Source: an uncultured delta proteobacterium (GTDB taxonomy: Bacteria > Desulfobacterota > Desulfobacteria > Desulfobacterales > SG8-13). From it: a stretch of DNA of 64,000 nucleotides. Position numbers and translations under genes: made by a program. The DNA is taken from NCBI GenBank assembly GCA_963848135.1, contig CAWKCK010000005.1:248001-312000 (forward strand), in the 5' to 3' direction. Below are positions 1 through 64,000 of the stretch, piece by piece (within the stretch, counting starts at the first letter, position 1; each line of letters starts with the position of its first letter). Under the pieces are notes generated by a model, which ran no database searches, was not told where the DNA came from, and was given only the letters and a program-made list of their open reading frames with translations.

Positions 1-1
1 G

Positions 2-133
2 TTCTTCTCCAAAAACGGCAACGGTACGCAAGAAGAGAAAACAGTTGCGAATATCCTTGAAAACCTCGCGCCCTTCGGAGCAGACAAGGTGCAGCGGTTC
101 AAAAATTGGGTATCCCTGTTTGAGGGCCGCTGA
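2..133 (+). CDS. 3' end of a gene truncated by the window edge (hypothetical)
   Basis: Open frame FFSKNGNG...WVSLFEGR ends in TGA at 131-133. Confidence 0.55.
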   Translation, partial: FFSKNGNGTQEEKTVANILENLAPFGADKVQRFKNWVSLFEGR

Positions 134-188
134 CGCGCCGATATCACCGAATTGATCGGATAACTCAATCAAAAATAGGAGACAAAGA

Positions 189-809
189 ATGAACGTTACT
201 GCCGTGCGACAAACAATTTTTGCGACTCTGCTCGCTTTTCTGACCCTTTCCTGCGGAGGCACGTATATTACAGAATCCTCGATCGATCGGAACCGTATTG
301 GTAAACCCGTGTCAGACATTCTGGTCATCGTGGTGGCGGACAAACCAGAAAACCGAGCAGCTTTCGAACGCAAATTTGTCGCACAGCTTAAAGCGGCAGG
401 CGTCGAAGCGGTATCAAGTACGGAAGCCATTTCCATGCCGCCAAATTTGAAGCTTGAAAAAGACGTCATATTGGAAGCGGTCGCAAAGTATGAAAGCGAT
501 GCCGTCATCGTCACTTTCCTGTCCGGTATAGAGGAAAAAGACACCAATGTTAACACCGGTCGCGTATACCAGGGATATTACGATTATTACGGTTACGCCT
601 ACGGTCGTGTCTACGACACGGGTTTCTACCGAGGCGTAACTACCGTTAAATTGCGAACCAATCTCTATGATGTGAAAACCGAAAAATTGATCTGGTCAGG
701 GGAATCGAAATCCACGGATGTCGGTTCAGTTGGGCAACTCACCGACGAGGTGATACCGCTGATTGTCGCTGAACTGCAGAAGAACAAACTGATCGCACCG
801 AAAAAATAG
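189..809 (+). CDS. Lipoprotein, DUF4136-like
   Basis: Lipobox LSC after a hydrophobic stretch, Tyr/Gly-rich segment, C-terminal LYDVKTEKLIWSG; RBS AGGAG. Confidence 0.7.
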   Translation: MNVTAVRQTIFATLLAFLTLSCGGTYITESSIDRNRIGKPVSDILVIVVADKPENRAAFERKFVAQLKAAGVEAVSSTEAISMPPNLKLEKDVILEAVAKYESDAVIVTFLSGIEEKDTNVNTGRVYQGYYDYYGYAYGRVYDTGFYRGVTTVKLRTNLYDVKTEKLIWSGESKSTDVGSVGQLTDEVIPLIVAELQKNKLIAPKK

Positions 810-826
810 TCCTGAATTGATATAAG

Positions 827-1420
827 ATGAGACTCCTCGACGATTGTAAACAAGGGAAAATTCAGAGCCGCAACATCGACATTGCGTCCTACGAATGCGG
901 CGACGAACATATTGTCGTCTGTGGCGAACTGCATGACCGACGGCTGGTTCCCACCGTCACCCTCGAAGGCAAACCGCGACCCGCCGCTTCGGTGCACCAT
1001 ATGCGCATCTGCATGAAAGTGTCGATCCAATCGCTTACTATCGAGGATATCGAAGCCGAACTGCCTGAAATCCCCCACAAAGAATGTGCAGAGATGTATC
1101 GCACCTTGGAAGGGATCAAGGGCTTGACCCTTTCCCCGGGATTTACACGCAAGGTTAAGACGCAGTTGGGCGGGCGCAAAGGGTGTATCCACCTAACGAC
1201 TCTGCTGCTGGCAATGGCGCCGGCAGCACTGCAGGGCTTCTGGGTACACAACGATCGCAAACCGGAGCGCCGCCGCGTGTCAAAGGAGCTCATAGAACGG
1301 TATCTGATCGATACCTGCAGAGTCTGGCGCCAAGATGGGCCGCTGGTCAAAAAGATCGCGGCAGCTGCCGGCATCAGTCTCGATGACCACGATGGGGGCC
1401 ACCGGAAAAACAACGAATAA
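827..1420 (+). CDS. DUF2889 domain protein
   Basis: VHHM, ECxE, GFT, GCIHL and DTC motifs typical of DUF2889. Confidence 0.8.
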   Translation: MRLLDDCKQGKIQSRNIDIASYECGDEHIVVCGELHDRRLVPTVTLEGKPRPAASVHHMRICMKVSIQSLTIEDIEAELPEIPHKECAEMYRTLEGIKGLTLSPGFTRKVKTQLGGRKGCIHLTTLLLAMAPAALQGFWVHNDRKPERRRVSKELIERYLIDTCRVWRQDGPLVKKIAAAAGISLDDHDGGHRKNNE

Positions 1421-1474
1421 CCCTCTCCTGCCGGTGACCATTTCCCTCACTGGTCCAATCTCCGCCGATTCTTT

Positions 1475-4681
<3,207 letters not shown>

Positions 4682-4858
4682 CTGCCCTCCTCTCGCTGGA
4701 GTTGAAATAGGCTGGCGGCTTCTGGGTTTTGGATGCTGTCCGACTGAAAGGTCGGCTTTTTCTAAGATCCTTCCTTTACAAACTCGATTCACCTGTACTA
4801 AAGAAAAATTTCTATTTTAAGTAAGAATTAAAATCAAGACATCATTGAGGAGCGCATC

Positions 4859-6262
4859 ATGGGTGGGTTGTTCGGCGTGGCGTCATCATCGGATTGTGTG
4901 ACCGATCTCTTTTACGGAACCGATTATCATTTCCATCTGGGGACTCGCCGCGGCGGCATGGCAGTCAAGAACTCGCATGGAATCAGACGGTCGATTCACA
5001 GCATCGAAAACAACTACTTTCGCGCCAAGTTCGAGGCTGACCTGAACAAGTTCGATGGCAACCAGGGAATCGGTGTCATCAGTGACTACGACGCCCAACC
5101 GCTGGTGATCGGTTCGCATCTGGGCACATTCGCCATAGTCACCGTGGGACGGATCAACAACATGGCCGAGTTGGAAACCCACGCCTTCAGCCGCCGCCGC
5201 TATTTCACCGAAACCTCCGGCGGCGTGACCAATCCTACCGAAATGGTGGCCATGCTGATCTGCGAAAAAGAGTCCTTCGAAGCCGGCATCCGCTATGCCC
5301 AGGAGGTTATCAAGGGCTCCTGCACGATGCTGCTGCTCACCGAAAAAGGCCTCTATGTCGCCCGGGACCGGCTGGGACGCACCCCGCTTGTTATCGGGAG
5401 GAAAGCCGGTGCTTTCGCAGCTGCCTCCGAATCCTGCGCCTTTCCCAACCTGGGCTACGAAATCGAGCGGTTTTTAGGACCGGGTGAGGCTGTATTTCTG
5501 ACCCCGGAGGGATATGAACAGGTCCTTCCTCCCGGTGACCGGATGCAAATCTGCGCTTTTCTCTGGGTGTACTACGGTTATCCGGCTTCAGAATACGAAG
5601 AAATCAATGTCGAGTATGTCCGCAACCGCTGCGGGGCGGCCTTGGCACGGCGGGATCAGACAGCCATAGACTGCGTTGCCGGCATTCCCGACTCGGGTAT
5701 CGGCCATGCCATCGGCTACGCCAGCGAAAGAAAGATCCCCTACGTGAGGCCGTTCGTCAAATACACACCCACCTGGCCACGCAGCTTCATGCCCCAGAAT
5801 CAGGCTCTGAGGGATCTTGTGGCTAAAATGAAACTGATCCCGATCCGGCGGCTGATCGAGAACAAACGAATCCTTTTCTGTGAAGACTCCATCGTTCGGG
5901 GTACCCAACTCAAAGACAACATCCAATCCCTCTTCGACTGTGGCGCCCAGGAAGTCCACATGCGGCCGGCGTGTCCGACGCTGATCTTCTCCTGCGATTT
6001 CCTCAACTTCTCGACTTCCCGATCCACCCTCGATTTGGCCGGACGGAAGGTCATCCACGAGCTCGAGGGCGGGAAGGAAGACAATCTCAACGCGTATGCC
6101 GTACCCGAATCTGAAAAGAACCTGGCCATGGTCGAAGGTATTCGTCAGCGCCTGCGGCTGACCACGCTCAAATACCAGCGCCTGGATGATCTCATAGCGG
6201 CCATCGGACTGCCCCGCGAAAAGCTATGCACCCACTGTTGGGACCGATCGAGCCATTTTTAA
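4859..6262 (+). CDS. purF: Amidophosphoribosyltransferase-like protein lacking the N-terminal catalytic Cys
   Basis: PRPP loop EDSIVRGT, IPDSG, Fe-S Cys motifs (ICAF, CPTLIFSC, CTHCW); N-terminus MGGLFG. Confidence 0.88.
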   Translation: MGGLFGVASSSDCVTDLFYGTDYHFHLGTRRGGMAVKNSHGIRRSIHSIENNYFRAKFEADLNKFDGNQGIGVISDYDAQPLVIGSHLGTFAIVTVGRINNMAELETHAFSRRRYFTETSGGVTNPTEMVAMLICEKESFEAGIRYAQEVIKGSCTMLLLTEKGLYVARDRLGRTPLVIGRKAGAFAAASESCAFPNLGYEIERFLGPGEAVFLTPEGYEQVLPPGDRMQICAFLWVYYGYPASEYEEINVEYVRNRCGAALARRDQTAIDCVAGIPDSGIGHAIGYASERKIPYVRPFVKYTPTWPRSFMPQNQALRDLVAKMKLIPIRRLIENKRILFCEDSIVRGTQLKDNIQSLFDCGAQEVHMRPACPTLIFSCDFLNFSTSRSTLDLAGRKVIHELEGGKEDNLNAYAVPESEKNLAMVEGIRQRLRLTTLKYQRLDDLIAAIGLPREKLCTHCWDRSSHF

Positions 6263-6376
6263 TTCATTCCTTTCAGCTGCAAGCCGGCAAGGCAATGCGC
6301 AGTGGTAAGCGATGCGAAATTCATATGGGACACCGTCGACATCGGAAACTTGGTCGCCGCTGTTTTATGCCGTTTT

Positions 6377-7384
6377 TTAAAAATCATTTTCCAGCACGAT
6401 ACGATGGCTGGGTTTGCCGGCGCGCAGCTTTTCCAAGGCGTCATTGACCTTGGACATCGGAAAGGCTTCGGTCACCGGTTCGATGCCGTGCCGCGCGGCA
6501 AATTCGAGCATCGAAACCATGGTGGCGGGACTGCCCAGGGGTGATGCGCCGATCGATCTCTGTCCGATAATCATCGGGAAAACGGTTGCTTCGACGGAGG
6601 GGGCTGCCCCGACAATATGCAATTTTCCTTTGGGACGCAATGTGGAGATGTAAGCGTCCCAATCCAGTGCCACGTTGACCGTTACCAGAACCATGTCGAA
6701 ATAGCCGGCAAGCTTTTCGAGCGCTTTTGAATCGCTGGTGCTCACGAAATTGTGGGCACCGAGATTGTGCGCTGCGGTTTCCTTGTCGGGACTCGTCGAG
6801 AAAGCCGTCACTTCACATCCCCAGGCCTTCAGAAACCTCAGGGCCATGTGCCCCAACCCGCCGATACCGACCACACCCACCCGGTCGGTGGGCTGGATAT
6901 TGTTTTGGACGATCGGATTGAAAACGGTTATTCCCCCGCAAAAAAGGGGCCCGGCGGTATTGACATTCGTTCCGTTGGGAAGGGGAATCACCCACCCCTT
7001 GTGGGCCCGGACCCTGTCGGCAAAGCCACCGTGTCGGCCCACAATGGTTCCTATGGCATCGGGGCAGAGATTGTGATTGCCGGACAGACACTGTTGGCAG
7101 GTCATGCACGATTGTGCGAACCACCCCAGCCCGACGCGTTGGCCGGGTGTCAAGTGGGTCACCCCTTCACCGACTGCCCGGATCGTTCCGGCGATTTCAT
7201 GTCCGGGTACGAACGGATACTCGGTTATCTCCCAATGGTTGTCGAGCATGCTCAGGTCGCTGTGGCAGATGCCGCAGCTCGATACATCGATGTCGACCTG
7301 GTCGTAACCGATTTCATTTAGTTCATATTCGAAAGGCGCTACGGGCTCTCCGGGTGCCTTCGTGGCGTATGCTTTTACGATCAT
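6377..7384 (-). CDS. Zn-dependent NADPH aldehyde reductase/alcohol dehydrogenase (Ahr/YjgB-like)
   Basis: CGICHSD, GHE, CxxCxxCx7C, GIGGLG. Confidence 0.92.
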   Translation of the reverse strand: MIVKAYATKAPGEPVAPFEYELNEIGYDQVDIDVSSCGICHSDLSMLDNHWEITEYPFVPGHEIAGTIRAVGEGVTHLTPGQRVGLGWFAQSCMTCQQCLSGNHNLCPDAIGTIVGRHGGFADRVRAHKGWVIPLPNGTNVNTAGPLFCGGITVFNPIVQNNIQPTDRVGVVGIGGLGHMALRFLKAWGCEVTAFSTSPDKETAAHNLGAHNFVSTSDSKALEKLAGYFDMVLVTVNVALDWDAYISTLRPKGKLHIVGAAPSVEATVFPMIIGQRSIGASPLGSPATMVSMLEFAARHGIEPVTEAFPMSKVNDALEKLRAGKPSHRIVLENDF

Positions 7385-7572
7385 AGCGGTTCTCCTGTAT
7401 AAGTGGTTTAAAAACGAAATGTATTTTTTTACCTGTGTATGACAACCTAATGCTCCTCGATACGGATGCAAGTTTTGCGGGAGAACCGGCCTTTACGCCA
7501 TCAATCGGCCAGAGCATTGGACCTGTAAAGATCTCAAAAAGTCAAACCACCCATCGAAAGTGACCTCCGTCG

Positions 7573-8379
7573 ATGAAAAAGAGCTACGTTCATGGTTACG
7601 CGGCAAGAGAAAACATTCGCTTGCAAGATCAGGCGTTAACGCTTGTCGAACTACTGCACAACGATACCTTCTATCCGGCGGGCAACCGCGTCCTTGAAGC
7701 CGGCTGCGGCGTGGGCGCGCAGACAGTTACCCTGGCCGGAAAGAGTCCGGATGCAAAGATCACCGCGGTCGATATTTCGGCCGCTTCCGTCTCTGAGGCC
7801 AAAGGCAGGGTGGAAGCGGCCGGATTTTCAAATGTTCGCTTTCATCAGGGAGATATTTTCAAGTTGCCGTTTCGGCCGGAATCATTCGATCACATCTTCG
7901 TGTGTTTTGTCCTCGAACATCTACCACAGCCAATCGAGGCTTTATTGGCACTGAAGAAGCTGCTCAAAGCCAGCGGCACCATCACCGTTATCGAAGGCGA
8001 TCACGGTTCGACCTATTTTTATCCGGATAGCCCTGCCGCCCATCAAGCAATACGATGCCAGGTCGAGCTGCAAAAACAGAGCGGCGGCAATGCCAATATC
8101 GGCAGAGAGCTTTATCCGCTCTTAGACAAAGCCGGATTCGTTTCGATAAACGTGTCTCCACGGATGGTCTATGTCGATTCCAGTAAACCGGATATGGTTG
8201 AAGGCTTTACAAAGAATACGTTTACGGCCATGATCGAAGGCGTTCGGAAGACGGCGATTGCGGCGGGCATGATCGAACCGGACGTCTTCGATGAAGGTGT
8301 CAAAGGGCTGTCTCGAACCTGTGAATCGGATGGTGTTTTTTGCTACACATTTTTCAAAGCCGTTGCCGGGAAAACTTAA
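7573..8379 (+). CDS. Class I SAM-dependent methyltransferase
   Basis: VLEAGCGVG motif I, FDHIF, VLEHL. Confidence 0.9.
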   Translation: MKKSYVHGYAARENIRLQDQALTLVELLHNDTFYPAGNRVLEAGCGVGAQTVTLAGKSPDAKITAVDISAASVSEAKGRVEAAGFSNVRFHQGDIFKLPFRPESFDHIFVCFVLEHLPQPIEALLALKKLLKASGTITVIEGDHGSTYFYPDSPAAHQAIRCQVELQKQSGGNANIGRELYPLLDKAGFVSINVSPRMVYVDSSKPDMVEGFTKNTFTAMIEGVRKTAIAAGMIEPDVFDEGVKGLSRTCESDGVFCYTFFKAVAGKT

Positions 8380-8392
8380 CCCACTTATTTCG

Positions 8393-9025
8393 ATGCATAC
8401 GACAACTCAATATATCGTGCTCATTTTACTGTGGACCGCCTGGTGCACATTACACAGCGCTCTTATCAGTTCTTCGATTACCCTCGCTTTCCGCAATCGG
8501 TATCCCGAAGGCCTACGTTACCACCGAATCGTTTATAACATCGTTGCAATCGTTACACTTGCACCGGTTCTTCTTTACAGTTTTTCCATCCGCGGTCCGA
8601 TGGTATTTTCCTGGCAGGGTCCGTGGCGGTTCGTCCAGGTTGCCCTAGCAATCTCAGCATTATTCTTTTTGATCGCCGGCAGTCGGCGTTACGATCTTTT
8701 TCAGTTCCTGGGTTTTCGACAATTAAAAGGCGCAGAAGCCTGCAGCGTGTTGACGGATGACTGCTCATTTGACACTTCCGGGATCTTGAGTGTGGTCCGC
8801 CATCCATGGTACACCGGAGGTATCTTCATCATATGGACACGTCCCCTGGATCTGGGCGCTATCCTGACCAACGTTGTTATCACCGGATATTTTATCGTGG
8901 GGGCACACCTCGAGGAGCGGAAATTGGAAAGACAATTCGGGCAAGAGTATATTGATTACCAAAAACGGGTCTCGATGTTTTTACCGTTCAAGTGGATGGC
9001 CAGCCAATTTCAGAAAAACGCCTGA
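8393..9025 (+). CDS. Isoprenylcysteine carboxyl methyltransferase/NnrU-like membrane protein
   Basis: Several TM helices, VRHPWY and EERKL...FG..Y..YQKRV motifs. Confidence 0.8.
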   Translation: MHTTTQYIVLILLWTAWCTLHSALISSSITLAFRNRYPEGLRYHRIVYNIVAIVTLAPVLLYSFSIRGPMVFSWQGPWRFVQVALAISALFFLIAGSRRYDLFQFLGFRQLKGAEACSVLTDDCSFDTSGILSVVRHPWYTGGIFIIWTRPLDLGAILTNVVITGYFIVGAHLEERKLERQFGQEYIDYQKRVSMFLPFKWMASQFQKNA

Positions 9026-9086
9026 AGACATCGAACCCTGACATCAGCAAGCACGGAAAACCCTGATCAAATGAGAGGCCTACAAA

Positions 9087-9956
9087 ATGGATATACCCAC
9101 TATCGACGGTGCATGGATCACGGCTGTTATTGAAAACATTGTTGCGACATCGGACAAAAACACGTTAAATCTGCCGACCGGCGAGAAGGCTTTCGATACG
9201 CCTCTGGTCGGTTATGCCAACGGCTCTGACCCGCTTTTTGAGCAATATGTGGCCCACATCGGCGATTTTTATCTGACACCGCTCGAAATTTTTGAAAAAG
9301 CCTATCCGCAAGAGACCGCCATTGACTCCGAGGAACTGACAGTTATCAGTTGGGTGCTCCCTTCCACGACCCGCACCCGCGAGGAACAGGCCGCGGCAGT
9401 CAAACGGCCGGGTGAACGCTGGATAATGGTTCGCCACTACGGCGAGCTGTTCAACGAATCGTTGCGCCGTTCTCTCGTCGCCCAGCTATCAGAAGTAGGC
9501 GTTCAGGCTGTGGCTCCGATGCTCGAAGATTTCTGGCGCCAATTCGAAATGGGACCGTATGCGCCGTGTTCCAACTGGTCGGAAAGGCATGCCGCCTATG
9601 CCGCGGGACTCGGGACTTTCGGACTCTGCGACGGACTCATCACGCCGGTGGGAAAAGCCATGCGGACAGGTTCGGTAATAGCCCGTATAACGATCCCTCC
9701 GAGCCGACGTCCCTACACCGACCATCACGCCTACTGCCTTTTCTATTCTCACGGCACTTGCGGCAAATGCATCCCGCGATGTCCGGTCAACGCCATCAGT
9801 GAGTCCGGACACGACAAGCAGATATGTAAGCAATTTACCTTGAATAAAATGAAGGCATACGCTCTCGACACATATGGGATTGCTGTTTCCGGTTGCGGAA
9901 TTTGCCAGGCGGGAATTCCATGCACGACACACATCCCGCAACCAGATGAAGGCTAA
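9087..9956 (+). CDS. Epoxyqueuosine reductase-like 4Fe-4S protein
   Basis: WSERHAAYAAGLGTFG, CGKCIPRCP, CGICQAGIPC. Confidence 0.8.
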   Translation: MDIPTIDGAWITAVIENIVATSDKNTLNLPTGEKAFDTPLVGYANGSDPLFEQYVAHIGDFYLTPLEIFEKAYPQETAIDSEELTVISWVLPSTTRTREEQAAAVKRPGERWIMVRHYGELFNESLRRSLVAQLSEVGVQAVAPMLEDFWRQFEMGPYAPCSNWSERHAAYAAGLGTFGLCDGLITPVGKAMRTGSVIARITIPPSRRPYTDHHAYCLFYSHGTCGKCIPRCPVNAISESGHDKQICKQFTLNKMKAYALDTYGIAVSGCGICQAGIPCTTHIPQPDEG

Positions 9957-10013
9957 AAAAACAACCCCCCTCCGGGGATTTCTTAAATATCCCAACGCCA
10001 GGAGTAGACTCCA

Positions 10014-10540
10014 ATGGGCCTAAACGCAGAAAAACGCAAAACCCTCGATGCGATCATACAGGCAAAGGGCTATACCGACTACAAGTGGGCTGATCCAAAA
10101 AACATCGTCGTGTCCCAGTGGGTACGAATGAAATGCAAATTCGGGTGCAGCGAATACGGCCGGGGCGGTGCCTGCCCGCCCGAAACCCCGCCGGTAAACG
10201 AGTGCCGCCAATTTTTCAACGATTACAGCGATGCCGTGATCCTGCATTTTGAAGGCATCATGGACAAACCCGAAGATCGCCATAACTGGTCAAACTGGAA
10301 CGGGAAGTCTTCCTGAACGGTTACGAACGGGCGTTTGTCCTGTTTATGGACTCCTGCTGCTTTTGCAAGGAATGCAGCGGAGACCGGAGGACCTGCAGCG
10401 AACCGCGGATGGCCAGGCCCGCTCCGGAAGCCATGGCGGTCGACGTCTATTCGACCGTCCGTCGATTCGGTTTTAGCATCAACGTGCGCACCGACTACGA
10501 GCAGAAGATGGATCGCTTTGCGTTCCTGATGGTGCACTAG
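10014..10540 (+). pseudogene. DUF2284 metal-binding protein, frameshifted near 10290
   Basis: N-half (RMKCKFGC..YG..GACPP) and C-half (SCCFCKEC...ARPAPEAMAVDVYSTVR) lie in different frames. Confidence 0.75.
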
Positions 10541-10589
10541 TTACATTTTCCTCAATGAGTATTTTTTCGAATTTCTAAAGGTGGGGCAT

Positions 10590-10796
10590 ATGGCGACATT
10601 CAAGATAGAAGGGGATTACATCGAGTTGATAAAATTGCTAAAAGTCACGGGATTGTGCAGCACCGGCGGAATGGCCAAGGTCGTGACGGCCGAAGGACGC
10701 GTAAAAGTCGACAACCAAACGGAACGCCGAAAGAGATGTAAGATAAAAAAGGGCCAAACCGTCGCGTTTGAAGGGAACATCATCGAGGTGACATAA
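10590..10796 (+). CDS. S4 domain RNA-binding protein (YbcJ/YaaA family)
   Basis: YIELIKLLK..GLCSTGGMAK...EGRVKVD...ERRKRCKI. Confidence 0.9.
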   Translation: MATFKIEGDYIELIKLLKVTGLCSTGGMAKVVTAEGRVKVDNQTERRKRCKIKKGQTVAFEGNIIEVT

Positions 10797-10903
10797 CCCG
10801 GATAGGCAATGAAGTTGGTGGAGACAGGGCAGGCTGTGATACGTTTTCCCGGGTTCTGAAATAATATTAACAATCACTGTATCGGCACGGATCCCCCTGG
10901 GAT

Positions 10904-12406
10904 TCAGTCTTCCGAATGTTGATCTCTCAGGACGCGTTTAAGAATTTTTCCCGTCGCACTTTTGGGTAGTTCTTCGACAAATAACATCGATCTGGGGACC
11001 TTGTAGTTGGCCATTTTTTCCCGGCAGAAAGCGACCATCTCTTCTTCTGTGCATGTATCTCCCGCTTTTAGCACGACCGCCGCTTTGACGCTTTCCCCCT
11101 TTTCCGGATCGGGTACACCGAAGACGGCAACCTCCTTTATGGCGGGGTGGCGATAGAGAGACTGCTCCACTTCTGCCGGCCACACCTTGAAACCGGCCAC
11201 ATTGATCATATCCTTGACGCGGTCAACGATGAAAATATACCCTTCGTCGTCCATCGTCCCGGTGTCTCCTGAATGCAGCCACCCCTTCCGCAGGGCCCTG
11301 GCGGTTTCCTCGGGACGATTCCAGTAGCCGCTCATGACGCCCGGCCCCTTGATGCAGATCTCACCCCACTCTCCGAGAGGCACCTCGTTGTCTTCTTCAT
11401 CCAGTATTTTGACTTCGAAATTTTCCACCGGCGTTCCAACACTACCGAACTTATGCCGAAAATCATGATTGTAAGCGGCAAAGGGAGAGCACTCGGTTAG
11501 CCCGTAGCCCTCGTAGACGGATCGCCCGAAACGCTCGGTCCATTGGGCCGAGATTTCCCTTGGCATGGTTGCGGCGGCTGAAAATTCATAGCGCAGCGAT
11601 GACAGGTCATATTTAGACAGGTCCATATTCAGCAGGCTGATGTATATGGTCGGAACGGCAAAAAACAGGGTGACCTTATCCCTGGCAATGGAATCGAGCA
11701 CAATGTCCGGAACGAAACGCCGATACAGTATCAGGGTCGTGCAGGCGTTGAACGCGGCGTTCATGATAAAATTTTGTCCGAAGACGTGAAACAGTGGGAG
11801 AAAAAGAGGCAGGCGGTCGTCGCGTCTGTAGCCGGCGTGGTGGGTAGTGGCCCAGACATTGGATACCACATTGCCGTGGGTCAGGGTCGCGCCTTTAGGG
11901 AATCCAGTGGTCCCGGAAGTATACAGGAGCACCGCCGGGTCCTCCGGGTTCATCTCTGCGCACCGACCGTCGGTTGAACCCGCCTGGGCCCAATCTTCCA
12001 AGGTTGGATTTCCCTGGGAATCTCCCTCGCACACTAAGACATTCGCTACCGTGGGGCAGTCGTCCGGTCGGACATTGGGCAGCAATTCACTCACCGTGCA
12101 GAGCAGAGCCGACCCCGAGTCGTTCAGAAGGTATTTCAGTTCGTCCGCCTTGAGCATAGGGTTGACCGATACAGCGATCGCCCCAATCTTTACCGCAGCC
12201 AGATAACAGATAACAAAGGCCGGTATGTTGGGAAGATACAGTGCCACCCGGTCACTTTTCTTGATGCCATGTGCCGCAAAAGCGTTTGCCAGTCGGTTGG
12301 CCGTCTGATTGAGTTCCCTGTAAGAGATCTGCTCGCCCTCGAAAAGGATCGCGTTTTTTTCCGGGAAAAATATGGCCGCCCGTTCGACATTCTGCGCAAT
12401 GTTCAT
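10904..12406 (-). CDS. Long-chain fatty acid/acyl-CoA ligase
   Basis: YTSGTTGFPKG, EGYGLTE, GWLHSGD, DRVKDMI, PKSATGKILK. Confidence 0.93.
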   Translation of the reverse strand: MNIAQNVERAAIFFPEKNAILFEGEQISYRELNQTANRLANAFAAHGIKKSDRVALYLPNIPAFVICYLAAVKIGAIAVSVNPMLKADELKYLLNDSGSALLCTVSELLPNVRPDDCPTVANVLVCEGDSQGNPTLEDWAQAGSTDGRCAEMNPEDPAVLLYTSGTTGFPKGATLTHGNVVSNVWATTHHAGYRRDDRLPLFLPLFHVFGQNFIMNAAFNACTTLILYRRFVPDIVLDSIARDKVTLFFAVPTIYISLLNMDLSKYDLSSLRYEFSAAATMPREISAQWTERFGRSVYEGYGLTECSPFAAYNHDFRHKFGSVGTPVENFEVKILDEEDNEVPLGEWGEICIKGPGVMSGYWNRPEETARALRKGWLHSGDTGTMDDEGYIFIVDRVKDMINVAGFKVWPAEVEQSLYRHPAIKEVAVFGVPDPEKGESVKAAVVLKAGDTCTEEEMVAFCREKMANYKVPRSMLFVEELPKSATGKILKRVLRDQHSED

Positions 12407-12856
12407 GGAACGCCTCCCTTCACTAACCTGAGAATCTAACCAAGGTGAAATTGATCGCTACCGTATGATAATCGGCACGATGTCGCAAGGATCATGCATT
12501 TTTGGACACAGTCACATTTTGTTAACACAAAATCTCATTCTTCGTAAACGAGATAAACAGGTAAATTCGATGACCTCCGACAAAGCCGGAAGAATGGCAT
12601 GTGAACCGCTCAAAGCGGTCATTGACCACCATTCACTCGGGCAACAGGTCAGTAATTGAATCATAATAATCATCGTCGCGGGTAATCTTTAACTCCTGGA
12701 TCTGTCAAACTTTGGGGGTCTCACCAGAAAAGCTGGGGATTTAACAATGATTATTATTGACATCGAACCGAATCATTAAAATTCTATAAAGATTACGGCA
12801 TAAATCGACATTCACTCGAAAAGGTACGGTTCGAAACACCGAAATCTTCTGAATAC

Positions 12857-13342
12857 TTAGATACTCTTTAAGCGCTGGCCGGTTTCTATAAAATAATTCA
12901 TCGATTTTTCCCAAAATTTCATGGCCTCGACAAACGCCTCCTCGGTAAAGCCGTCGATGAAATCGTTGCCCGCGGAGGTTATACCGGTATACACATAGCA
13001 AATATGGACGAAGGAACTGTTGTCATCCCTGGGTTTGACGGAAATCTTCAACAGGCATGTTCGGGAACCGGGAGTAAAACGGACAAAATCGACTGAAAGG
13101 GTTTCTGTGTCGTGACGCGTGACGACCCACACCGTATCCTCTTCTCCCTCGTGCGCGGTGCGAAATACGGCCCCCTCTTCGACAAAACCCGACCCGGAAT
13201 AAATCATGCTGAACCGCCAACCGTCGAGCCAATCGGCTTCCCGCACCGGACAAAGCAGCGGAAACACTTTTTCCGGGCGGGCATGGATCGTCTGGCGGTA
13301 TTCTCTGATTAGTCTTCGGGGCTCAAAACGCCTGGATTTCAT
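12857..13342 (-). CDS. Hypothetical protein, SRPBCC-like
   Basis: PEKVFPLLCPVREADWLDGW pattern; GGAG RBS before ATG at 13342. Confidence 0.65.
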   Translation of the reverse strand: MKSRRFEPRRLIREYRQTIHARPEKVFPLLCPVREADWLDGWRFSMIYSGSGFVEEGAVFRTAHEGEEDTVWVVTRHDTETLSVDFVRFTPGSRTCLLKISVKPRDDNSSFVHICYVYTGITSAGNDFIDGFTEEAFVEAMKFWEKSMNYFIETGQRLKSI

Positions 13343-13554
13343 ATTGGTTCTCCTACACTCCGGACCGGTTCGGACATGATCATGCCGACCCCACAACATG
13401 GATGATATGACTATCGACTTTAATAATTATACCCTAATTCATATCGATACAATTCAAAACTTGATTTTGCCGGATTTCAAGCAGATGATGATGCTTCCAT
13501 TGCTGAAGCAAATAATTCCTTTCCATATTCTGATGCATATCAAAGGAGCGCAGA

Positions 13555-13929
13555 ATGAGTTTCATCGATTACCTTCGAATTTATGCTGATTCTGATGGCC
13601 GTAGTCATTTCGAAAATTTAGACATTGAACTCAAACAGAATGATTACGCGCCACCCGCAACCCCGCTAAACGCGTCTTCTCTCGAGTCCGCTGAGGCATC
13701 AATATTCCTCGAACTACCGGTGGGCTGGTATGGAGACTGGCACCCGACACCCGTACGTCAGTGGTTAATATTAATGACAGGAGAATGTGAATTCGAGGTG
13801 AGTGATGGTGAGCGTTGCCGGCGCACGGCAGGAGATGTCGTCATGCTGGATGACACCATCGGGAAAGGCCATCGCACACGCGTAATCGGAGATACACCGA
13901 TGCGGATAACGGCCATACATTTCGTTTAA
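13555..13929 (+). CDS. Cupin domain protein
   Basis: DGRSHF, WHPTPVRQW, DDTIGKGH; AAGGAG RBS. Confidence 0.85.
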   Translation: MSFIDYLRIYADSDGRSHFENLDIELKQNDYAPPATPLNASSLESAEASIFLELPVGWYGDWHPTPVRQWLILMTGECEFEVSDGERCRRTAGDVVMLDDTIGKGHRTRVIGDTPMRITAIHFV

Positions 13930-13979
13930 GGTGATTATTGTTGGCAGTGTGAATTTTACATTTTCATTCATAAATAAGG

Positions 13980-14462
13980 ATGTATGAACATATGCAATTA
14001 TTACAGAGGATATGCAAAACTGTCTGTCTGCCGGTCCTTTTTCTGACGCTGTTCGCTACCGATGGAACCAGCGCGGAGGTCGTTTATAAGGACAGGCACC
14101 TCGTGCGGTATGACAGCGGTGTGGTCTACGACACTGAATTGGGTTTCGAATGGTATACCGGACCGGATCAAAGTACGAGTTGGGAGCAAGCCAAAAACTG
14201 GGTAGACGGTCTCGATAAATTCGGCGGTGGCTGGCGCATGCCGACCAAAAGAGAGTTGAAGACACTCTACCACATCGGCGACGGCGTGAATAATATCACG
14301 TATCTATTGTATACTTCGGGGTATTGGATATGGGCCGGCCACACAAAAGATTCATCAGCCCGGTGGATTTTCAGCTTTAGTTATGGTGGCGAAGGCTGGA
14401 ATGGCCCGCCACCGGCCGACGGTGGGCGCGCCTTGGCTGTGCGCACACGAAAAAACTATTAG
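13980..14462 (+). CDS. DUF1566 (Lcl C-terminal) domain secreted protein
   Basis: Signal-like N-terminus; GVVYDTELGFEW, WEQA, GWRMPTKREL..L. Confidence 0.8.
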   Translation: MYEHMQLLQRICKTVCLPVLFLTLFATDGTSAEVVYKDRHLVRYDSGVVYDTELGFEWYTGPDQSTSWEQAKNWVDGLDKFGGGWRMPTKRELKTLYHIGDGVNNITYLLYTSGYWIWAGHTKDSSARWIFSFSYGGEGWNGPPPADGGRALAVRTRKNY

Positions 14463-14493
14463 AGATGGTTTCAAAACGCCATCTAACACCCAA
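14460..14493. repeat. Partial end of MITE-like family A
   Basis: TAGAGATGGTTTCAAAACGCCATCTAACACCCAA closely matches the reverse complement of 21081-21114. Confidence 0.6.
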
Positions 14494-14530
14494 CCACGTA
14501 TCAGGGGATATAGAAAGGAGGAATATTTCA

Positions 14531-15433
14531 ATGCCTGAAGTTCGAAATATCCGCAAAGTTTTCAAGAGCAAGCCGACGCTCGAAGGTGCCGGAGTTCATT
14601 TGAAAAGGGTTTTCGGATTCAGTGAAGTGCCCCTGTTCGATCCTTTTCTGCTGCTCGATGATTTCGGCTCCGATAATCCCGATCACTATCTTAAAGGGTT
14701 CCCATGGCATCCACATCGCGGAATCGAAACGATCACCTATGTTCTCAACGGTAACGTCGAGCACGGTGACAGTCTTGGAAACAAAGGGACCATCAGCACC
14801 GGGGATGTCCAGTGGATGACTGCCGGCAGTGGTATCGTCCACCAGGAAATGCCAAAAGGTGATAAAAGCGGAAAACTGCACGGTTTTCAGCTGTGGGCCA
14901 ATTTACCAGCCAGCCAGAAGATGATGGCCCCCCGGTACCGTGACATTACCAGCGATCAAATACCAAACGTCAAGCTATCCAATGGCACGACCATCAAAAT
15001 CATTTCCGGTGACGTATCCGGCACTATAGGTCCGGTACAGGATATCGTCATAGAGCCTGAATATATCGATGTCGCGGTTCCCGCAAATTCAGAGTTCAGG
15101 CACACCACGAAACCAGGCCATACGGTCTTGGCCTATATAACCGATGGCCAGGGATACTTTTGCAAAGAGGCGAATAGTTTTACTTACGAATTGGAAGGGC
15201 GGAATAATGTTGATTTTCAGCGCGATCCTTTCTTCAGCGGCGAAACGATCGTACTTTTCGATGACGGGGACGAAATTGTTGTGTTTACCGAATCGCACAG
15301 TGTGAGATTCCTGCTAATCTCCGGCAAGCCCATTGGGGAACCCGTCGCCTGGTATGGACCCATAGTTATGAATACGAACGAAGAGTTAGAAATCGCTTTC
15401 GAGGAGTATAAGCAGGGCACTTTTTTAAAATAG
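14531..15433 (+). CDS. Pirin family protein
   Basis: DPFLLLD, HPHRGIETIT, MTAGSGIVHQE, QLWANLP; AGGAGG RBS. Confidence 0.95.
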   Translation: MPEVRNIRKVFKSKPTLEGAGVHLKRVFGFSEVPLFDPFLLLDDFGSDNPDHYLKGFPWHPHRGIETITYVLNGNVEHGDSLGNKGTISTGDVQWMTAGSGIVHQEMPKGDKSGKLHGFQLWANLPASQKMMAPRYRDITSDQIPNVKLSNGTTIKIISGDVSGTIGPVQDIVIEPEYIDVAVPANSEFRHTTKPGHTVLAYITDGQGYFCKEANSFTYELEGRNNVDFQRDPFFSGETIVLFDDGDEIVVFTESHSVRFLLISGKPIGEPVAWYGPIVMNTNEELEIAFEEYKQGTFLK

Positions 15434-15517
15434 AAAAGATTTTAACGCCGTATTGTCAAGCGCAATCGTTTTTCAACGGCCTGCTATACCTTACACCAGG
15501 CAAAGGAGGAATTTACC

Positions 15518-16495
15518 ATGAAGAAAATATCCATTCTGTTGACCCTGGCGGCATTTCTGTTCTGTGTCGGCAATGCCATGGCCGCCACGGACATCAAGCT
15601 CGGTGTGGTGACCAAACCGGGCTCGGCCCAAAACATCGCTGCTGAAAAATTCAAAGAACTCATTGAACAGCGCTCCAATGGTGATATCAAGGTCCAGATT
15701 TTTCATTCGGCCTCGCTGGGAAACGAAACTGAAATCCTCCAGCAGGTGCAAATGAATTCCATTCAGATGGCCATTGTCACCGGCGGGCCCTTCGACACAT
15801 TTGATCCCATGGCCCGGGTGGTGAACTACCCGTTCCTGTTCAAAAACTATGCGCAGGTGGACGAAGTCCTGGACGGACCACTGGGGGCCGAGCTGTTGAA
15901 GAGCCTCGAAAGTTCGGGATTCAAGGGGCTATGCTTTTCGGAAAACGGTTTTCGGAATCTCACCAACAACAAACGGGCGGTAAAAAATGCCGATGATCTA
16001 AGTGGACTTAAAATCAGGACCATGGCCTCAGCGATCCACAAAACCATCTGGCAGTCTTTAGGCGCTAACCCGACACCCATGCCCTGGCCGATCTATACTG
16101 AACTGGAACAGGGGGTCATTGACGGTCAGGAGAATCCCTTGTGGGTCATGGAAGTGTACAAATTTTATGAAATCCAGAAATACATGACCCTCACCCGTCA
16201 TGTTTATTCCTACCACATTGACGTGGCATCACTGATCTGGTGGAATACCCTGGACGCCAAAAGCCAGGAAATGATCCAAAAGGCAATGTATGACGCCGCT
16301 GTTTACCAGCGAGAGGACAATCGATCCAAAAATGAGGCCCGGTTGAAGTTACTTAAGGAAAAAGGCATGCAGGTCGAAGAAAATCCCGATATAATGACCT
16401 TTCGCGTAAAAGTGGCCGATATCCAAAAAATGGATTTGTACGCAGACCCCAAAGTTCAGTCCCTGCTTATTAAAATATTGGACGCCACCAAGTAG
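15518..16495 (+). CDS. TRAP transporter substrate-binding protein (DctP family)
   Basis: Signal peptide; ENGFRN, GLKIRT, LEQGVIDGQENP. Confidence 0.93.
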   Translation: MKKISILLTLAAFLFCVGNAMAATDIKLGVVTKPGSAQNIAAEKFKELIEQRSNGDIKVQIFHSASLGNETEILQQVQMNSIQMAIVTGGPFDTFDPMARVVNYPFLFKNYAQVDEVLDGPLGAELLKSLESSGFKGLCFSENGFRNLTNNKRAVKNADDLSGLKIRTMASAIHKTIWQSLGANPTPMPWPIYTELEQGVIDGQENPLWVMEVYKFYEIQKYMTLTRHVYSYHIDVASLIWWNTLDAKSQEMIQKAMYDAAVYQREDNRSKNEARLKLLKEKGMQVEENPDIMTFRVKVADIQKMDLYADPKVQSLLIKILDATK

Positions 16496-16520
16496 AAAAG
16501 TAAAGCGCAAAGGAGGTAGC

Positions 16521-17006
16521 GTGTCTGCTCTTGAGAAATTGAGCGCGACCGTAAACGGCTGGATAGAATACTCGCTTTTTGGACTCGGTATGTCCATGAC
16601 CGTCATTGTCGCCGTTCAGGTCTTCTTCCGTTATGGGTTGAATCAATCCCTGTTTTGGTCGGAAGAACTGGCGCGCTATCTCCTGGTCTGGCTATCCTTC
16701 CTGGGGGCATCGGTGGCCTATCGCCGCAAGGCTCATCCCGGTATCGATCTATTGCAAGCCAAAATGCCGGCCCCACTGCAAAGAGTTTCGGCCATCACCG
16801 TTCACCTCGCGTCGCTGGCCCTGTTCACCGTCATGATCGTTTATGGGTACCGGTTTGCCTATTTTGTTCGACTCCAAATTTCACCGGCTCTTTATCTGCC
16901 CAAATGGGTCGTTTTCAGCATCATCCCCATCAGCGGGTGCATTCTAATGATTCACGGTTTCAACTTCTTGCTGCAAGAAGTAACCAGGGCGCACAGTGAC
17001 CATTGA
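16521..17006 (+). CDS. TRAP transporter small permease (DctQ family)
   Basis: QVFFRY, WSEELARYLLVW. Confidence 0.92.
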   Translation: MSALEKLSATVNGWIEYSLFGLGMSMTVIVAVQVFFRYGLNQSLFWSEELARYLLVWLSFLGASVAYRRKAHPGIDLLQAKMPAPLQRVSAITVHLASLALFTVMIVYGYRFAYFVRLQISPALYLPKWVVFSIIPISGCILMIHGFNFLLQEVTRAHSDH

Positions 17007-18276
17007 AATTTTGATATTATCGCTGCTGATCTTTTTTGCGCTGAATACCCCCATCGCCATCGCCATCGGGGTCGCATCGCTGCTGGGAATTTTGGTTCAG
17101 GGTAACTTCCCCCTCATGATGGTTGTCCAGAAAATGTTTGGGGGGATGGATTCTTTTCATCTGATGGCGGTTCCCCTGTTCATGTTTACCGGGGTCATCA
17201 TGGAAGCCGGCGGTATCAGCCGCCGCATTATCGATTTCGCCAATGCGCTCGTCGGATGGCTGCCTGGGGGATTGGCAGCGGTAACCGTAGTATCAGCAAT
17301 GTTTTTCGCGGGTATATCGGGCTCTGCCGCGGCCGATGCCGCCGCAGTGGGCGCCATCCTGATACCGGCGATGAAAAAATCCGGCTACGATTCCGATTTT
17401 GCCGCCGCGGTTCAGGCCTCGGGGGGCTCCATCGGGGTCATTATTCCCCCCTCCATTCCAATGATTATCTTCGGATTTCTTACCGGTGCCTCTATCGGCC
17501 AGCTTTTCGCCGGCGGGATATTGCCCGGAATTTTAATCGGTGTCTCGTTGATCATTGTTTCAACGATCATTTCCCGCAAAAAAGGATATGCAGCCACGAC
17601 GGTTTTCACCATGGAAGAAACCTGGCGCACGTTTAAAAGAGCGATTCTGGCTCTTGGCGCGCCAGTAATCATCCTGGGCGGCATCCTTTTTGGTATATTC
17701 ACGGCCACCGAATCGGCCGCAGTCGCGGTTGTTTATGCACTGACAGTCGGCATGCTGGTTTACCGCAAAATAAGGTTGAGAGATCTCTTTCCGCTTTTCA
17801 GAGATGGAGCGATCACCTCTGCAATTGTCATGTTTATCATTGCGACAGCATCGGTATTCAGCTGGATCGCCGCCATAGAGAATATCCCTGCCCGCCTGGC
17901 CGGATCCCTGCTTGGCCTGACGAACGATCCGGTCGTGCTGCTATTGCTGATCAACCTCATTCTTCTGATTGCCGGCACTTTTGTGGAAACCACCGCCTCA
18001 CTGATTCTGCTGGTCCCGATGATTACGGCCATGCTTCCGTCCTTAGGCGTGGATATCGTTCAACTGGGTGTGATCGTTGTCACGAACCTGGCCATCGGCA
18101 TGCTCACACCACCGATGGGAATCTGTCTGATCGTTTCCTGCTCGATCTCCGGAGACAGCATTGCGGCTATCAGCCGCAGAATTCTTCCATTTTTGGCAGT
18201 CCTGTTGATAGACCTGTTGATCATCACTTTTTATTCGCCGCTGACCATGTGGCTGGCCAGAATGGTGGCGAAGTAA
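16996..18276 (+). CDS. TRAP transporter large permease (DctM family)
   Basis: AVPLF, ISGSAAAD, IIPPSIPMI, TPPMG. Confidence 0.94.
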   Translation: MTIEILILSLLIFFALNTPIAIAIGVASLLGILVQGNFPLMMVVQKMFGGMDSFHLMAVPLFMFTGVIMEAGGISRRIIDFANALVGWLPGGLAAVTVVSAMFFAGISGSAAADAAAVGAILIPAMKKSGYDSDFAAAVQASGGSIGVIIPPSIPMIIFGFLTGASIGQLFAGGILPGILIGVSLIIVSTIISRKKGYAATTVFTMEETWRTFKRAILALGAPVIILGGILFGIFTATESAAVAVVYALTVGMLVYRKIRLRDLFPLFRDGAITSAIVMFIIATASVFSWIAAIENIPARLAGSLLGLTNDPVVLLLLINLILLIAGTFVETTASLILLVPMITAMLPSLGVDIVQLGVIVVTNLAIGMLTPPMGICLIVSCSISGDSIAAISRRILPFLAVLLIDLLIITFYSPLTMWLARMVAK

Positions 18277-18303
18277 TACCAGAATATTGCATGGAGGAGT
18301 GGC

Positions 18304-19221
18304 ATGAAAATCGCTGTCGTGGGTGCAGGCGCTATGGGCAGTCTGTTCGGGGCCTTACTGGCTGAAGCCGGCAACGATGTTTGGCTCTGTGACGTCTGGC
18401 AGGATCATATGCAGGCCATAAACAACAATGGATTGAGCATTGACCGCGAAGGCAAGAGCCGCAACGTGCACCTCTTGGCAACTCTTGATCCTACACAAAT
18501 CGATCCGGCAGATCTCGTGATCATATTCGTAAAATCAACCCAGACACAATCTGCCGCTGAGACGGCCCAATATCTCGTTGGCTCCGGCGGAGCGGTCCTG
18601 ACTCTGCAAAACGGGATGGGCAATGCCGATGCCATCGCAGAGGTCATTGCGCCGGAAGGGATATTGGCGGGGACCACTTCCCATGGCGCCACAATGCTCG
18701 GTCCGGGAATAATTCGCCATGCCGGTGTCGGACCAACAACGCTGGGTGCATGGAAAAATACCGAGCAGGGACACCGGCTCGCAAGGCGGTTTGCGGATAC
18801 CTTCAATACGGCCGGGATTGAAACTGAAGCCGTTGAAGATGTCCGCTGCGTGATTTGGAACAAGCTATTGATTAACATCGGCATCAATGCCATCACCGCT
18901 TTAACCGCCATTAAAAACGGCCGGATACTCGACCTTGAAAGTACTAAAGAATTGTGCCGCATCGCGGTTGAAGAAGCGATGAGGGTCGCCCGTGCCCTAA
19001 ATATACCCATTCGAGATGATGCCGTGGACGTCGTCTTCAAAGTGGCCGAAGCCACCGCCGCCAATCGCTCCTCCATGGGCCAGGATGTGGACAGCAAACG
19101 GCCGACGGAAATCGAGGCCATCAACGGATTCATCGTGCGCGAATCAAAAAGGCTGGGCCTCGACGCACCGGTTAACTTTACATTGACGGCCTTGATCGAG
19201 ACACTGCAATACCACTACTAG
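18304..19221 (+). CDS. panE: 2-dehydropantoate 2-reductase
   Basis: GAGAMG, FVKS, LQNGMG, WNKL, SSMGQD..TEIEAING. Confidence 0.93.
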   Translation: MKIAVVGAGAMGSLFGALLAEAGNDVWLCDVWQDHMQAINNNGLSIDREGKSRNVHLLATLDPTQIDPADLVIIFVKSTQTQSAAETAQYLVGSGGAVLTLQNGMGNADAIAEVIAPEGILAGTTSHGATMLGPGIIRHAGVGPTTLGAWKNTEQGHRLARRFADTFNTAGIETEAVEDVRCVIWNKLLINIGINAITALTAIKNGRILDLESTKELCRIAVEEAMRVARALNIPIRDDAVDVVFKVAEATAANRSSMGQDVDSKRPTEIEAINGFIVRESKRLGLDAPVNFTLTALIETLQYHY

Positions 19222-19285
19222 CCTGAATATTTCATGAAATCTGTTCTATACTATGAGTAAATTTTTAGAATTCTATATACTTGAA

Positions 19286-19320
19286 CCTAATTTGAGCGAT
19301 TTTTGACTCGCGCTGCACCC
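19286..19320. repeat. Partial end of MITE-like family B
   Basis: 35-bp exact reverse complement of 52601-52635. Confidence 0.75.
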
Positions 19321-19413
19321 TTGAGTGCCTTGCCAATGAATCCCTAAAGGACGTGAAATATCCAGAATAGATGGCAGCGAACACCATCCAGAATACAGTA
19401 AAGGAAAATACGG

Positions 19414-20262
19414 ATGAGTAATAAAAAAGTGACGGTACTCGATGTACAGCAGGCAAAGAAGGAAAATCGCAAACTGACCATGCTGACCGCATATGACTAT
19501 CCCCTCGGTCTTATGGCGGCGGAATCCGGGGTGGATATCGTTCTGGTCGGCGACTCCCTGGGCATGGTGGTGATGGGATTGGAAGGAACCGTAGCCGTGA
19601 CCATGGAGGACATGATCCATCACATCAAAGCCGTCGTCAGGGGGTGCAAGGGGCCATTGATTATTGGCGACATGCCCTTCATGAGTTACAACACCTCTAT
19701 CCGCGAGGCGATTATTAATGCCGGCCGGTTGATGAAAGAAGGAGGTTGTGATGCCGTCAAGCTGGAAGGTGGGATCGATTTCGCCCCGACGATCGGGACA
19801 ATCGTCAAAGCCGGTATCCCGGTGCAAGGCCACATCGGCCTGACACCTCAAACGGCAAGTGCACTGGGCGGTTTCAAGATGCAGGGCAAGGATGCCGCGG
19901 CCGCCAAGCGGATCATAGATGATGCCAGGGCCCTGGAAGATGCCGGTGTGTTTTCAATTATTTTGGAAGCCGTACCTGCACCTCTGGGAAAGCTGGTAGC
20001 AAACGCTGTCAAAGCGCCGATCATCGGTATCGGTGCCGGCCCGGATGTGGATGGACAGGTGCTGGTCTTTCATGATGTTGTCGGCCTTTTCGACCGGTTC
20101 GTACCCAAGTTTGTCAAGCAATACACCAACGTCAGAAAAATAATCATCGAAGCGCTTAAAGAATACAACCGCGATGTCCTGGAAGGAAATTTCCCCGGCC
20201 CGGAGCACTCTTTCAAAATGGCCGATGAAACCCTGGCTGAGCTTAAGAAAATAATCGAGTGA
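19414..20262 (+). CDS. panB: 3-methyl-2-oxobutanoate hydroxymethyltransferase
   Basis: MLTAYD, LVGDSLG, DMPFMSY, VKLEGG, GHIGLTPQ, DGQVLV. Confidence 0.97.
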   Translation: MSNKKVTVLDVQQAKKENRKLTMLTAYDYPLGLMAAESGVDIVLVGDSLGMVVMGLEGTVAVTMEDMIHHIKAVVRGCKGPLIIGDMPFMSYNTSIREAIINAGRLMKEGGCDAVKLEGGIDFAPTIGTIVKAGIPVQGHIGLTPQTASALGGFKMQGKDAAAAKRIIDDARALEDAGVFSIILEAVPAPLGKLVANAVKAPIIGIGAGPDVDGQVLVFHDVVGLFDRFVPKFVKQYTNVRKIIIEALKEYNRDVLEGNFPGPEHSFKMADETLAELKKIIE

Positions 20263-20301
20263 AGGGTTCAAAAGTATCCCAGTTTCTGGCATATAAATAT
20301 A

Positions 20302-20330
20302 AAAGGTAGCAGCAAATTGCTGCTACCTTT
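20302..20330. terminator. Bidirectional intrinsic terminator
   Basis: AAAGGTAGCAGCAA / TTGCTGCTACCTTT inverted repeat between convergent genes. Confidence 0.75.
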
Positions 20331-20346
20331 CTCATGCAGAGAGATT

Positions 20347-20658
20347 CTAACCGGGGATGGATACAGGCGCGGCTTGACCGATTTCTTCCATGGTCTCTTC
20401 GTATTTGCTGCGCATGTCAACGTTACCCTTGTCGATTTCGCTTTTCATCGGGCTCCAGTCGGAAGGACACTCAACTTTCAGTTGTTCGAGCCGCCCGGAT
20501 AATTCTTCGACAATCATATGAAGATCTTCTATCTTCGGCATGATTTTCTCCCTTTCAGAAGTACCAAGCTTGTCGAATTTTCGCCAGGCATCATAAATTT
20601 TTGCCTTCCACGCGGTCAATTCTATTTCCATACTTGAACAAAAATCTTTAACGTCCAT
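20347..20658 (-). CDS. Conserved hypothetical helical protein
   Basis: 103 aa, AGGAGG RBS, motifs ELTAWKAKIYD and ECPSDWSP. Confidence 0.75.
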   Translation of the reverse strand: MDVKDFCSSMEIELTAWKAKIYDAWRKFDKLGTSEREKIMPKIEDLHMIVEELSGRLEQLKVECPSDWSPMKSEIDKGNVDMRSKYEETMEEIGQAAPVSIPG

Positions 20659-20974
20659 GAGTCCCTCCTTTGCAGGTTATGGTTATTGGCAGCAGCACTC
20701 AAATCCCGCAAGTACAGAACCTGGGTCGCCGCCGAAATCTTAAGAACGATCAAATCAGACAGCTATAAGCTATAACAGTTATACAAAATTACAATAAGGG
20801 TTATACTGGGTTAAAATGGTAGCATTAGCCTACCACAATGAGGCGATTGGATAATTCGAATTCACGTTGAAATCATCGAGTGCACACTGTCAGCTGCTGA
20901 CACACTCAAAAATACCATATCCGCAGATCATACTGCTTTTATTGATATAAATGTACGGTATGTATCTTCACCAT

Positions 20975-21111
20975 AAGTGGTTTCAAAACCTTATATTACG
21001 CCCAAGAGCTAGGCGTGGGTCGACGAAAAAAAGCAGCATGCTCGTATGTAAGTATTTCGAGGCGGCCCACAACACCGTAATTGGGTGTTAGATGGGGTTT
21101 TTAAACCACTT
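20975..21111. mobile_element. MITE-like element, family A
   Basis: 16-bp terminal inverted repeats AAGTGGTTTCAAAACC / GGTTTTTAAACCACTT (1 mismatch), non-coding interior; partial copy at 14460. Confidence 0.65.
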
Positions 21112-21160
21112 CTAATCTCACAGGCAACGCTTCATTCTCTATGTTAAAATTCTGACGAAA

Positions 21161-21189
21161 CGAGCGGCAGGCGTAGTACCTGCCGCTCG
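21161..21189. terminator. Intrinsic terminator hairpin
   Basis: CGAGCGGCAGG...CCTGCCGCTCG downstream of the minus-strand EF-hand gene. Confidence 0.65.
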
Positions 21190-21210
21190 CCGAATTAACA
21201 GGATTCAACA

Positions 21211-21498
21211 CTAAGAGTTGTTATTCATTCCGTGGATGTCCAGGAAGTTTGACCATTCATCACTACTGATCATACCATCATTATCTTCATCGATCAGATC
21301 GTATCCTCCGCGTAAATTCTTCAATTGGACGGCAATGAATTCTTCGAAGGATAATGAACCGTCCTCATTGGCGTCCATCTCAGTCATATCCCATGACGAC
21401 ATCATACTGCCATGACCGTAATGATTATAACCGGCGAAGGCCACTGAAGTTATCAGTAAAGCAGAAAGCAGTACAGCGATGTTTATTGTGGTTTTCAT
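21211..21498 (-). CDS. Secreted EF-hand protein
   Basis: Signal peptide; two EF-hand loops DANEDGSLSFEE and DEDNDGMISSDE. Confidence 0.85.
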   Translation of the reverse strand: MKTTINIAVLLSALLITSVAFAGYNHYGHGSMMSSWDMTEMDANEDGSLSFEEFIAVQLKNLRGGYDLIDEDNDGMISSDEWSNFLDIHGMNNNS

Positions 21499-21854
21499 TT
21501 TATTTCTCCCTTTAGAGTTGTTACTTTGATTTTCAAACCGTTTATCGGTTTGATGGCACCCCTTAGATCTTACGATCATTGAATCTGCAGGGTGAACACT
21601 TTCAGAATAACGAGCGAGATTTCACTAGACTTTATCTCATAATTATTATTTTCGGTCGAGAGCAAGGCGAGACCGAGGATTTCCGCTGCGCGGGATTTCC
21701 CACACAATCCAACTCAGCGTGAAGATTACAATCCGTAGCAATACATGATGTTGTCGAGGTCTTGATAAAACGGCTCACCGTCGTAACTTGTCCGCCTCCG
21801 GCTGATCAGGCGAATATAGTTTTTTTAGATGTCTTCTAAATTAAAGTGAAACGT

Positions 21855-22787
21855 TTAATGTAATGCCTCAAGCTCGAGCCTGAACTCATCCGCATTTGCA
21901 ATGAACTTGACGCCGGTTGACTTGATCCTTTTTTTAAGAACGAATGTACCGTATCCGCCAACAAAAACCCTCGCGTATTTGGCGCAATAATTTTTGACCT
22001 TCCGCACTTCGCGGATGACCAATGCGTCATCTATCCTGTGTCCGATACTCAGAGCTATCGCTTTAGAATTTGTTTTTTGAGCTGCAGCCGCGATTTCTTC
22101 TGCGGGAAGATTCGGACCAAAGTACAGCGGCCGCCACCCGGATTCTGCTGCCATTAAGGCGACAGCCAGAGCGCCGGTTTCATGCCACTGTCCCACGGGC
22201 GCGGCAACTATGAGTCGGGGCGCAGACTCTGCCAGAAACACTGCCCGCAGCATCTCGAGCAATAGGGAACGTGTAACAAGTGACGCCATGCGTTCATGGA
22301 TGATTTTCAAATCGCCCGATGCCCACAGTTCTCCTACCTTAGTTAATAAAGGTTTAACCACAGAGTGCAAGAATTTGGACCGGGATAATCCCACCGCGGC
22401 TTGCTCCAGTACACTTTCGAGGCCGCCCTGATCCAGTCTGCGTATGCGTTCGAGGGCAACGAAAATTATTTCCTCTATATCACCATCTCCTCGACCTCCA
22501 AATTTTGCAGAAATCGGCTCAGTGTTTAACGATAGGGCTCTGTCGTTGAGACTGGCCAGTTGTTCATCTTTCATCGTCGCGACTTGTGAAATAGAATGAC
22601 CGGATTGGACAGCAGCCTTCAGAAGCTGCAAACGACGAATATCGTCATAAGAATAACACCGTCGGTTTGATTCCGAACGACCAGGACACACGGCCGAATA
22701 CCGTTGTTCCCAAGACCGCAGGATGTGCGGTTTTAGGCCGGTTATTTTGGCAGCAAAACGGATAGCATACTGTTCTTTTTCTTTCAT
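21855..22787 (-). CDS. MerR-family B12-binding regulator (CarH/LitR-like), copy 1
   Basis: RSWEQRY MerR HTH, W-x9-ER, GQWHETG B12-binding motif, YFGPNLP, ALSI. Confidence 0.88.
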   Translation of the reverse strand: MKEKEQYAIRFAAKITGLKPHILRSWEQRYSAVCPGRSESNRRCYSYDDIRRLQLLKAAVQSGHSISQVATMKDEQLASLNDRALSLNTEPISAKFGGRGDGDIEEIIFVALERIRRLDQGGLESVLEQAAVGLSRSKFLHSVVKPLLTKVGELWASGDLKIIHERMASLVTRSLLLEMLRAVFLAESAPRLIVAAPVGQWHETGALAVALMAAESGWRPLYFGPNLPAEEIAAAAQKTNSKAIALSIGHRIDDALVIREVRKVKNYCAKYARVFVGGYGTFVLKKRIKSTGVKFIANADEFRLELEALH

Positions 22788-22794
22788 GAGCGGG

Positions 22795-22834
22795 AATATA
22801 GGATATAAATTTGACATTGTCAACGTTATGTTTA
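22795..22834 (-). promoter_or_regulatory. sigma70 promoter of CarH-like copy 1 with TAAACA-N5-TTGACA repeat
   Basis: TTGACA-17bp-TATATT-7bp-ATG; TnnACA repeats 11 bp apart; TTGACATTGTCAA palindrome at 22811-22823. Confidence 0.65.
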
Positions 22835-22947
22835 AATTGGATTTAATTTAATTTAAATTTTAATTAATTTTATCATCATCAAAAAGACATTTATTGAACA
22901 TTAAGTGACTTGCCGCTCACCTTTTAACCGAGTGACAGGAGGAAATA

Positions 22948-25461
22948 ATGAAGACGAAACCAGAAATGACAAGCGAAAAAGGCCCCGCCGGAGTCAGAAG
23001 TGATATAGGAACCGGCTTGAATGACCTTTACATTTTACCCATTCGTAACATGGTAGCGTTTCCTCATCTCAGACTACCCATTGTCGTCACAGCTCAATCG
23101 GTGGACATCTACGGTGATGCCCTCAGCAAGGAAGGGTTAATCGGTTTAGTGGCATTAAAAGATGAAAGCGTTGATGACCCCATGCCCGAGCATGTGTTCG
23201 ATACAGGGACGATTGCTCAGGTCCTGCATTCAAAAAAATCGCCAGACGGCACGATGATGTTGGTGGTCAATGGCCAGAGTCGATTCAGGGTTTTGGATTG
23301 GTTGTCCGAATCTCCTCCGCTGCGGGCCCGGGTGACCGCGGCCCCCGAGGTCATTGAGGCCGACCTGGAGCAGGATGCGTTACTGCGACATGTCCGTCAG
23401 TTAGCGCAATCCGTTATTTCCTTGTCACCTCAAATTCCGGATGAAATTTCAGAGGTTTTGGAGCAACTTACAGACCCCCTGCAATTGGTATATGTACTGG
23501 CGCTTAACGTAACATCGGATGTGACATGGCGGCAGAACGTTTTGGAAATGGATAGCACCAAGGAAAAGCTCAGAGCCATTGCATCCTTCCTGACGCGGGA
23601 GAAGGAGGTGCTGGCCATTGGTGACCAAATTCAAACCGAAGCCCGCGAGAGTATAGACAAATCGCAGCGTCAATACTATCTGCGTCAGCAGCTCAAGGCC
23701 ATCCAAAAGGAGCTAGGTGAGACTGATGAGCAAGCTACAGAGGCCGATCTATATACCGATCGGATAGAAAATTCGGAAATGACGGATGAAGCCCGCCAGC
23801 AGGCCAGACGAGAACTGGAGCGTTTTTCCCAAATGTCACCGCAGTCTCCTGAACATTCGCTCGTAAAGACCTATTTGGACTGGCTCCTGGAGTTGCCTTG
23901 GGAAAACACGAGTGATGAATCAAGCGACATAACCAAAGCAAGCGGCATCCTGGACGCTGACCATTATGGCCTTAGTGACGTAAAGGAACGTCTGATTGAA
24001 TTTCTGGCGGTGCGTGAATTGGCAAAAAAGCGAAAAGTCAGCGGCCATGATAAGAACTTATCCGATACGGCATCGGGGGTTATTCTTTGTTTGGCCGGCC
24101 CCCCGGGTGTTGGCAAGACAAGCCTGGGACGGAGCGTGGCACTTGCTTTGGGCCGCAGCTTCACACGCATGAGCTTAGGAGGTATGCGAGATGAGGCTGA
24201 AATCCGTGGCCATCGACGAACTTACATCGGAGCGATGCCCGGCCGCATCATTCAGGCCATCAAGCGTGCCGGAACGCGCAATCCGGTATTTATGCTCGAT
24301 GAAATTGACAAGGTGGGTCAAGATTGGCGCGGCAATCCGAGCAGTGCACTTCTGGAGGTGTTGGATCCGGCCCAAAACAATACGTTCCGCGATCATTACC
24401 TGGATGTCGATTTTGATCTGAGCCAGGTCATATTCATTGCAACGGCCAACCAACTCGGCACCATTCCGCCGCCACTTCGCGACAGAATGGAAATCATTCA
24501 AATAGACGGTTATACCGAACTCGAGAAAGTACAGATCGCTAAACGGCACCTCATTCCCCGTCAGCTAAAGTCTCATAGTCTGAAAGAAGATGAGGTGACC
24601 TTCATGGATGATGCTGTGAGCAAGATCGTTCGGGACTACACGCGCGAGGCTGGCGTTCGGAACCTGGAACGCCAGATAGCCGCCGTGTGTCGAAAAGGAA
24701 TCGTGAAGCTTACCGGAAATGGATGGTCTCATGTTGTCATCACCCCAGAGCTTGTCCGTGAGTACCTGAGAAAGGAAATGTTCGAATCCGAACGCGCCGA
24801 ACCCATTGAAATCCCGGGGATCGCCAACGGTCTCGCCGTAACACCGGTAGGCGGCGAAATTCTGACCATTGAGGCCACGCGCATGTCCGGCAAGGGCAGA
24901 CTCACGCTGACCGGACAGCTGGGGGACGTCATGAAGGAAAGCGCCCAGATTGCACTCAGCTACGTGCGATCACAGGCGCCTGTTTTGCGGATCGATTCGA
25001 CAATATTCGATAGTACGGACGTTCACCTGCATGTGCCGGCCGGAGCTCTGCCCAAAGACGGCCCATCTGCCGGTGTTGCCATGGTGTCGGCGCTGGTCAG
25101 CTTGTTCAGTAACCAAGCTGTCAAAAGCCAGGTGGGAATCACCGGGGAGATCACCCTCCGTGGCCGCGTCCTGCCCGTCGGTGGAATCAAGATGAAAGTG
25201 CTGGCTGCACACCGGGCCGGCTTAACGACAGTGATCCTGCCCAAGCGAAACGAGCGTGATTTGGACGACATTCCTGATGAGGTTCGTCAGGCCATGCACT
25301 TTGTATTGGTCGATCACATTGACGAGGCCATGGCAACCGCCTTTGAACAGGGTCCTGGCGGCCACCTCGACATGCATTGTGGATCCATCGATTGTTTTAC
25401 GAACGACGCGTCCCTGGTACATGCCAACTGCCAGAGCGCAGGCCCGGGGGTTGTTCAGTGA
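22948..25461 (+). CDS. lon: ATP-dependent Lon protease
   Basis: GPPGVGKTS, RGHRRTYIGAMPG, PKDGPSAG catalytic Ser motif. Confidence 0.97.
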   Translation: MKTKPEMTSEKGPAGVRSDIGTGLNDLYILPIRNMVAFPHLRLPIVVTAQSVDIYGDALSKEGLIGLVALKDESVDDPMPEHVFDTGTIAQVLHSKKSPDGTMMLVVNGQSRFRVLDWLSESPPLRARVTAAPEVIEADLEQDALLRHVRQLAQSVISLSPQIPDEISEVLEQLTDPLQLVYVLALNVTSDVTWRQNVLEMDSTKEKLRAIASFLTREKEVLAIGDQIQTEARESIDKSQRQYYLRQQLKAIQKELGETDEQATEADLYTDRIENSEMTDEARQQARRELERFSQMSPQSPEHSLVKTYLDWLLELPWENTSDESSDITKASGILDADHYGLSDVKERLIEFLAVRELAKKRKVSGHDKNLSDTASGVILCLAGPPGVGKTSLGRSVALALGRSFTRMSLGGMRDEAEIRGHRRTYIGAMPGRIIQAIKRAGTRNPVFMLDEIDKVGQDWRGNPSSALLEVLDPAQNNTFRDHYLDVDFDLSQVIFIATANQLGTIPPPLRDRMEIIQIDGYTELEKVQIAKRHLIPRQLKSHSLKEDEVTFMDDAVSKIVRDYTREAGVRNLERQIAAVCRKGIVKLTGNGWSHVVITPELVREYLRKEMFESERAEPIEIPGIANGLAVTPVGGEILTIEATRMSGKGRLTLTGQLGDVMKESAQIALSYVRSQAPVLRIDSTIFDSTDVHLHVPAGALPKDGPSAGVAMVSALVSLFSNQAVKSQVGITGEITLRGRVLPVGGIKMKVLAAHRAGLTTVILPKRNERDLDDIPDEVRQAMHFVLVDHIDEAMATAFEQGPGGHLDMHCGSIDCFTNDASLVHANCQSAGPGVVQ

Positions 25462-25570
25462 AAAATATGATATCGCCTCTTTGACCAAAATTAACGAATG
25501 GGTACCGGATGCGCCTGTGCCATTAAGCCTGGAAGAACGGGGCAAATCGTCCACCCATGTGAGGATTAAA

Positions 25571-27433
25571 ATGAAAAAACAGCATAAATTTTCAATATGG
25601 TACGCAATTATAGGGGTCTGGTTGGTTCTTTTGCTTCATAATATGATCGCTTCGGCTTTGGTTGTTAAGACAATACCTTACAGCGAATTTAACAGCCTGG
25701 TTAAAGACGGCCGTGTATCTGAGATCTCCATTTCTGCGAATCAGATTCAAGGTCGAATGTTTGCGCCGGATGGCGACACCGAGAAAGGCACTCTGTTTAG
25801 AACGGTGAGGGTTGACCCGGATATATCCGCCTTTTTGGAGGAAAACAATATCCCTTTTGCTGGCCAAATCGAGTCGAACTTTCTGGGTAATCTGGTTTCG
25901 TGGGTCTTCCCCGTGTTTCTGTTCTTCGGCATTTGGTTTTTCATGATGCGTCGCTTCCAGCAACAGTCAGGGGTCATGTCCCTTGGAAAAAACAAGGCCA
26001 AGATTTATGTGGAAGATGACGTAAAGGCAAGTTTCAGCGATGCCGCCGGTGTGGATGAGGCCAAGGAAGAGCTCAATGAAGTCATCGAGTTTCTGAAAGA
26101 ACCGGAGCGTTTTACCAGGGTGGGCGGCCAGATACCGCGCGGCATTTTACTCGTTGGGCCTCCAGGGACCGGAAAAACGCTGCTGGCCAAAGCGGTTGCC
26201 GGTGAAAGCAATGTCCCCTTCTTCAGTCTGAGTGGCTCGGAGTTTGTTGAAATGTTTGTCGGTCTTGGCGCAGCGCGGGTTCGTGACCTCTTCAAACAGG
26301 CGAAAGAAAAGGCACCCTGTATCATCTTTATCGACGAACTTGATGCTTTGGGGAAAGCCCGCGGTTTCGCCGCCGCAGGAGGACATGACGAGAGGGAACA
26401 GACCTTGAACCAGCTTCTGGTGGAGTTGGACGGTTTCGATCCTAATGTGGGCGTAATCCTAATGGCTGCCACCAATCGCCCGGAGATCCTTGACCCGGCC
26501 CTGCTGAGGCCCGGACGGTTTGACCGCCAGGTGCTGGTGGACAGGCCGGACAAGATTGGCCGCAAAGACATTCTGCGGATTTATCTGGATAAAGTCGAAA
26601 CTGTCGAAGAGATCGACGTTGATAAGGTCGCTGCGATGACCCCCGGCATGGTAGGCGCCGACTTGGCAAACCTGGTCAACGAGGCGGCTCTGCTCGCTGT
26701 GAGGCGCGACAAGAAAGGTATCAGCCTGTCAGAAATAGAGGAAGCCGTCGAGCGGGTTGTCGCCGGACTTGAAAAAAAGAACCGTTTGATCAATCCCGAG
26801 GAAAAACAGATCGTTGCCCATCACGAATTGGGACATGCTCTTGTGGCAATGGCACTGCCTGGAACCGATCCAGTTCAGAAAATATCCATCATACCCAGAG
26901 GGATAGCAGCGTTAGGGTATACCATGCAGGTGCCGACCGAAGACCGTTTTCTGATGCGCAAAACGGAACTGCAAAATCGCATCGCCACACTACTTGGCGG
27001 TCGTGCTGCAGAAGAAATAATTTTCAACGATGTCTCCACGGGCGCCCATAATGATCTTTCCCGGGCCACCGACATCGCACGCAGTATGATCAAAGAATAC
27101 GGTATGAGCCGTCGCCTTGGCAGAGTCTATTTTGCGCACAGAAATCAAGGGCAATTCCTCTATGCAAATCAGGAGTTCGGTGGCGAATACAGCGAAGCAA
27201 CGGCCAGGATGATAGATGAAGAGGTAAAGCGCATCATCGATGAGCAATATGAGGTGGCCCTGGGCATCTTGAAAGCGAACCGGAAGCTCCTGGAGACGGT
27301 GGCAGTAACTCTCATCGATAAAGAAATTATCGATGGCGAAGGACTTTATGCGCTTTCTCAAGCCGTTGAAAAAAACATATCCTCTATAGTGGGCAAAGAT
27401 AGGATGGCAGAGGATGATTCTCTCGCAGCCTGA
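25571..27433 (+). CDS. ftsH: ATP-dependent zinc metalloprotease FtsH
   Basis: Two TM helices, [26 protein letters not shown] zinc motif; ATG at 25571 after GAGG. Confidence 0.96.
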
Positions 27434-27870
27434 ATTCTCTGCCTGAGTCGATAGAGGGCACCGGCGACACGTCGTTTTTGGTATCGGTTTACAGGCTTGC
27501 AACGTCCAATATGCTTAAGACGTTAGAATTGTAAGCGTTAACAGGGTGCCACGGATGCAAGGCGTCGGGCGCGCAAACATACTTTTGACCGTTAAGCGCC
27601 CGAAAAAAACAGATACGGTGCCATACGAATGCTTACCGCCGTTGTAACTTCTTCGAAAGATGTGTCTTCTTGAGGGTAAAACGGGGAAAGAGTAATCGAT
27701 GCCCATTAAACATGAAGAATCATCTGCAAAACCCTTTTATAGGCGACTCATACCGAGGGTCGCCCATTTTATCGGATTCGGTGTCGATGGTCCTGCAGTG
27801 GTCGCAGTGACGGCAAATTTCGTGCTCAGAAAGTCGTTTCTGGTATTAAAGGCTATTTAGGTCCTGCCAT

Positions 27871-27904
27871 TTGACATTACGAAATATTGTCTATTTTTTG
27901 TCTA
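27871..27904 (+). promoter_or_regulatory. TTGACA box followed by TGTCTA-N5-TGTCTA direct repeat (putative CarH-type operator)
   Basis: Perfect hexamer repeat at 27888 and 27899 (11-bp spacing). Confidence 0.5.
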
Positions 27905-27940
27905 TATATGCAGTAAGTATCGCCACAAATAAAAGGAGCG

Positions 27941-28072
27941 ATGATGAAAAAAATATTGATAAAATTGATTGCCATGGGATCTCCGCTGGCTATGGGACTC
28001 GAGCACGTTGTCACCAGAGGACGCGAGAAGGAGACCGAACAATTTTTCGGTGTTTCACGCAAGCTCAACTGA
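27941..28072 (+). CDS. Small hypothetical protein (43 aa)
   Basis: AAGGAG RBS, MMKKILIKLIAMGSPLAMGLEHVVTRGREKETEQFFGVSRKLN. Confidence 0.45.
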   Translation: MMKKILIKLIAMGSPLAMGLEHVVTRGREKETEQFFGVSRKLN

Positions 28073-28236
28073 ACTCGCAAGGCGAAATCATTTCACTGAA
28101 AATACAGCGAGTAGAGCCGGCAGTAACAATGTAAGCCGCCGAAGTTACCGATTGTGCCGACAGGCACAACGACGAGCGGGGAAAATCCGATTTCCGGCGA
28201 TTCCGCCGCCTGTCGCAACACATCAGGAGGTATTGT

Positions 28237-28671
28237 ATGCCATCCTTTGTTATCGCTGAAAAATGCGATGGATGCAAAGGTGGGGACAAGACCGCATGTA
28301 TGTACATTTGTCCGAATGACCTTATGGTCTTGGACCCCAACGAGATGAAGGCTTATAACCAAGAGCCGGATCAATGTTGGGAGTGCTTTTCATGCGTCAA
28401 GATTTGCCCCACCCAGGCAATTGAGGTGAGAGGTTATGCGGACTTTGTGCCCCTTGGAAGCAGCATCATGCCGATGCTGGGAACCGAGGACGTTATGTGG
28501 ACCTGTAAGTTTAGAAACGGGGTCATAAAGCGTTTCAAGTTTCCCATTCGTACCACAGCCGAGGGGGCAGCAAATGCCTATGTGGACCTTAAGGGGAAGG
28601 ATCTGGAAAACGGCCTCCTCAGCACGGAAGAAGCTGACGGAAAGTCTATTCCTCGCCCCCAAACGGTCTGA
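28237..28671 (+). CDS. aprB: Adenylylsulfate (APS) reductase beta subunit, stand-alone copy
   Basis: MPSFV..EKCDGCKGGDKTACMYICPNDLM...CWECFSCVKICP...RFKFPIRTT; GGAGG RBS. Confidence 0.95.
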   Translation: MPSFVIAEKCDGCKGGDKTACMYICPNDLMVLDPNEMKAYNQEPDQCWECFSCVKICPTQAIEVRGYADFVPLGSSIMPMLGTEDVMWTCKFRNGVIKRFKFPIRTTAEGAANAYVDLKGKDLENGLLSTEEADGKSIPRPQTV

Positions 28672-28710
28672 TATCTCAGTTGCCGTTTGAAATTAACCTC
28701 CTAATTTAAC

Positions 28711-28750
28711 CGGCGGAGCGATGCGCTTCGGCGCTCTGCTCCGCCTTTTT
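28711..28750 (+). terminator. Intrinsic terminator after aprB
   Basis: GGCGGAGC...GCTCCGCC hairpin followed by TTTTT. Confidence 0.8.
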
Positions 28751-29051
28751 GTTCATAGGTACCAGATTCAGAAACATTGACGCATCCGCCAGGCGAGCGG
28801 TACAGATCATAAAACCGGGAACAGTCGTCATACCCGCGCAGTGAACCCGCCCTCAACGATTTCGCTTCCACATCCAAATTGTCGCGACAAAAGATGCAAT
28901 CAGGCAAAGCAACAAAAACCAAATTTCAGTCATTTTTCCTCCTTTTAAAATGGGGTCCTTTCAGACCTGCAGATATTTAGAAAATTTCGCGTCAGTGTCA
29001 AGACATTCTGATGATAGGATGAAAATCTTTGACATTTTGCCTCTCGAATAA

Positions 29052-29085
29052 TTGACAAACTAGACGAATGTCTTATATTTGTCTA
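29052..29085 (+). promoter_or_regulatory. sigma70 promoter with TGTCTT-N5-TGTCTA repeat flanking the -10 box
   Basis: TTGACA-16bp-TATATT; hexamers at 29069 and 29080. Confidence 0.5.
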
Positions 29086-29155
29086 TTATTTGAGGATGAG
29101 GTTCAAACATAAACAGTGCACTTGAGCGCGTTAAGTAAACACTTAGGAGGTTGGC

Positions 29156-29668
29156 ATGGATAACCTAGACCATAATAAAGAAAAATTTGCAGATGCGATG
29201 TCGAATCTATTGAGAGATGATCTCGGTATGAGCATTGAGCTGTTGAACGAAATTATCGATACAGAACCCGGCGATAAACTGGCCTTGCTGGCTCGAGGGG
29301 CGATTTACATGAAGAGAGGCGAAACGGATAATTCCATCAGCGATTTCAGTCGTGCCATAGAATTAGATGGCAACTACGCAAAAGCCTATCACCTGAGAGG
29401 TCTCGCCCGGGAAACGGCCGGCGACGATGACAGCGCTTTGAAAGACTTTGACCAGGCGATCGATATCGATCCGGAATACGGCGCAGCCTACTACAGCCGA
29501 GCCACGTTGTTCACCAAATTGGGCCAGGAAGATTCTGCAGTAGAAGATATGCGAATAATTTCTCACCTGACCAATCGCAACATCGAGCATTTCGCCAATG
29601 AAAACAACGTATGGCGCTCCCGGCATTTGCAAGTGGAAAATATATCGGAAAACGAAATGAACCGCTGA
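29156..29668 (+). CDS. Tetratricopeptide repeat protein
   Basis: Repeated AY..RG / A..DF..AI.LD TPR units; AGGAGG RBS. Confidence 0.88.
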   Translation: MDNLDHNKEKFADAMSNLLRDDLGMSIELLNEIIDTEPGDKLALLARGAIYMKRGETDNSISDFSRAIELDGNYAKAYHLRGLARETAGDDDSALKDFDQAIDIDPEYGAAYYSRATLFTKLGQEDSAVEDMRIISHLTNRNIEHFANENNVWRSRHLQVENISENEMNR

Positions 29669-29710
29669 TCGTTGAATCGTCGGCTGAATTAAGAAAGGAG
29701 GAACCCTCTT

Positions 29711-29881
29711 ATGGATTTTAACTCGAGTGAAATTATTACGCTAAACTTGATCAAGCAGGCGGTCGAATCGGAAGGATGTCACCTTACCGATGTAGATCTT
29801 GAAAATTTACAGGTCAAAGTCGATGGTCCTGATGAAGTTGTTGGCGACTGCGCCAGAGCCGTAGCGGAAATTCTTCAATAG
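29711..29881 (+). CDS. Small hypothetical protein (56 aa), missed by the ORF track
   Basis: AAGGAGG RBS; MDFNSSEIITLNLIKQAVESEGCHLTDVDLENLQVKVDGPDEVVGDCARAVAEILQ. Confidence 0.7.
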   Translation: MDFNSSEIITLNLIKQAVESEGCHLTDVDLENLQVKVDGPDEVVGDCARAVAEILQ

Positions 29882-30127
29882 CATCGGCCGCCGTAAATAG
29901 GATAATAGACTGATAAGGTTTAGATATCAAAATAATTCCTTCCTGCAACGACTAAATCCAAAACTCCTTTTTCAAATTGGGGTATGAGGTTTATGCCAAC
30001 ATCTGTCTGTCCTTCAGAATGGAGATGACGGCTATAAATTTTCGTTATCAATGATGCGTCATACAATTAAGAGGGAAGCTGGAAATAAGTCTGGCATAAT
30101 GATTGATTCAACTAAATAGAAATTACA

Positions 30128-31153
30128 GTGGATAAGCACATGAAAGCAATCGGCTATCGCCATTCCTTACCCGTTACTGAAGCAAACGCCTTGGAAAATA
30201 TTACGTTACCCGTGCCTGAAGCCAGCGGTCACGACCTGTTAATCGAGGTCAAGGCCGTCTCGGTCAACCCGGTTGACTATAAAGTCCGTCAAAACATGGC
30301 GCCTGAAAACGGCGAATACAAAGTGCTGGGCTGGGACGCCGTCGGTGTGGTTAAGGCCGCCGGCGAAGCGGTGACCAAATTTAAAGTCGGCGATAAGGTC
30401 TGGTATGCCGGTGACCTGACACGCTCGGGCAGTAACGCCGAGTATCAGTTGGTCGATGAACGCATTGTCGGAAATAGGCCTGAAAGCCTGTCGTTTGCCG
30501 AAGCTGCCGCAATGCCGTTGACCTCGATTACCGCGTGGGAGATGTTGTTCGACCGCCTGCAAATCCCGACTGACACAACGGAAATCCCGAAAACGGTACT
30601 CGTTATCGGTGCAGCGGGTGGTGTCGGCTCGATTATGGTGCAGTTGTTGCGCCGTCTCACCGGCGTAACGATCATCGGCACGGCTTCGCGCGAGGAAAGC
30701 GTGAAATGGCTCAACGAATTGGGCACGCACCATATCATCAACCACCGCGAACCGCTTTCCAAGGGCTTAAAAGCCATCGATATTCCCGCGGTGAATTATG
30801 TGATCAGCCTGAATAATACCGAAGACCACTACGGGGAAATCGTGAAAAGTCTTGCTCCACAAGGGCATTTCGGTCTGATTGACGACCCTGCACAACTGGA
30901 CGCCATGCCGCTGAAACTCAAATGTGTTGCGCTGCACTGGGAGATGATGTTCACCCGTTCCATGTTCAAAACGCCTGATATGGTTGAGCAGCACATTCTA
31001 TTGAATGAAGTCGCCGGTTTAATCGACAATGGGCAGATTAAAACCACCGTCGCGCACCATTTGGGCACGATCAACGCCGAAAACTTAATTAAAGCCCACG
31101 CGATGCTGGAATCACAGCAAGCGCACGGCAAGATTGTTCTGGAAGGGTTTTAA
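30128..31153 (+). CDS. Zinc-binding alcohol dehydrogenase family / quinone oxidoreductase-like
   Basis: AVSVNPVDYKVR, LGWDAVG, GAAGGVG, HWEMMFTR. Confidence 0.92.
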   Translation: MDKHMKAIGYRHSLPVTEANALENITLPVPEASGHDLLIEVKAVSVNPVDYKVRQNMAPENGEYKVLGWDAVGVVKAAGEAVTKFKVGDKVWYAGDLTRSGSNAEYQLVDERIVGNRPESLSFAEAAAMPLTSITAWEMLFDRLQIPTDTTEIPKTVLVIGAAGGVGSIMVQLLRRLTGVTIIGTASREESVKWLNELGTHHIINHREPLSKGLKAIDIPAVNYVISLNNTEDHYGEIVKSLAPQGHFGLIDDPAQLDAMPLKLKCVALHWEMMFTRSMFKTPDMVEQHILLNEVAGLIDNGQIKTTVAHHLGTINAENLIKAHAMLESQQAHGKIVLEGF

Positions 31154-31548
31154 ATTAGCACGGCAAGCACCCTGAATCGCTCTGGCATGGCATACGCCGT
31201 GACAGGGTGATAATTTTTAGTCGTAACAACCTATCTCGTCAGTCCTAAAAGCGGTCGTCAATCGGAGGTCGTCTTCATTACTCAGAAGGTGGCTGACCGC
31301 CTCAAACTCCATATCCAACGAATAGATTACGAACCGGATGATCGAATTTTCCTGATTCAATACACCGTTGCGAAGAATTTCGTGAGGCTGGCCGGGTGGC
31401 CGGCGCCGAATTGCGTCCACATGATCCAAGGATGTTTGGGGCATCATCATCCAGTCTTCCCCAAGGGCTTCCCTGGAAGATGATGCCTATATCATTTCAC
31501 GCCGAATCGGAATTACCTATTTGGGTCCTCCACTCGAAGTGGGGGGTC

Positions 31549-32070
31549 TTAGTTCGATACTAAAACTTCTCTTGCACACGCTTTGGCGTTTGCCACGTCT
31601 TCTTCGTTGGGGTGCCCGGTCATCTGTTTGACCATATCCGCCCACTGCTCATCATTTAAACTAAGTTTCTTCTGGACTGCTTCGTGCAAGGATTCGGTCA
31701 GAGCGCCCTGGCAGTCAAAACAGCCCTTGTATTCAATGCCTTTTTCCTTGCATGCGGCTTTTATTGGTTCTGTAAATCCATCCATGTCCTGATCCGGATA
31801 GGCTGGGGCGAAATGGGTAATGAAACCAGCCATTTTTTGGCCCGAACCTGCCTGAATATTCGTTAAGAACTCTTTGACCGGTGCAACCAGATTGGCGGAA
31901 TGGAGGGGTGAACCGATGAAGATGACATCATATCCAGCAAAATCTTCAGCTCCGACGTCCTCAAGCTTTTTCAAATCAACCTCATTCGCTTGGGATGCCT
32001 CTTCCCAGATGGCTTTAGCGATCTTTTCTGTGTTTCCACTCTGGCTAAAATAAGTAACTAATACTTTCAT
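31549..32070 (-). CDS. Flavodoxin
   Basis: YFSQSGNTEKIA FMN-binding loop, GHP near C-terminus. Confidence 0.88.
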   Translation of the reverse strand: MKVLVTYFSQSGNTEKIAKAIWEEASQANEVDLKKLEDVGAEDFAGYDVIFIGSPLHSANLVAPVKEFLTNIQAGSGQKMAGFITHFAPAYPDQDMDGFTEPIKAACKEKGIEYKGCFDCQGALTESLHEAVQKKLSLNDEQWADMVKQMTGHPNEEDVANAKACAREVLVSN

Positions 32071-32248
32071 GATGTAACCTCCCTTTATTTATTCTACGAT
32101 TACTAATAGACCGCTGTATTCAAAAACAGCTTTGCTTAAGTGGTCCGTGTCGCTGATTTTATATAGCGGCCGGGTATAGCGATAATTCGAAACTGCATTT
32201 ACGCACCCTAAATGAAAACTTTTATAATGATCTGTGATTTAGTCACTC

Positions 32249-32884
32249 TTATTGTAAGCGCTCGCCGATTAAACGACCGATTCGTTTTGCTTCTTCCCAT
32301 ACTTCTTTTTGATCCTCAACCCGTGTGTATGCATAATCGGATGTCTTGGCATCCGGACCGTACATTTGCCGAAAGCCACTCTGTACACAGGTCTCCCCTT
32401 CGCCGCAGTAGATACAGGGCACGTTTCCTTGAACTGTTAATTGCCCCACCAGTTCCATGTGTTCGTAATCCCTGATCTCCGTCGCTAAAGACATATTAAT
32501 GGCATCCATCGCCTTGGGGTCCTTGCCAGTTAAAACCGTTGCGCACAGCTTTCCTTTGAGCAAGTTTTTCCGATGCCTGAAAGACCAGAATCTTTCAAGA
32601 AGGGCCTTGGTGAAACCATCGATTTGACCATAAGGAGGATAGGCACCGATAATCAAGGCCTTAGCGGTTTTGATTTTTACGGCAAGTTCTTGAAAATCGT
32701 CTTTAACCTTGCAGATATTGTCAGGCACGCATTTTTTACAGGCAAAACAGGGCCTGACATTAATCCGGCTGAGTTTTACAAATTCGGATTCAAGTCCGGT
32801 TGCATCCAGAATGGTGCCTACCAGTCGATCTGTATTGCTGTCTTTAATTGGGCTTCCCGATATACCCAATACTGCTACACTCAT
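32249..32884 (-). CDS. Iron-sulfur flavoprotein / NADPH-dependent FMN reductase
   Basis: GISGSP..SNT, CxxCxxCx5C, extra CIYCG. Confidence 0.85.
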   Translation of the reverse strand: MSVAVLGISGSPIKDSNTDRLVGTILDATGLESEFVKLSRINVRPCFACKKCVPDNICKVKDDFQELAVKIKTAKALIIGAYPPYGQIDGFTKALLERFWSFRHRKNLLKGKLCATVLTGKDPKAMDAINMSLATEIRDYEHMELVGQLTVQGNVPCIYCGEGETCVQSGFRQMYGPDAKTSDYAYTRVEDQKEVWEEAKRIGRLIGERLQ

Positions 32885-33010
32885 GTGATTCTCCTTTTAT
32901 TTCAACTAATATTACTCATGACCGTTAGGCATCAGACACACACGCCTTTATGGCGAATAACCTGAAAAATAGACCAAAAGGCCGGGTGGGTAGGCCCCGG
33001 CCTTATTTTA

Positions 33011-33658
33011 TCAGCCCAATTTTTTCAAGACTTCTACAATTTCCGACGGTTCCGGACGGTGGGTGTAGTCGGGGTTGGCCTCGGCACTGACCACATTCCC
33101 CTTTTGGTCTAAAACAAACCGGCCCGGCATAGGCAGGAACCGCTTATCGTTGCCATTGAATCTGACCAAGTCTATTCCGAATTGACTGTACAGTTCGACC
33201 AGGTCGTCCGGCAGCTTATAGGTCAGACCGAATTGTGAGGCCAGCTGATTGTCTTCATCCCTTAAAAGTGGGAAGGTCAAATTGTGGTTTTTAACCATCA
33301 ATTTAGAGTATTTTTCAAGCTGGGGCGAGATGACCACCAGTGAAGCGCCCTGGGCCTTGATGTCTGCCACTGTTTCTTGCAGAGCTTCCAGATCCATATT
33401 GCAGTAAGGTCACCATTGCCCCCGGTAAAAGCTGATAACCACAGGCCCCTGGGCCAGCAAGCCCTTAAGCTCCACCAGGTCCCCGTTTTCATCTGGCAAA
33501 GAAAATTCTGGCGCAGACTCCCCGACCTTTAAGACCTTGTCAAGAATCCCTGAATTTTTAAGATCTTTCGTGAACCTTTGTATGACTTCCACCGCTTCCG
33601 GAGGGGCTTTTTCCAAAAAACTTTTTTTGTATTCATCCAATTTGTCCTGCAATCCCAT
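33011..33658 (-). CDS. Selenocysteine-containing peroxiredoxin-like (AhpC/TSA) protein
   Basis: Two in-frame ORFs joined by TGA at 33410-33412 give FYRGQW-U-PYC (UxxC); about 215 aa. Confidence 0.88.
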
Positions 33659-33714
33659 TACCCGACCTCCTTTTTTAAGGTATTAACTCGAATTATGCGG
33701 CTAGTGCCGCGATT

Positions 33715-33830
33715 TCAGTGTTTCAAGCCGGAGATCCTGCTGAGTTTGACGAACTCTGAAGTTATATCGCTATTTTTAAAAACGGCATGAATTAAACGGT
33801 CCGTATTGTTGATTTTGTTAGGCTTCACTA
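33715..33830 (-). pseudogene. Remnant of an iron-sulfur flavoprotein N-terminus
   Basis: NNTDRLIHAVFKNSDITSEFVKLSRIS resembles SNTDRLVGTILDATGLESEFVKLSRIN of 32249..32884. Confidence 0.6.
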
Positions 33831-34199
33831 CCCCTTCGGTAGCAATCATTCCAGGGTGAACACTTAGAACGCTAACGACAAAACTCACTGGTGGCAATGG
33901 GCACAACGGAATCGGCGCTCCGGTGGAGGCCCACAAGTCGCATCAGGCTTATTCATCGTAAAAATGGTTCGCAGTAAATTACGGCAACAGTCATCTTGAA
34001 GATCCGTTTTAAGGCCTAAACTTTATTTGTGTGGGCAATTTGGCTGACGAAGTTGTGTTAACGTACCATAATTCTACCTAAAGTGAGCATTTCAAATATT
34101 AAATGGAGGGGGAACTGCTTTATTTATAAGGAATTCTATCAAAGTTTGATTTTAAAATTTGAAACCGCTTCGGGATTGCCGATCTTTATCCGCCCCTGG

Positions 34200-34304
34200 A
34201 GGGTTGCCGCATCTACGGCGTCATATGCCATCCCGCATAGCCGACTATAGCGGAACGACATCTTCCTTGTATCTGCGGCAACCTCGACAATCGCTCAAAT
34301 TAGG
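34200..34304. repeat. Hairpin repeat ending in the MITE family B terminal sequence
   Basis: GGTTGCCGCA...TGCGGCAACC stem; AATCGCTCAAATTAGG shared with 52620-52635. Confidence 0.55.
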
Positions 34305-34322
34305 TTCTATCCGGATTAACGG

Positions 34323-35009
34323 CTATTTCAGAAGCTTTGGCAACTCCATAAGGGTTTTGATTTCAACATCTGGTTGCCCCGGAAGCCGTTCTTCACTCTG
34401 ACCAAACCGATTCACCCATGCCACGTTGAATCCAAAAGCGGATGCACCTGAAGCATCCCACGCGTTGGATGACTGAAATACGATTTCTTCAGACCTGACT
34501 TTCAAGCCATCAACGGCAATCTGGTATACTCGAAAATCGGGCTTGAATATGCCCACATCCTCAACAGAAAAGTTCTTTTCGATCAAATCGTCAATCTCTG
34601 AGTTTTTCACTGCAGCGTCAAGCATGGCCGGTGTGCCGTTCGACAAAATGGCAAGCTTGAAACCACGGCTTTTCAGGATTGTAAGTACCTCTGGCACTTC
34701 TGGATAGCAATCCAGTTTAAGGTAAGCCTCCATGAGGTCCCTATGCAAGTCAGAATTTTTGATGCCATGCATATCAAAGGCAAAATCCAGTGCATCCATT
34801 GTGACTTTCCAAAAATCGGCATGATGCCCCATCAGGCTGCGAAGCCAGGTGTATTCCAATTGCTTAGTACGCCACAGATTAGACACCTGATCAGCGAGAT
34901 CACCCAGTCGATGCCGAAGTTTTCCGACGGCTGAATGGACATCGAAGAGCGTTCCGTAAGCGTCGAACACACACGCTTTTATTCCACCAATGGTGTTGTT
35001 TATAGACAT
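34323..35009 (-). CDS. Haloacid dehalogenase type II (L-2-haloacid dehalogenase-like)
   Basis: FDAYGTLFDV, WRTKQLEYTW, LSNG, FKP, SSNAWD. Confidence 0.92.
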   Translation of the reverse strand: MSINNTIGGIKACVFDAYGTLFDVHSAVGKLRHRLGDLADQVSNLWRTKQLEYTWLRSLMGHHADFWKVTMDALDFAFDMHGIKNSDLHRDLMEAYLKLDCYPEVPEVLTILKSRGFKLAILSNGTPAMLDAAVKNSEIDDLIEKNFSVEDVGIFKPDFRVYQIAVDGLKVRSEEIVFQSSNAWDASGASAFGFNVAWVNRFGQSEERLPGQPDVEIKTLMELPKLLK

Positions 35010-35998
35010 AAGGCCCTCCATTATCACTGCGCTTGGTAAAATTACCCTTTAAAACAGAGTGCTAGAAGCAAGCTCTGTTTCAACCATTGAAAAATTCATA
35101 AGCATCTGAATATTATGGAAGTGGTGCTTTCAGATGCTCATGATGTTGGAGCCAGTAGCACCAATCTTTTCTTTCTTTCTTTTGTTCCTCTTACATCATC
35201 ATTTGCATCTGAGGTTGCATTCAAATCTCCTTTGCTGATCATTAGTGAAGTTATTGTTACTGTATGTTTTTTGTGGCAAATTTTCTGTAGCACCTGTTAC
35301 ATGATTAAAAATAAATGAGGAGATTTAGAGGAAATGTGGATGGAAAAGGCTACGATATTTGTTAATGGGATTACCCGAATGAATTACAACAGCCGATTTG
35401 TTTAGATGGGAGAGTTATTTACGCTGTTTTCAACGTAGGCAGGATGAGCCGCCTGTCCTCATGGATAATTTTACCCGCTGCTTTATCAGATTTGATTTTC
35501 ACCCTTTTGTTCCTTCTATATATTATCGAAAAAGGTTTGTCTGTAGCAACTGATACAATAATCATAACGTATCAATATATTGTGGCCAGCCTGATTACCT
35601 CAAACATACAGATAACATATCAGTCTTTTGAGATATCGCGAAATTCTGAAGGGTGGTGATGTATTGAGAATACATGGATTTTGTTAATTTTACAGATATG
35701 AAGGAATATCACACCATTTTTCAGACTGTGGATTACGCAATAACAAATATACTAAAAATTCGCTGTACAAAAACTTTGCCTTCCGTGCCTCTATACGATA
35801 TCTGACAAAACTCCAGATGTTCAGATATTCTTTCGAAATTTACAGTCGCGGGCCATCCCAGTTTTCAACCTTCGGACAATAGTAGTTTTTTGCTGCCATT
35901 TTAACCAGATTTGTTCCCCATTGCACATCTGTCATCCTGCAATATTTTATTGATAAGTCGGAGAAACTGTAAAACTAAATACAAACGGAGGTCACACC

Positions 35999-36133
35999 AT
36001 GGCAGAAAATAAAGCCCAGGATTATTTCGATGATAGCGATGAAGGTCACGTTGATGTGCGCGAGAAAAACTTCGAATGCGAAAAGCCTGACAAAAATCTC
36101 GGTTGTGATTTGGGCATTGACGTTCAGGGGTAA
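35999..36133 (+). CDS. Small acidic protein (44 aa), missed by the ORF track
   Basis: GGAGG RBS; MAENKAQDYFDDSDEGHVDVREKNFECEKPDKNLGCDLGIDVQG. Confidence 0.6.
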   Translation: MAENKAQDYFDDSDEGHVDVREKNFECEKPDKNLGCDLGIDVQG

Positions 36134-36257
36134 ACCAGCCGCAGGAGGGTTTATGAACGGTACGATCATCTCCAACGCATAAGGTTTAACCTAAACGACA
36201 ACGGGAGATTTGCTAGTATAATCAATAAAAACATTAGAACCACTTATCTGAAAATCT

Positions 36258-36297
36258 AAAAAAGGCAGGGCCTCCTACGAGGCTCTGCCTTTTTTTG
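36258..36297. terminator. Intrinsic (probably bidirectional) terminator
   Basis: AAAAAAGGCAGGGCCTC-CTAC-GAGGCTCTGCCTTTTTTT. Confidence 0.8.
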
Positions 36298-36415
36298 GAA
36301 CCCTTTTCAAGTTCCTCTCTCACCACACCGCTTCGTGGGGCTTTTTACAAAACAGCAAGGGCGGAGTAATCGGCACTTGTTACCGATCTTAACCGCCCCA
36401 GCTAATTCGCGAAGA

Positions 36416-36688
36416 CTAAACAGACTCGCTAAGTTTTTTCCCAGCCTTGAACTTTACAACATTCTTGGCCTTGATCTTGATGGATTCGCCGGTCTGCGGA
36501 TTGCGCCCCTTGCGCGCTTTGCGGCGTGTTTTCTGGAAGGTGCCAAAACCCACCAGCGTTAATTTGCCGTCTTTCTTTTTCAGTGCCTTGGTGACTCCGT
36601 CCATAAAAGAATCAAGGGCACTGCCCGCTGCCACTTTAGAAATCCCTGCATCCGCTGCCATTTTGTCGATCAATTCTGCCTTTGTCAT
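36416..36688 (-). CDS. hup: DNA-binding protein HU
   Basis: MTKAELID...LVGFGTF...RKARKGRNPQTG..IKI..KFKAGK. Confidence 0.95.
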   Translation of the reverse strand: MTKAELIDKMAADAGISKVAAGSALDSFMDGVTKALKKKDGKLTLVGFGTFQKTRRKARKGRNPQTGESIKIKAKNVVKFKAGKKLSESV

Positions 36689-37115
36689 CTGTTTCCTCCC
36701 TTTGTTTGTGTTTTATACAGCCCATTTGAAACAGGTCAAATACATGATTGTCGCTACGTTGTCAATACGGGAACCAACTGCAGCCAAGAAAAAACGCGAT
36801 CTGCGACTGATTACAGAACCTATTTCCGGGTTCCGATAGCGGGAACAGGTGCTAAAACACAGGGCGGGCAGCCATAGAAAAGAAAAACCTGCGGGATCCA
36901 GGGGTCTTACAGTGGGTATGACGTGGTTCTCCGAAGTTCTGAATGTGGGTGACGGGTTGTAGTCCGCCCGTTCAAGAGACTTCATGGGCGCGGCTGGAAT
37001 CGGGTACCGCAAGGCCTAAATTCTGATACCTTGAAATGGCGGTCAAATAGGGTAAATGGGCGAATGCATTTTCGCCGAAGTCAGAACGACTTAAAAATGC
37101 AAATAGATTATCTTT

Positions 37116-37925
37116 TCAAAATATTATACGGTTCTCACCGCAAACCAATATCAATTCGGATTCCTTACCAGTACACGCAAGGGTCATATTGAGGCTTTTT
37201 CCCATCTCGGCGGCAAGAGCGGTCGGGCGTGACTTACTGATCATAATCGGCAAATGCGCTCTGGCGGTTTTTTGGACCAATTCAAAACTTATCCTTGAAG
37301 ATAGAATCACGATGGCGGCCTCGTTCAGCTTCTTATTCATAAAGACTTTTCCTATTGCCTTATCAAGCGCATTATGCCGTCCAACATCCTCGGCAAAAGA
37401 AATAATCTTCAATTGATGATCAAATATCATAGCCGCGTGTGAGCCCCTTGTTTTCTGATAGTATTTCTGGTTTTCGGGAAGCTTGTTGATGCAATCGAAA
37501 ATGCGGTCGATTTCAACCCGAAAGCCACTATCGACCGGAGTTAAGATCTGATAAAGATCCTTAACCATCTCCTTGCCGCAAATACCGCAACTGGTCTGGC
37601 TGACAAAGCCCCTTCTCTCGAGTAGATCATGAATTTTTTCACGCCTTTCGGATGCGAGCCTGATATCGATGACATTGGGATCCAGATCTTCACAATAACC
37701 TATCGTAACAAAATCATCTGGAGAGTCCGCAATACCCTCCCCTAGACAAAATCCTGCCGCGTGAAACAATTCCTCCCCGGGTGTTCGCATTACCACGGAA
37801 TAAGGCTTTCCATCGATACGGATCAAAAGGGGCTCCTCGCCAATCAATTCGTGAGAGCTGGTCCGGCAAACCCCTCCTTCACACCGAATCACCTGATAAG
37901 ATCCTGTATCCGTGCCTTCATTCAT
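37116..37925 (-). CDS. fdhD: Formate dehydrogenase accessory sulfurtransferase
   Basis: EEPL, MRTPG, SCGICG, EDVGRHNALDKAIG, SRISFELVQK. Confidence 0.93.
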   Translation of the reverse strand: MNEGTDTGSYQVIRCEGGVCRTSSHELIGEEPLLIRIDGKPYSVVMRTPGEELFHAAGFCLGEGIADSPDDFVTIGYCEDLDPNVIDIRLASERREKIHDLLERRGFVSQTSCGICGKEMVKDLYQILTPVDSGFRVEIDRIFDCINKLPENQKYYQKTRGSHAAMIFDHQLKIISFAEDVGRHNALDKAIGKVFMNKKLNEAAIVILSSRISFELVQKTARAHLPIMISKSRPTALAAEMGKSLNMTLACTGKESELILVCGENRIIF

Positions 37926-38042
37926 TTCTTATGGTTCCATTAACACCCTGTTAAACGTGAGCTGTGCCGGTTTTAACTGATTGTCGTCATATGTATGGTA
38001 TGCAATCGAATAAACAAATTGCGTTGGCCTTCCCCCAAAGAA

Positions 38043-38534
38043 CTAGTCCAAATCTAGCTTCGAACTGCACTGATTACATTTTACTGCTCCCCGGAAGACT
38101 TTATTGCCGCATTGCGGGCAAATGTATCGGGCCTCTTCATCTTGGACCCAGTTTTCCGTGCCGACTTCGCGCCAATGGGGAATAGCCCGCAAAATAACCT
38201 TTTTACCGACAGCCATTGGAAAGTTATCGATATACTGACAGGGAAAATCGTCGCATTGATGGCATCCGGTATAGCCCTTCTCTTTTGTACAGGCTCTGAT
38301 ATCACAGTGCTGACAGTGTATAAAAGGTTCGCCAGATAGGCAGCCACGGCAGCGGATACCTTCTATTGTCAGATGCTCACTATTCGGAAGAACACCCTTA
38401 CCGGAAACTTTTCCCATGTAAAGTCCCAGCAACCGCTCCTTGAATTTATGATTATTATCGCGATGGGCGATATAAATGGCGCAAACTCCGCAATAAAGAC
38501 CACAAGGAGAGACAAAATCTGGATTTATTTTCAC
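38043..38534 (-). CDS. DUF3795 Cys-rich protein
   Basis: PCGLYCGVC, CRGC, C.IRAC, CHQCDDFPC, C-terminal CPQC/CNQC. Confidence 0.85.
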   Translation of the reverse strand: MKINPDFVSPCGLYCGVCAIYIAHRDNNHKFKERLLGLYMGKVSGKGVLPNSEHLTIEGIRCRGCLSGEPFIHCQHCDIRACTKEKGYTGCHQCDDFPCQYIDNFPMAVGKKVILRAIPHWREVGTENWVQDEEARYICPQCGNKVFRGAVKCNQCSSKLDLD

Positions 38535-38615
38535 AATTTTAATCCTCCGTGATTTTTAATTCTCTTAAATTGCGACAATTGAACGAACGAGACCTTCTGA
38601 TTTCCTCCCCAATAT

Positions 38616-39230
38616 TTATTCCACTGACGGCGGTTCGGAAGAAAGTGCGGGGGCAATGAGCGATTTGGTTAAAACGTAAGCTGCTTGCAGGGCCTCTGTG
38701 GGGCACAGCGGAAAACATTCCTTGCAGTCCCAGCATTCTTTAGAAGCAATTTCCGGGATGAAACTGATCTCTTTCCTTATTCCCCTGTCGACAAATCCAA
38801 CGGCATTCTTTTTCTTGATCTCGGCGCAGTATCTCACACATAGACCACAATGAATGCAAAATGAAGCCTCTTTTTCAAAGCGGTCTTTGTCTGCGCCATA
38901 CTCTTGACCCAATTCCTGCAGCTCAGGAGAATCAGGGGCATGTGCCAGCAGAAGTTCCAAGATCATTTTACGAATTTTATCTATCGTCGCGGATCTGGTT
39001 CTGACCACCAAATTTTCTGCTACCGGATAAATGCAAGAAACAACGCGCTTGGTCCAACCGTTAACCTCTACTTCTACAATGCAAATCCGGCAACCCCCAA
39101 AAGGTTCCAAATCCTTGTGGTGACATAATGTGGGTATCGATATGCCTGCATTTTGGGCGGCCTCCAGGACGGTCATCCCTTCGTCTGCAGGGACTTCTTT
39201 TCCATCAATCTGTAGAAGGATCTCACTCAT
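38616..39230 (-). CDS. bamI: Class II benzoyl-CoA reductase subunit I (NuoG N-terminal-like Fe-S)
   Basis: IPTLCHH, GGCRICIVE, CIHCGLCVRYC, CWDCKECFPLCP; position in bam cluster. Confidence 0.8.
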   Translation of the reverse strand: MSEILLQIDGKEVPADEGMTVLEAAQNAGISIPTLCHHKDLEPFGGCRICIVEVEVNGWTKRVVSCIYPVAENLVVRTRSATIDKIRKMILELLLAHAPDSPELQELGQEYGADKDRFEKEASFCIHCGLCVRYCAEIKKKNAVGFVDRGIRKEISFIPEIASKECWDCKECFPLCPTEALQAAYVLTKSLIAPALSSEPPSVE

Positions 39231-41154
39231 TTGCTTTGCTCTTTCTGGTTATGATTCTTTCTTCTTCAGGAATAGGAGATGGAACAGGTTCTCCTGAAAT
39301 CTTCGTCACCGCACTAAATCGAGAGGGACAAACTTCAAAGCAGGTTCCGCACTTTGTGCATTTCTCCTGGTCAATGACATGGATCTTCTTCTTGCCACCG
39401 TCAACCGCACCGGCCGGGCACTTCTTTTTGCAAATCATACAGGCCTGGCACTTAGCCGGATCAACATAAAACGCTATCAGTTGCTTACAGGATAAAGCCG
39501 GGCATCTCTTCTCCAGGATATGCGCCTCATACTCTTCTCTGAAATAGCGCACCGTACTGAGAAACGGATTCGGGGCACTCGTCCCTAACGCGCAAAGCGA
39601 GGCCTCCTTTGCCACTTCGGACAGCTCTTCCAGGAGCTTGATGTCGCCCTCTTTTCCCTTTCCTTCGGTGATTTTCGTGAGAATCTTTAGCATCTGTCCG
39701 AGGCCTTCACGACACGGTACACATTTACCGCAGGATTCATCCGTGAGAAAGTCAATGAAGTACCTGGCGACATCAACCATGCAGGTATCTTCATCCATTA
39801 CAATCATCCCACCTGACCCCATCATAGAACCGGCCTCGGTGAGTTCATCAAAACCAACTTCCAAATCTAACAAATCACCTGGGATACATCCGCCGGACGG
39901 CCCCCCGGTTTGAACCGCTTTGAACTTCTTGCCTCCGGGAATCCCACCACCAATTTTGTAAATAATATCTTTCAGGCTCATGCCCATGGGTACTTCCACA
40001 AGGCCGGTATTGGTTATTTTACCGACCAGGGAAAAAATCTTCGTGCCCTTGCTTCCGTCCGTTCCAAATTGGGTGAACCAATCAGCGCCTTTATTGATGA
40101 TAAGCGGCACATTGGCCCAGGTCTCAACATTATTTAAAACGCTGGGCATCCCCCAGAGGCCTTTGATGTTGGAGCGGATATACTTTGGCCGGGGCTCCCC
40201 AACCCTGCCTTCCAATGCCGTCATCAGGGCCGTCGATTCACCACAGACAAAAGCGCCGGCGCCCCGATGCACTTGAACAGTGAAATCAAAACCTGATCCG
40301 AGGATGTTTTTTCCCAGTAAACCATGCTCCTCAGCCATCTTGATAGCGATGTTAACATTTTCCACGGCCAGGGGGTATTCCTGTCGAACGTAAATATAGC
40401 CCTCGTGGGAGCCGATGGCATAAGCGCCGATAGTCAACCCCTCGAGGATGGAGTGAGGATTGCCCTCGAGAAGGCTCCGGTCCATATAAGCCCCGGGGTC
40501 ACCCTCATCGGCATTGACGATCACGTATTTTGTCTCTTCCGGAGCATTGCGGGTCCCCTCCCATTTTCTCCCCGCGGGAAAGCCGCCGCCGCCTCTCCCT
40601 CTCAGGTTGGATTTTTTGACTTCCTCCAATACCTGCTCCGCGGACATCCCTGAAAGTGCTTTGGCTAAAGCGGAATAACCGCCAATGGCCAAGTAATCAT
40701 CGATGCTCTTGGGGTCAATACTGCCGTTAGAGCCGAAAACAAGTCGCTCCTGGTTCTTGTAGAAAGGAATTTCAGATTCATGAATGATCTTTTCATTGGT
40801 ATCGGGGTCGCTATAGAGCAAACGCTCGATGACCTTCTTCTCTTTTATCGTTTTAGATACAATTTCTGGAACATCTTCGGGCGCGATTTGAAAATAGCAG
40901 ATTTCCTCAGGGTGAATGACAATAATGGGACCCCGTTCACAAAAGCCGTGGCAACCGGTCTTCCTGATATCGACCTTATCCACTAAGCCCTGTTTTTTTA
41001 CCTCTTCTTCAATGCTTTCAGCGACCTTTCCACTGCCCGTAGCATGGCAAGCGGATCCTGAACAAAGCGTAATACAGGGTTTCTCCGGATCTCTTTTCGA
41101 TAAGATATTCTTCCTGAATTTTTCAAGATCAGCTGGTGAATCTATCCGCGGCAT
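39223..41154 (-). CDS. bamH: Class II benzoyl-CoA reductase subunit H (NuoF-like, FMN/NADH)
   Basis: LRGRGGGGFP, NADEGDPG, GAGAFVCGE, ESCGKCVPCREG, C-terminal 2[4Fe-4S]. Confidence 0.85.
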   Translation of the reverse strand: MPRIDSPADLEKFRKNILSKRDPEKPCITLCSGSACHATGSGKVAESIEEEVKKQGLVDKVDIRKTGCHGFCERGPIIVIHPEEICYFQIAPEDVPEIVSKTIKEKKVIERLLYSDPDTNEKIIHESEIPFYKNQERLVFGSNGSIDPKSIDDYLAIGGYSALAKALSGMSAEQVLEEVKKSNLRGRGGGGFPAGRKWEGTRNAPEETKYVIVNADEGDPGAYMDRSLLEGNPHSILEGLTIGAYAIGSHEGYIYVRQEYPLAVENVNIAIKMAEEHGLLGKNILGSGFDFTVQVHRGAGAFVCGESTALMTALEGRVGEPRPKYIRSNIKGLWGMPSVLNNVETWANVPLIINKGADWFTQFGTDGSKGTKIFSLVGKITNTGLVEVPMGMSLKDIIYKIGGGIPGGKKFKAVQTGGPSGGCIPGDLLDLEVGFDELTEAGSMMGSGGMIVMDEDTCMVDVARYFIDFLTDESCGKCVPCREGLGQMLKILTKITEGKGKEGDIKLLEELSEVAKEASLCALGTSAPNPFLSTVRYFREEYEAHILEKRCPALSCKQLIAFYVDPAKCQACMICKKKCPAGAVDGGKKKIHVIDQEKCTKCGTCFEVCPSRFSAVTKISGEPVPSPIPEEERIITRKSKANE

Positions 41155-41163
41155 AATTTTATC

Positions 41164-41640
41164 CTACTCGTAATTTTTTAACACATCTGCTGTCGCGCCC
41201 GGCGCCATCTTTCCGTGCGTCTTCCCATCAATTTCCATCACCGGTCCTAAAGCACAGCAGCCAAGGCAATTCACTGTCTCCAGGCTGAATTTCAAATCCA
41301 GGTCTGTTTCGCCAGGTTTAATACCGGTCACATCTTGCACCGTGTCCAGGATGCGCGTTGCACCGCGAACATGGCAGGCAGTACCCACACAAAGATGAAT
41401 TTCATGACGCCCTTTCGGAACGAGGCTAAATGCCTTATAAAAGGTCGCGATATGCTGTATCTGGGTTAAGGGAACCTGCAATTTCTCGCTAACCCTCTCT
41501 AAGGCCTTCTTAGGCAGCCAATGATTTTCACTCTGGATCTCCAGCAATACCTGTATCAGTGAACTGGCTTCGCTCTGATGATTGTCGATAATCTGATCAA
41601 TTCTGTCATTCTCCATATCCGCTATCCCAATCTTCTTCAT
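41164..41640 (-). CDS. bamG: Class II benzoyl-CoA reductase subunit G (NuoE-like 2Fe-2S)
   Basis: ATFY, CVGTACHVRG, VNCLGCCALGP. Confidence 0.85.
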   Translation of the reverse strand: MKKIGIADMENDRIDQIIDNHQSEASSLIQVLLEIQSENHWLPKKALERVSEKLQVPLTQIQHIATFYKAFSLVPKGRHEIHLCVGTACHVRGATRILDTVQDVTGIKPGETDLDLKFSLETVNCLGCCALGPVMEIDGKTHGKMAPGATADVLKNYE

Positions 41641-41669
41641 TTTCCCAAGTTACAGCACGCTCTTTCGCT

Positions 41670-42437
41670 TCAGGCCAAAGCGAAGCGTTTCAGATTTTCA
41701 TCGTATCTGACCAATCCGTGCCTTGATGAGCTGTTCATGTGCCGCGATACTTCGGACGGGTTCAGACCTAAAACCTCAGATATTTCTCCAGTTGAAAGGG
41801 GTTTTTCACGCAAGAGTAACATGATTTGACTGATTGCCAATTTATCAATGACCAATGCATTAATTAACCGATTGACCTCATCGCTGCTGAAAAATTCTTC
41901 ATACGCATCTTCCGATTTGACAGGTACCCTCAACCGTTCCCTTTCCACCAACTTTAGGTAAGGAATTAAATTCGTAACCGCCTCGAGATTGACTTTTAAT
42001 CCTTTCGCGTCGATTCCTTCGCTTTTTCCCAGAGGCCCTATTCCGTCCACCTTTTTGCAAAAAGCGTTTATCATTTCGGCAAGTAGGATGCCATCACCGG
42101 AGGACAAAAACTCGATCGATAACCTTTCCGGGTTCAACCCGATGTGTTGCATTATCTTTCTGCACAGAAGCACATTGCTCAGGGCATCGTAATTCCCATG
42201 GGTAATATAATTGCACTCATTCAGACGGCAACCGCCAATAAAAACCCCGTCTATTCCATTTGAGAAGGCTCTGAGCACAAATTCCAGGTCGACTCTACCG
42301 GAACACATGACGCGGATAAGCCTGATGTCAGTTGCATATTGTAGTCTGGAAACTCCAGCCATGTCAGCAGCACCGTAGGCTCACCAATGGCATACAAAAC
42401 CCAGTACTTTCGGTTTAAATGGAAGACCTGTTGTCAT
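41670..42437 (-). CDS. bamF: Class II benzoyl-CoA reductase subunit F (MvhD-like selenoprotein)
   Basis: MTTGLPFKPKVLGFVCHW-U-AYGAADMAG with TGA at 42381-42383; RVMCSGRV, GC..NECNY; GGAG RBS before 42437. Confidence 0.9.
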
Positions 42438-42456
42438 TCGTGCTCAACTCCTTAAA

Positions 42457-45400
42457 TTATTGGTTGATCGCTTCCTCTTGAAAAGCCGTGTCAATCTGAC
42501 TCAAGAGCTCTTCATCGGTAAAGTGTTTTAAAAAAACCGCATTTGTGGGGCACTTTGCGCAACAGAGTCCGTCACCTTTACACAGAACGGGATTGACCCA
42601 GGCTTTTCTGCCCTGGGGTGTCTCGCGGAACTCAATCGCCCCATACGTGCAGGCGGTAATACAAGCCCCACACGATACACAATCGTTCTCTTTAACCTCG
42701 CAAACAGAACCGGAGACGGTGACGGTATTATTTGAGAGAAGGGTTAACGCGCGGCTGGCAGCCCCATAAGCCTGGTTGATCGCCTCGGGAATATGCTTGG
42801 GATAGTGAGCTGTTCCACACAGAAAAACGCCGTCCGCGGCAAAATCGACAGGTCGTAATTTGACATGGGCTTCTTTGAAAAAATTATCCGCTCCCAACGA
42901 AACCTTGAAAAATTGAGATATTTTTTTGTTGCCCGCAGAGGGAATAACGGCGGCAGCCAGAACGAGGTAATCGGCATCTATCGCCAGCTTCTGACCGAGA
43001 ATGGGATCGGTTGCGGCAACCCTTAAAACAGGCCGACCCTCTACCGTAGCCATTTCTATGCTGGGTTTATCTCCAGGCTCATATTGAATGAACTTTACAT
43101 CTTTATCAGACGCTTGCCGGTAATAATCCTCAATAAACCCATAGGTTCTTATATCCCGAAATAGAATGTAGATATCCATCTCGGGGTTTAACTCTTTCAG
43201 TTTCAGTGCGTTCTTTATCGAATGACTGCAACACACCCGGCTACAGTAATTTCTGTCTTCATTTCTGCAGCCGATGCATTGGATCATCACGAGACTCTGG
43301 GCGTTTATGACCTTGTCATCCGCTTTGGCGATTTTCTCCCCCAACTCTATATTGGTCATTACCCTGTCGTCATCACCGTACATGTATTCCGTGGGTTTAT
43401 ATTCATCGGCACCTACAGCGATGACGGTTGCACCATGTTTTATCTCAGTGCCCCCTCGTTCAGAGGTTACTTTGGTTAAGAAATTTCCAACATAACCGGT
43501 GGCCTCCCGGATGACGGCATCCGTATATACGTGTATTAACTGGTGCTGATAAACCTTGCGCTCCAGATCATGCAGATAGGCCTGAACATCCATCCCATCA
43601 AGCGTGGAATAGATTCTTCTCGCCATTCCTCCCAGTTCTGTATCCTTTTCCAGCAGGTACACCTCATGGCCCTGTTTGGCGATGGAGAGAGCACAATTCA
43701 TGCCGGCGATACCGCCACCAACCACCAACGCCGCCTTGTTTACCGGCAGATCGATCTCCTGTAATGGCTCCAGACAGCAGGCCCGGGCGACCGACATCCG
43801 CGTGATATCCTTTGCCTTATCGGTGGCATTTTCCTTTTCCCGCGCGTGGACCCAGGAACAATGTTCCCTGATATTTGCCATTTCAAAGAAATACGGGTTG
43901 ATTCCGGCCTCCCGAAGCGTATCCCGAAATAACGGTTCAAGTGTCCGCGGAGAACAAGCAGCAACAACGACCCGATTGAGTCCCTTTTCCCGAATCTTCT
44001 CCGTTATTGACTCGGCAGAGTCAGTCGCACATGAAAACAGTTGTTCTGTGGCGTAAACGACGTTATCCAGGGTCTTGGAATATTCAACGACGGAAGGCAC
44101 ATCGACCACCCTTCCGATATTTGCACCGCAATGACACACAAAAACACCGACCCTGGGTTCTTCTTCCGCGACATCCTTTTCCGATGGATATACCCTTTCT
44201 TTGGACAGCTTCCCGCGCCGGTAGTCAAGGAATTCACCGCATTGGGCCCCAGCGCCGCTGGCGGTAATTACCGACTCGGGGATATCCAAAGGACCCTGGA
44301 AGGCACCGCTGACAAAAATTCCCGGACGAGAAGTCTCAATGGGGTTCGCAGATTTGGTTTTGCAGAATCCGTGTGAATTAAGCATGATACCATACATATC
44401 AGCCAATTTTTCCGCTTCAGCCGGAGGGTTCAGCCCTACGGATAATACCACCAGATCGAACTCCTCTTCCTTCACGCCGTCCGCGCTCGTTGCGTATCGT
44501 ATGGTAACATTGCCGCTTTCCGGGATTTCTTTTCCTATGGACACGTAGCTTCTGATAAATCGAACCCCGTCAAGGTTCTCTGCTCTCTGATAGAATAGTT
44601 CGAAATCCTTGCCATAGGAACGAATATCGTTATGGAATACCGTACACTCGGCCGCGGCATCATGATCTTTTGTCAAAATCACCTGCTTCTGAGTATAGGT
44701 GCAGCATACGGCTGAACAATAGCTGTTATCCCCGGGGGTAACCCGCCGGGAACCGACGCATTGAATCCAGGCGATTTTATGGGGATGCTTCTTATCGGAA
44801 GGGCGCAATATCTCGCCTTCATGCGGCCCTGTGGCGCACAGAAGCCTTTCGAAATCAAGGCTGGTGACTACGTTCTCAATCTTACCGTAGCCATAGTCGC
44901 CCCTCAACTTTGGGTCAAAAGGCTCATATCCCGGAGACAGTACAATCGCTGCGACTTTTACTTCGACCTTCTCCGGTTCCTGCTGAAAATCTATCGCCTC
45001 GTTCTTGCAGACACCTTCACAAATACGGCATTTTTTCTGTTCTAGATAAATGCAGCTTTGTTCTATGTAGGTGACAAGGGGAACGGCCTGAGAAAAGTAT
45101 ATATGGATGGCTTTATTCGCCGATAAATCCTGATTGTATGGATCAGGGACCTCTACCGGGCAGTATTCTACACAGGTAGCACAGCCTGTACATCTGTCTT
45201 CAATGACGTATCTGGGTTTTTTATTCAATGTGACCTTGAAGTCTCCTGCTTCACCTTCGACAGCGTCAACTTCAGTATAGGTCAAAACCTCTATATTGGG
45301 ATGCCGGCCGACCTCGACCAGTTTGGGCGAGAGTATTCACATCGAACAGTCATTGGTGGGATAGGTCTTGTCCAGCTGGGCCATATGCCCGCCAATGGCA

Positions 45401-45567
45401 GGTGCTTTCTCAACCAGATAAACCTTATAACCCGAACCGGCAAGATCGAGAGACGCCTGAATGCCGCTGATCCCTCCACCGACAACCATCACATCTCCAA
45501 AATTGCTGGCTGCAAAACTTTTCCGAAGTTGTTGAACTTTTTCCTCTCGCACTGGTTCTTTTTCCAC
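42457..45567 (-). CDS. bamE: Class II benzoyl-CoA reductase subunit E (HdrA-like selenoprotein)
   Basis: [25 protein letters not shown] with TGA at 45337-45339 joins two in-frame ORFs; two FAD-binding GGG motifs, many Fe-S motifs; about 1036 aa. Confidence 0.92.
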
Positions 45568-45649
45568 TTTCTATCACCTCATTCGGTTTCGTAGGTCAGC
45601 TTGCGCGCTAATTCCAAATTGCGAAGAATATGCTTATAAAATTCGCAGG

Positions 45650-46801
45650 CTAAATCACTTCCGCGATAATCTCCGTGATGTCCTTAACCTCCAGGCTTTC
45701 ACTATCCTCGAGGGTCAATCTGCTTTCCTCAAAATGGGCTATGCAATATGGGCAGGAAGTCACCAACACCTCCGCCCCGACGCTCACCGCTTGTTCGATT
45801 CTGAAATCAGAGAATCTTTCACCCTTAAGCGTTTCCATCCAGATCCGGCCGCCGCCGCCGCCGCAACACAGACTATCTGCCCGCGACTCAGGCATCTCAT
45901 GCAATTCTAAACCGGGTATCTTCGTTAACGCCTTTCGGGGTTCGTCAAATATACCATTATGTCGCCCCAGGTAACAGGGATCATGATAAGTCACTTTTTT
46001 CCCATACTCCTTGGTGAACGCAAGCCTGCCCTCATCGATAAGCTCGGATAAATATTGAGTGATATGCACCACCTCAAAGTTTACCATAAATTCGGAATAC
46101 TCGTTTTTAAAAGTATGGTAGCAATGAGGAGAAGAAACGAGGATTCTCTTAACCCCATTATCGATGAAGGTTTTGATGTTTTCTTTTGCCAGACGTTTAA
46201 ATAATTCCTCATCGCCCGTTTTGCGGATGCTTTCGCCGCAGCAATTCTCCTTGGTACCCAATATTCCGTAATCCAAGCCTACTTTGTTAAGGATAGTGGC
46301 TGTAGCAACCGCTACTTTTTTTAATCGCGGGTCATAGCTGAGATAGCAACCGGGGAAATACAACAGTTCCATCTCTTCGGTGAAGGTTTTGACAGACAGA
46401 CCTTCGGCCCACTTTGCCCGATCCTCCCGTTTTTCATTCAGTGGGTTCCCTTCGCCGGTGAGACTTGCGCTGATGGCGCGGACAGGATTGGCGGAAGCAG
46501 GAAAAACCCCGTATTCCGTGGCAATCCTGCGTAAAGATAACCCGGAGTCTATCTGCTTTACGTCCCTGGGACACTTCTGGGGACAGATACCGCAGGTCGT
46601 ACAACGCCATATATCGTCACTTTCGATATCCGTCATACCGAACGTTGCTTCTCGGACGATCTTGCGCATACTGAAGGTTCTGACCCTGTTCCACGGGCAG
46701 ACAACATCGCAGAGTCCGCATTGATAGCATCGCTTGAAGGCTTCGCCGCCGTTGGCTTTTATGACGTCTACGATCTCTTTATAGTCGGCTACGTTCTCCA
46801 C
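45650..46801 (-). CDS. bamD: Class II benzoyl-CoA reductase subunit D (HdrD-like, CCG domains)
   Basis: CYQCGLCDVVCP, CTTCGICPQKCP, ENCCGE, YHDPCYLGRHN, CCGGGGG. Confidence 0.88.
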   Translation of the reverse strand: MENVADYKEIVDVIKANGGEAFKRCYQCGLCDVVCPWNRVRTFSMRKIVREATFGMTDIESDDIWRCTTCGICPQKCPRDVKQIDSGLSLRRIATEYGVFPASANPVRAISASLTGEGNPLNEKREDRAKWAEGLSVKTFTEEMELLYFPGCYLSYDPRLKKVAVATATILNKVGLDYGILGTKENCCGESIRKTGDEELFKRLAKENIKTFIDNGVKRILVSSPHCYHTFKNEYSEFMVNFEVVHITQYLSELIDEGRLAFTKEYGKKVTYHDPCYLGRHNGIFDEPRKALTKIPGLELHEMPESRADSLCCGGGGGRIWMETLKGERFSDFRIEQAVSVGAEVLVTSCPYCIAHFEESRLTLEDSESLEVKDITEIIAEVI

Positions 46802-46836
46802 TGTCTTTATTAATCCTCGTAGTGTATTTTATCTAT

Positions 46837-47373
46837 TCAGTCCTTCTTTGACATTCGGGCGACGGCATCCAATATCTTCTGCAATCCATATTTGTCTGCC
46901 AGCGACTCCAATCCAATCTCCAACTCCTCCGGCTTTTCTTCTTCTTCAACTTCCTCTTCTCTTTCTTCTAAAATCAGGGCATCGGTTAGGCACCACTTTA
47001 CACACAGGGGCTCTTCTTCGCCTTCACACATATCGCATTTTACTGGGAGACCGGAGTCGGGTTCTTTGAACTCTTCCCTGGAAGGGCAAGAGGCTCTGCA
47101 GAAAGCACACTCGTCGTATTCCTTTCCGTCAATCGTGTATTTGTCTCTGCCGGCACATTCGGCCGGGGCATAATCACCGGCGAATACCGGAACATATACA
47201 TCCCTGATGGGATCACGAATCAACCGAATCCGCGCTCTGGCCGGATTGTTGCTGCTATATTTTGGCTCGGCGTGAAAGGCGGAGCAGATGAGCTCGCACG
47301 ACCTGCAACCATTGCACTTATCAAGATCAATTCTTATTGTTTTAACAATTTTTTTCTTTTTCTCACCCGTCAC
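46837..47373 (-). CDS. bamC: Class II benzoyl-CoA reductase subunit C (ferredoxin-like)
   Basis: CNGCRSCELICSAFH, ECAGRDKY.IDGKEYDECAFCRASCP, KCDMC. Confidence 0.92.
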   Translation of the reverse strand: MTGEKKKKIVKTIRIDLDKCNGCRSCELICSAFHAEPKYSSNNPARARIRLIRDPIRDVYVPVFAGDYAPAECAGRDKYTIDGKEYDECAFCRASCPSREEFKEPDSGLPVKCDMCEGEEEPLCVKWCLTDALILEEREEEVEEEEKPEELEIGLESLADKYGLQKILDAVARMSKKD

Positions 47374-47397
47374 GGTAGTACCCCTTTCGATTTATTC

Positions 47398-49398
47398 CTA
47401 AACTTTTTCCGTAGAGGTCTCTTGGGAAGGAGCATTCTCGCTGTCGGTCAAGATCCCCCTTTTCACGAAGTCTTCGCTCACATATTCCAATTCCAATTCC
47501 TGCAGGGTCTCTTTCGTGGGAATCCCATCGTTATTCCACCCTTTGAAATTGTAGTAAGTATCCAGGAGTTCCTTTTCGAGTTCGGGAAATCTTTTCTTCC
47601 AATGGTCCTCAGGTGGCTTTTCATCTGTTCTCCGTAAGCCCCTTCTGATATTGAAAGCTCTGACTAACGTTCGGTATCTCTTGGCGGCTTGTGATAATTT
47701 AGCTTCATCCATATCTATCCCGGCTCCTGCTGACATTAATTTCGGGATATTGTGTATGTGATACGGGGGCTTTATATGAAATGATGACAAACCGGTGCAC
47801 ATGCCAAGGGCGTCATCGATGTAGTGCATCCGCTCTTGCCAGTCGACGATATCACATGTCATTTCAACAGTCGGGTAATAGGGCATCGAGTTTTCTCCGC
47901 GGGGTTCCCAGTCCAAAAAATATTGCTTGAACCTGTCATCCGGAACCTGGAACCAGTCCTCTACAAATTTTTCTCTGTGCTCCCTCTTTGGAAAAGGTGC
48001 CTGGGGGAACTGCCCCTCAATTTGAGTAATGTTCATCTTTTCGCCGGTACAGTACATCAGGAAATAGATCGGATTGAGCATCGACAGCTTGAGCGGCAGC
48101 TGCTCGTGCTTTTTAATGTTATTATGCGCAAATGCATCTGCGCCCTTACCGATCTGTTGGGCCGCCCAATGTGTTCCGTTGGCCAGTACATCCCCAATGC
48201 CTTCCCGCCGAACAATCCGGTCAAGCAGCCAGTAAAATCTTTCCTCGTTTTCGCTTGGCATTCCCGCCATGTCATCGTCGGTTAAAATCCCGTTTTCATA
48301 AAGTTCGAGGGCGAAGGCCATCACTTGCGGGGTTGAGTAACCGTCCAGGCCATACTCCGTGGCACGCTGAGCAATTCTCAGACCAAAATCCAGATTCGAC
48401 ATGGCCGCCATGGTATACGTCAGTTTCGAGAAGCATTTCATCATATAGGTCGGCTGGCCCGGCGGCGTTATGGTTGCCCCGCATTCCATTGGGCAGTTAT
48501 AGCAACTGATCAGTCGCGTCCGCATCGTGTTCAGCGTCTCCCTCCATTCTTCAGCGACCTCTGGGGTCCAATATCCTTTTCTGCGGTGACGGGCATTTCC
48601 CCAGGAAAAATTTTCAGTGTGCCACCTCTCATCGTGAATGGCCATCTCTTGCGGAGATCCGAGCACGGCGAGGATGGGGATGACCCCCGGAATGGGATTA
48701 TCTTCGCGAAATTTTATGTATTCTATAACTTCATAGCAAAGTTGCATGAATTCTGCCGGTCGGGCGACATTGATGTCATTGGTCCCCCGTACAACGATCG
48801 CCTTCAGTCCTTTGTCGCCCATGACAGCACCGATTCCACCGCGGCTGGCACTGGATCTGCCCTGCTCGATAGAAGCATAGTAAACCCTATTTTCACCGGC
48901 CAGGCCGATAGCCGCCACCTGAGATTTCGGTTGCTTTAACTCCTTTCGAATAAGCTCTGCAGTTTCATTGGCGCCTTTTCCCTTCAGATGTGACGCATCG
49001 CGTATCTCGACCTTGTCATTGTGTATCCACAAATAAACCAGATCAGGGGACTTTCCGCGAATGATCACCTTGTCATAGCCAGCATACTTCAATTCCGGTG
49101 CAAAGAATCCCCCCATCATTGAAAATGCCATTAACAGCGTCTGGGGAGAAATGGTGCTAACAATGGTTCGATTACAACCGGTGGCTGGCGTGCCGCACAA
49201 AAGACCGGCGGCAAATATCAGCAGGTTTTCAGGCGAAAAAGGCTCAACTTCAGGGGGAACCCTGTCCCATAATATCTTGGTGCTCGTCCCCAGGCCTCCC
49301 AGATAAAGCTCCGTGTCACGAGGGTCCGTGTGCACCCGTTCAATGTTTCCCCGGGTCAGATCCACTTCCAGGTTAACCCCTGTCTCTGCGTACCTCAT
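47398..49398 (-). CDS. bamB: Class II benzoyl-CoA reductase catalytic W-pterin subunit (AOR family)
   Basis: MRYAETG..LEVDL, SPQEM..HDE.WHTENF, SCYNCP..C, YMMKCF, ITQIEGQFP: recognisably the BamB subfamily. Confidence 0.95.
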   Translation of the reverse strand: MRYAETGVNLEVDLTRGNIERVHTDPRDTELYLGGLGTSTKILWDRVPPEVEPFSPENLLIFAAGLLCGTPATGCNRTIVSTISPQTLLMAFSMMGGFFAPELKYAGYDKVIIRGKSPDLVYLWIHNDKVEIRDASHLKGKGANETAELIRKELKQPKSQVAAIGLAGENRVYYASIEQGRSSASRGGIGAVMGDKGLKAIVVRGTNDINVARPAEFMQLCYEVIEYIKFREDNPIPGVIPILAVLGSPQEMAIHDERWHTENFSWGNARHRRKGYWTPEVAEEWRETLNTMRTRLISCYNCPMECGATITPPGQPTYMMKCFSKLTYTMAAMSNLDFGLRIAQRATEYGLDGYSTPQVMAFALELYENGILTDDDMAGMPSENEERFYWLLDRIVRREGIGDVLANGTHWAAQQIGKGADAFAHNNIKKHEQLPLKLSMLNPIYFLMYCTGEKMNITQIEGQFPQAPFPKREHREKFVEDWFQVPDDRFKQYFLDWEPRGENSMPYYPTVEMTCDIVDWQERMHYIDDALGMCTGLSSFHIKPPYHIHNIPKLMSAGAGIDMDEAKLSQAAKRYRTLVRAFNIRRGLRRTDEKPPEDHWKKRFPELEKELLDTYYNFKGWNNDGIPTKETLQELELEYVSEDFVKRGILTDSENAPSQETSTEKV

Positions 49399-49512
49399 TT
49401 TTTTTCCCTTCTAGATTATCTGAATCCGTGACATATTTTTTAATTCATCGCGGGTCACAGGCACTGAACCCAAGCGGCCTTACCCGCCAGATGACGGTTA
49501 ATGCGCAAGACG

Positions 49513-49548
49513 TGATTACAAAGTAGCTATATTGTAATTATACGTCAA
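49513..49548 (-). promoter_or_regulatory. bam operon promoter overlapped by three 11-bp-spaced repeats
   Basis: Minus strand TTGACG-17bp-TACTTT; plus-strand repeats TGATTACAA/TAGCTATAT/TAATTATAC at 49513, 49524, 49535. Confidence 0.55.
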
Positions 49549-49727
49549 GGAAAAATTGTATGTCTGTCGATATGACATAACAGCCAAATATTATTTCGAA
49601 AAAGAAAGAATATCCACCGTCTTCACCGTTCAGTCGCTATGAAGTCATGGATAGAAATAGTACCTCTCCGAATCATTGATGGCCGATTTTCGTAATATGA
49701 TCGATTTCAAGGGCATCCCGCTTTCCA

Positions 49728-49907
49728 TCAGTCGGTGCGAATGATTTTGACGTGCTTGCCCACCCAACTCGGCGGCAGATAGACCCTGCCGCTGTTTCCA
49801 TTTGATTTAACGACCTTTTCGATCAGCTCTTCCCCAAAGACCCTGAACTTGGCCTTGGGGGGGCTGCCGGGATTTACCTGTTTTGCACTGACCTTTTTCA
49901 GCCCCAT
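49728..49907 (-). CDS. DUF2080 family small protein
   Basis: KFRVFGEELIEKVVKSNGNSGRVYLPPSWVGKHVKIIR; start uncertain (49907 or 49997). Confidence 0.8.
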   Translation of the reverse strand: MGLKKVSAKQVNPGSPPKAKFRVFGEELIEKVVKSNGNSGRVYLPPSWVGKHVKIIRTD

Positions 49908-50101
49908 TTTTCCAATTAAGCGACCATATCCACCCCTATCCGGCGGAAAACGCTGACTCTCTTTTGGTCCAGGACCATCGGTATTCCCGATAGGCATCAG
50001 CCGAATTCCCGAGGCTGGCAGGTAGAATAGTTAAGTTTATGTAATTGTTTATCATTTTTCTGTAAATCCGCCTGGATCGTAAAGGAAACTCGTTGCATCA
50101 A

Positions 50102-50132
50102 CAGCTATAAAGTAACTACAATTTAGCTACAA
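50102..50132. promoter_or_regulatory. Three 11-bp-spaced direct repeats upstream of the DUF2080 gene
   Basis: CAGCTATAA (50102), TAACTACAA (50113), TAGCTACAA (50124). Confidence 0.55.
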
Positions 50133-50403
50133 AAAGTCATAGGAGTTCGCCCGGAATTTGTCAAGAGAAAAAACTCAGCAGACCGAAGATGAAAATTGCG
50201 GGGGTCGATGATAACTCTTTAAAGTGCTCAGGCCAGAATTACGGTGGAATTTTACTTTTAGAACGGAAGGGGCATGAGAGAATCGGACACAAGATTTGTA
50301 AATTGTGTGATATGATATGGATGCAAAACGTTCAATTTTATATGTTGGTATAATTGTTCAGAACGTTCTTACTTATTATTTCCAAAGAAAGAAGTGTGAC
50401 CCG

Positions 50404-51528
50404 ATGATACCGAAATCTTTTTATACGCCATACACTATCTGCGGCGTCCTTTTATTTCTCATGATCGGGCTACTCGTCGGCTGTGGGTCCAGTGATTCAG
50501 GGTTTGTCCCGGTGGCCACCTCAACAACGCCGATCCTCTTTTCTGATGACTGGCCGGAAGCCGGTACGGTTGAAAGACTTTGCAGCGTGCCGGTCGCGGC
50601 ACAAGCCATGGACAGCACTTTCCCTGATCAGGTTGTGGGCAGCGGATCCCCGGGGAGTTGCACCAGCGCAGCATTCGTAGCGGCGGTGGCAGCCGGAGGT
50701 GTGATCACCTTTGACTGCGGCCCGGATCCGGTCACCATCACCCTCATGGAAACCGCCAAAGTATATAATGATACCGGTCCGGAGATCGTCATCGATGGCG
50801 GTGGTTTGGTCACCCTAAGCGGCGCCAGTCAGCGGCGAATTTTGTATATGAACACATGTGATCCAGATCTGACCTGGACCACCCCGCACTGCCAGGACCA
50901 GGATCATCCCCGACTAACGCTGCAGAACCTGACCTTTGTGAACGGTTATACCTCCGGTGCCGACCCCAATGGTGGCGGGGCGATCTTCGTGCGCGGCGGG
51001 CGCTTCAAGATCGTTAACTGCCGCTTTTTCAATAATCGTTGCGATGATGAGGGCCCGGACGTGGGCGGTGCGGCTGTGCGCGTACTCAGCCAATATGACA
51101 ACCAGCCTGTCTATGTGGTCGAATCAACTTTCGGCGGTCGCGATGATCTGGGTAATATCGGTGCCAACGGCGGCGCCCTGAGCAGCATTGGGGTCTCTTT
51201 CACTGTAATCAACTGCGTCATGAGCCACAACCAGGCCATCGGATATGGCGCAAATCCGGCCCGTCCCGGAACTCCCGGTGGCGGTAGCGGCGGGGCCATT
51301 TACAACGACGGCAACACTTTCACCCTCGAGTTGTGCGGCAGCACTCTGACGGAAAACACGGCCAACGAAGGTGGCGGGGCGATCTTTTTCGTGAGCAACG
51401 ACCTTAGTGGCAACCTCCACATCGATCGATCCCTTCTAAGCAACAACCCCAGCCTTGGCTTTGAGAACGACCCTGGTATTTTTGTCCTGGCGGGCGAGAT
51501 CGAATATATCGATTCGGTGATCGAATAG
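50404..51528 (+). CDS. Lipoprotein with parallel beta-helix (GGAI-repeat, pectin lyase-like) domain
   Basis: Lipobox LVGC; repeated GGAI/GGAL..N motifs. Confidence 0.75.
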   Translation: MIPKSFYTPYTICGVLLFLMIGLLVGCGSSDSGFVPVATSTTPILFSDDWPEAGTVERLCSVPVAAQAMDSTFPDQVVGSGSPGSCTSAAFVAAVAAGGVITFDCGPDPVTITLMETAKVYNDTGPEIVIDGGGLVTLSGASQRRILYMNTCDPDLTWTTPHCQDQDHPRLTLQNLTFVNGYTSGADPNGGGAIFVRGGRFKIVNCRFFNNRCDDEGPDVGGAAVRVLSQYDNQPVYVVESTFGGRDDLGNIGANGGALSSIGVSFTVINCVMSHNQAIGYGANPARPGTPGGGSGGAIYNDGNTFTLELCGSTLTENTANEGGGAIFFVSNDLSGNLHIDRSLLSNNPSLGFENDPGIFVLAGEIEYIDSVIE

Positions 51529-51605
51529 CAGCATGGACAATTTTGGCCCAAGCTTTTACAGGTGTAACCTTGTTCGATCATCAGATTGACTGCAAGCGAG
51601 AAGGC

Positions 51606-51778
51606 TTAACCGACTGTTGGAATACTATTGCGCTTGACAATAGGGCGCTAATGGCTGAGCCGCGGAACCCTATCCCCGCTTCAGCGAAAATGCTCATTTA
51701 TCACACACAAACTCCGCTTTTTCGTCGGATTTTGCCTTGTCTTTCCCTCGCTCATGACGTTTTTCAACACCCTGTTAA
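51606..51778. mobile_element. MITE-like element, family C, copy 1
   Basis: About 85-bp core nearly identical to 52782-52867; ends ..CTGTTGGAATA / TTTTTCAACACCCTGTTAA. Confidence 0.65.
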
Positions 51779-51846
51779 GGAGCAGGCCTGCATATAGAAT
51801 CGCTGAATAAATTTCAAACCTGCACGCCGCCAACCGGCTACCTGCC

Positions 51847-52431
51847 TTATTGCAACCCCAACAACCCTTCCCGGATTTTCTTGTCAGCCTTCTCGCCCAC
51901 ATTATAGCGATAGTACATCTGCGCGAAGGTTTTTCCCGGGATGGTGCCCTTGACTTCCCCTTGGTAGGTGAGCGTCAGGCCCTTACCCGGCACGTAGACC
52001 GACTCGGAGGTCAGTCCCGGCTGCATGTCCTTGTCCAGCCAGGAAGCGTACTTTTCGATATCCGCCCGGTTGGCATCCACCAGGTCCTTGGTGTTGTTCT
52101 CTTCCATGAGTTCGATAAACCCTTCACTGATTTTCTTGGCAGTAGCCTTGCTGGTCAGGTAGTGGGTGCGCATGTATTTAACTTGCTCGGATTCGATGAC
52201 TTCATTTGGATCTTTGGTTGGGTTTTCAAGGTAAAGGCCTACCGCGTATACCTTTACGAACCCGAGTTTTTTGAGGTAGGATACTCCGTTGAGTTTCAAG
52301 GTCTTGCCCGCGATGGTGATCTCCGTGGGATATTTCACGCCCAACACGTCCACCTCGTCGGCGAATCCAATACTGGCACCAACAAACAGGAACACCACGG
52401 CCAATAACCAAGCAAGCCGGTTTCTGGTCAT
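51847..52431 (-). CDS. Chalcone isomerase-like periplasmic protein
   Basis: Signal peptide; LKLNG, FVKVYAVGLYL, PGKG, GTIPG..FA, LLG C-terminus. Confidence 0.85.
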   Translation of the reverse strand: MTRNRLAWLLAVVFLFVGASIGFADEVDVLGVKYPTEITIAGKTLKLNGVSYLKKLGFVKVYAVGLYLENPTKDPNEVIESEQVKYMRTHYLTSKATAKKISEGFIELMEENNTKDLVDANRADIEKYASWLDKDMQPGLTSESVYVPGKGLTLTYQGEVKGTIPGKTFAQMYYRYNVGEKADKKIREGLLGLQ

Positions 52432-52476
52432 TCTTCACTCCTTTCGATCGTCTGTGATTTTCCTAGATTTCTAGAT

Positions 52477-52635
52477 CCTGAGTTGAGCAATTTTTAAGGA
52501 AGCGATGTGCTGAGTTCTTGTTCATCAAGGGCCTGCGCCAACCGCAGGCATACCCATGGCTATGTCGAGGATTGGCACAGGCTCTTGATGGACAATAGAT
52601 GGGTGCAGCGCGAGTCAAAAATCGCTCAAATTAGG
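52477..52635. mobile_element. MITE-like element, family B (full copy)
   Basis: 19-bp imperfect terminal inverted repeats CCTGAGTTGAGCAATTTTT / AAAAATCGCTCAAATTAGG and a long internal hairpin; partial copies at 19286 and 34289. Confidence 0.7.
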
Positions 52636-52726
52636 TATATATAACATTCACTATTTAAAACACTCAATAGGTAATCTCACCAAAAGTGCAAAAAGGGTGC
52701 TCATTCAGGAAGAGTGGATAGTTCAA

Positions 52727-52873
52727 TTAATAGGCTGCTGAAAAACGGTTCGCTTGATAATACGGCGTTACAATCCTCCTCAAAATGCTCATTTATCAAA
52801 CAGAAACTCCGTTTTTTCGTCGGATTTTGCCTTGTCTTACCCTGGCTCATGACTTTTTTCAACACCCGGTCAA
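52727..52873. mobile_element. MITE-like element, family C, copy 2
   Basis: Ends TAGGCTGCTGAAAAA / TTTTTTCAACACCCG; core shared with 51687-51772. Confidence 0.65.
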
Positions 52874-52928
52874 GTGCCCCATTGATAAATGAGAATTTAT
52901 TCGCTTAAGTACACCACGATACTCACAA

Positions 52929-53900
52929 TCATTTGATGAGTTCGACAAATCCCAGCACAGGAATGGCTTTTCCGTTTCTTTGCAGTTCGCCTTCCACGAC
53001 CGCCATAGCAAAACCGCCGACAATCCAGTTGCCCTGATTCTTCCGGCTGACCTGACGTAAGGTGAGCTGGCCTGGTGTTCTGCCTTCTGACCCCTTGAGC
53101 TTTACCTCGATATTCCAGCGCTGTGGCCAACGAAAGAAACCAAAATTAAAGGCCTTCTCAAAAGCCTTGAACCGGGTAGTGTAAATCTCCCCCTGCCAGT
53201 CGTTAGCTGTAATAAAGCCCTTGGAGCGGTGATCACCGCCTTCCCCTTCGCTGCGCAAATAAAGGTCTTGCCATGTAACGGGTGCGCCCAGGTCAAGCGC
53301 AAGGTAAAACCCCTGAAAATTGTCCCAGGTATCGGTATAGGTGCGGGTCAGGCGGTTCCAGTTGTGGTGAACCAGTCCCTCGTAAATCACCCGACCGCTG
53401 ATCTCTCTGCCTTTCCAATAAAGTTCTGCCTTAGCGGCGCCCCAATTCTGGATTCGTTCCCCATCGGATTCGCGCAACTGGATAAAAAGTGGTTCTATTT
53501 TTAGAGACAGGAAGTTTTCATTGCTGCCTATGGTCAATCCGGTTTCAGCATGCCCCCTAAAGCTAAAATGGGGAGAATCCGGGATTTGATCCAGGGTACC
53601 ATGGATGTTATTATAATCACCCATCCCAATCAATTTTACCCAACCTGACCTTTGATCGTATAGCACACCGAAATGTTCTGCCTGGTAATCAGGCCCATCC
53701 ACACCACGGTTATTGTCGAGGGCAAATGCGACGAAGCCGGTGGCATCACGCCCCACGAATGAGAAGTAGTCAGAATAGTAAGAGAGTTTTGCTTCAGCAA
53801 ATGTATTAATTGGTATCGGGCAGAGAAACAGAATGACCAGATACCAGGCTCGCAAACTCCCGCGCGCTCTTCTGTGAAAAGTGAGTCCTTGTTGTCTCAT
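52929..53900 (-). CDS. Secreted hypothetical protein, possibly lipocalin/AttH-like beta-barrel
   Basis: 323-aa ORF, signal-like N-terminus, aromatic beta-rich sequence with WPQRW.I motif. Confidence 0.6.
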   Translation of the reverse strand: MRQQGLTFHRRARGSLRAWYLVILFLCPIPINTFAEAKLSYYSDYFSFVGRDATGFVAFALDNNRGVDGPDYQAEHFGVLYDQRSGWVKLIGMGDYNNIHGTLDQIPDSPHFSFRGHAETGLTIGSNENFLSLKIEPLFIQLRESDGERIQNWGAAKAELYWKGREISGRVIYEGLVHHNWNRLTRTYTDTWDNFQGFYLALDLGAPVTWQDLYLRSEGEGGDHRSKGFITANDWQGEIYTTRFKAFEKAFNFGFFRWPQRWNIEVKLKGSEGRTPGQLTLRQVSRKNQGNWIVGGFAMAVVEGELQRNGKAIPVLGFVELIK

Positions 53901-54221
53901 GTGGTTTAGCCTGGAAATTTCATCAATTGCAGGCTTTTATGGCCAAGGCATTTCGAGGTGATGCTGTAACCAGTCTACTGCGATCCTCGAATAACGCCGG
54001 CCACAGGAGCCTCCGGTTGACCCGAAGGGTGAAATCTTTTCAGCACTTTCATTAGATCTTAAGGAGGTACAAAGTGTCCCTCTGTTATCCGGTTCATGAG
54101 TTTGCCCAATGCCCCGATATGGCTTCTTTTTTCTGCCCGGTGAAAAGATTTCATGAAATATTCGGGATAGGCGATGCGGTACCTCAAACGTTATGGCTAA
54201 ACGGATCGATACCAATAAGGA

Positions 54222-55241
54222 TTACATGGCTGCTTTTCGAGCGATGTCAAGCCAACTATTCCACTTCACGATATTTTTTTCGATCCAGTCTCTGGCGTGA
54301 CGCTCTATGTCTTTTTGCGATTTTTCGCCGTTTTGCATTTTGGCATTCTGCTCATTGATATCGGCCAGCGACAGAGTGAATACTTCGAAAAAAGTTTTGG
54401 CCGCCGGATTTTCGGCGAGAAACTTTTTGTTAGCGACGATCTGGATGTCGGCAACCACAAATCCAAGCTTAACTGGATCACTTACTGCGCCCTCAACGCC
54501 TGAAACCGTCATTCGGTCGACGGCTTCCATTTCGACGGGCCGGGCCTTGATTTCGGGAACGTTGATCCACATCACATCTTTACCCGGTTTTAATTTATAA
54601 ATGGTCCAATTAGGCGCCCAGGTGAAGAAGAAAACCGGTTTCCCGATTTTGTATCTAGCCAAGGCGTCGGCCATTCCGGCGGTGTAACCGGCCTTTATCG
54701 GATTGATGTGGTCTTTCATACCGTACACATCAAGATGGTATGTTATGGTGGTCTCGCAACCCCATCCAGGCGGACAGGCGACCAGGTCGGCCTTGCCATC
54801 TTTATTGCTGTCAAAAGCCGCCTTAACTTCCGGGCGTTTGAAGTCCTCGAGTGACTGGATATTGAATTTTTCGACCTCCCGTTTGGAAACCAAATAGCCC
54901 TGCAGCCCCCCGGACTTGACCACGTAACCGATCATTTCCCCTTTTTCGGCAAAGTCCTTTGGCATGTGCTCCTTGTGCATCGGAAACCAGCCATTGGTCC
55001 AGTAGTCGACATCACCGAGTGAAACCGCCAGGTAAAAAAGGGAATTCTGTAGCTCCTTCGGACTTTTCACCTTGTAACCGAGTTCCTTCAAACCGGCGCG
55101 AACCAAAGCCTCCTGGAAGTAACCTGTATTCCAAGTGGCGCGTGCGGGCTGCACACTGACATTCTCTCCCGGTTTTTGTTGATCAGCCAAAGCCGGTAAC
55201 GTCAGCAAGATCATAAGCAGGATGAATAGATTTTTTTTCAT
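54222..55241 (-). CDS. proX: Glycine betaine/proline ABC transporter substrate-binding protein
   Basis: FQEALV..GL.ELGY, W.P.H, QGYL, FD.N.DGKADL..C.PGWGCE, WAPNW. Confidence 0.9.
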   Translation of the reverse strand: MKKNLFILLMILLTLPALADQQKPGENVSVQPARATWNTGYFQEALVRAGLKELGYKVKSPKELQNSLFYLAVSLGDVDYWTNGWFPMHKEHMPKDFAEKGEMIGYVVKSGGLQGYLVSKREVEKFNIQSLEDFKRPEVKAAFDSNKDGKADLVACPPGWGCETTITYHLDVYGMKDHINPIKAGYTAGMADALARYKIGKPVFFFTWAPNWTIYKLKPGKDVMWINVPEIKARPVEMEAVDRMTVSGVEGAVSDPVKLGFVVADIQIVANKKFLAENPAAKTFFEVFTLSLADINEQNAKMQNGEKSQKDIERHARDWIEKNIVKWNSWLDIARKAAM

Positions 55242-55545
55242 ACAATCCTCCTCTGCATGCACGGAAGTGAACAATAGGCGTCACATCCTCGTGCGTAGAT
55301 TGCTGTAATCCACCTGACCGACGTCGTAACAATTACCGCATCACGTCGATAGGGATTGATATGTGATACGGTTGCCCTTCGCTGATGGCTTTGAATAGGA
55401 TACCCGACGTCAACAGCCGGGGCATTCATTTATTATTTTCCAACAGGTCATTGTTGATTTTGAATATTGCTTCAGGAAACGGTAGAGTTTAAAATTAACT
55501 ATATTGCGGTTGCACCGGCAGAGACCGGTTTAAGAGAGGAACTGG

Positions 55546-56265
55546 TTATCCCGGCCAGTTTGCTGCGATGAGGTATTCATGCATAATTCTTTTCGCCATT
55601 CCCTGCTCCCACTCAGCGGACTTGGTCAACGTTGATCTCATGCCGCCATTCCAGGGATACCTCACCCAAACGGATGCACCCGAAAAGCTGAAAAAAGCGG
55701 TCTGCGTCACTTTTGTGTAGTTGCCCGCCGGACTCAGTTGAATGGTTCCGTAGTGGAATTCATGTCGACAGTCTTTGGCGTTCAACAGTTTAAACTCCAG
55801 ACGGTAGTGATCCGCATGTATGGTGGTTTGCCACAAAAACCGTAATTGGGGTGCCGAAGCGTAGCGATTTTCAGTGACAACTCTTTTGTCTGCGGCGAGG
55901 ATAAATCGGTGTTCTACAAGTTGGTTATTGGAGAGCAGGAAATCATTTTCGAAATCGGTTTTGAAGCGCCAGAGGGCATTTATTGGTGTTGCGACATAGT
56001 ATTGAAGCCTGTATCCATATCCGCCTTTTTCATCTGGGGAAACTCTGGCCACAGAGATTTCCTCATTCGTCGGAAGACTTTCAGCGTATGCGTCGCCGGT
56101 GGCGGAGGCAACAAACAAGAGTGCTGCCGTGGAAACCAGCAGAGTAATAAGGTCGAAGAATGTCGGCATCGGTAGATGAATCGCATCAGTATGTCTTTTT
56201 TGTGATTTCATCATGATCGTTCTTCGATTCCAAGGTGGTATATTGCTTTCGCTGGCTTGATTCAT
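55546..56265 (-). CDS. Hypothetical membrane-anchored/secreted protein, SRPBCC-like
   Basis: Hydrophobic N-segment, W.FKTDF motif; start uncertain. Confidence 0.6.
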   Translation of the reverse strand: MNQASESNIPPWNRRTIMMKSQKRHTDAIHLPMPTFFDLITLLVSTAALLFVASATGDAYAESLPTNEEISVARVSPDEKGGYGYRLQYYVATPINALWRFKTDFENDFLLSNNQLVEHRFILAADKRVVTENRYASAPQLRFLWQTTIHADHYRLEFKLLNAKDCRHEFHYGTIQLSPAGNYTKVTQTAFFSFSGASVWVRYPWNGGMRSTLTKSAEWEQGMAKRIMHEYLIAANWPG

Positions 56266-56271
56266 ATTGGT

Positions 56272-56299
56272 AATCTAAACAATATTTAGACAATGTCAA
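56272..56299 (-). promoter_or_regulatory. Promoter of the divergent gene with TAAACA-N5-TAGACA repeat
   Basis: Minus TTGACA-16bp-TAGATT; plus-strand TnnACA at 56276 and 56287. Confidence 0.55.
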
Positions 56300-56386
56300 A
56301 CTTTACGGCAAAACCTCCCAAAAAATATCTATGCATCTATCTTTTATTAAAGGAAATTTTCGTTTAATATGGTTAACAGTTTATCA

Positions 56387-56426
56387 TAAACAAATACTTG
56401 ACATTCATAACAAGTCAGACTATTTT
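56387..56426 (+). promoter_or_regulatory. sigma70 promoter of CarH-like copy 2 with TAAACA-N5-TTGACA repeat
   Basis: TTGACA-17bp-TATTTT-6bp-ATG; same layout as the copy 1 promoter. Confidence 0.65.
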
Positions 56427-56432
56427 TCCGAT

Positions 56433-57380
56433 ATGGAAGATAGAGGACTATATACGATCCGATTGGTTTCAGAACGCACAGGTTTGTCGCCGCATGTCAT
56501 TCGCGCTTGGGAAAAACGTTATCAGGCGGTTGTTCCCCAACGGTCGTCGACAAATCGTCGGCTTTATTTCGATCATGACGTTCAGCGATTGCAGATCCTC
56601 AAGCAAATGACGGATGCCGGTTATACGATATCACGTGTTGCAAAATTGAATTCGGACGAACTTCGGGAATTGGCCCAAAAAGAAGCTTCGAATTTTCCTC
56701 GAGCGTCGATGAGCAGAGGCCGATCAAAGCGACAACCCGCAGCAGACAAATACTACAATGACGGTTTGACTGCCGTAGTCAACCTCGATCCGAACGGCTT
56801 GGAGAGTACCCTCGATCAAGCAGCCATCGAACTGACGCGACTAACACTCTTGAGAGACGTTGTCATTCCGTTGTTCGAAGAGATTGGTTATTTATGGCGA
56901 AACGGTAACTTGAAAATCATCAATGAACATATGGCCACTTCGGTGACACGAACCTTCTTACTGAATTTATTGAGAGCGACGGAGATATCCGACTCAGCAC
57001 CGAAAATCGTCATCGCCACAACCGTGGGGCAATGGCATGACATGGGCGCACTAACCGTGGCTTTGACGGCTGCGGAATACGGCTGGCACCCGCTCTATTT
57101 CGGCCCCAATTTACCCGCTGAGGAAATTGCAGCAGCGGTTAAACTTAGCAGCGCCAGTGCCGTGGCTATCAGCATCACCCATCTGTTGGACCAGCACCCA
57201 CTATCAGGCGAACTGCGCAAGCTGCGCCGGTATGTGGGCAACGGTGTGGCTTTATTTATAGGGGGACAATCTGCCGTTGATAACGCGCATATTGCAGATG
57301 AGGTCAATGCAAAATACATTGCAAATTTCGAACAGTTGATCGAAGAACTCAATTCGGTCCTTACCGATAACGTTGCGTGA
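56433..57380 (+). CDS. MerR-family B12-binding regulator (CarH/LitR-like), copy 2
   Basis: RAWEKRY, W-x9-EH, GQWHDMG, YFGPNLPAEEIA, AISI. Confidence 0.9.
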   Translation: MEDRGLYTIRLVSERTGLSPHVIRAWEKRYQAVVPQRSSTNRRLYFDHDVQRLQILKQMTDAGYTISRVAKLNSDELRELAQKEASNFPRASMSRGRSKRQPAADKYYNDGLTAVVNLDPNGLESTLDQAAIELTRLTLLRDVVIPLFEEIGYLWRNGNLKIINEHMATSVTRTFLLNLLRATEISDSAPKIVIATTVGQWHDMGALTVALTAAEYGWHPLYFGPNLPAEEIAAAVKLSSASAVAISITHLLDQHPLSGELRKLRRYVGNGVALFIGGQSAVDNAHIADEVNAKYIANFEQLIEELNSVLTDNVA

Positions 57381-57540
57381 TCCTCGAATCCCAATCCTCC
57401 CGAGCCAGAGCCCTGAGACCCTTTTTAGCTCTCGAGAGCAGAGATTAAGATAGAACCAAAAGTACCATTGGTCCCCTATAAAAAGGCCAGTCAAGAATCG
57501 ACACTGGTTGATATGACAACAAACAATCGAGGAGGACACC

Positions 57541-58065
57541 ATGCTGCCGGAACTATCCGGTATGTGGGATAAACTGGAAGACCGTCGCCGGGACATGCTC
57601 GCCAGAATCGATCGACTATCCCCTGAACAAGTGCAGTTCCAATTGCAACCCGATCGTTGGTCAATCTTGCAAGTTCTGCAGCACGTGGTCAGGGGTGAAG
57701 CGGGTATGCGCCGTTCCGAGGCCGAACTGCGAATCAACCCTCTGCGCGACATTCTGCAGCCGGGGCAGATGGTTCAGGTGGTCAAGGAAATTTTGGAAAA
57801 AGATGTACCGGTGGATGTTCCCGACCCCTCCATGGCGCCAGACGGGAAAGTGACTCTCAATGACCTGCGAACCACCTGGCAAAAGGAGCGCCGGGCCATG
57901 GCCATACTTCTCGAAACGGTGACCACGGAAAACCGGGAGCGTGTCATGTTCAGCCATTTGGCTGCCGGTCCCATGACGGCCTTGCAAATGCTTGAAATCG
58001 CCGTGGCCCACCTCGACACCCACCGCCGCCAGATCGACCGCATCTGCAAAGAGTTGCCTGCATGA
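57541..58065 (+). CDS. DinB family protein
   Basis: WSILQVLQH, H..AG.MT, HLDTHRRQI; GGAGG RBS. Confidence 0.85.
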   Translation: MLPELSGMWDKLEDRRRDMLARIDRLSPEQVQFQLQPDRWSILQVLQHVVRGEAGMRRSEAELRINPLRDILQPGQMVQVVKEILEKDVPVDVPDPSMAPDGKVTLNDLRTTWQKERRAMAILLETVTTENRERVMFSHLAAGPMTALQMLEIAVAHLDTHRRQIDRICKELPA

Positions 58066-58165
58066 TCCCCATCCTTACCGACATTCTTTCGGCGATTAGA
58101 ATTGATCATTCCCGCTATCGTCTTCACAAATGGATTTTGTAGCTTGGGTTTAGAATAATCAAAGG

Positions 58166-59560
58166 TTAAGAAAATTCAGGAATTCTTCCTTTTACTTTCT
58201 TTTTCCGGTTAAAATAATAATACACGCCGACACCGCAACCGATAGTGATAAGGCCTGCCAATGCCGGAACAGGCCGGCTTCGAACAGAAAAATAGATAAT
58301 CCACATGTTCCCCAGAATAAACAATATGGGGGTCAGCGGGTAGCCAAAAGTCTGGTAAGTATCAGAGGACGGTCGCTTGATCCTGAACACCATCAAACCG
58401 ATTACGGTGAGCATGGCAAACAGAGAAAGGGTGAAGCCGATATAGATGAGCAGTTTATTGTATGAAGCGGAAAGAATCATAACGATGGCAATGGCGGCCT
58501 GCAAAAAAATGGAGTAGGCTGGCGTATGATGGCTTTTACTCACTTTTGCGAAACGCCTGAAAAAAACCCCATCTTTAGACATGGCGTAATACACGCGCGG
58601 ACCAGCCATAATCATGGCGCTTAAAACGGAAAGCAGGCCGATGGCGATGGCACCACTGAAATAATGGCCCACCTGCTTCCCAAACAAAGCGGTGGCTGCT
58701 TTGGCACCGACATCGATGGCACCGCTCATCTGCGCAGCAGGCAACGCATAGATGTAAACCACATTCAGCAATAAGTAGAGCCCAGCGACAAGAAATGCGC
58801 CAGTGAAAAGAGAAAGCGGGATATTCTTCTCAGGATGCTTGATTTCACCGCCCAAATATGCCGCGGCATTCCAGCCACTGTATGCAAAAGAGATAAATAT
58901 CAGGCCGATTGCAAACTTATCCTGAAACACAATACTCAAATCAATGCCCTGGCCGAAGTTAACGGTTGAGCCGTTGGATGAAAAGAGGCCGAAACCGATG
59001 AAAACGACGATGATACTCACCTTCAGAAGTGTCAGTAGATTTTGGACCCGGCTTCCGATCTTGAGACTGTGGTAGTGAAGCAAAGAGAGGAGAATGACAA
59101 CTGCGATGGCTGTAAAGGTGACGGGCGAGAACGTGATGAGGTTAATCCCGAAAAAGGGAATCACCACTTGGGGTTCGACAGGCACGGATATCGCCCGGAA
59201 AAAATAGGTGGCAAAGGCGACCGCCGCCGCCGCAATGGGGGCAGAAAAACCCACGATGAGCGATATCCAGCCGGAGAGAAACGCGGTCAATTTGCCGAAG
59301 GCTTCCCGCAAATAAACGTATTCCCCGCCTGCATGGGGAAAACGCGCCCCCAGCTCTCCGTAGCACAGCGCGCCGCATAGAGCGAAGAGGCCACCCACGA
59401 ACCAGCAGAGGAGCATGGTCAAAGGATTGACCAGTTCGGCGATAATGAAACCAGATGTGGTGAAGATTCCGGTCCCCACCATGTTGGCCACCACAAGCGT
59501 GGTGGCGGAGAAATAACCAATTTCTCGTTTCAGCGTATTGTTGTTCAGGCTGTTTTTCAT
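58166..59560 (-). CDS. APC family amino acid permease
   Basis: MVGTGIF, YGELG.RFP.AGGEYVYL, FAYSGWN, GPRVYYAM; about 12 TM helices. Confidence 0.92.
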   Translation of the reverse strand: MKNSLNNNTLKREIGYFSATTLVVANMVGTGIFTTSGFIIAELVNPLTMLLCWFVGGLFALCGALCYGELGARFPHAGGEYVYLREAFGKLTAFLSGWISLIVGFSAPIAAAAVAFATYFFRAISVPVEPQVVIPFFGINLITFSPVTFTAIAVVILLSLLHYHSLKIGSRVQNLLTLLKVSIIVVFIGFGLFSSNGSTVNFGQGIDLSIVFQDKFAIGLIFISFAYSGWNAAAYLGGEIKHPEKNIPLSLFTGAFLVAGLYLLLNVVYIYALPAAQMSGAIDVGAKAATALFGKQVGHYFSGAIAIGLLSVLSAMIMAGPRVYYAMSKDGVFFRRFAKVSKSHHTPAYSIFLQAAIAIVMILSASYNKLLIYIGFTLSLFAMLTVIGLMVFRIKRPSSDTYQTFGYPLTPILFILGNMWIIYFSVRSRPVPALAGLITIGCGVGVYYYFNRKKKVKGRIPEFS

Positions 59561-59623
59561 CGATCATCGCCACCCAAAGTCAATTGCGGCTGTCAAACGG
59601 CGCCAGGCTTCCTCTTCTGCCTT

Positions 59624-60613
59624 TTATCGTGCCGGAACGGATGCATGCATGATGCGAAAACCGCTTGAGCAAGGCCCATCAAGTTTTCCGTCACTCCGCG
59701 TCAAGTACCTCTTTTCCATTTCTTGGGGACCGATGTCGGACAGAACGCTCAATCCCCGTTGTTTGACGTATGGTACGCTATCCCCTTCGGGTATGCCGAA
59801 GATAAAGGGTTCGCCTTTGTACGCTACCCAAAAAGTCAAACTGCGCACATCCTTATATTTTGAAAAATCACCCTGAATAACCGCCAGCGGCATGTAGTCG
59901 AACACGACCGAACTTCCCGGTGCGGACTGAGAACTGACGAATTTTAATGTACTGTCCACGGCTTCTGCGGAAATGTACATGGTGACGCCTTCCCAAATGA
60001 ACAGCGTTTTCAGATTTGAATCGTAGCCCGCTTTTCTTAGCTCGCCCGGGATGGTCTGAGTGTTGAAATCGATTGGCACATAGGCCACATAATCTGGAAC
60101 TTCGCCAAGCACCTGCTTTAGTCGTCTTTTCTTCTCTATAACCATTTCCGGCAGTTCGATTTCAAAAAACTTCACGGTCGGCATGGCCTTGCGGAAACGA
60201 TAGGCCCGGCTGTCGTAACCGGCCCCTAAATTCACGACCTGGGCAATGCCATCCGCAGCAGCCTCATGCAGTATCGCATCGATGTGCTTTGTGCGGGCAT
60301 TGACATAATGCGCCGTTGTGACCCGAAACGTTTTGACAATTTTCTGATAGGCGTCGAAATCATCAGCCATCAGGGAATAATGCCAGTAATCCGGATGCAC
60401 CATGCCCATGGCCATGTGGTCGTCGTTACGGACTTTTTCATCCGGATGCTGGCTAAAAATGGCACGAGTCGCGGTCACGGCTTCGGCGGTTATGGAAAGA
60501 CTTCCTGGTTCGACTGCCGGAGCAGCCTGAACCCAGAGGATCACGGTCAGAAAAAGCACCCCAAGTCGAGCGACACACTGAAGCGGTTTGTACGAAGCAT
60601 GATCGGATTGCAT
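59624..60613 (-). CDS. SAM-dependent methyltransferase (LCM/TIGR00027-like) with signal peptide
   Basis: ARTKHID, VVNLGAGYDSRAYRF, FIWEGVTMY; N-terminal hydrophobic segment ending APA. Confidence 0.85.
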   Translation of the reverse strand: MQSDHASYKPLQCVARLGVLFLTVILWVQAAPAVEPGSLSITAEAVTATRAIFSQHPDEKVRNDDHMAMGMVHPDYWHYSLMADDFDAYQKIVKTFRVTTAHYVNARTKHIDAILHEAAADGIAQVVNLGAGYDSRAYRFRKAMPTVKFFEIELPEMVIEKKRRLKQVLGEVPDYVAYVPIDFNTQTIPGELRKAGYDSNLKTLFIWEGVTMYISAEAVDSTLKFVSSQSAPGSSVVFDYMPLAVIQGDFSKYKDVRSLTFWVAYKGEPFIFGIPEGDSVPYVKQRGLSVLSDIGPQEMEKRYLTRSDGKLDGPCSSGFRIMHASVPAR

Positions 60614-60714
60614 GGATGATACCTCCTTGTCTGTCTTACCCGGAGACTTCATGAAATATGTTCAGGGTAAAGTTGTTTCAGGTCTCGTTCGTTTAAGGTG
60701 AACCGTTTAAAACA

Positions 60715-61701
60715 TTACTGATCCACCCTGGCGTGCATAACACGCACAAATGCCGTGGGAGTACCATCGATGCTGCCGTCACTTCGCACCAAATATTCTT
60801 TGGCGAGCTCTTTGGGTCCCAAATCAGAGATAACTTTAAGGCCGCGTTGGGTCACAAATTCGTGAGAATGGCCCTCAGCAATGCCGAACTTCAAGGGTTC
60901 ACCATTGGCAGATAGCCGAACAGCCATGAAACGGGCGCCCCGATATTTGCTGTAATCACCCTGCACCACCTCATCGCAGATATAGTCGAAAACCACTTCG
61001 CTTCCGGAAGCGGCATGCTTGACGATGGATCGCAGGGTGCGGTCTACGACTTCTCTGTCCGTATACGGGGTGGCCCCCTCCCATATAAACAGGGTTTTCT
61101 TATTTTCATCATAACCGGCACGTTTTAGTGAATCGAAAATATATTGGGAGCGACAATCGACCGGGATATAGGTCACCCTCGCAGGCAGCTCTCCAAATTC
61201 GGCTTTAACCATTTTTATTTTGCGGCTCAGAGTGGCGGGTTGATCCAACTCGAAAAAACGCACATTCGGTAACAGTTTCCCGAAGCGGTATGGGCGGCTG
61301 TCAAACCCGGCACCGATATTAACCACTTGCTCCAGATTTTTCGCAGCAATTTTCTGTAAAATATTGTCAATGTGCCAGGTCATCGCATTCGCTGTGTAAT
61401 ACCGGCTCCCACGGTAGAACTTTATAAACGCCCTGGACTTTTTATAGTCTTTGACCAACGGGCCAAAGAACCAAAAATTAGGAGTGAGAAACTTTTCGGC
61501 CAGATAGTCGGGGTTACGGACCTTTTCATCGGGATCCATGGCTGCAATAGCGCGCATGCCGGTTTGCATTTCGGCGACCACGGAAACTTCCCCCGGCTTG
61601 AGCGCCTGGCTGGAGGGAATGCTTACAGCCAAAACCAGGACCGTAGAGACGACGCAAAAAATGAGAAGGGGATTGGGGCGGTGAGGGCGATTCACTTTCA
61701 T
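60715..61701 (-). CDS. SAM-dependent methyltransferase (LCM/TIGR00027-like) with signal peptide, paralog
   Basis: VVNIGAGFDSRPYRF, FFELDQP, FIWEG; signal peptide ending SQA; AGGAGG RBS. Confidence 0.85.
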   Translation of the reverse strand: MKVNRPHRPNPLLIFCVVSTVLVLAVSIPSSQALKPGEVSVVAEMQTGMRAIAAMDPDEKVRNPDYLAEKFLTPNFWFFGPLVKDYKKSRAFIKFYRGSRYYTANAMTWHIDNILQKIAAKNLEQVVNIGAGFDSRPYRFGKLLPNVRFFELDQPATLSRKIKMVKAEFGELPARVTYIPVDCRSQYIFDSLKRAGYDENKKTLFIWEGATPYTDREVVDRTLRSIVKHAASGSEVVFDYICDEVVQGDYSKYRGARFMAVRLSANGEPLKFGIAEGHSHEFVTQRGLKVISDLGPKELAKEYLVRSDGSIDGTPTAFVRVMHARVDQ

Positions 61702-62019
61702 GGGCCATACCTCCTTTTTATGGGTGTTTAACCTAAAATGCCCTAATTCTTCGATTTACTCGACGCCAACGGTGGTTATTATGGGCAACGCTCATTTCCG
61801 GGTAGGGGATACCGATTGTCAAGAAATGACAGGCTTACAAAACCCATATGGAGGATATAAATACCCTTTTGTACTTTTGTCAAGCATAAAAATACGTCTA
61901 ATGGTACAATTGGATTGTTTGTAGCGGAGTCAAAAGGTAATGGGGGAGCTACCCTGCTACGGGTGAGTCACGGGTCGAGGGGCACCATATGCTTTGAGAA
62001 ATATTTTCAGTAATGAGAA

Positions 62020-62094
62020 TGGAGGCGGCACCCGGAGTCGAACCAGGGGATCACGGCTTTGCGAGCCGCTGCCTTATCACTTGGCTATGCCGCC
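62020..62094 (-). tRNA. tRNA-Cys(GCA), atypical (C33)
   Basis: GGCGGCA/TGCCGCC acceptor stem, U73, encoded CCA, anticodon arm GCGGC-TCGCAAA-GCCGT, T-loop TTCGACT. Confidence 0.8.
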
Positions 62095-62429
62095 ATACTG
62101 GAAAGGATTGGGACTGGGTATGGTCATATTGCGGGTGATTACCGAGAATCCACCTTACTAAATTGAGATTGTTTTGCAAACATTTTTCGATTTAGCGTCA
62201 CTATTTTCAATAGCGAATGTTCCTTTGATCAGTCGGTGCATGAAAGCACAATAACAATCGTAGCGTCTTTTCCTGTTTATTATGATCCTTCGAACTTCAG
62301 TCACCAGTGCCTAATTTCTTTGAGCGTTGAACCCTTGTCTTGGAACCAAGCTGAATACCTGCATATGCATGTTCCGCTACGGGCATTCAACCGGGCAGGC
62401 CCGTAACTCGTATCCCCCGACGGCCAACC

Positions 62430-62640
62430 CGGGACCCTGAACTCAGAACCCGAACCACCAAACACTAAACACCATTTCTTAATCCCTCAATTCCTCAATC
62501 TCCAAATCTCCATTCCTTTCAGCTTTCGCATAGCGCGAAATGCCTTACCCAAACTCGTAATGCGCAACTCGCAACTCCTTTTTTATTCCTTTCAGCTTTG
62601 AACTTTGAGCTACTATAACCCGTACCCTGCAACCAGAAAC
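62430..62640. repeat. Degenerate 7-8-bp short tandem repeats
   Basis: CCCTCAAT/TCCTCAAT, CGCAACT x2, TTTCAGC/TTTGAAC/TTTGAGC. Confidence 0.5.
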
Positions 62641-62664
62641 ACCGTCCGCTTCTATCCCTTCTTA

Positions 62665-63966
62665 TCACCGCGGCTTCTTTTCACCACCGGGTCGGTAGGT
62701 CTCACACTTGATGCCGTATTTATCATACACTTTCTCTTCAGCACGGGGGTCGATCTGAAGAACCACCTTCGATGTTCGCCGCATGGGAATGAAATGGACC
62801 TGTTCGGATGCCGGCACTATCTCAAGTGCCTCCCTCTTCCGCAGGACATAGGCCAAAAAAGCATACCCTCCGCTGACCACCAGGCTGTATACAAAAAAGC
62901 CGGACGGCTCATTGACAAAGGCCATGGCACTGGTTGCCGCGATCGGGCCGATGCTGGCACCGATGCCGTAAACAATCAACAGAACCGAACTGACGGCAAT
63001 AACGTCCTTGGGCTCGAACACATCGTGAGCGCGGGCCACGGAGACCGGATAGACCGTAAAAATGAGCCCCCCGTAAATGCCCGTAACGATAAGGAATAGA
63101 AGGTATGCGTCCTTCGCAATGACCATCATGACGATACTGACCGCGGCAATGGCAAGGCCCAGAACCGATAGCACCCGGGTTCGATCGAAGCGGTCGGAAA
63201 GCTTGCCTATCGGCCACTGCAGAACCAGGCCGCCGATGATGGCGGCGGTCATGAACCATGAAATTTCGGTGACAGTCAGGCCGGCTCGTGTGCCGAACAC
63301 CGGACCGATGGAATGAAACGCACTGTTCAACAGGCCGGAAGCGAAGCAACCCATCATACCGATGGGCGCCTTCCGAATCAACGCAAGTATACTGAATCGT
63401 TCGAGTTTATGCAATTCGGGGTGAATGGAATGGGTCACCGATACCGGCACCATGCTCAAAGCAAGGAAAATGCCGACAATGAAAAAGAGCTCATGGCCGA
63501 GCACATTGCCCACGTTGAGCAGCTGTTGACCCATCGCCATCCCCAAGTAAGTCAACAGCATGTAAACCGCCAGGACACGTCCACGGGAACAGGGTTCGGT
63601 ACTTTCGTTCAACCAGCTTTCAATAACCGTGTAAAGCCCCATGGTGGAGATGCCGGCCAGAAACCGGTATACCGCCCAGACCGCTGGGGAAAAGAAAAGG
63701 CCGTGCAGCAGCGCGATAGCCGTGACGACGGCAGCAAATGTCGCGAACGCGCGAATATGTCCCACCCGCTCCACCAAACGATGGCAAAACAGACCGCCCA
63801 CAACCAAGCCGAAGAAGTATAACGCCATGATCAATCCGGTGAGTTGAACCGGCACGTTCTCGAGGGTTAACCGGAGGCTCAGGGTTGTATTCAACAAACC
63901 GATACCGGTCGTCAACAGCAGGACGGCGGCAAAAATGGCGGGAAATGAAAACAAGGTCGCAGCCAT
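62665..63966 (-). CDS. MFS transporter (YcaD-like)
   Basis: RVGHIRAFA, VIESWLN, RGRVLAVY, QWPIGKLSDRFDR. Confidence 0.92.
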   Translation of the reverse strand: MAATLFSFPAIFAAVLLLTTGIGLLNTTLSLRLTLENVPVQLTGLIMALYFFGLVVGGLFCHRLVERVGHIRAFATFAAVVTAIALLHGLFFSPAVWAVYRFLAGISTMGLYTVIESWLNESTEPCSRGRVLAVYMLLTYLGMAMGQQLLNVGNVLGHELFFIVGIFLALSMVPVSVTHSIHPELHKLERFSILALIRKAPIGMMGCFASGLLNSAFHSIGPVFGTRAGLTVTEISWFMTAAIIGGLVLQWPIGKLSDRFDRTRVLSVLGLAIAAVSIVMMVIAKDAYLLFLIVTGIYGGLIFTVYPVSVARAHDVFEPKDVIAVSSVLLIVYGIGASIGPIAATSAMAFVNEPSGFFVYSLVVSGGYAFLAYVLRKREALEIVPASEQVHFIPMRRTSKVVLQIDPRAEEKVYDKYGIKCETYRPGGEKKPR

Positions 63967-64000
63967 TGTGTCTTTCCACGTAACGTGTTTTCCGATCAGA

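Follow-up and report, generated by a model that had tools for sequence, protein, structure and literature searches.

CarH-type sensors have been described as controllers of carotenoid and DNA-repair genes in aerobes. The CarH or class I LitR proteins (CarH from T. thermophilus, PDB 5C8D, and CarH from B. megaterium and myxobacteria) combine a MerR-type helix-turn-helix (HTH), a four-helix bundle, and a Rossmann B12-binding domain, and the regulators that we describe here have the same architecture. As judged from sequence, they form a variant of the CarH/LitR regulon in one order of sulfate-reducing bacteria. A full-text literature search, with most subscription papers outside its reach, found no earlier description of such a regulon.

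The window (the 64-kb stretch of DNA that was analyzed) contains lon-ftsH, a stand-alone aprB, and a TPR gene followed by a 56-amino-acid (56-aa) ORF. Comparative genomics strongly supports their membership in a conserved CarH-type regulon. An earlier note on this DNA had proposed such a regulon over lon-ftsH, aprB, and TPR, and its gene calls (MerR plus B12-binding domain, Lon, FtsH, AprB, TPR) hold. Conserved sites are present at all of these targets, but one of the proposed sites fails (see below), and the regulator beside lon lacks a signature histidine.

The window encodes two CarH-like repressors. R1 (310 aa; 21855..22787, minus strand) has a MerR-type HTH and a B12-binding domain, and its four-helix bundle and Rossmann domain were matched by sequence. 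R2 (315 aa; 56433..57380, plus strand) has the complete GxxW/EH/GxxH/GxxxP signature, including the W-x9-EH adenosyl pocket. The structure model of R2 (pLDDT 89) has the four-helix bundle and Rossmann B12 domain, and its best match is T. thermophilus CarH 5C8D (Foldseek E = 5e-19; TM of the B12 domain 0.82-0.86, by target length). Both proteins score below the curated cut-off of 400 bits for the CarH equivalog NF052513 of NCBIfam (R1, 92 bits; R2, 112 bits). The N-terminal HTH gives MerR_1 matches, and 51 of 53 regulators have RxWExRY in the recognition helix; this is close to the RxWERRY motif of CarH and CarA, as given in the accessible text of PMC9304148.

The adenosyl pocket is mostly kept across these 53 regulators (W in 53/53, E in 49/53, and H in 51/53), and 30/53 have the full photoreceptor signature. 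R1 has W-x9-ER, with Arg for His142, and retains the lower-ligand His; its two closest orthologs carry EH at this position. As a sensor, R1 may be weakened or altered. In the D/E-x-H-x2-G motif, R1 and R2 keep His and Gly and have Gln for D/E; the looser GxxH signature is present. No regulator has Glu at D/E and one has Asp; Q/H-x-H is found instead. The equivalent of His132, which T. thermophilus CarH requires to fall apart, is absent from all 53. The light-responsive CtMerR likewise has Arg at this position, according to the available part of PMC11796333. Also, Cys replaces the lower (cobalt-binding) His in 13/53 regulators and in 18/150 representatives. As for cofactor-related genes, the genome has three of the CobA/BtuR family and two of the methylmalonyl-CoA-mutase family.

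The earlier note had suggested that the sensor may control these targets. CarH-like regulators with shared repeat sites do occur here, but the two paralogs seem to split the targets. R1's group adjoins lon-ftsH, while R2's closest relatives adjoin TPR, the 56-aa ORF, or aprB, so R2 (56433), and not R1, likely pairs with aprB and TPR. Among aprB-adjacent regulators in relatives, 5/7 are of the Cys type.

All 12 of the hexamers that the earlier note had reported, spaced 11 bp apart, are present at their coordinates. The window has just four perfect TnnACA-N5-TnnACA pairs, at 22818, 27888, 56276, and 56387. Operator A (22818..22845) consists of repeats at 22818 and 22829 and a degenerate third at 22840, which is a full repeat in most of the aligned relatives. 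It overlaps the -35 box of the predicted R1 promoter (TTGACA-17-TATATT; 22795..22823, minus strand), where the last repeat is the -35 box itself, as well as the spacer and -10 box of the predicted lon promoter (TTGACA-16-TAAATT; 22811..22838, plus strand). Because TTG 22823 belongs to the -35 box, ATG 22787 is the most probable start of R1, and its mRNA is likely leaderless. Operator B (TGTCTA-N5-TGTCTA; 27888..27904) lies in the promoter region of the stand-alone aprB unit. Operator C (29069, imperfect, and 29080) flanks the -10 box of the predicted TPR promoter (TTGACA-16-TATATT; 29052..29085, plus strand). The repeats reported at the second paralog (56276/56287 and 56387/56398) recur there as perfect pairs: operator D (56276..56292) precedes a divergent 239-aa ORF (55546-56265), and operator E (56387..56426, plus strand) terminates in the -35 box of the promoter that is predicted for a leaderless R2 mRNA. 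The site that fails is the pair closest to lon (AAGACA at 22884 and TGAACA at 22895; 22884..22900, plus strand), which scores below 4 bits and lies outside the conserved footprint of nine aligned regulator-lon spacers.

Genome-wide (6.03 Mb), the loose pattern occurs 134 times at spacing 11, compared to 103-200 times at spacings 6-21. Because there is no enrichment, the significance of the pairs rests on their position and conservation. A tighter consensus, T[AT][AG]ACA-N5-T[AT][AG]ACA, has eight matches in the genome, and four of these are the window's perfect pairs. With a scoring matrix trained on 68 sites, all from relatives, the pair at 22818 ranks first in the genome, 27888 third, 56276 fourth, 29069/29080 sixth, and 56387 seventh. 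The second-ranked site is at a fasciclin gene, and fasciclin homologs flank the regulators in other loci. We discarded another match (C17:143433), which lies in a low-complexity stretch. Outside the regulon, the window has a dispersed repeat element of about 140 bp (27501..27645) with 45 blastn matches in the genome. A search of 19000-60000 against Rfam gave zero matches.

We then consider relatives. An 11-bp TnnACA pair lies within 200 bp upstream of 34/50 related regulators, 16/16 lon genes, 13/22 TPR genes, and 5/8 neighboring aprB genes, so that 59-100% of the loci for each target gene have the exact spacing. (We dropped L072 from the locus set as it is on the same contig as G239, and the regulator matches G245:C45 and G406:C243 are outside the set of 51 loci.) As controls, other spacings (7-16) gave at most two pairs, shuffling gave means of 0.03-0.5, and AT-rich tiles gave 15/1407. 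Thus, in orthologous loci and against an AT-rich background, the pairs that the earlier note had read as CarH-type sites are conserved at the target genes above background. For 30/31 of the regulators listed, TTGACA forms the last repeat and lies 34-36 nt upstream of the ATG. Other genes have few pairs: 0/8 for a 103-aa gene, 1/13 for ftsH, and 1/16 for the 56-aa ORF, and the latter two are inner genes of operons. A gene for an EF-hand protein is preceded by pairs in four loci. The pairs also travel with their genes through the rearranged gene orders of relatives.

The lon gene (22948..25461, plus strand) encodes an accessory protease, one of four full-length copies in the genome, with an intact catalytic Ser motif. 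The accessory FtsH (25571..27433, plus strand) is one of three copies, and its HExxH is intact. Because 15/16 lon sites are shared with the divergent regulator, control of lon is not separable from autoregulation. On the other side of R1 are the small EF-hand protein (21211..21498, minus strand), which has a signal-peptide-like N-terminus and recurs beside R1-type regulators, and the 103-aa protein (20347..20658, minus strand), which has a weak match to the sll1863 family, below the cut-off. The 103-aa gene recurs beside regulators and within ftsH-rudS-photolyase operons. In 5/20 loci, an FtsH that is 70-72% identical heads a run of genes with the 103-aa gene and photolyase, and four of these five include rudS. 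We looked for an operator at these sister ftsH operons and found none.

The stand-alone aprB (144 aa; 28237..28671, plus strand) shares 89% identity with the aprBA-qmo copy of contig C3. Its cluster cysteines and Trp48 are intact, and it matches TIGR02060 with 195.6 bits (cut-off 135.65), with both sets of 4Fe-4S cysteines and the C-terminal domain present. The comparisons identify it as an old paralog that is maintained by purifying selection. Over its entire length, the protein matches operon AprB in conservation, also in the C-terminal part outside the ferredoxin-like region, which wraps AprA in the known structure. Because this part is conserved along with the rest, binding to AprA is likely retained. 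Among intact stand-alone copies, 10/14 have the pair, compared to 0/31 copies in aprBA operons. (The aprB of G199 is a 5'-truncated fragment and is not in the intact set.) One of the four intact copies without a pair is in a genome with no detected regulator (G020). A leader (28150..28236, plus strand), in which two hairpins are predicted upstream of the ribosome-binding site, is common to related stand-alone copies and has no Rfam match. The earlier note had described a unit of a small ORF and aprB. The operator pair does precede the aprB unit, but the small ORF (43 aa; 27941..28072, plus strand) is likely a gene remnant, as it corresponds to the C-terminus of a TPR protein whose versions in G092 and G113 are longer. 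The stand-alone aprB of G092 has DUF2177-, lipocalin-, and amine-oxidase-like genes as neighbors.

The TPR protein (170 aa; 29156..29668, plus strand) has a conserved C-terminal tail. The acidic 56-aa protein (29711..29881, plus strand) is predicted to be alpha-beta-beta-alpha and has two conserved cysteines that are 24 residues apart (not CxxC). We sought a family for it in Pfam, Atlas, and fold searches and found none; comparison with the HMA or copper-chaperone fold gave a best Z of 5.8 and a Foldseek E of 0.12. Predictions of a complex of the TPR protein, the 56-aa protein, and AprB scored 0.00 in two runs, which carries no weight either way. In the RNA runs, at most 5% of words were present, and these are contig data that do not rank genes.

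The link to light and stress that the earlier note had drawn is stronger than it could see. In one relative (G307), a triple repeat is followed by a stand-alone aprB and, 105 bp later, by a fusion of photolyase and an FAD-oxidoreductase. Also, class II photolyase is found in 35/36 genomes with the regulator, compared to 128/365 others, although kinship explains part of this, given how common photolyase is within those families. Near these regulators or their FtsH, photolyase, rudS, and cfa-like genes turn up repeatedly. The genome under study has class II photolyase genes, both broken; a Pfam search for FAD_binding_7 missed them, a false negative. Our site search gave no strong operator at its photolyase, cryB, and cfa clusters, and its only SQS_PSY gene sits in a hopanoid-type cluster.

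We propose that, in the dark, the two CarH-like repressors would bind coenzyme B12, sit on the 11-bp repeats, and hold lon-ftsH, the stand-alone aprB, and the TPR operon off. Light, probably with oxygen, would break the cofactor, and the repressors would release the promoters. Lon and FtsH would then degrade damaged protein, and the stand-alone aprB would supply a fresh iron-sulfur subunit to APS reductase. What the analysis shows directly is that the sites exist, are conserved, and overlap predicted -35 and -10 boxes, that the regulators have the CarH fold, and that the stand-alone aprB is old and intact. We are quite confident of repression and leaderless autoregulation by the CarH-like regulators. 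That R2-type proteins sense light via adenosylcobalamin is probable, and we consider the scheme as a whole, from B12 repressors that are off in the light to clearance by proteases and supply of AprB, to be somewhat less so. The extra AprB may be a replacement subunit for APS reductase, at slightly less than even odds. A fuller version is a B12-photoreceptor spare-part cycle in the sulfate reducers of this order: light plus oxygen would lift repression, Lon and FtsH would clear damaged protein, and the enzyme would be rebuilt by the anciently duplicated aprB with help from TPR and the two-Cys protein; the His-to-Cys branch would be a B12 (or heme) sensor of a new kind. This version is speculative, and on balance we doubt it.

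Could the repeats be due to chance? TTGACA fits TnnACA, so AT-rich promoters might yield such pairs, and the loose pattern shows no genome-wide enrichment. But just 11 of the genome's 1,333 AT-rich T[AT][AG]ACA hexamers have a partner at 11 bp, similar to other spacings, which is far from the proportions at target loci; given also the spacing and shuffle controls, the footprint in the aligned spacers, and the contrast between stand-alone and operon aprB, we give chance almost no credence. It is very improbable that the repeats serve autoregulation only, with the other genes as neighbors in a mobile stress island. Most lon sites are indeed the regulator's own promoter, and the sister ftsH operons lack an operator, but aprB and TPR have separate pairs. 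These are kept in G406, G368, and G307, where the fetched locus has no match to the regulator, and they are 27 kb from the regulator in this window.

The other two alternatives keep the regulon and change its meaning. The signal might be oxygen, redox state, or corrinoid supply instead of light, with the cofactor (thiolate-bound cobalamin or heme in the Cys group) lost or oxidized under oxidative stress. The ligand changes (Q/H-x-H throughout, no His132, the Cys group, and the ER of R1), targets that are proteases and an Fe-S protein, and the retention of the regulon in a genome with broken photolyases all fit this idea, and CarH requires O2 to finish its switch (PMC10442372). However, the W-x9-EH pocket is photoreceptor-specific and mostly kept, the full signature is common, and photolyase genes are linked, so we consider a signal other than light to be unlikely. 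Alternatively, in a light or stress regulon, the stand-alone AprB might raise the AprB:AprA stoichiometry or act as a two-cluster ferredoxin, for instance for the adjacent photolyase-oxidoreductase fusion. The joining of these genes in G307, the four copies without an operator, and the gene's own structured leader favor a role other than repair. Conservation over the full length, including the non-ferredoxin C-terminal part, argues instead for binding to AprA, and we find this alternative doubtful, if less so than the previous one. We prefer the reading that light and oxygen, when they arrive, likely induce a set of repair genes for an enzyme of sulfate respiration in these anaerobes.

If this is true, then strict anaerobes use CarH-type control for a dedicated copy of a core subunit of sulfate respiration, and AprB would be the weak part under light and oxygen. 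This would help to explain how sulfate reducers remain active in surface sediments and mats that are exposed to light and oxygen. The regulon also offers handles for further work: defined operators, a leader that sets the stand-alone aprB apart as a marker, and a B12 photoreceptor for which nature supplies His-to-Cys and His-to-Arg variants.

Other core energy enzymes have spare-part repair: the D1/FtsH cycle of photosystem II, and GrcA for pyruvate formate-lyase. The likeness is a stress-induced copy of a fragile part, with proteases; this is an analogy without homology, and action of Lon or FtsH on AprB is our supposition. In Desulfovibrio, sat and aprBA are under the control of Rex-type regulators. 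HcpR, too, controls the transcription of these genes, and so of an APS reductase gene, in that sulfate reducer (PMC545781). HcpR and Rex have palindromic sites at the main operon, whereas here direct repeats precede a separate beta-subunit gene and are absent from the operon copies. The light regulons of class II LitR in Pseudomonas (phrB, ufaM, cryB, rudS) have photolyase, rudS, and cfa-like genes in common with our loci (available portions of PMC9758184 and PMC11417400), but our proteins have a Rossmann B12 domain, which is missing from class II LitR. CtMerR (PDB 8JBS) is light-responsive and has the same GxxW/EH/GxxH/GxxxP signature; the match is confined to the B12 domain (E = 6e-9), and its description, in the portion of PMC11796333 at hand, has no such regulon. 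With CarH or class I LitR, most members here share W-x9-EH and the lower His, and both have tandem 11-bp TnnACA repeats over the -35 and -10 boxes (accessible text of PMC9304148), which here are seen at the sequence level. The differences are an identity of about 25%, Q/H for D/E, no His132, the Cys-ligand group, usually 2-3 repeats, and targets that are proteases, aprB, and uncharacterized genes instead of carotenoid genes.

Five of the six paired-hexamer sites claimed for the window in an earlier note rank among the genome's top seven by a matrix trained exclusively on relatives (68 sites). The genome (G000) totals 6.03 Mb, with the window at C5:248001-312000, and contributed no site to the matrix. 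Every hexamer named there is present: perfect TnnACA-N5-TnnACA pairs start at 22818, 27888, 56276, and 56387, and imperfect pairs lie at 29069/29080 and 22884/22895. We dropped 22884/22895, the claimed lon-proximal site, which scores below 4 bits and is outside the conserved footprint; the footprint lies on the regulator side (TGTCAA-N5-TGTTTA-N5-TGTTTA). The loose pair pattern shows no genome-wide enrichment (134 pairs at spacing 11, 103-200 at other spacings). The matrix's second-ranking site lies 160 kb away (contig C5:436415-437918), where a triple repeat separates a fasciclin gene from a divergent M23-like gene, with a clostripain-like gene beside them. Homologs of both the fasciclin and the M23-like gene adjoin regulators in other genomes, and this locus is likely a further regulon member beyond the window.

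The gene identities in that note were borne out. The genome encodes two full CarH-like repressors, R1 (21855..22787, minus strand) and R2 (56433..57380, plus strand), which are 42% identical, as well as four full lon, three ftsH, and two aprB genes, and it contains genes for making and using adenosylcobalamin (AdoCbl). From the sat/aprBA/qmo-like cluster and the Atlas taxa for the TPR protein, we infer that the host belongs to the sulfate-reducing Desulfobacterota.

Of 401 genomes from the order, 36 encode full-length regulators; among 190 other genomes sampled across the phylum, there was one match, weak and in a far longer ORF. We fetched 51 regulator loci, with 37 relatives represented. Leaving the window out, the recurrent neighbors are the TPR gene (22 loci; 29156..29668 here), lon (16; 22948..25461), a 56-aa two-Cys ORF (15; 29711..29881), ftsH (15; 25571..27433), a 103-aa gene (8; 20347..20658), an EF-hand gene (8; 21211..21498), and intact aprB (7). 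A pair spaced exactly 11 bp lies within 200 bp upstream of 34/50 regulators, 16/16 lon, 13/22 TPR, and 5/8 aprB genes; because the loci are related, the counts measure conservation and are not independent trials. Other spacings between 7 and 16 gave at most 2 pairs, 100 dinucleotide shuffles gave means of 0.50 (regulators), 0.27 (lon), 0.09 (TPR), and 0.03 (aprB), and 15 of 1,407 AT-rich tiles of G000 had a pair. The TPR family is broader than the regulator (82/401 genomes), and some TPR copies without a nearby regulator adjoin lipocalin and DUF2177 genes.

The regulator's final repeat is TTGACA in 30 of 31 listed cases, followed by 17 nt and a -10-like box, with the ATG 34-36 nt from the -35. 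We read this layout as a leaderless, self-repressed promoter, which would put the starts of R1 and R2 at 22787 and 56433. The lon site is common to the divergent regulator in 15/16 cases, and the predicted lon promoter overlaps with the regulator's repeats at its spacer and -10; the TPR pair flanks the -10 of the predicted TPR promoter. CarH is reported to bind across the -35 and -10 at three or four repeats of 11 bp, nnnnTnnACAn (PMC9304148). Given this precedent and the overlap of repeats with promoter boxes, repression is the probable outcome.

The aprB gene in the window (28237..28671, 144 aa) stands alone, while the genome's second copy is within the main aprBA-qmo operon on contig C3. 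Among 71 genomes, 13/39 with a regulator have an intact aprB not accompanied by aprA, versus 1/32 others (context was inspected for about 50 of 78 matches, so both counts are perhaps low). A tight pair (T[AT][AG]ACA-N5-T[AT][AG]ACA) lies within 450 nt of 10/14 stand-alone copies versus 0/31 operon copies; the pattern was partly defined from 6 of these 10, and those of G000 and of three relatives (G307, G368, and G406) are independent of the definition. Under the loose pattern, a weak pair turns up at a single operon copy. The stand-alone copy in G092 lacks a pair and neighbors DUF2177-, lipocalin-, and amine-oxidase-like genes.

Stand-alone AprB retains every cluster cysteine, Trp48, and the C-terminal part. 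Between the stand-alone and operon copies of one genome, divergence at four-fold sites is 0.52-0.70, and the encoded residue differs in only 5-14 of 132 codons. Recent duplication was rejected (AU test, p = 2e-5 for G000 and 4e-46 for G255), and a single origin of all 14 copies is compatible with the tree test (p = 0.51). Truncated aprB fragments at three loci (L038, L145, and L149, in G003, G199, and G315) suggest that extra copies are repeatedly lost or decaying.

In the "small ORF-aprB unit" of the earlier note, the 43-aa ORF (27941-28072) is likely the remnant of a TPR gene that G092 carries downstream of ftsH and G113 carries close to aprB. Stand-alone copies have leaders with predicted hairpins (from few sequences). 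The two-hairpin leader at 28150-28236 is specific to stand-alone aprB, is of two or three sequence types, and might stabilize the mRNA or control translation. Near-identical contigs spanning the leader come from three RNA libraries of two samples (28190-28682, 15 differences; 28193-28311, 0; 28163-28457, 4); these could derive from DNA and give a weak hint of transcription. A dispersed element of ~140 bp with inverted ends and 45 blastn hits genome-wide occupies 27501-27645, and in G005 a copy sits between the operator and the aprB leader.

In a tree of 53 regulators, R1 clusters with proteins most of which are encoded divergently to the EF-hand gene and lon-ftsH. R2 clusters with proteins from G003, G005, and G011 that are directly beside TPR, the 56-aa ORF, and aprB (in G003, a fragment), and a dinB-like gene follows the regulator in G003 and G005 as it follows R2. 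Because of these neighbors and the common dinB-like gene, R2, now 27 kb away, is likely the regulator paired with the aprB and TPR units. In relatives, the TPR operon and the R2-type regulator are adjacent or close; here they are separated by a cluster of AFOR-, Hdr/CCG-, FlpD/ArsR-, and NuoEFG-like genes with fdhD (37116-49398). Since the operators look alike, cross-control by R1 and R2 is plausible. Divergent from R2 are a chalcone-isomerase-like gene, two unknown ORFs, and a betaine-binding protein gene (51847-56265); homologs of the 239-aa ORF adjoin regulators at four other loci.

Gene context favors light as the signal. Four kinds of gene that may be tied to photo-oxidative stress (lipocalin, amine oxidase, DUF2177, and fasciclin) each recur at 4-7 loci. 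Class II photolyase is present in 35/36 regulator genomes versus 128/365 others, which partly reflects kinship. In G307, an operator, aprB, and an 821-aa photolyase fusion follow one another on one strand, although the operator is ~370 nt upstream and could instead serve the divergent gene. In 5/20 loci (L254-L257 and L272), a sister FtsH heads a run that includes the 103-aa gene and a class II photolyase, and in 4 of the five also rudS; we did not find an operator at these runs. They place an accessory protease inside a UV/light operon. rudS genes are reported from LitR light operons (PMC11417400). Against light, both photolyase genes of G000 are broken: a photolyase-oxidoreductase fusion has many stops and frameshifts (C5:445584-447929), and a class II gene behind rudS has one break (C2:46240-47642). 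The cryB ORF is intact (C17:174338-175894). The lack of a strong operator at the cryB/cfa cluster also counts against light. That large photo-oxidative-stress-like cluster (C17:151694-177721; chalcone-isomerase-like, cfa-like, cytochrome bd, amine oxidases, lipocalin, cryB) is likely under another regulator. An unusual low-complexity stretch (C17:142300-143600), in which a long run of T occurs and the plus strand is nearly free of C, may be an artefact of assembly or contamination.

The predicted structure of R2 best matches Thermus thermophilus CarH, and R2 agrees with the tested CarH sequence features except for Gln instead of D/E. R2, like 30/53 loci, carries the complete GxxW/EH/GxxH/GxxxP signature that was put forward and validated for B12 photoreceptors (PMC11796333); R1 has ER instead of EH and so lacks W-x9-EH. 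Dissociation of T. thermophilus CarH is reported to require His132 and O2 (PMC10442372). His132 is absent from all 53 regulators, and the light-responsive CtMerR has Arg at this position. The lower His is replaced by Cys in 13 regulators, which fall together on one side of a branch with moderate support (83/69), and in 18/150 wider representatives; 11 of the 13 are beside TPR or the 56-aa ORF. This group (L041, L094, L096, L099, and L103-L111) has a GQWC-type motif at the cobalt-binding His, and in four the pocket Glu is Gly. Judging from these residues, Cys-type regulators possibly use another cofactor or ligation.

Most likely, then, an AdoCbl-loaded repressor would occupy the -35 and -10 boxes in the dark, as the operator positions suggest. 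Light, probably with O2, would cleave the Co-C bond and release the promoters, as family knowledge and gene context indicate. Fe-S and flavin proteins are sensitive to light and O2. Accessory Lon and FtsH would remove damaged proteins, the extra AprB would substitute for the Fe-S subunit of APS reductase, and the TPR and two-Cys proteins perhaps assist. D1/FtsH and GrcA are analogous systems.

A full-text literature search found no published report of this regulon. The accessible text of a regulon survey of deltaproteobacteria contains no such signal, MerR, ftsH, or direct repeats (PMC545781), and that of a Desulfoluna genome preprint does not mention a second aprB (10.1101/630186). The regulon is apparently undescribed so far. 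Neither R1 nor R2 reaches the NCBIfam cut-off for CarH. The regulon would operate like a class I LitR/CarH regulon. We regard it as real and conserved, a variant form of known regulatory machinery with a target that was not expected.
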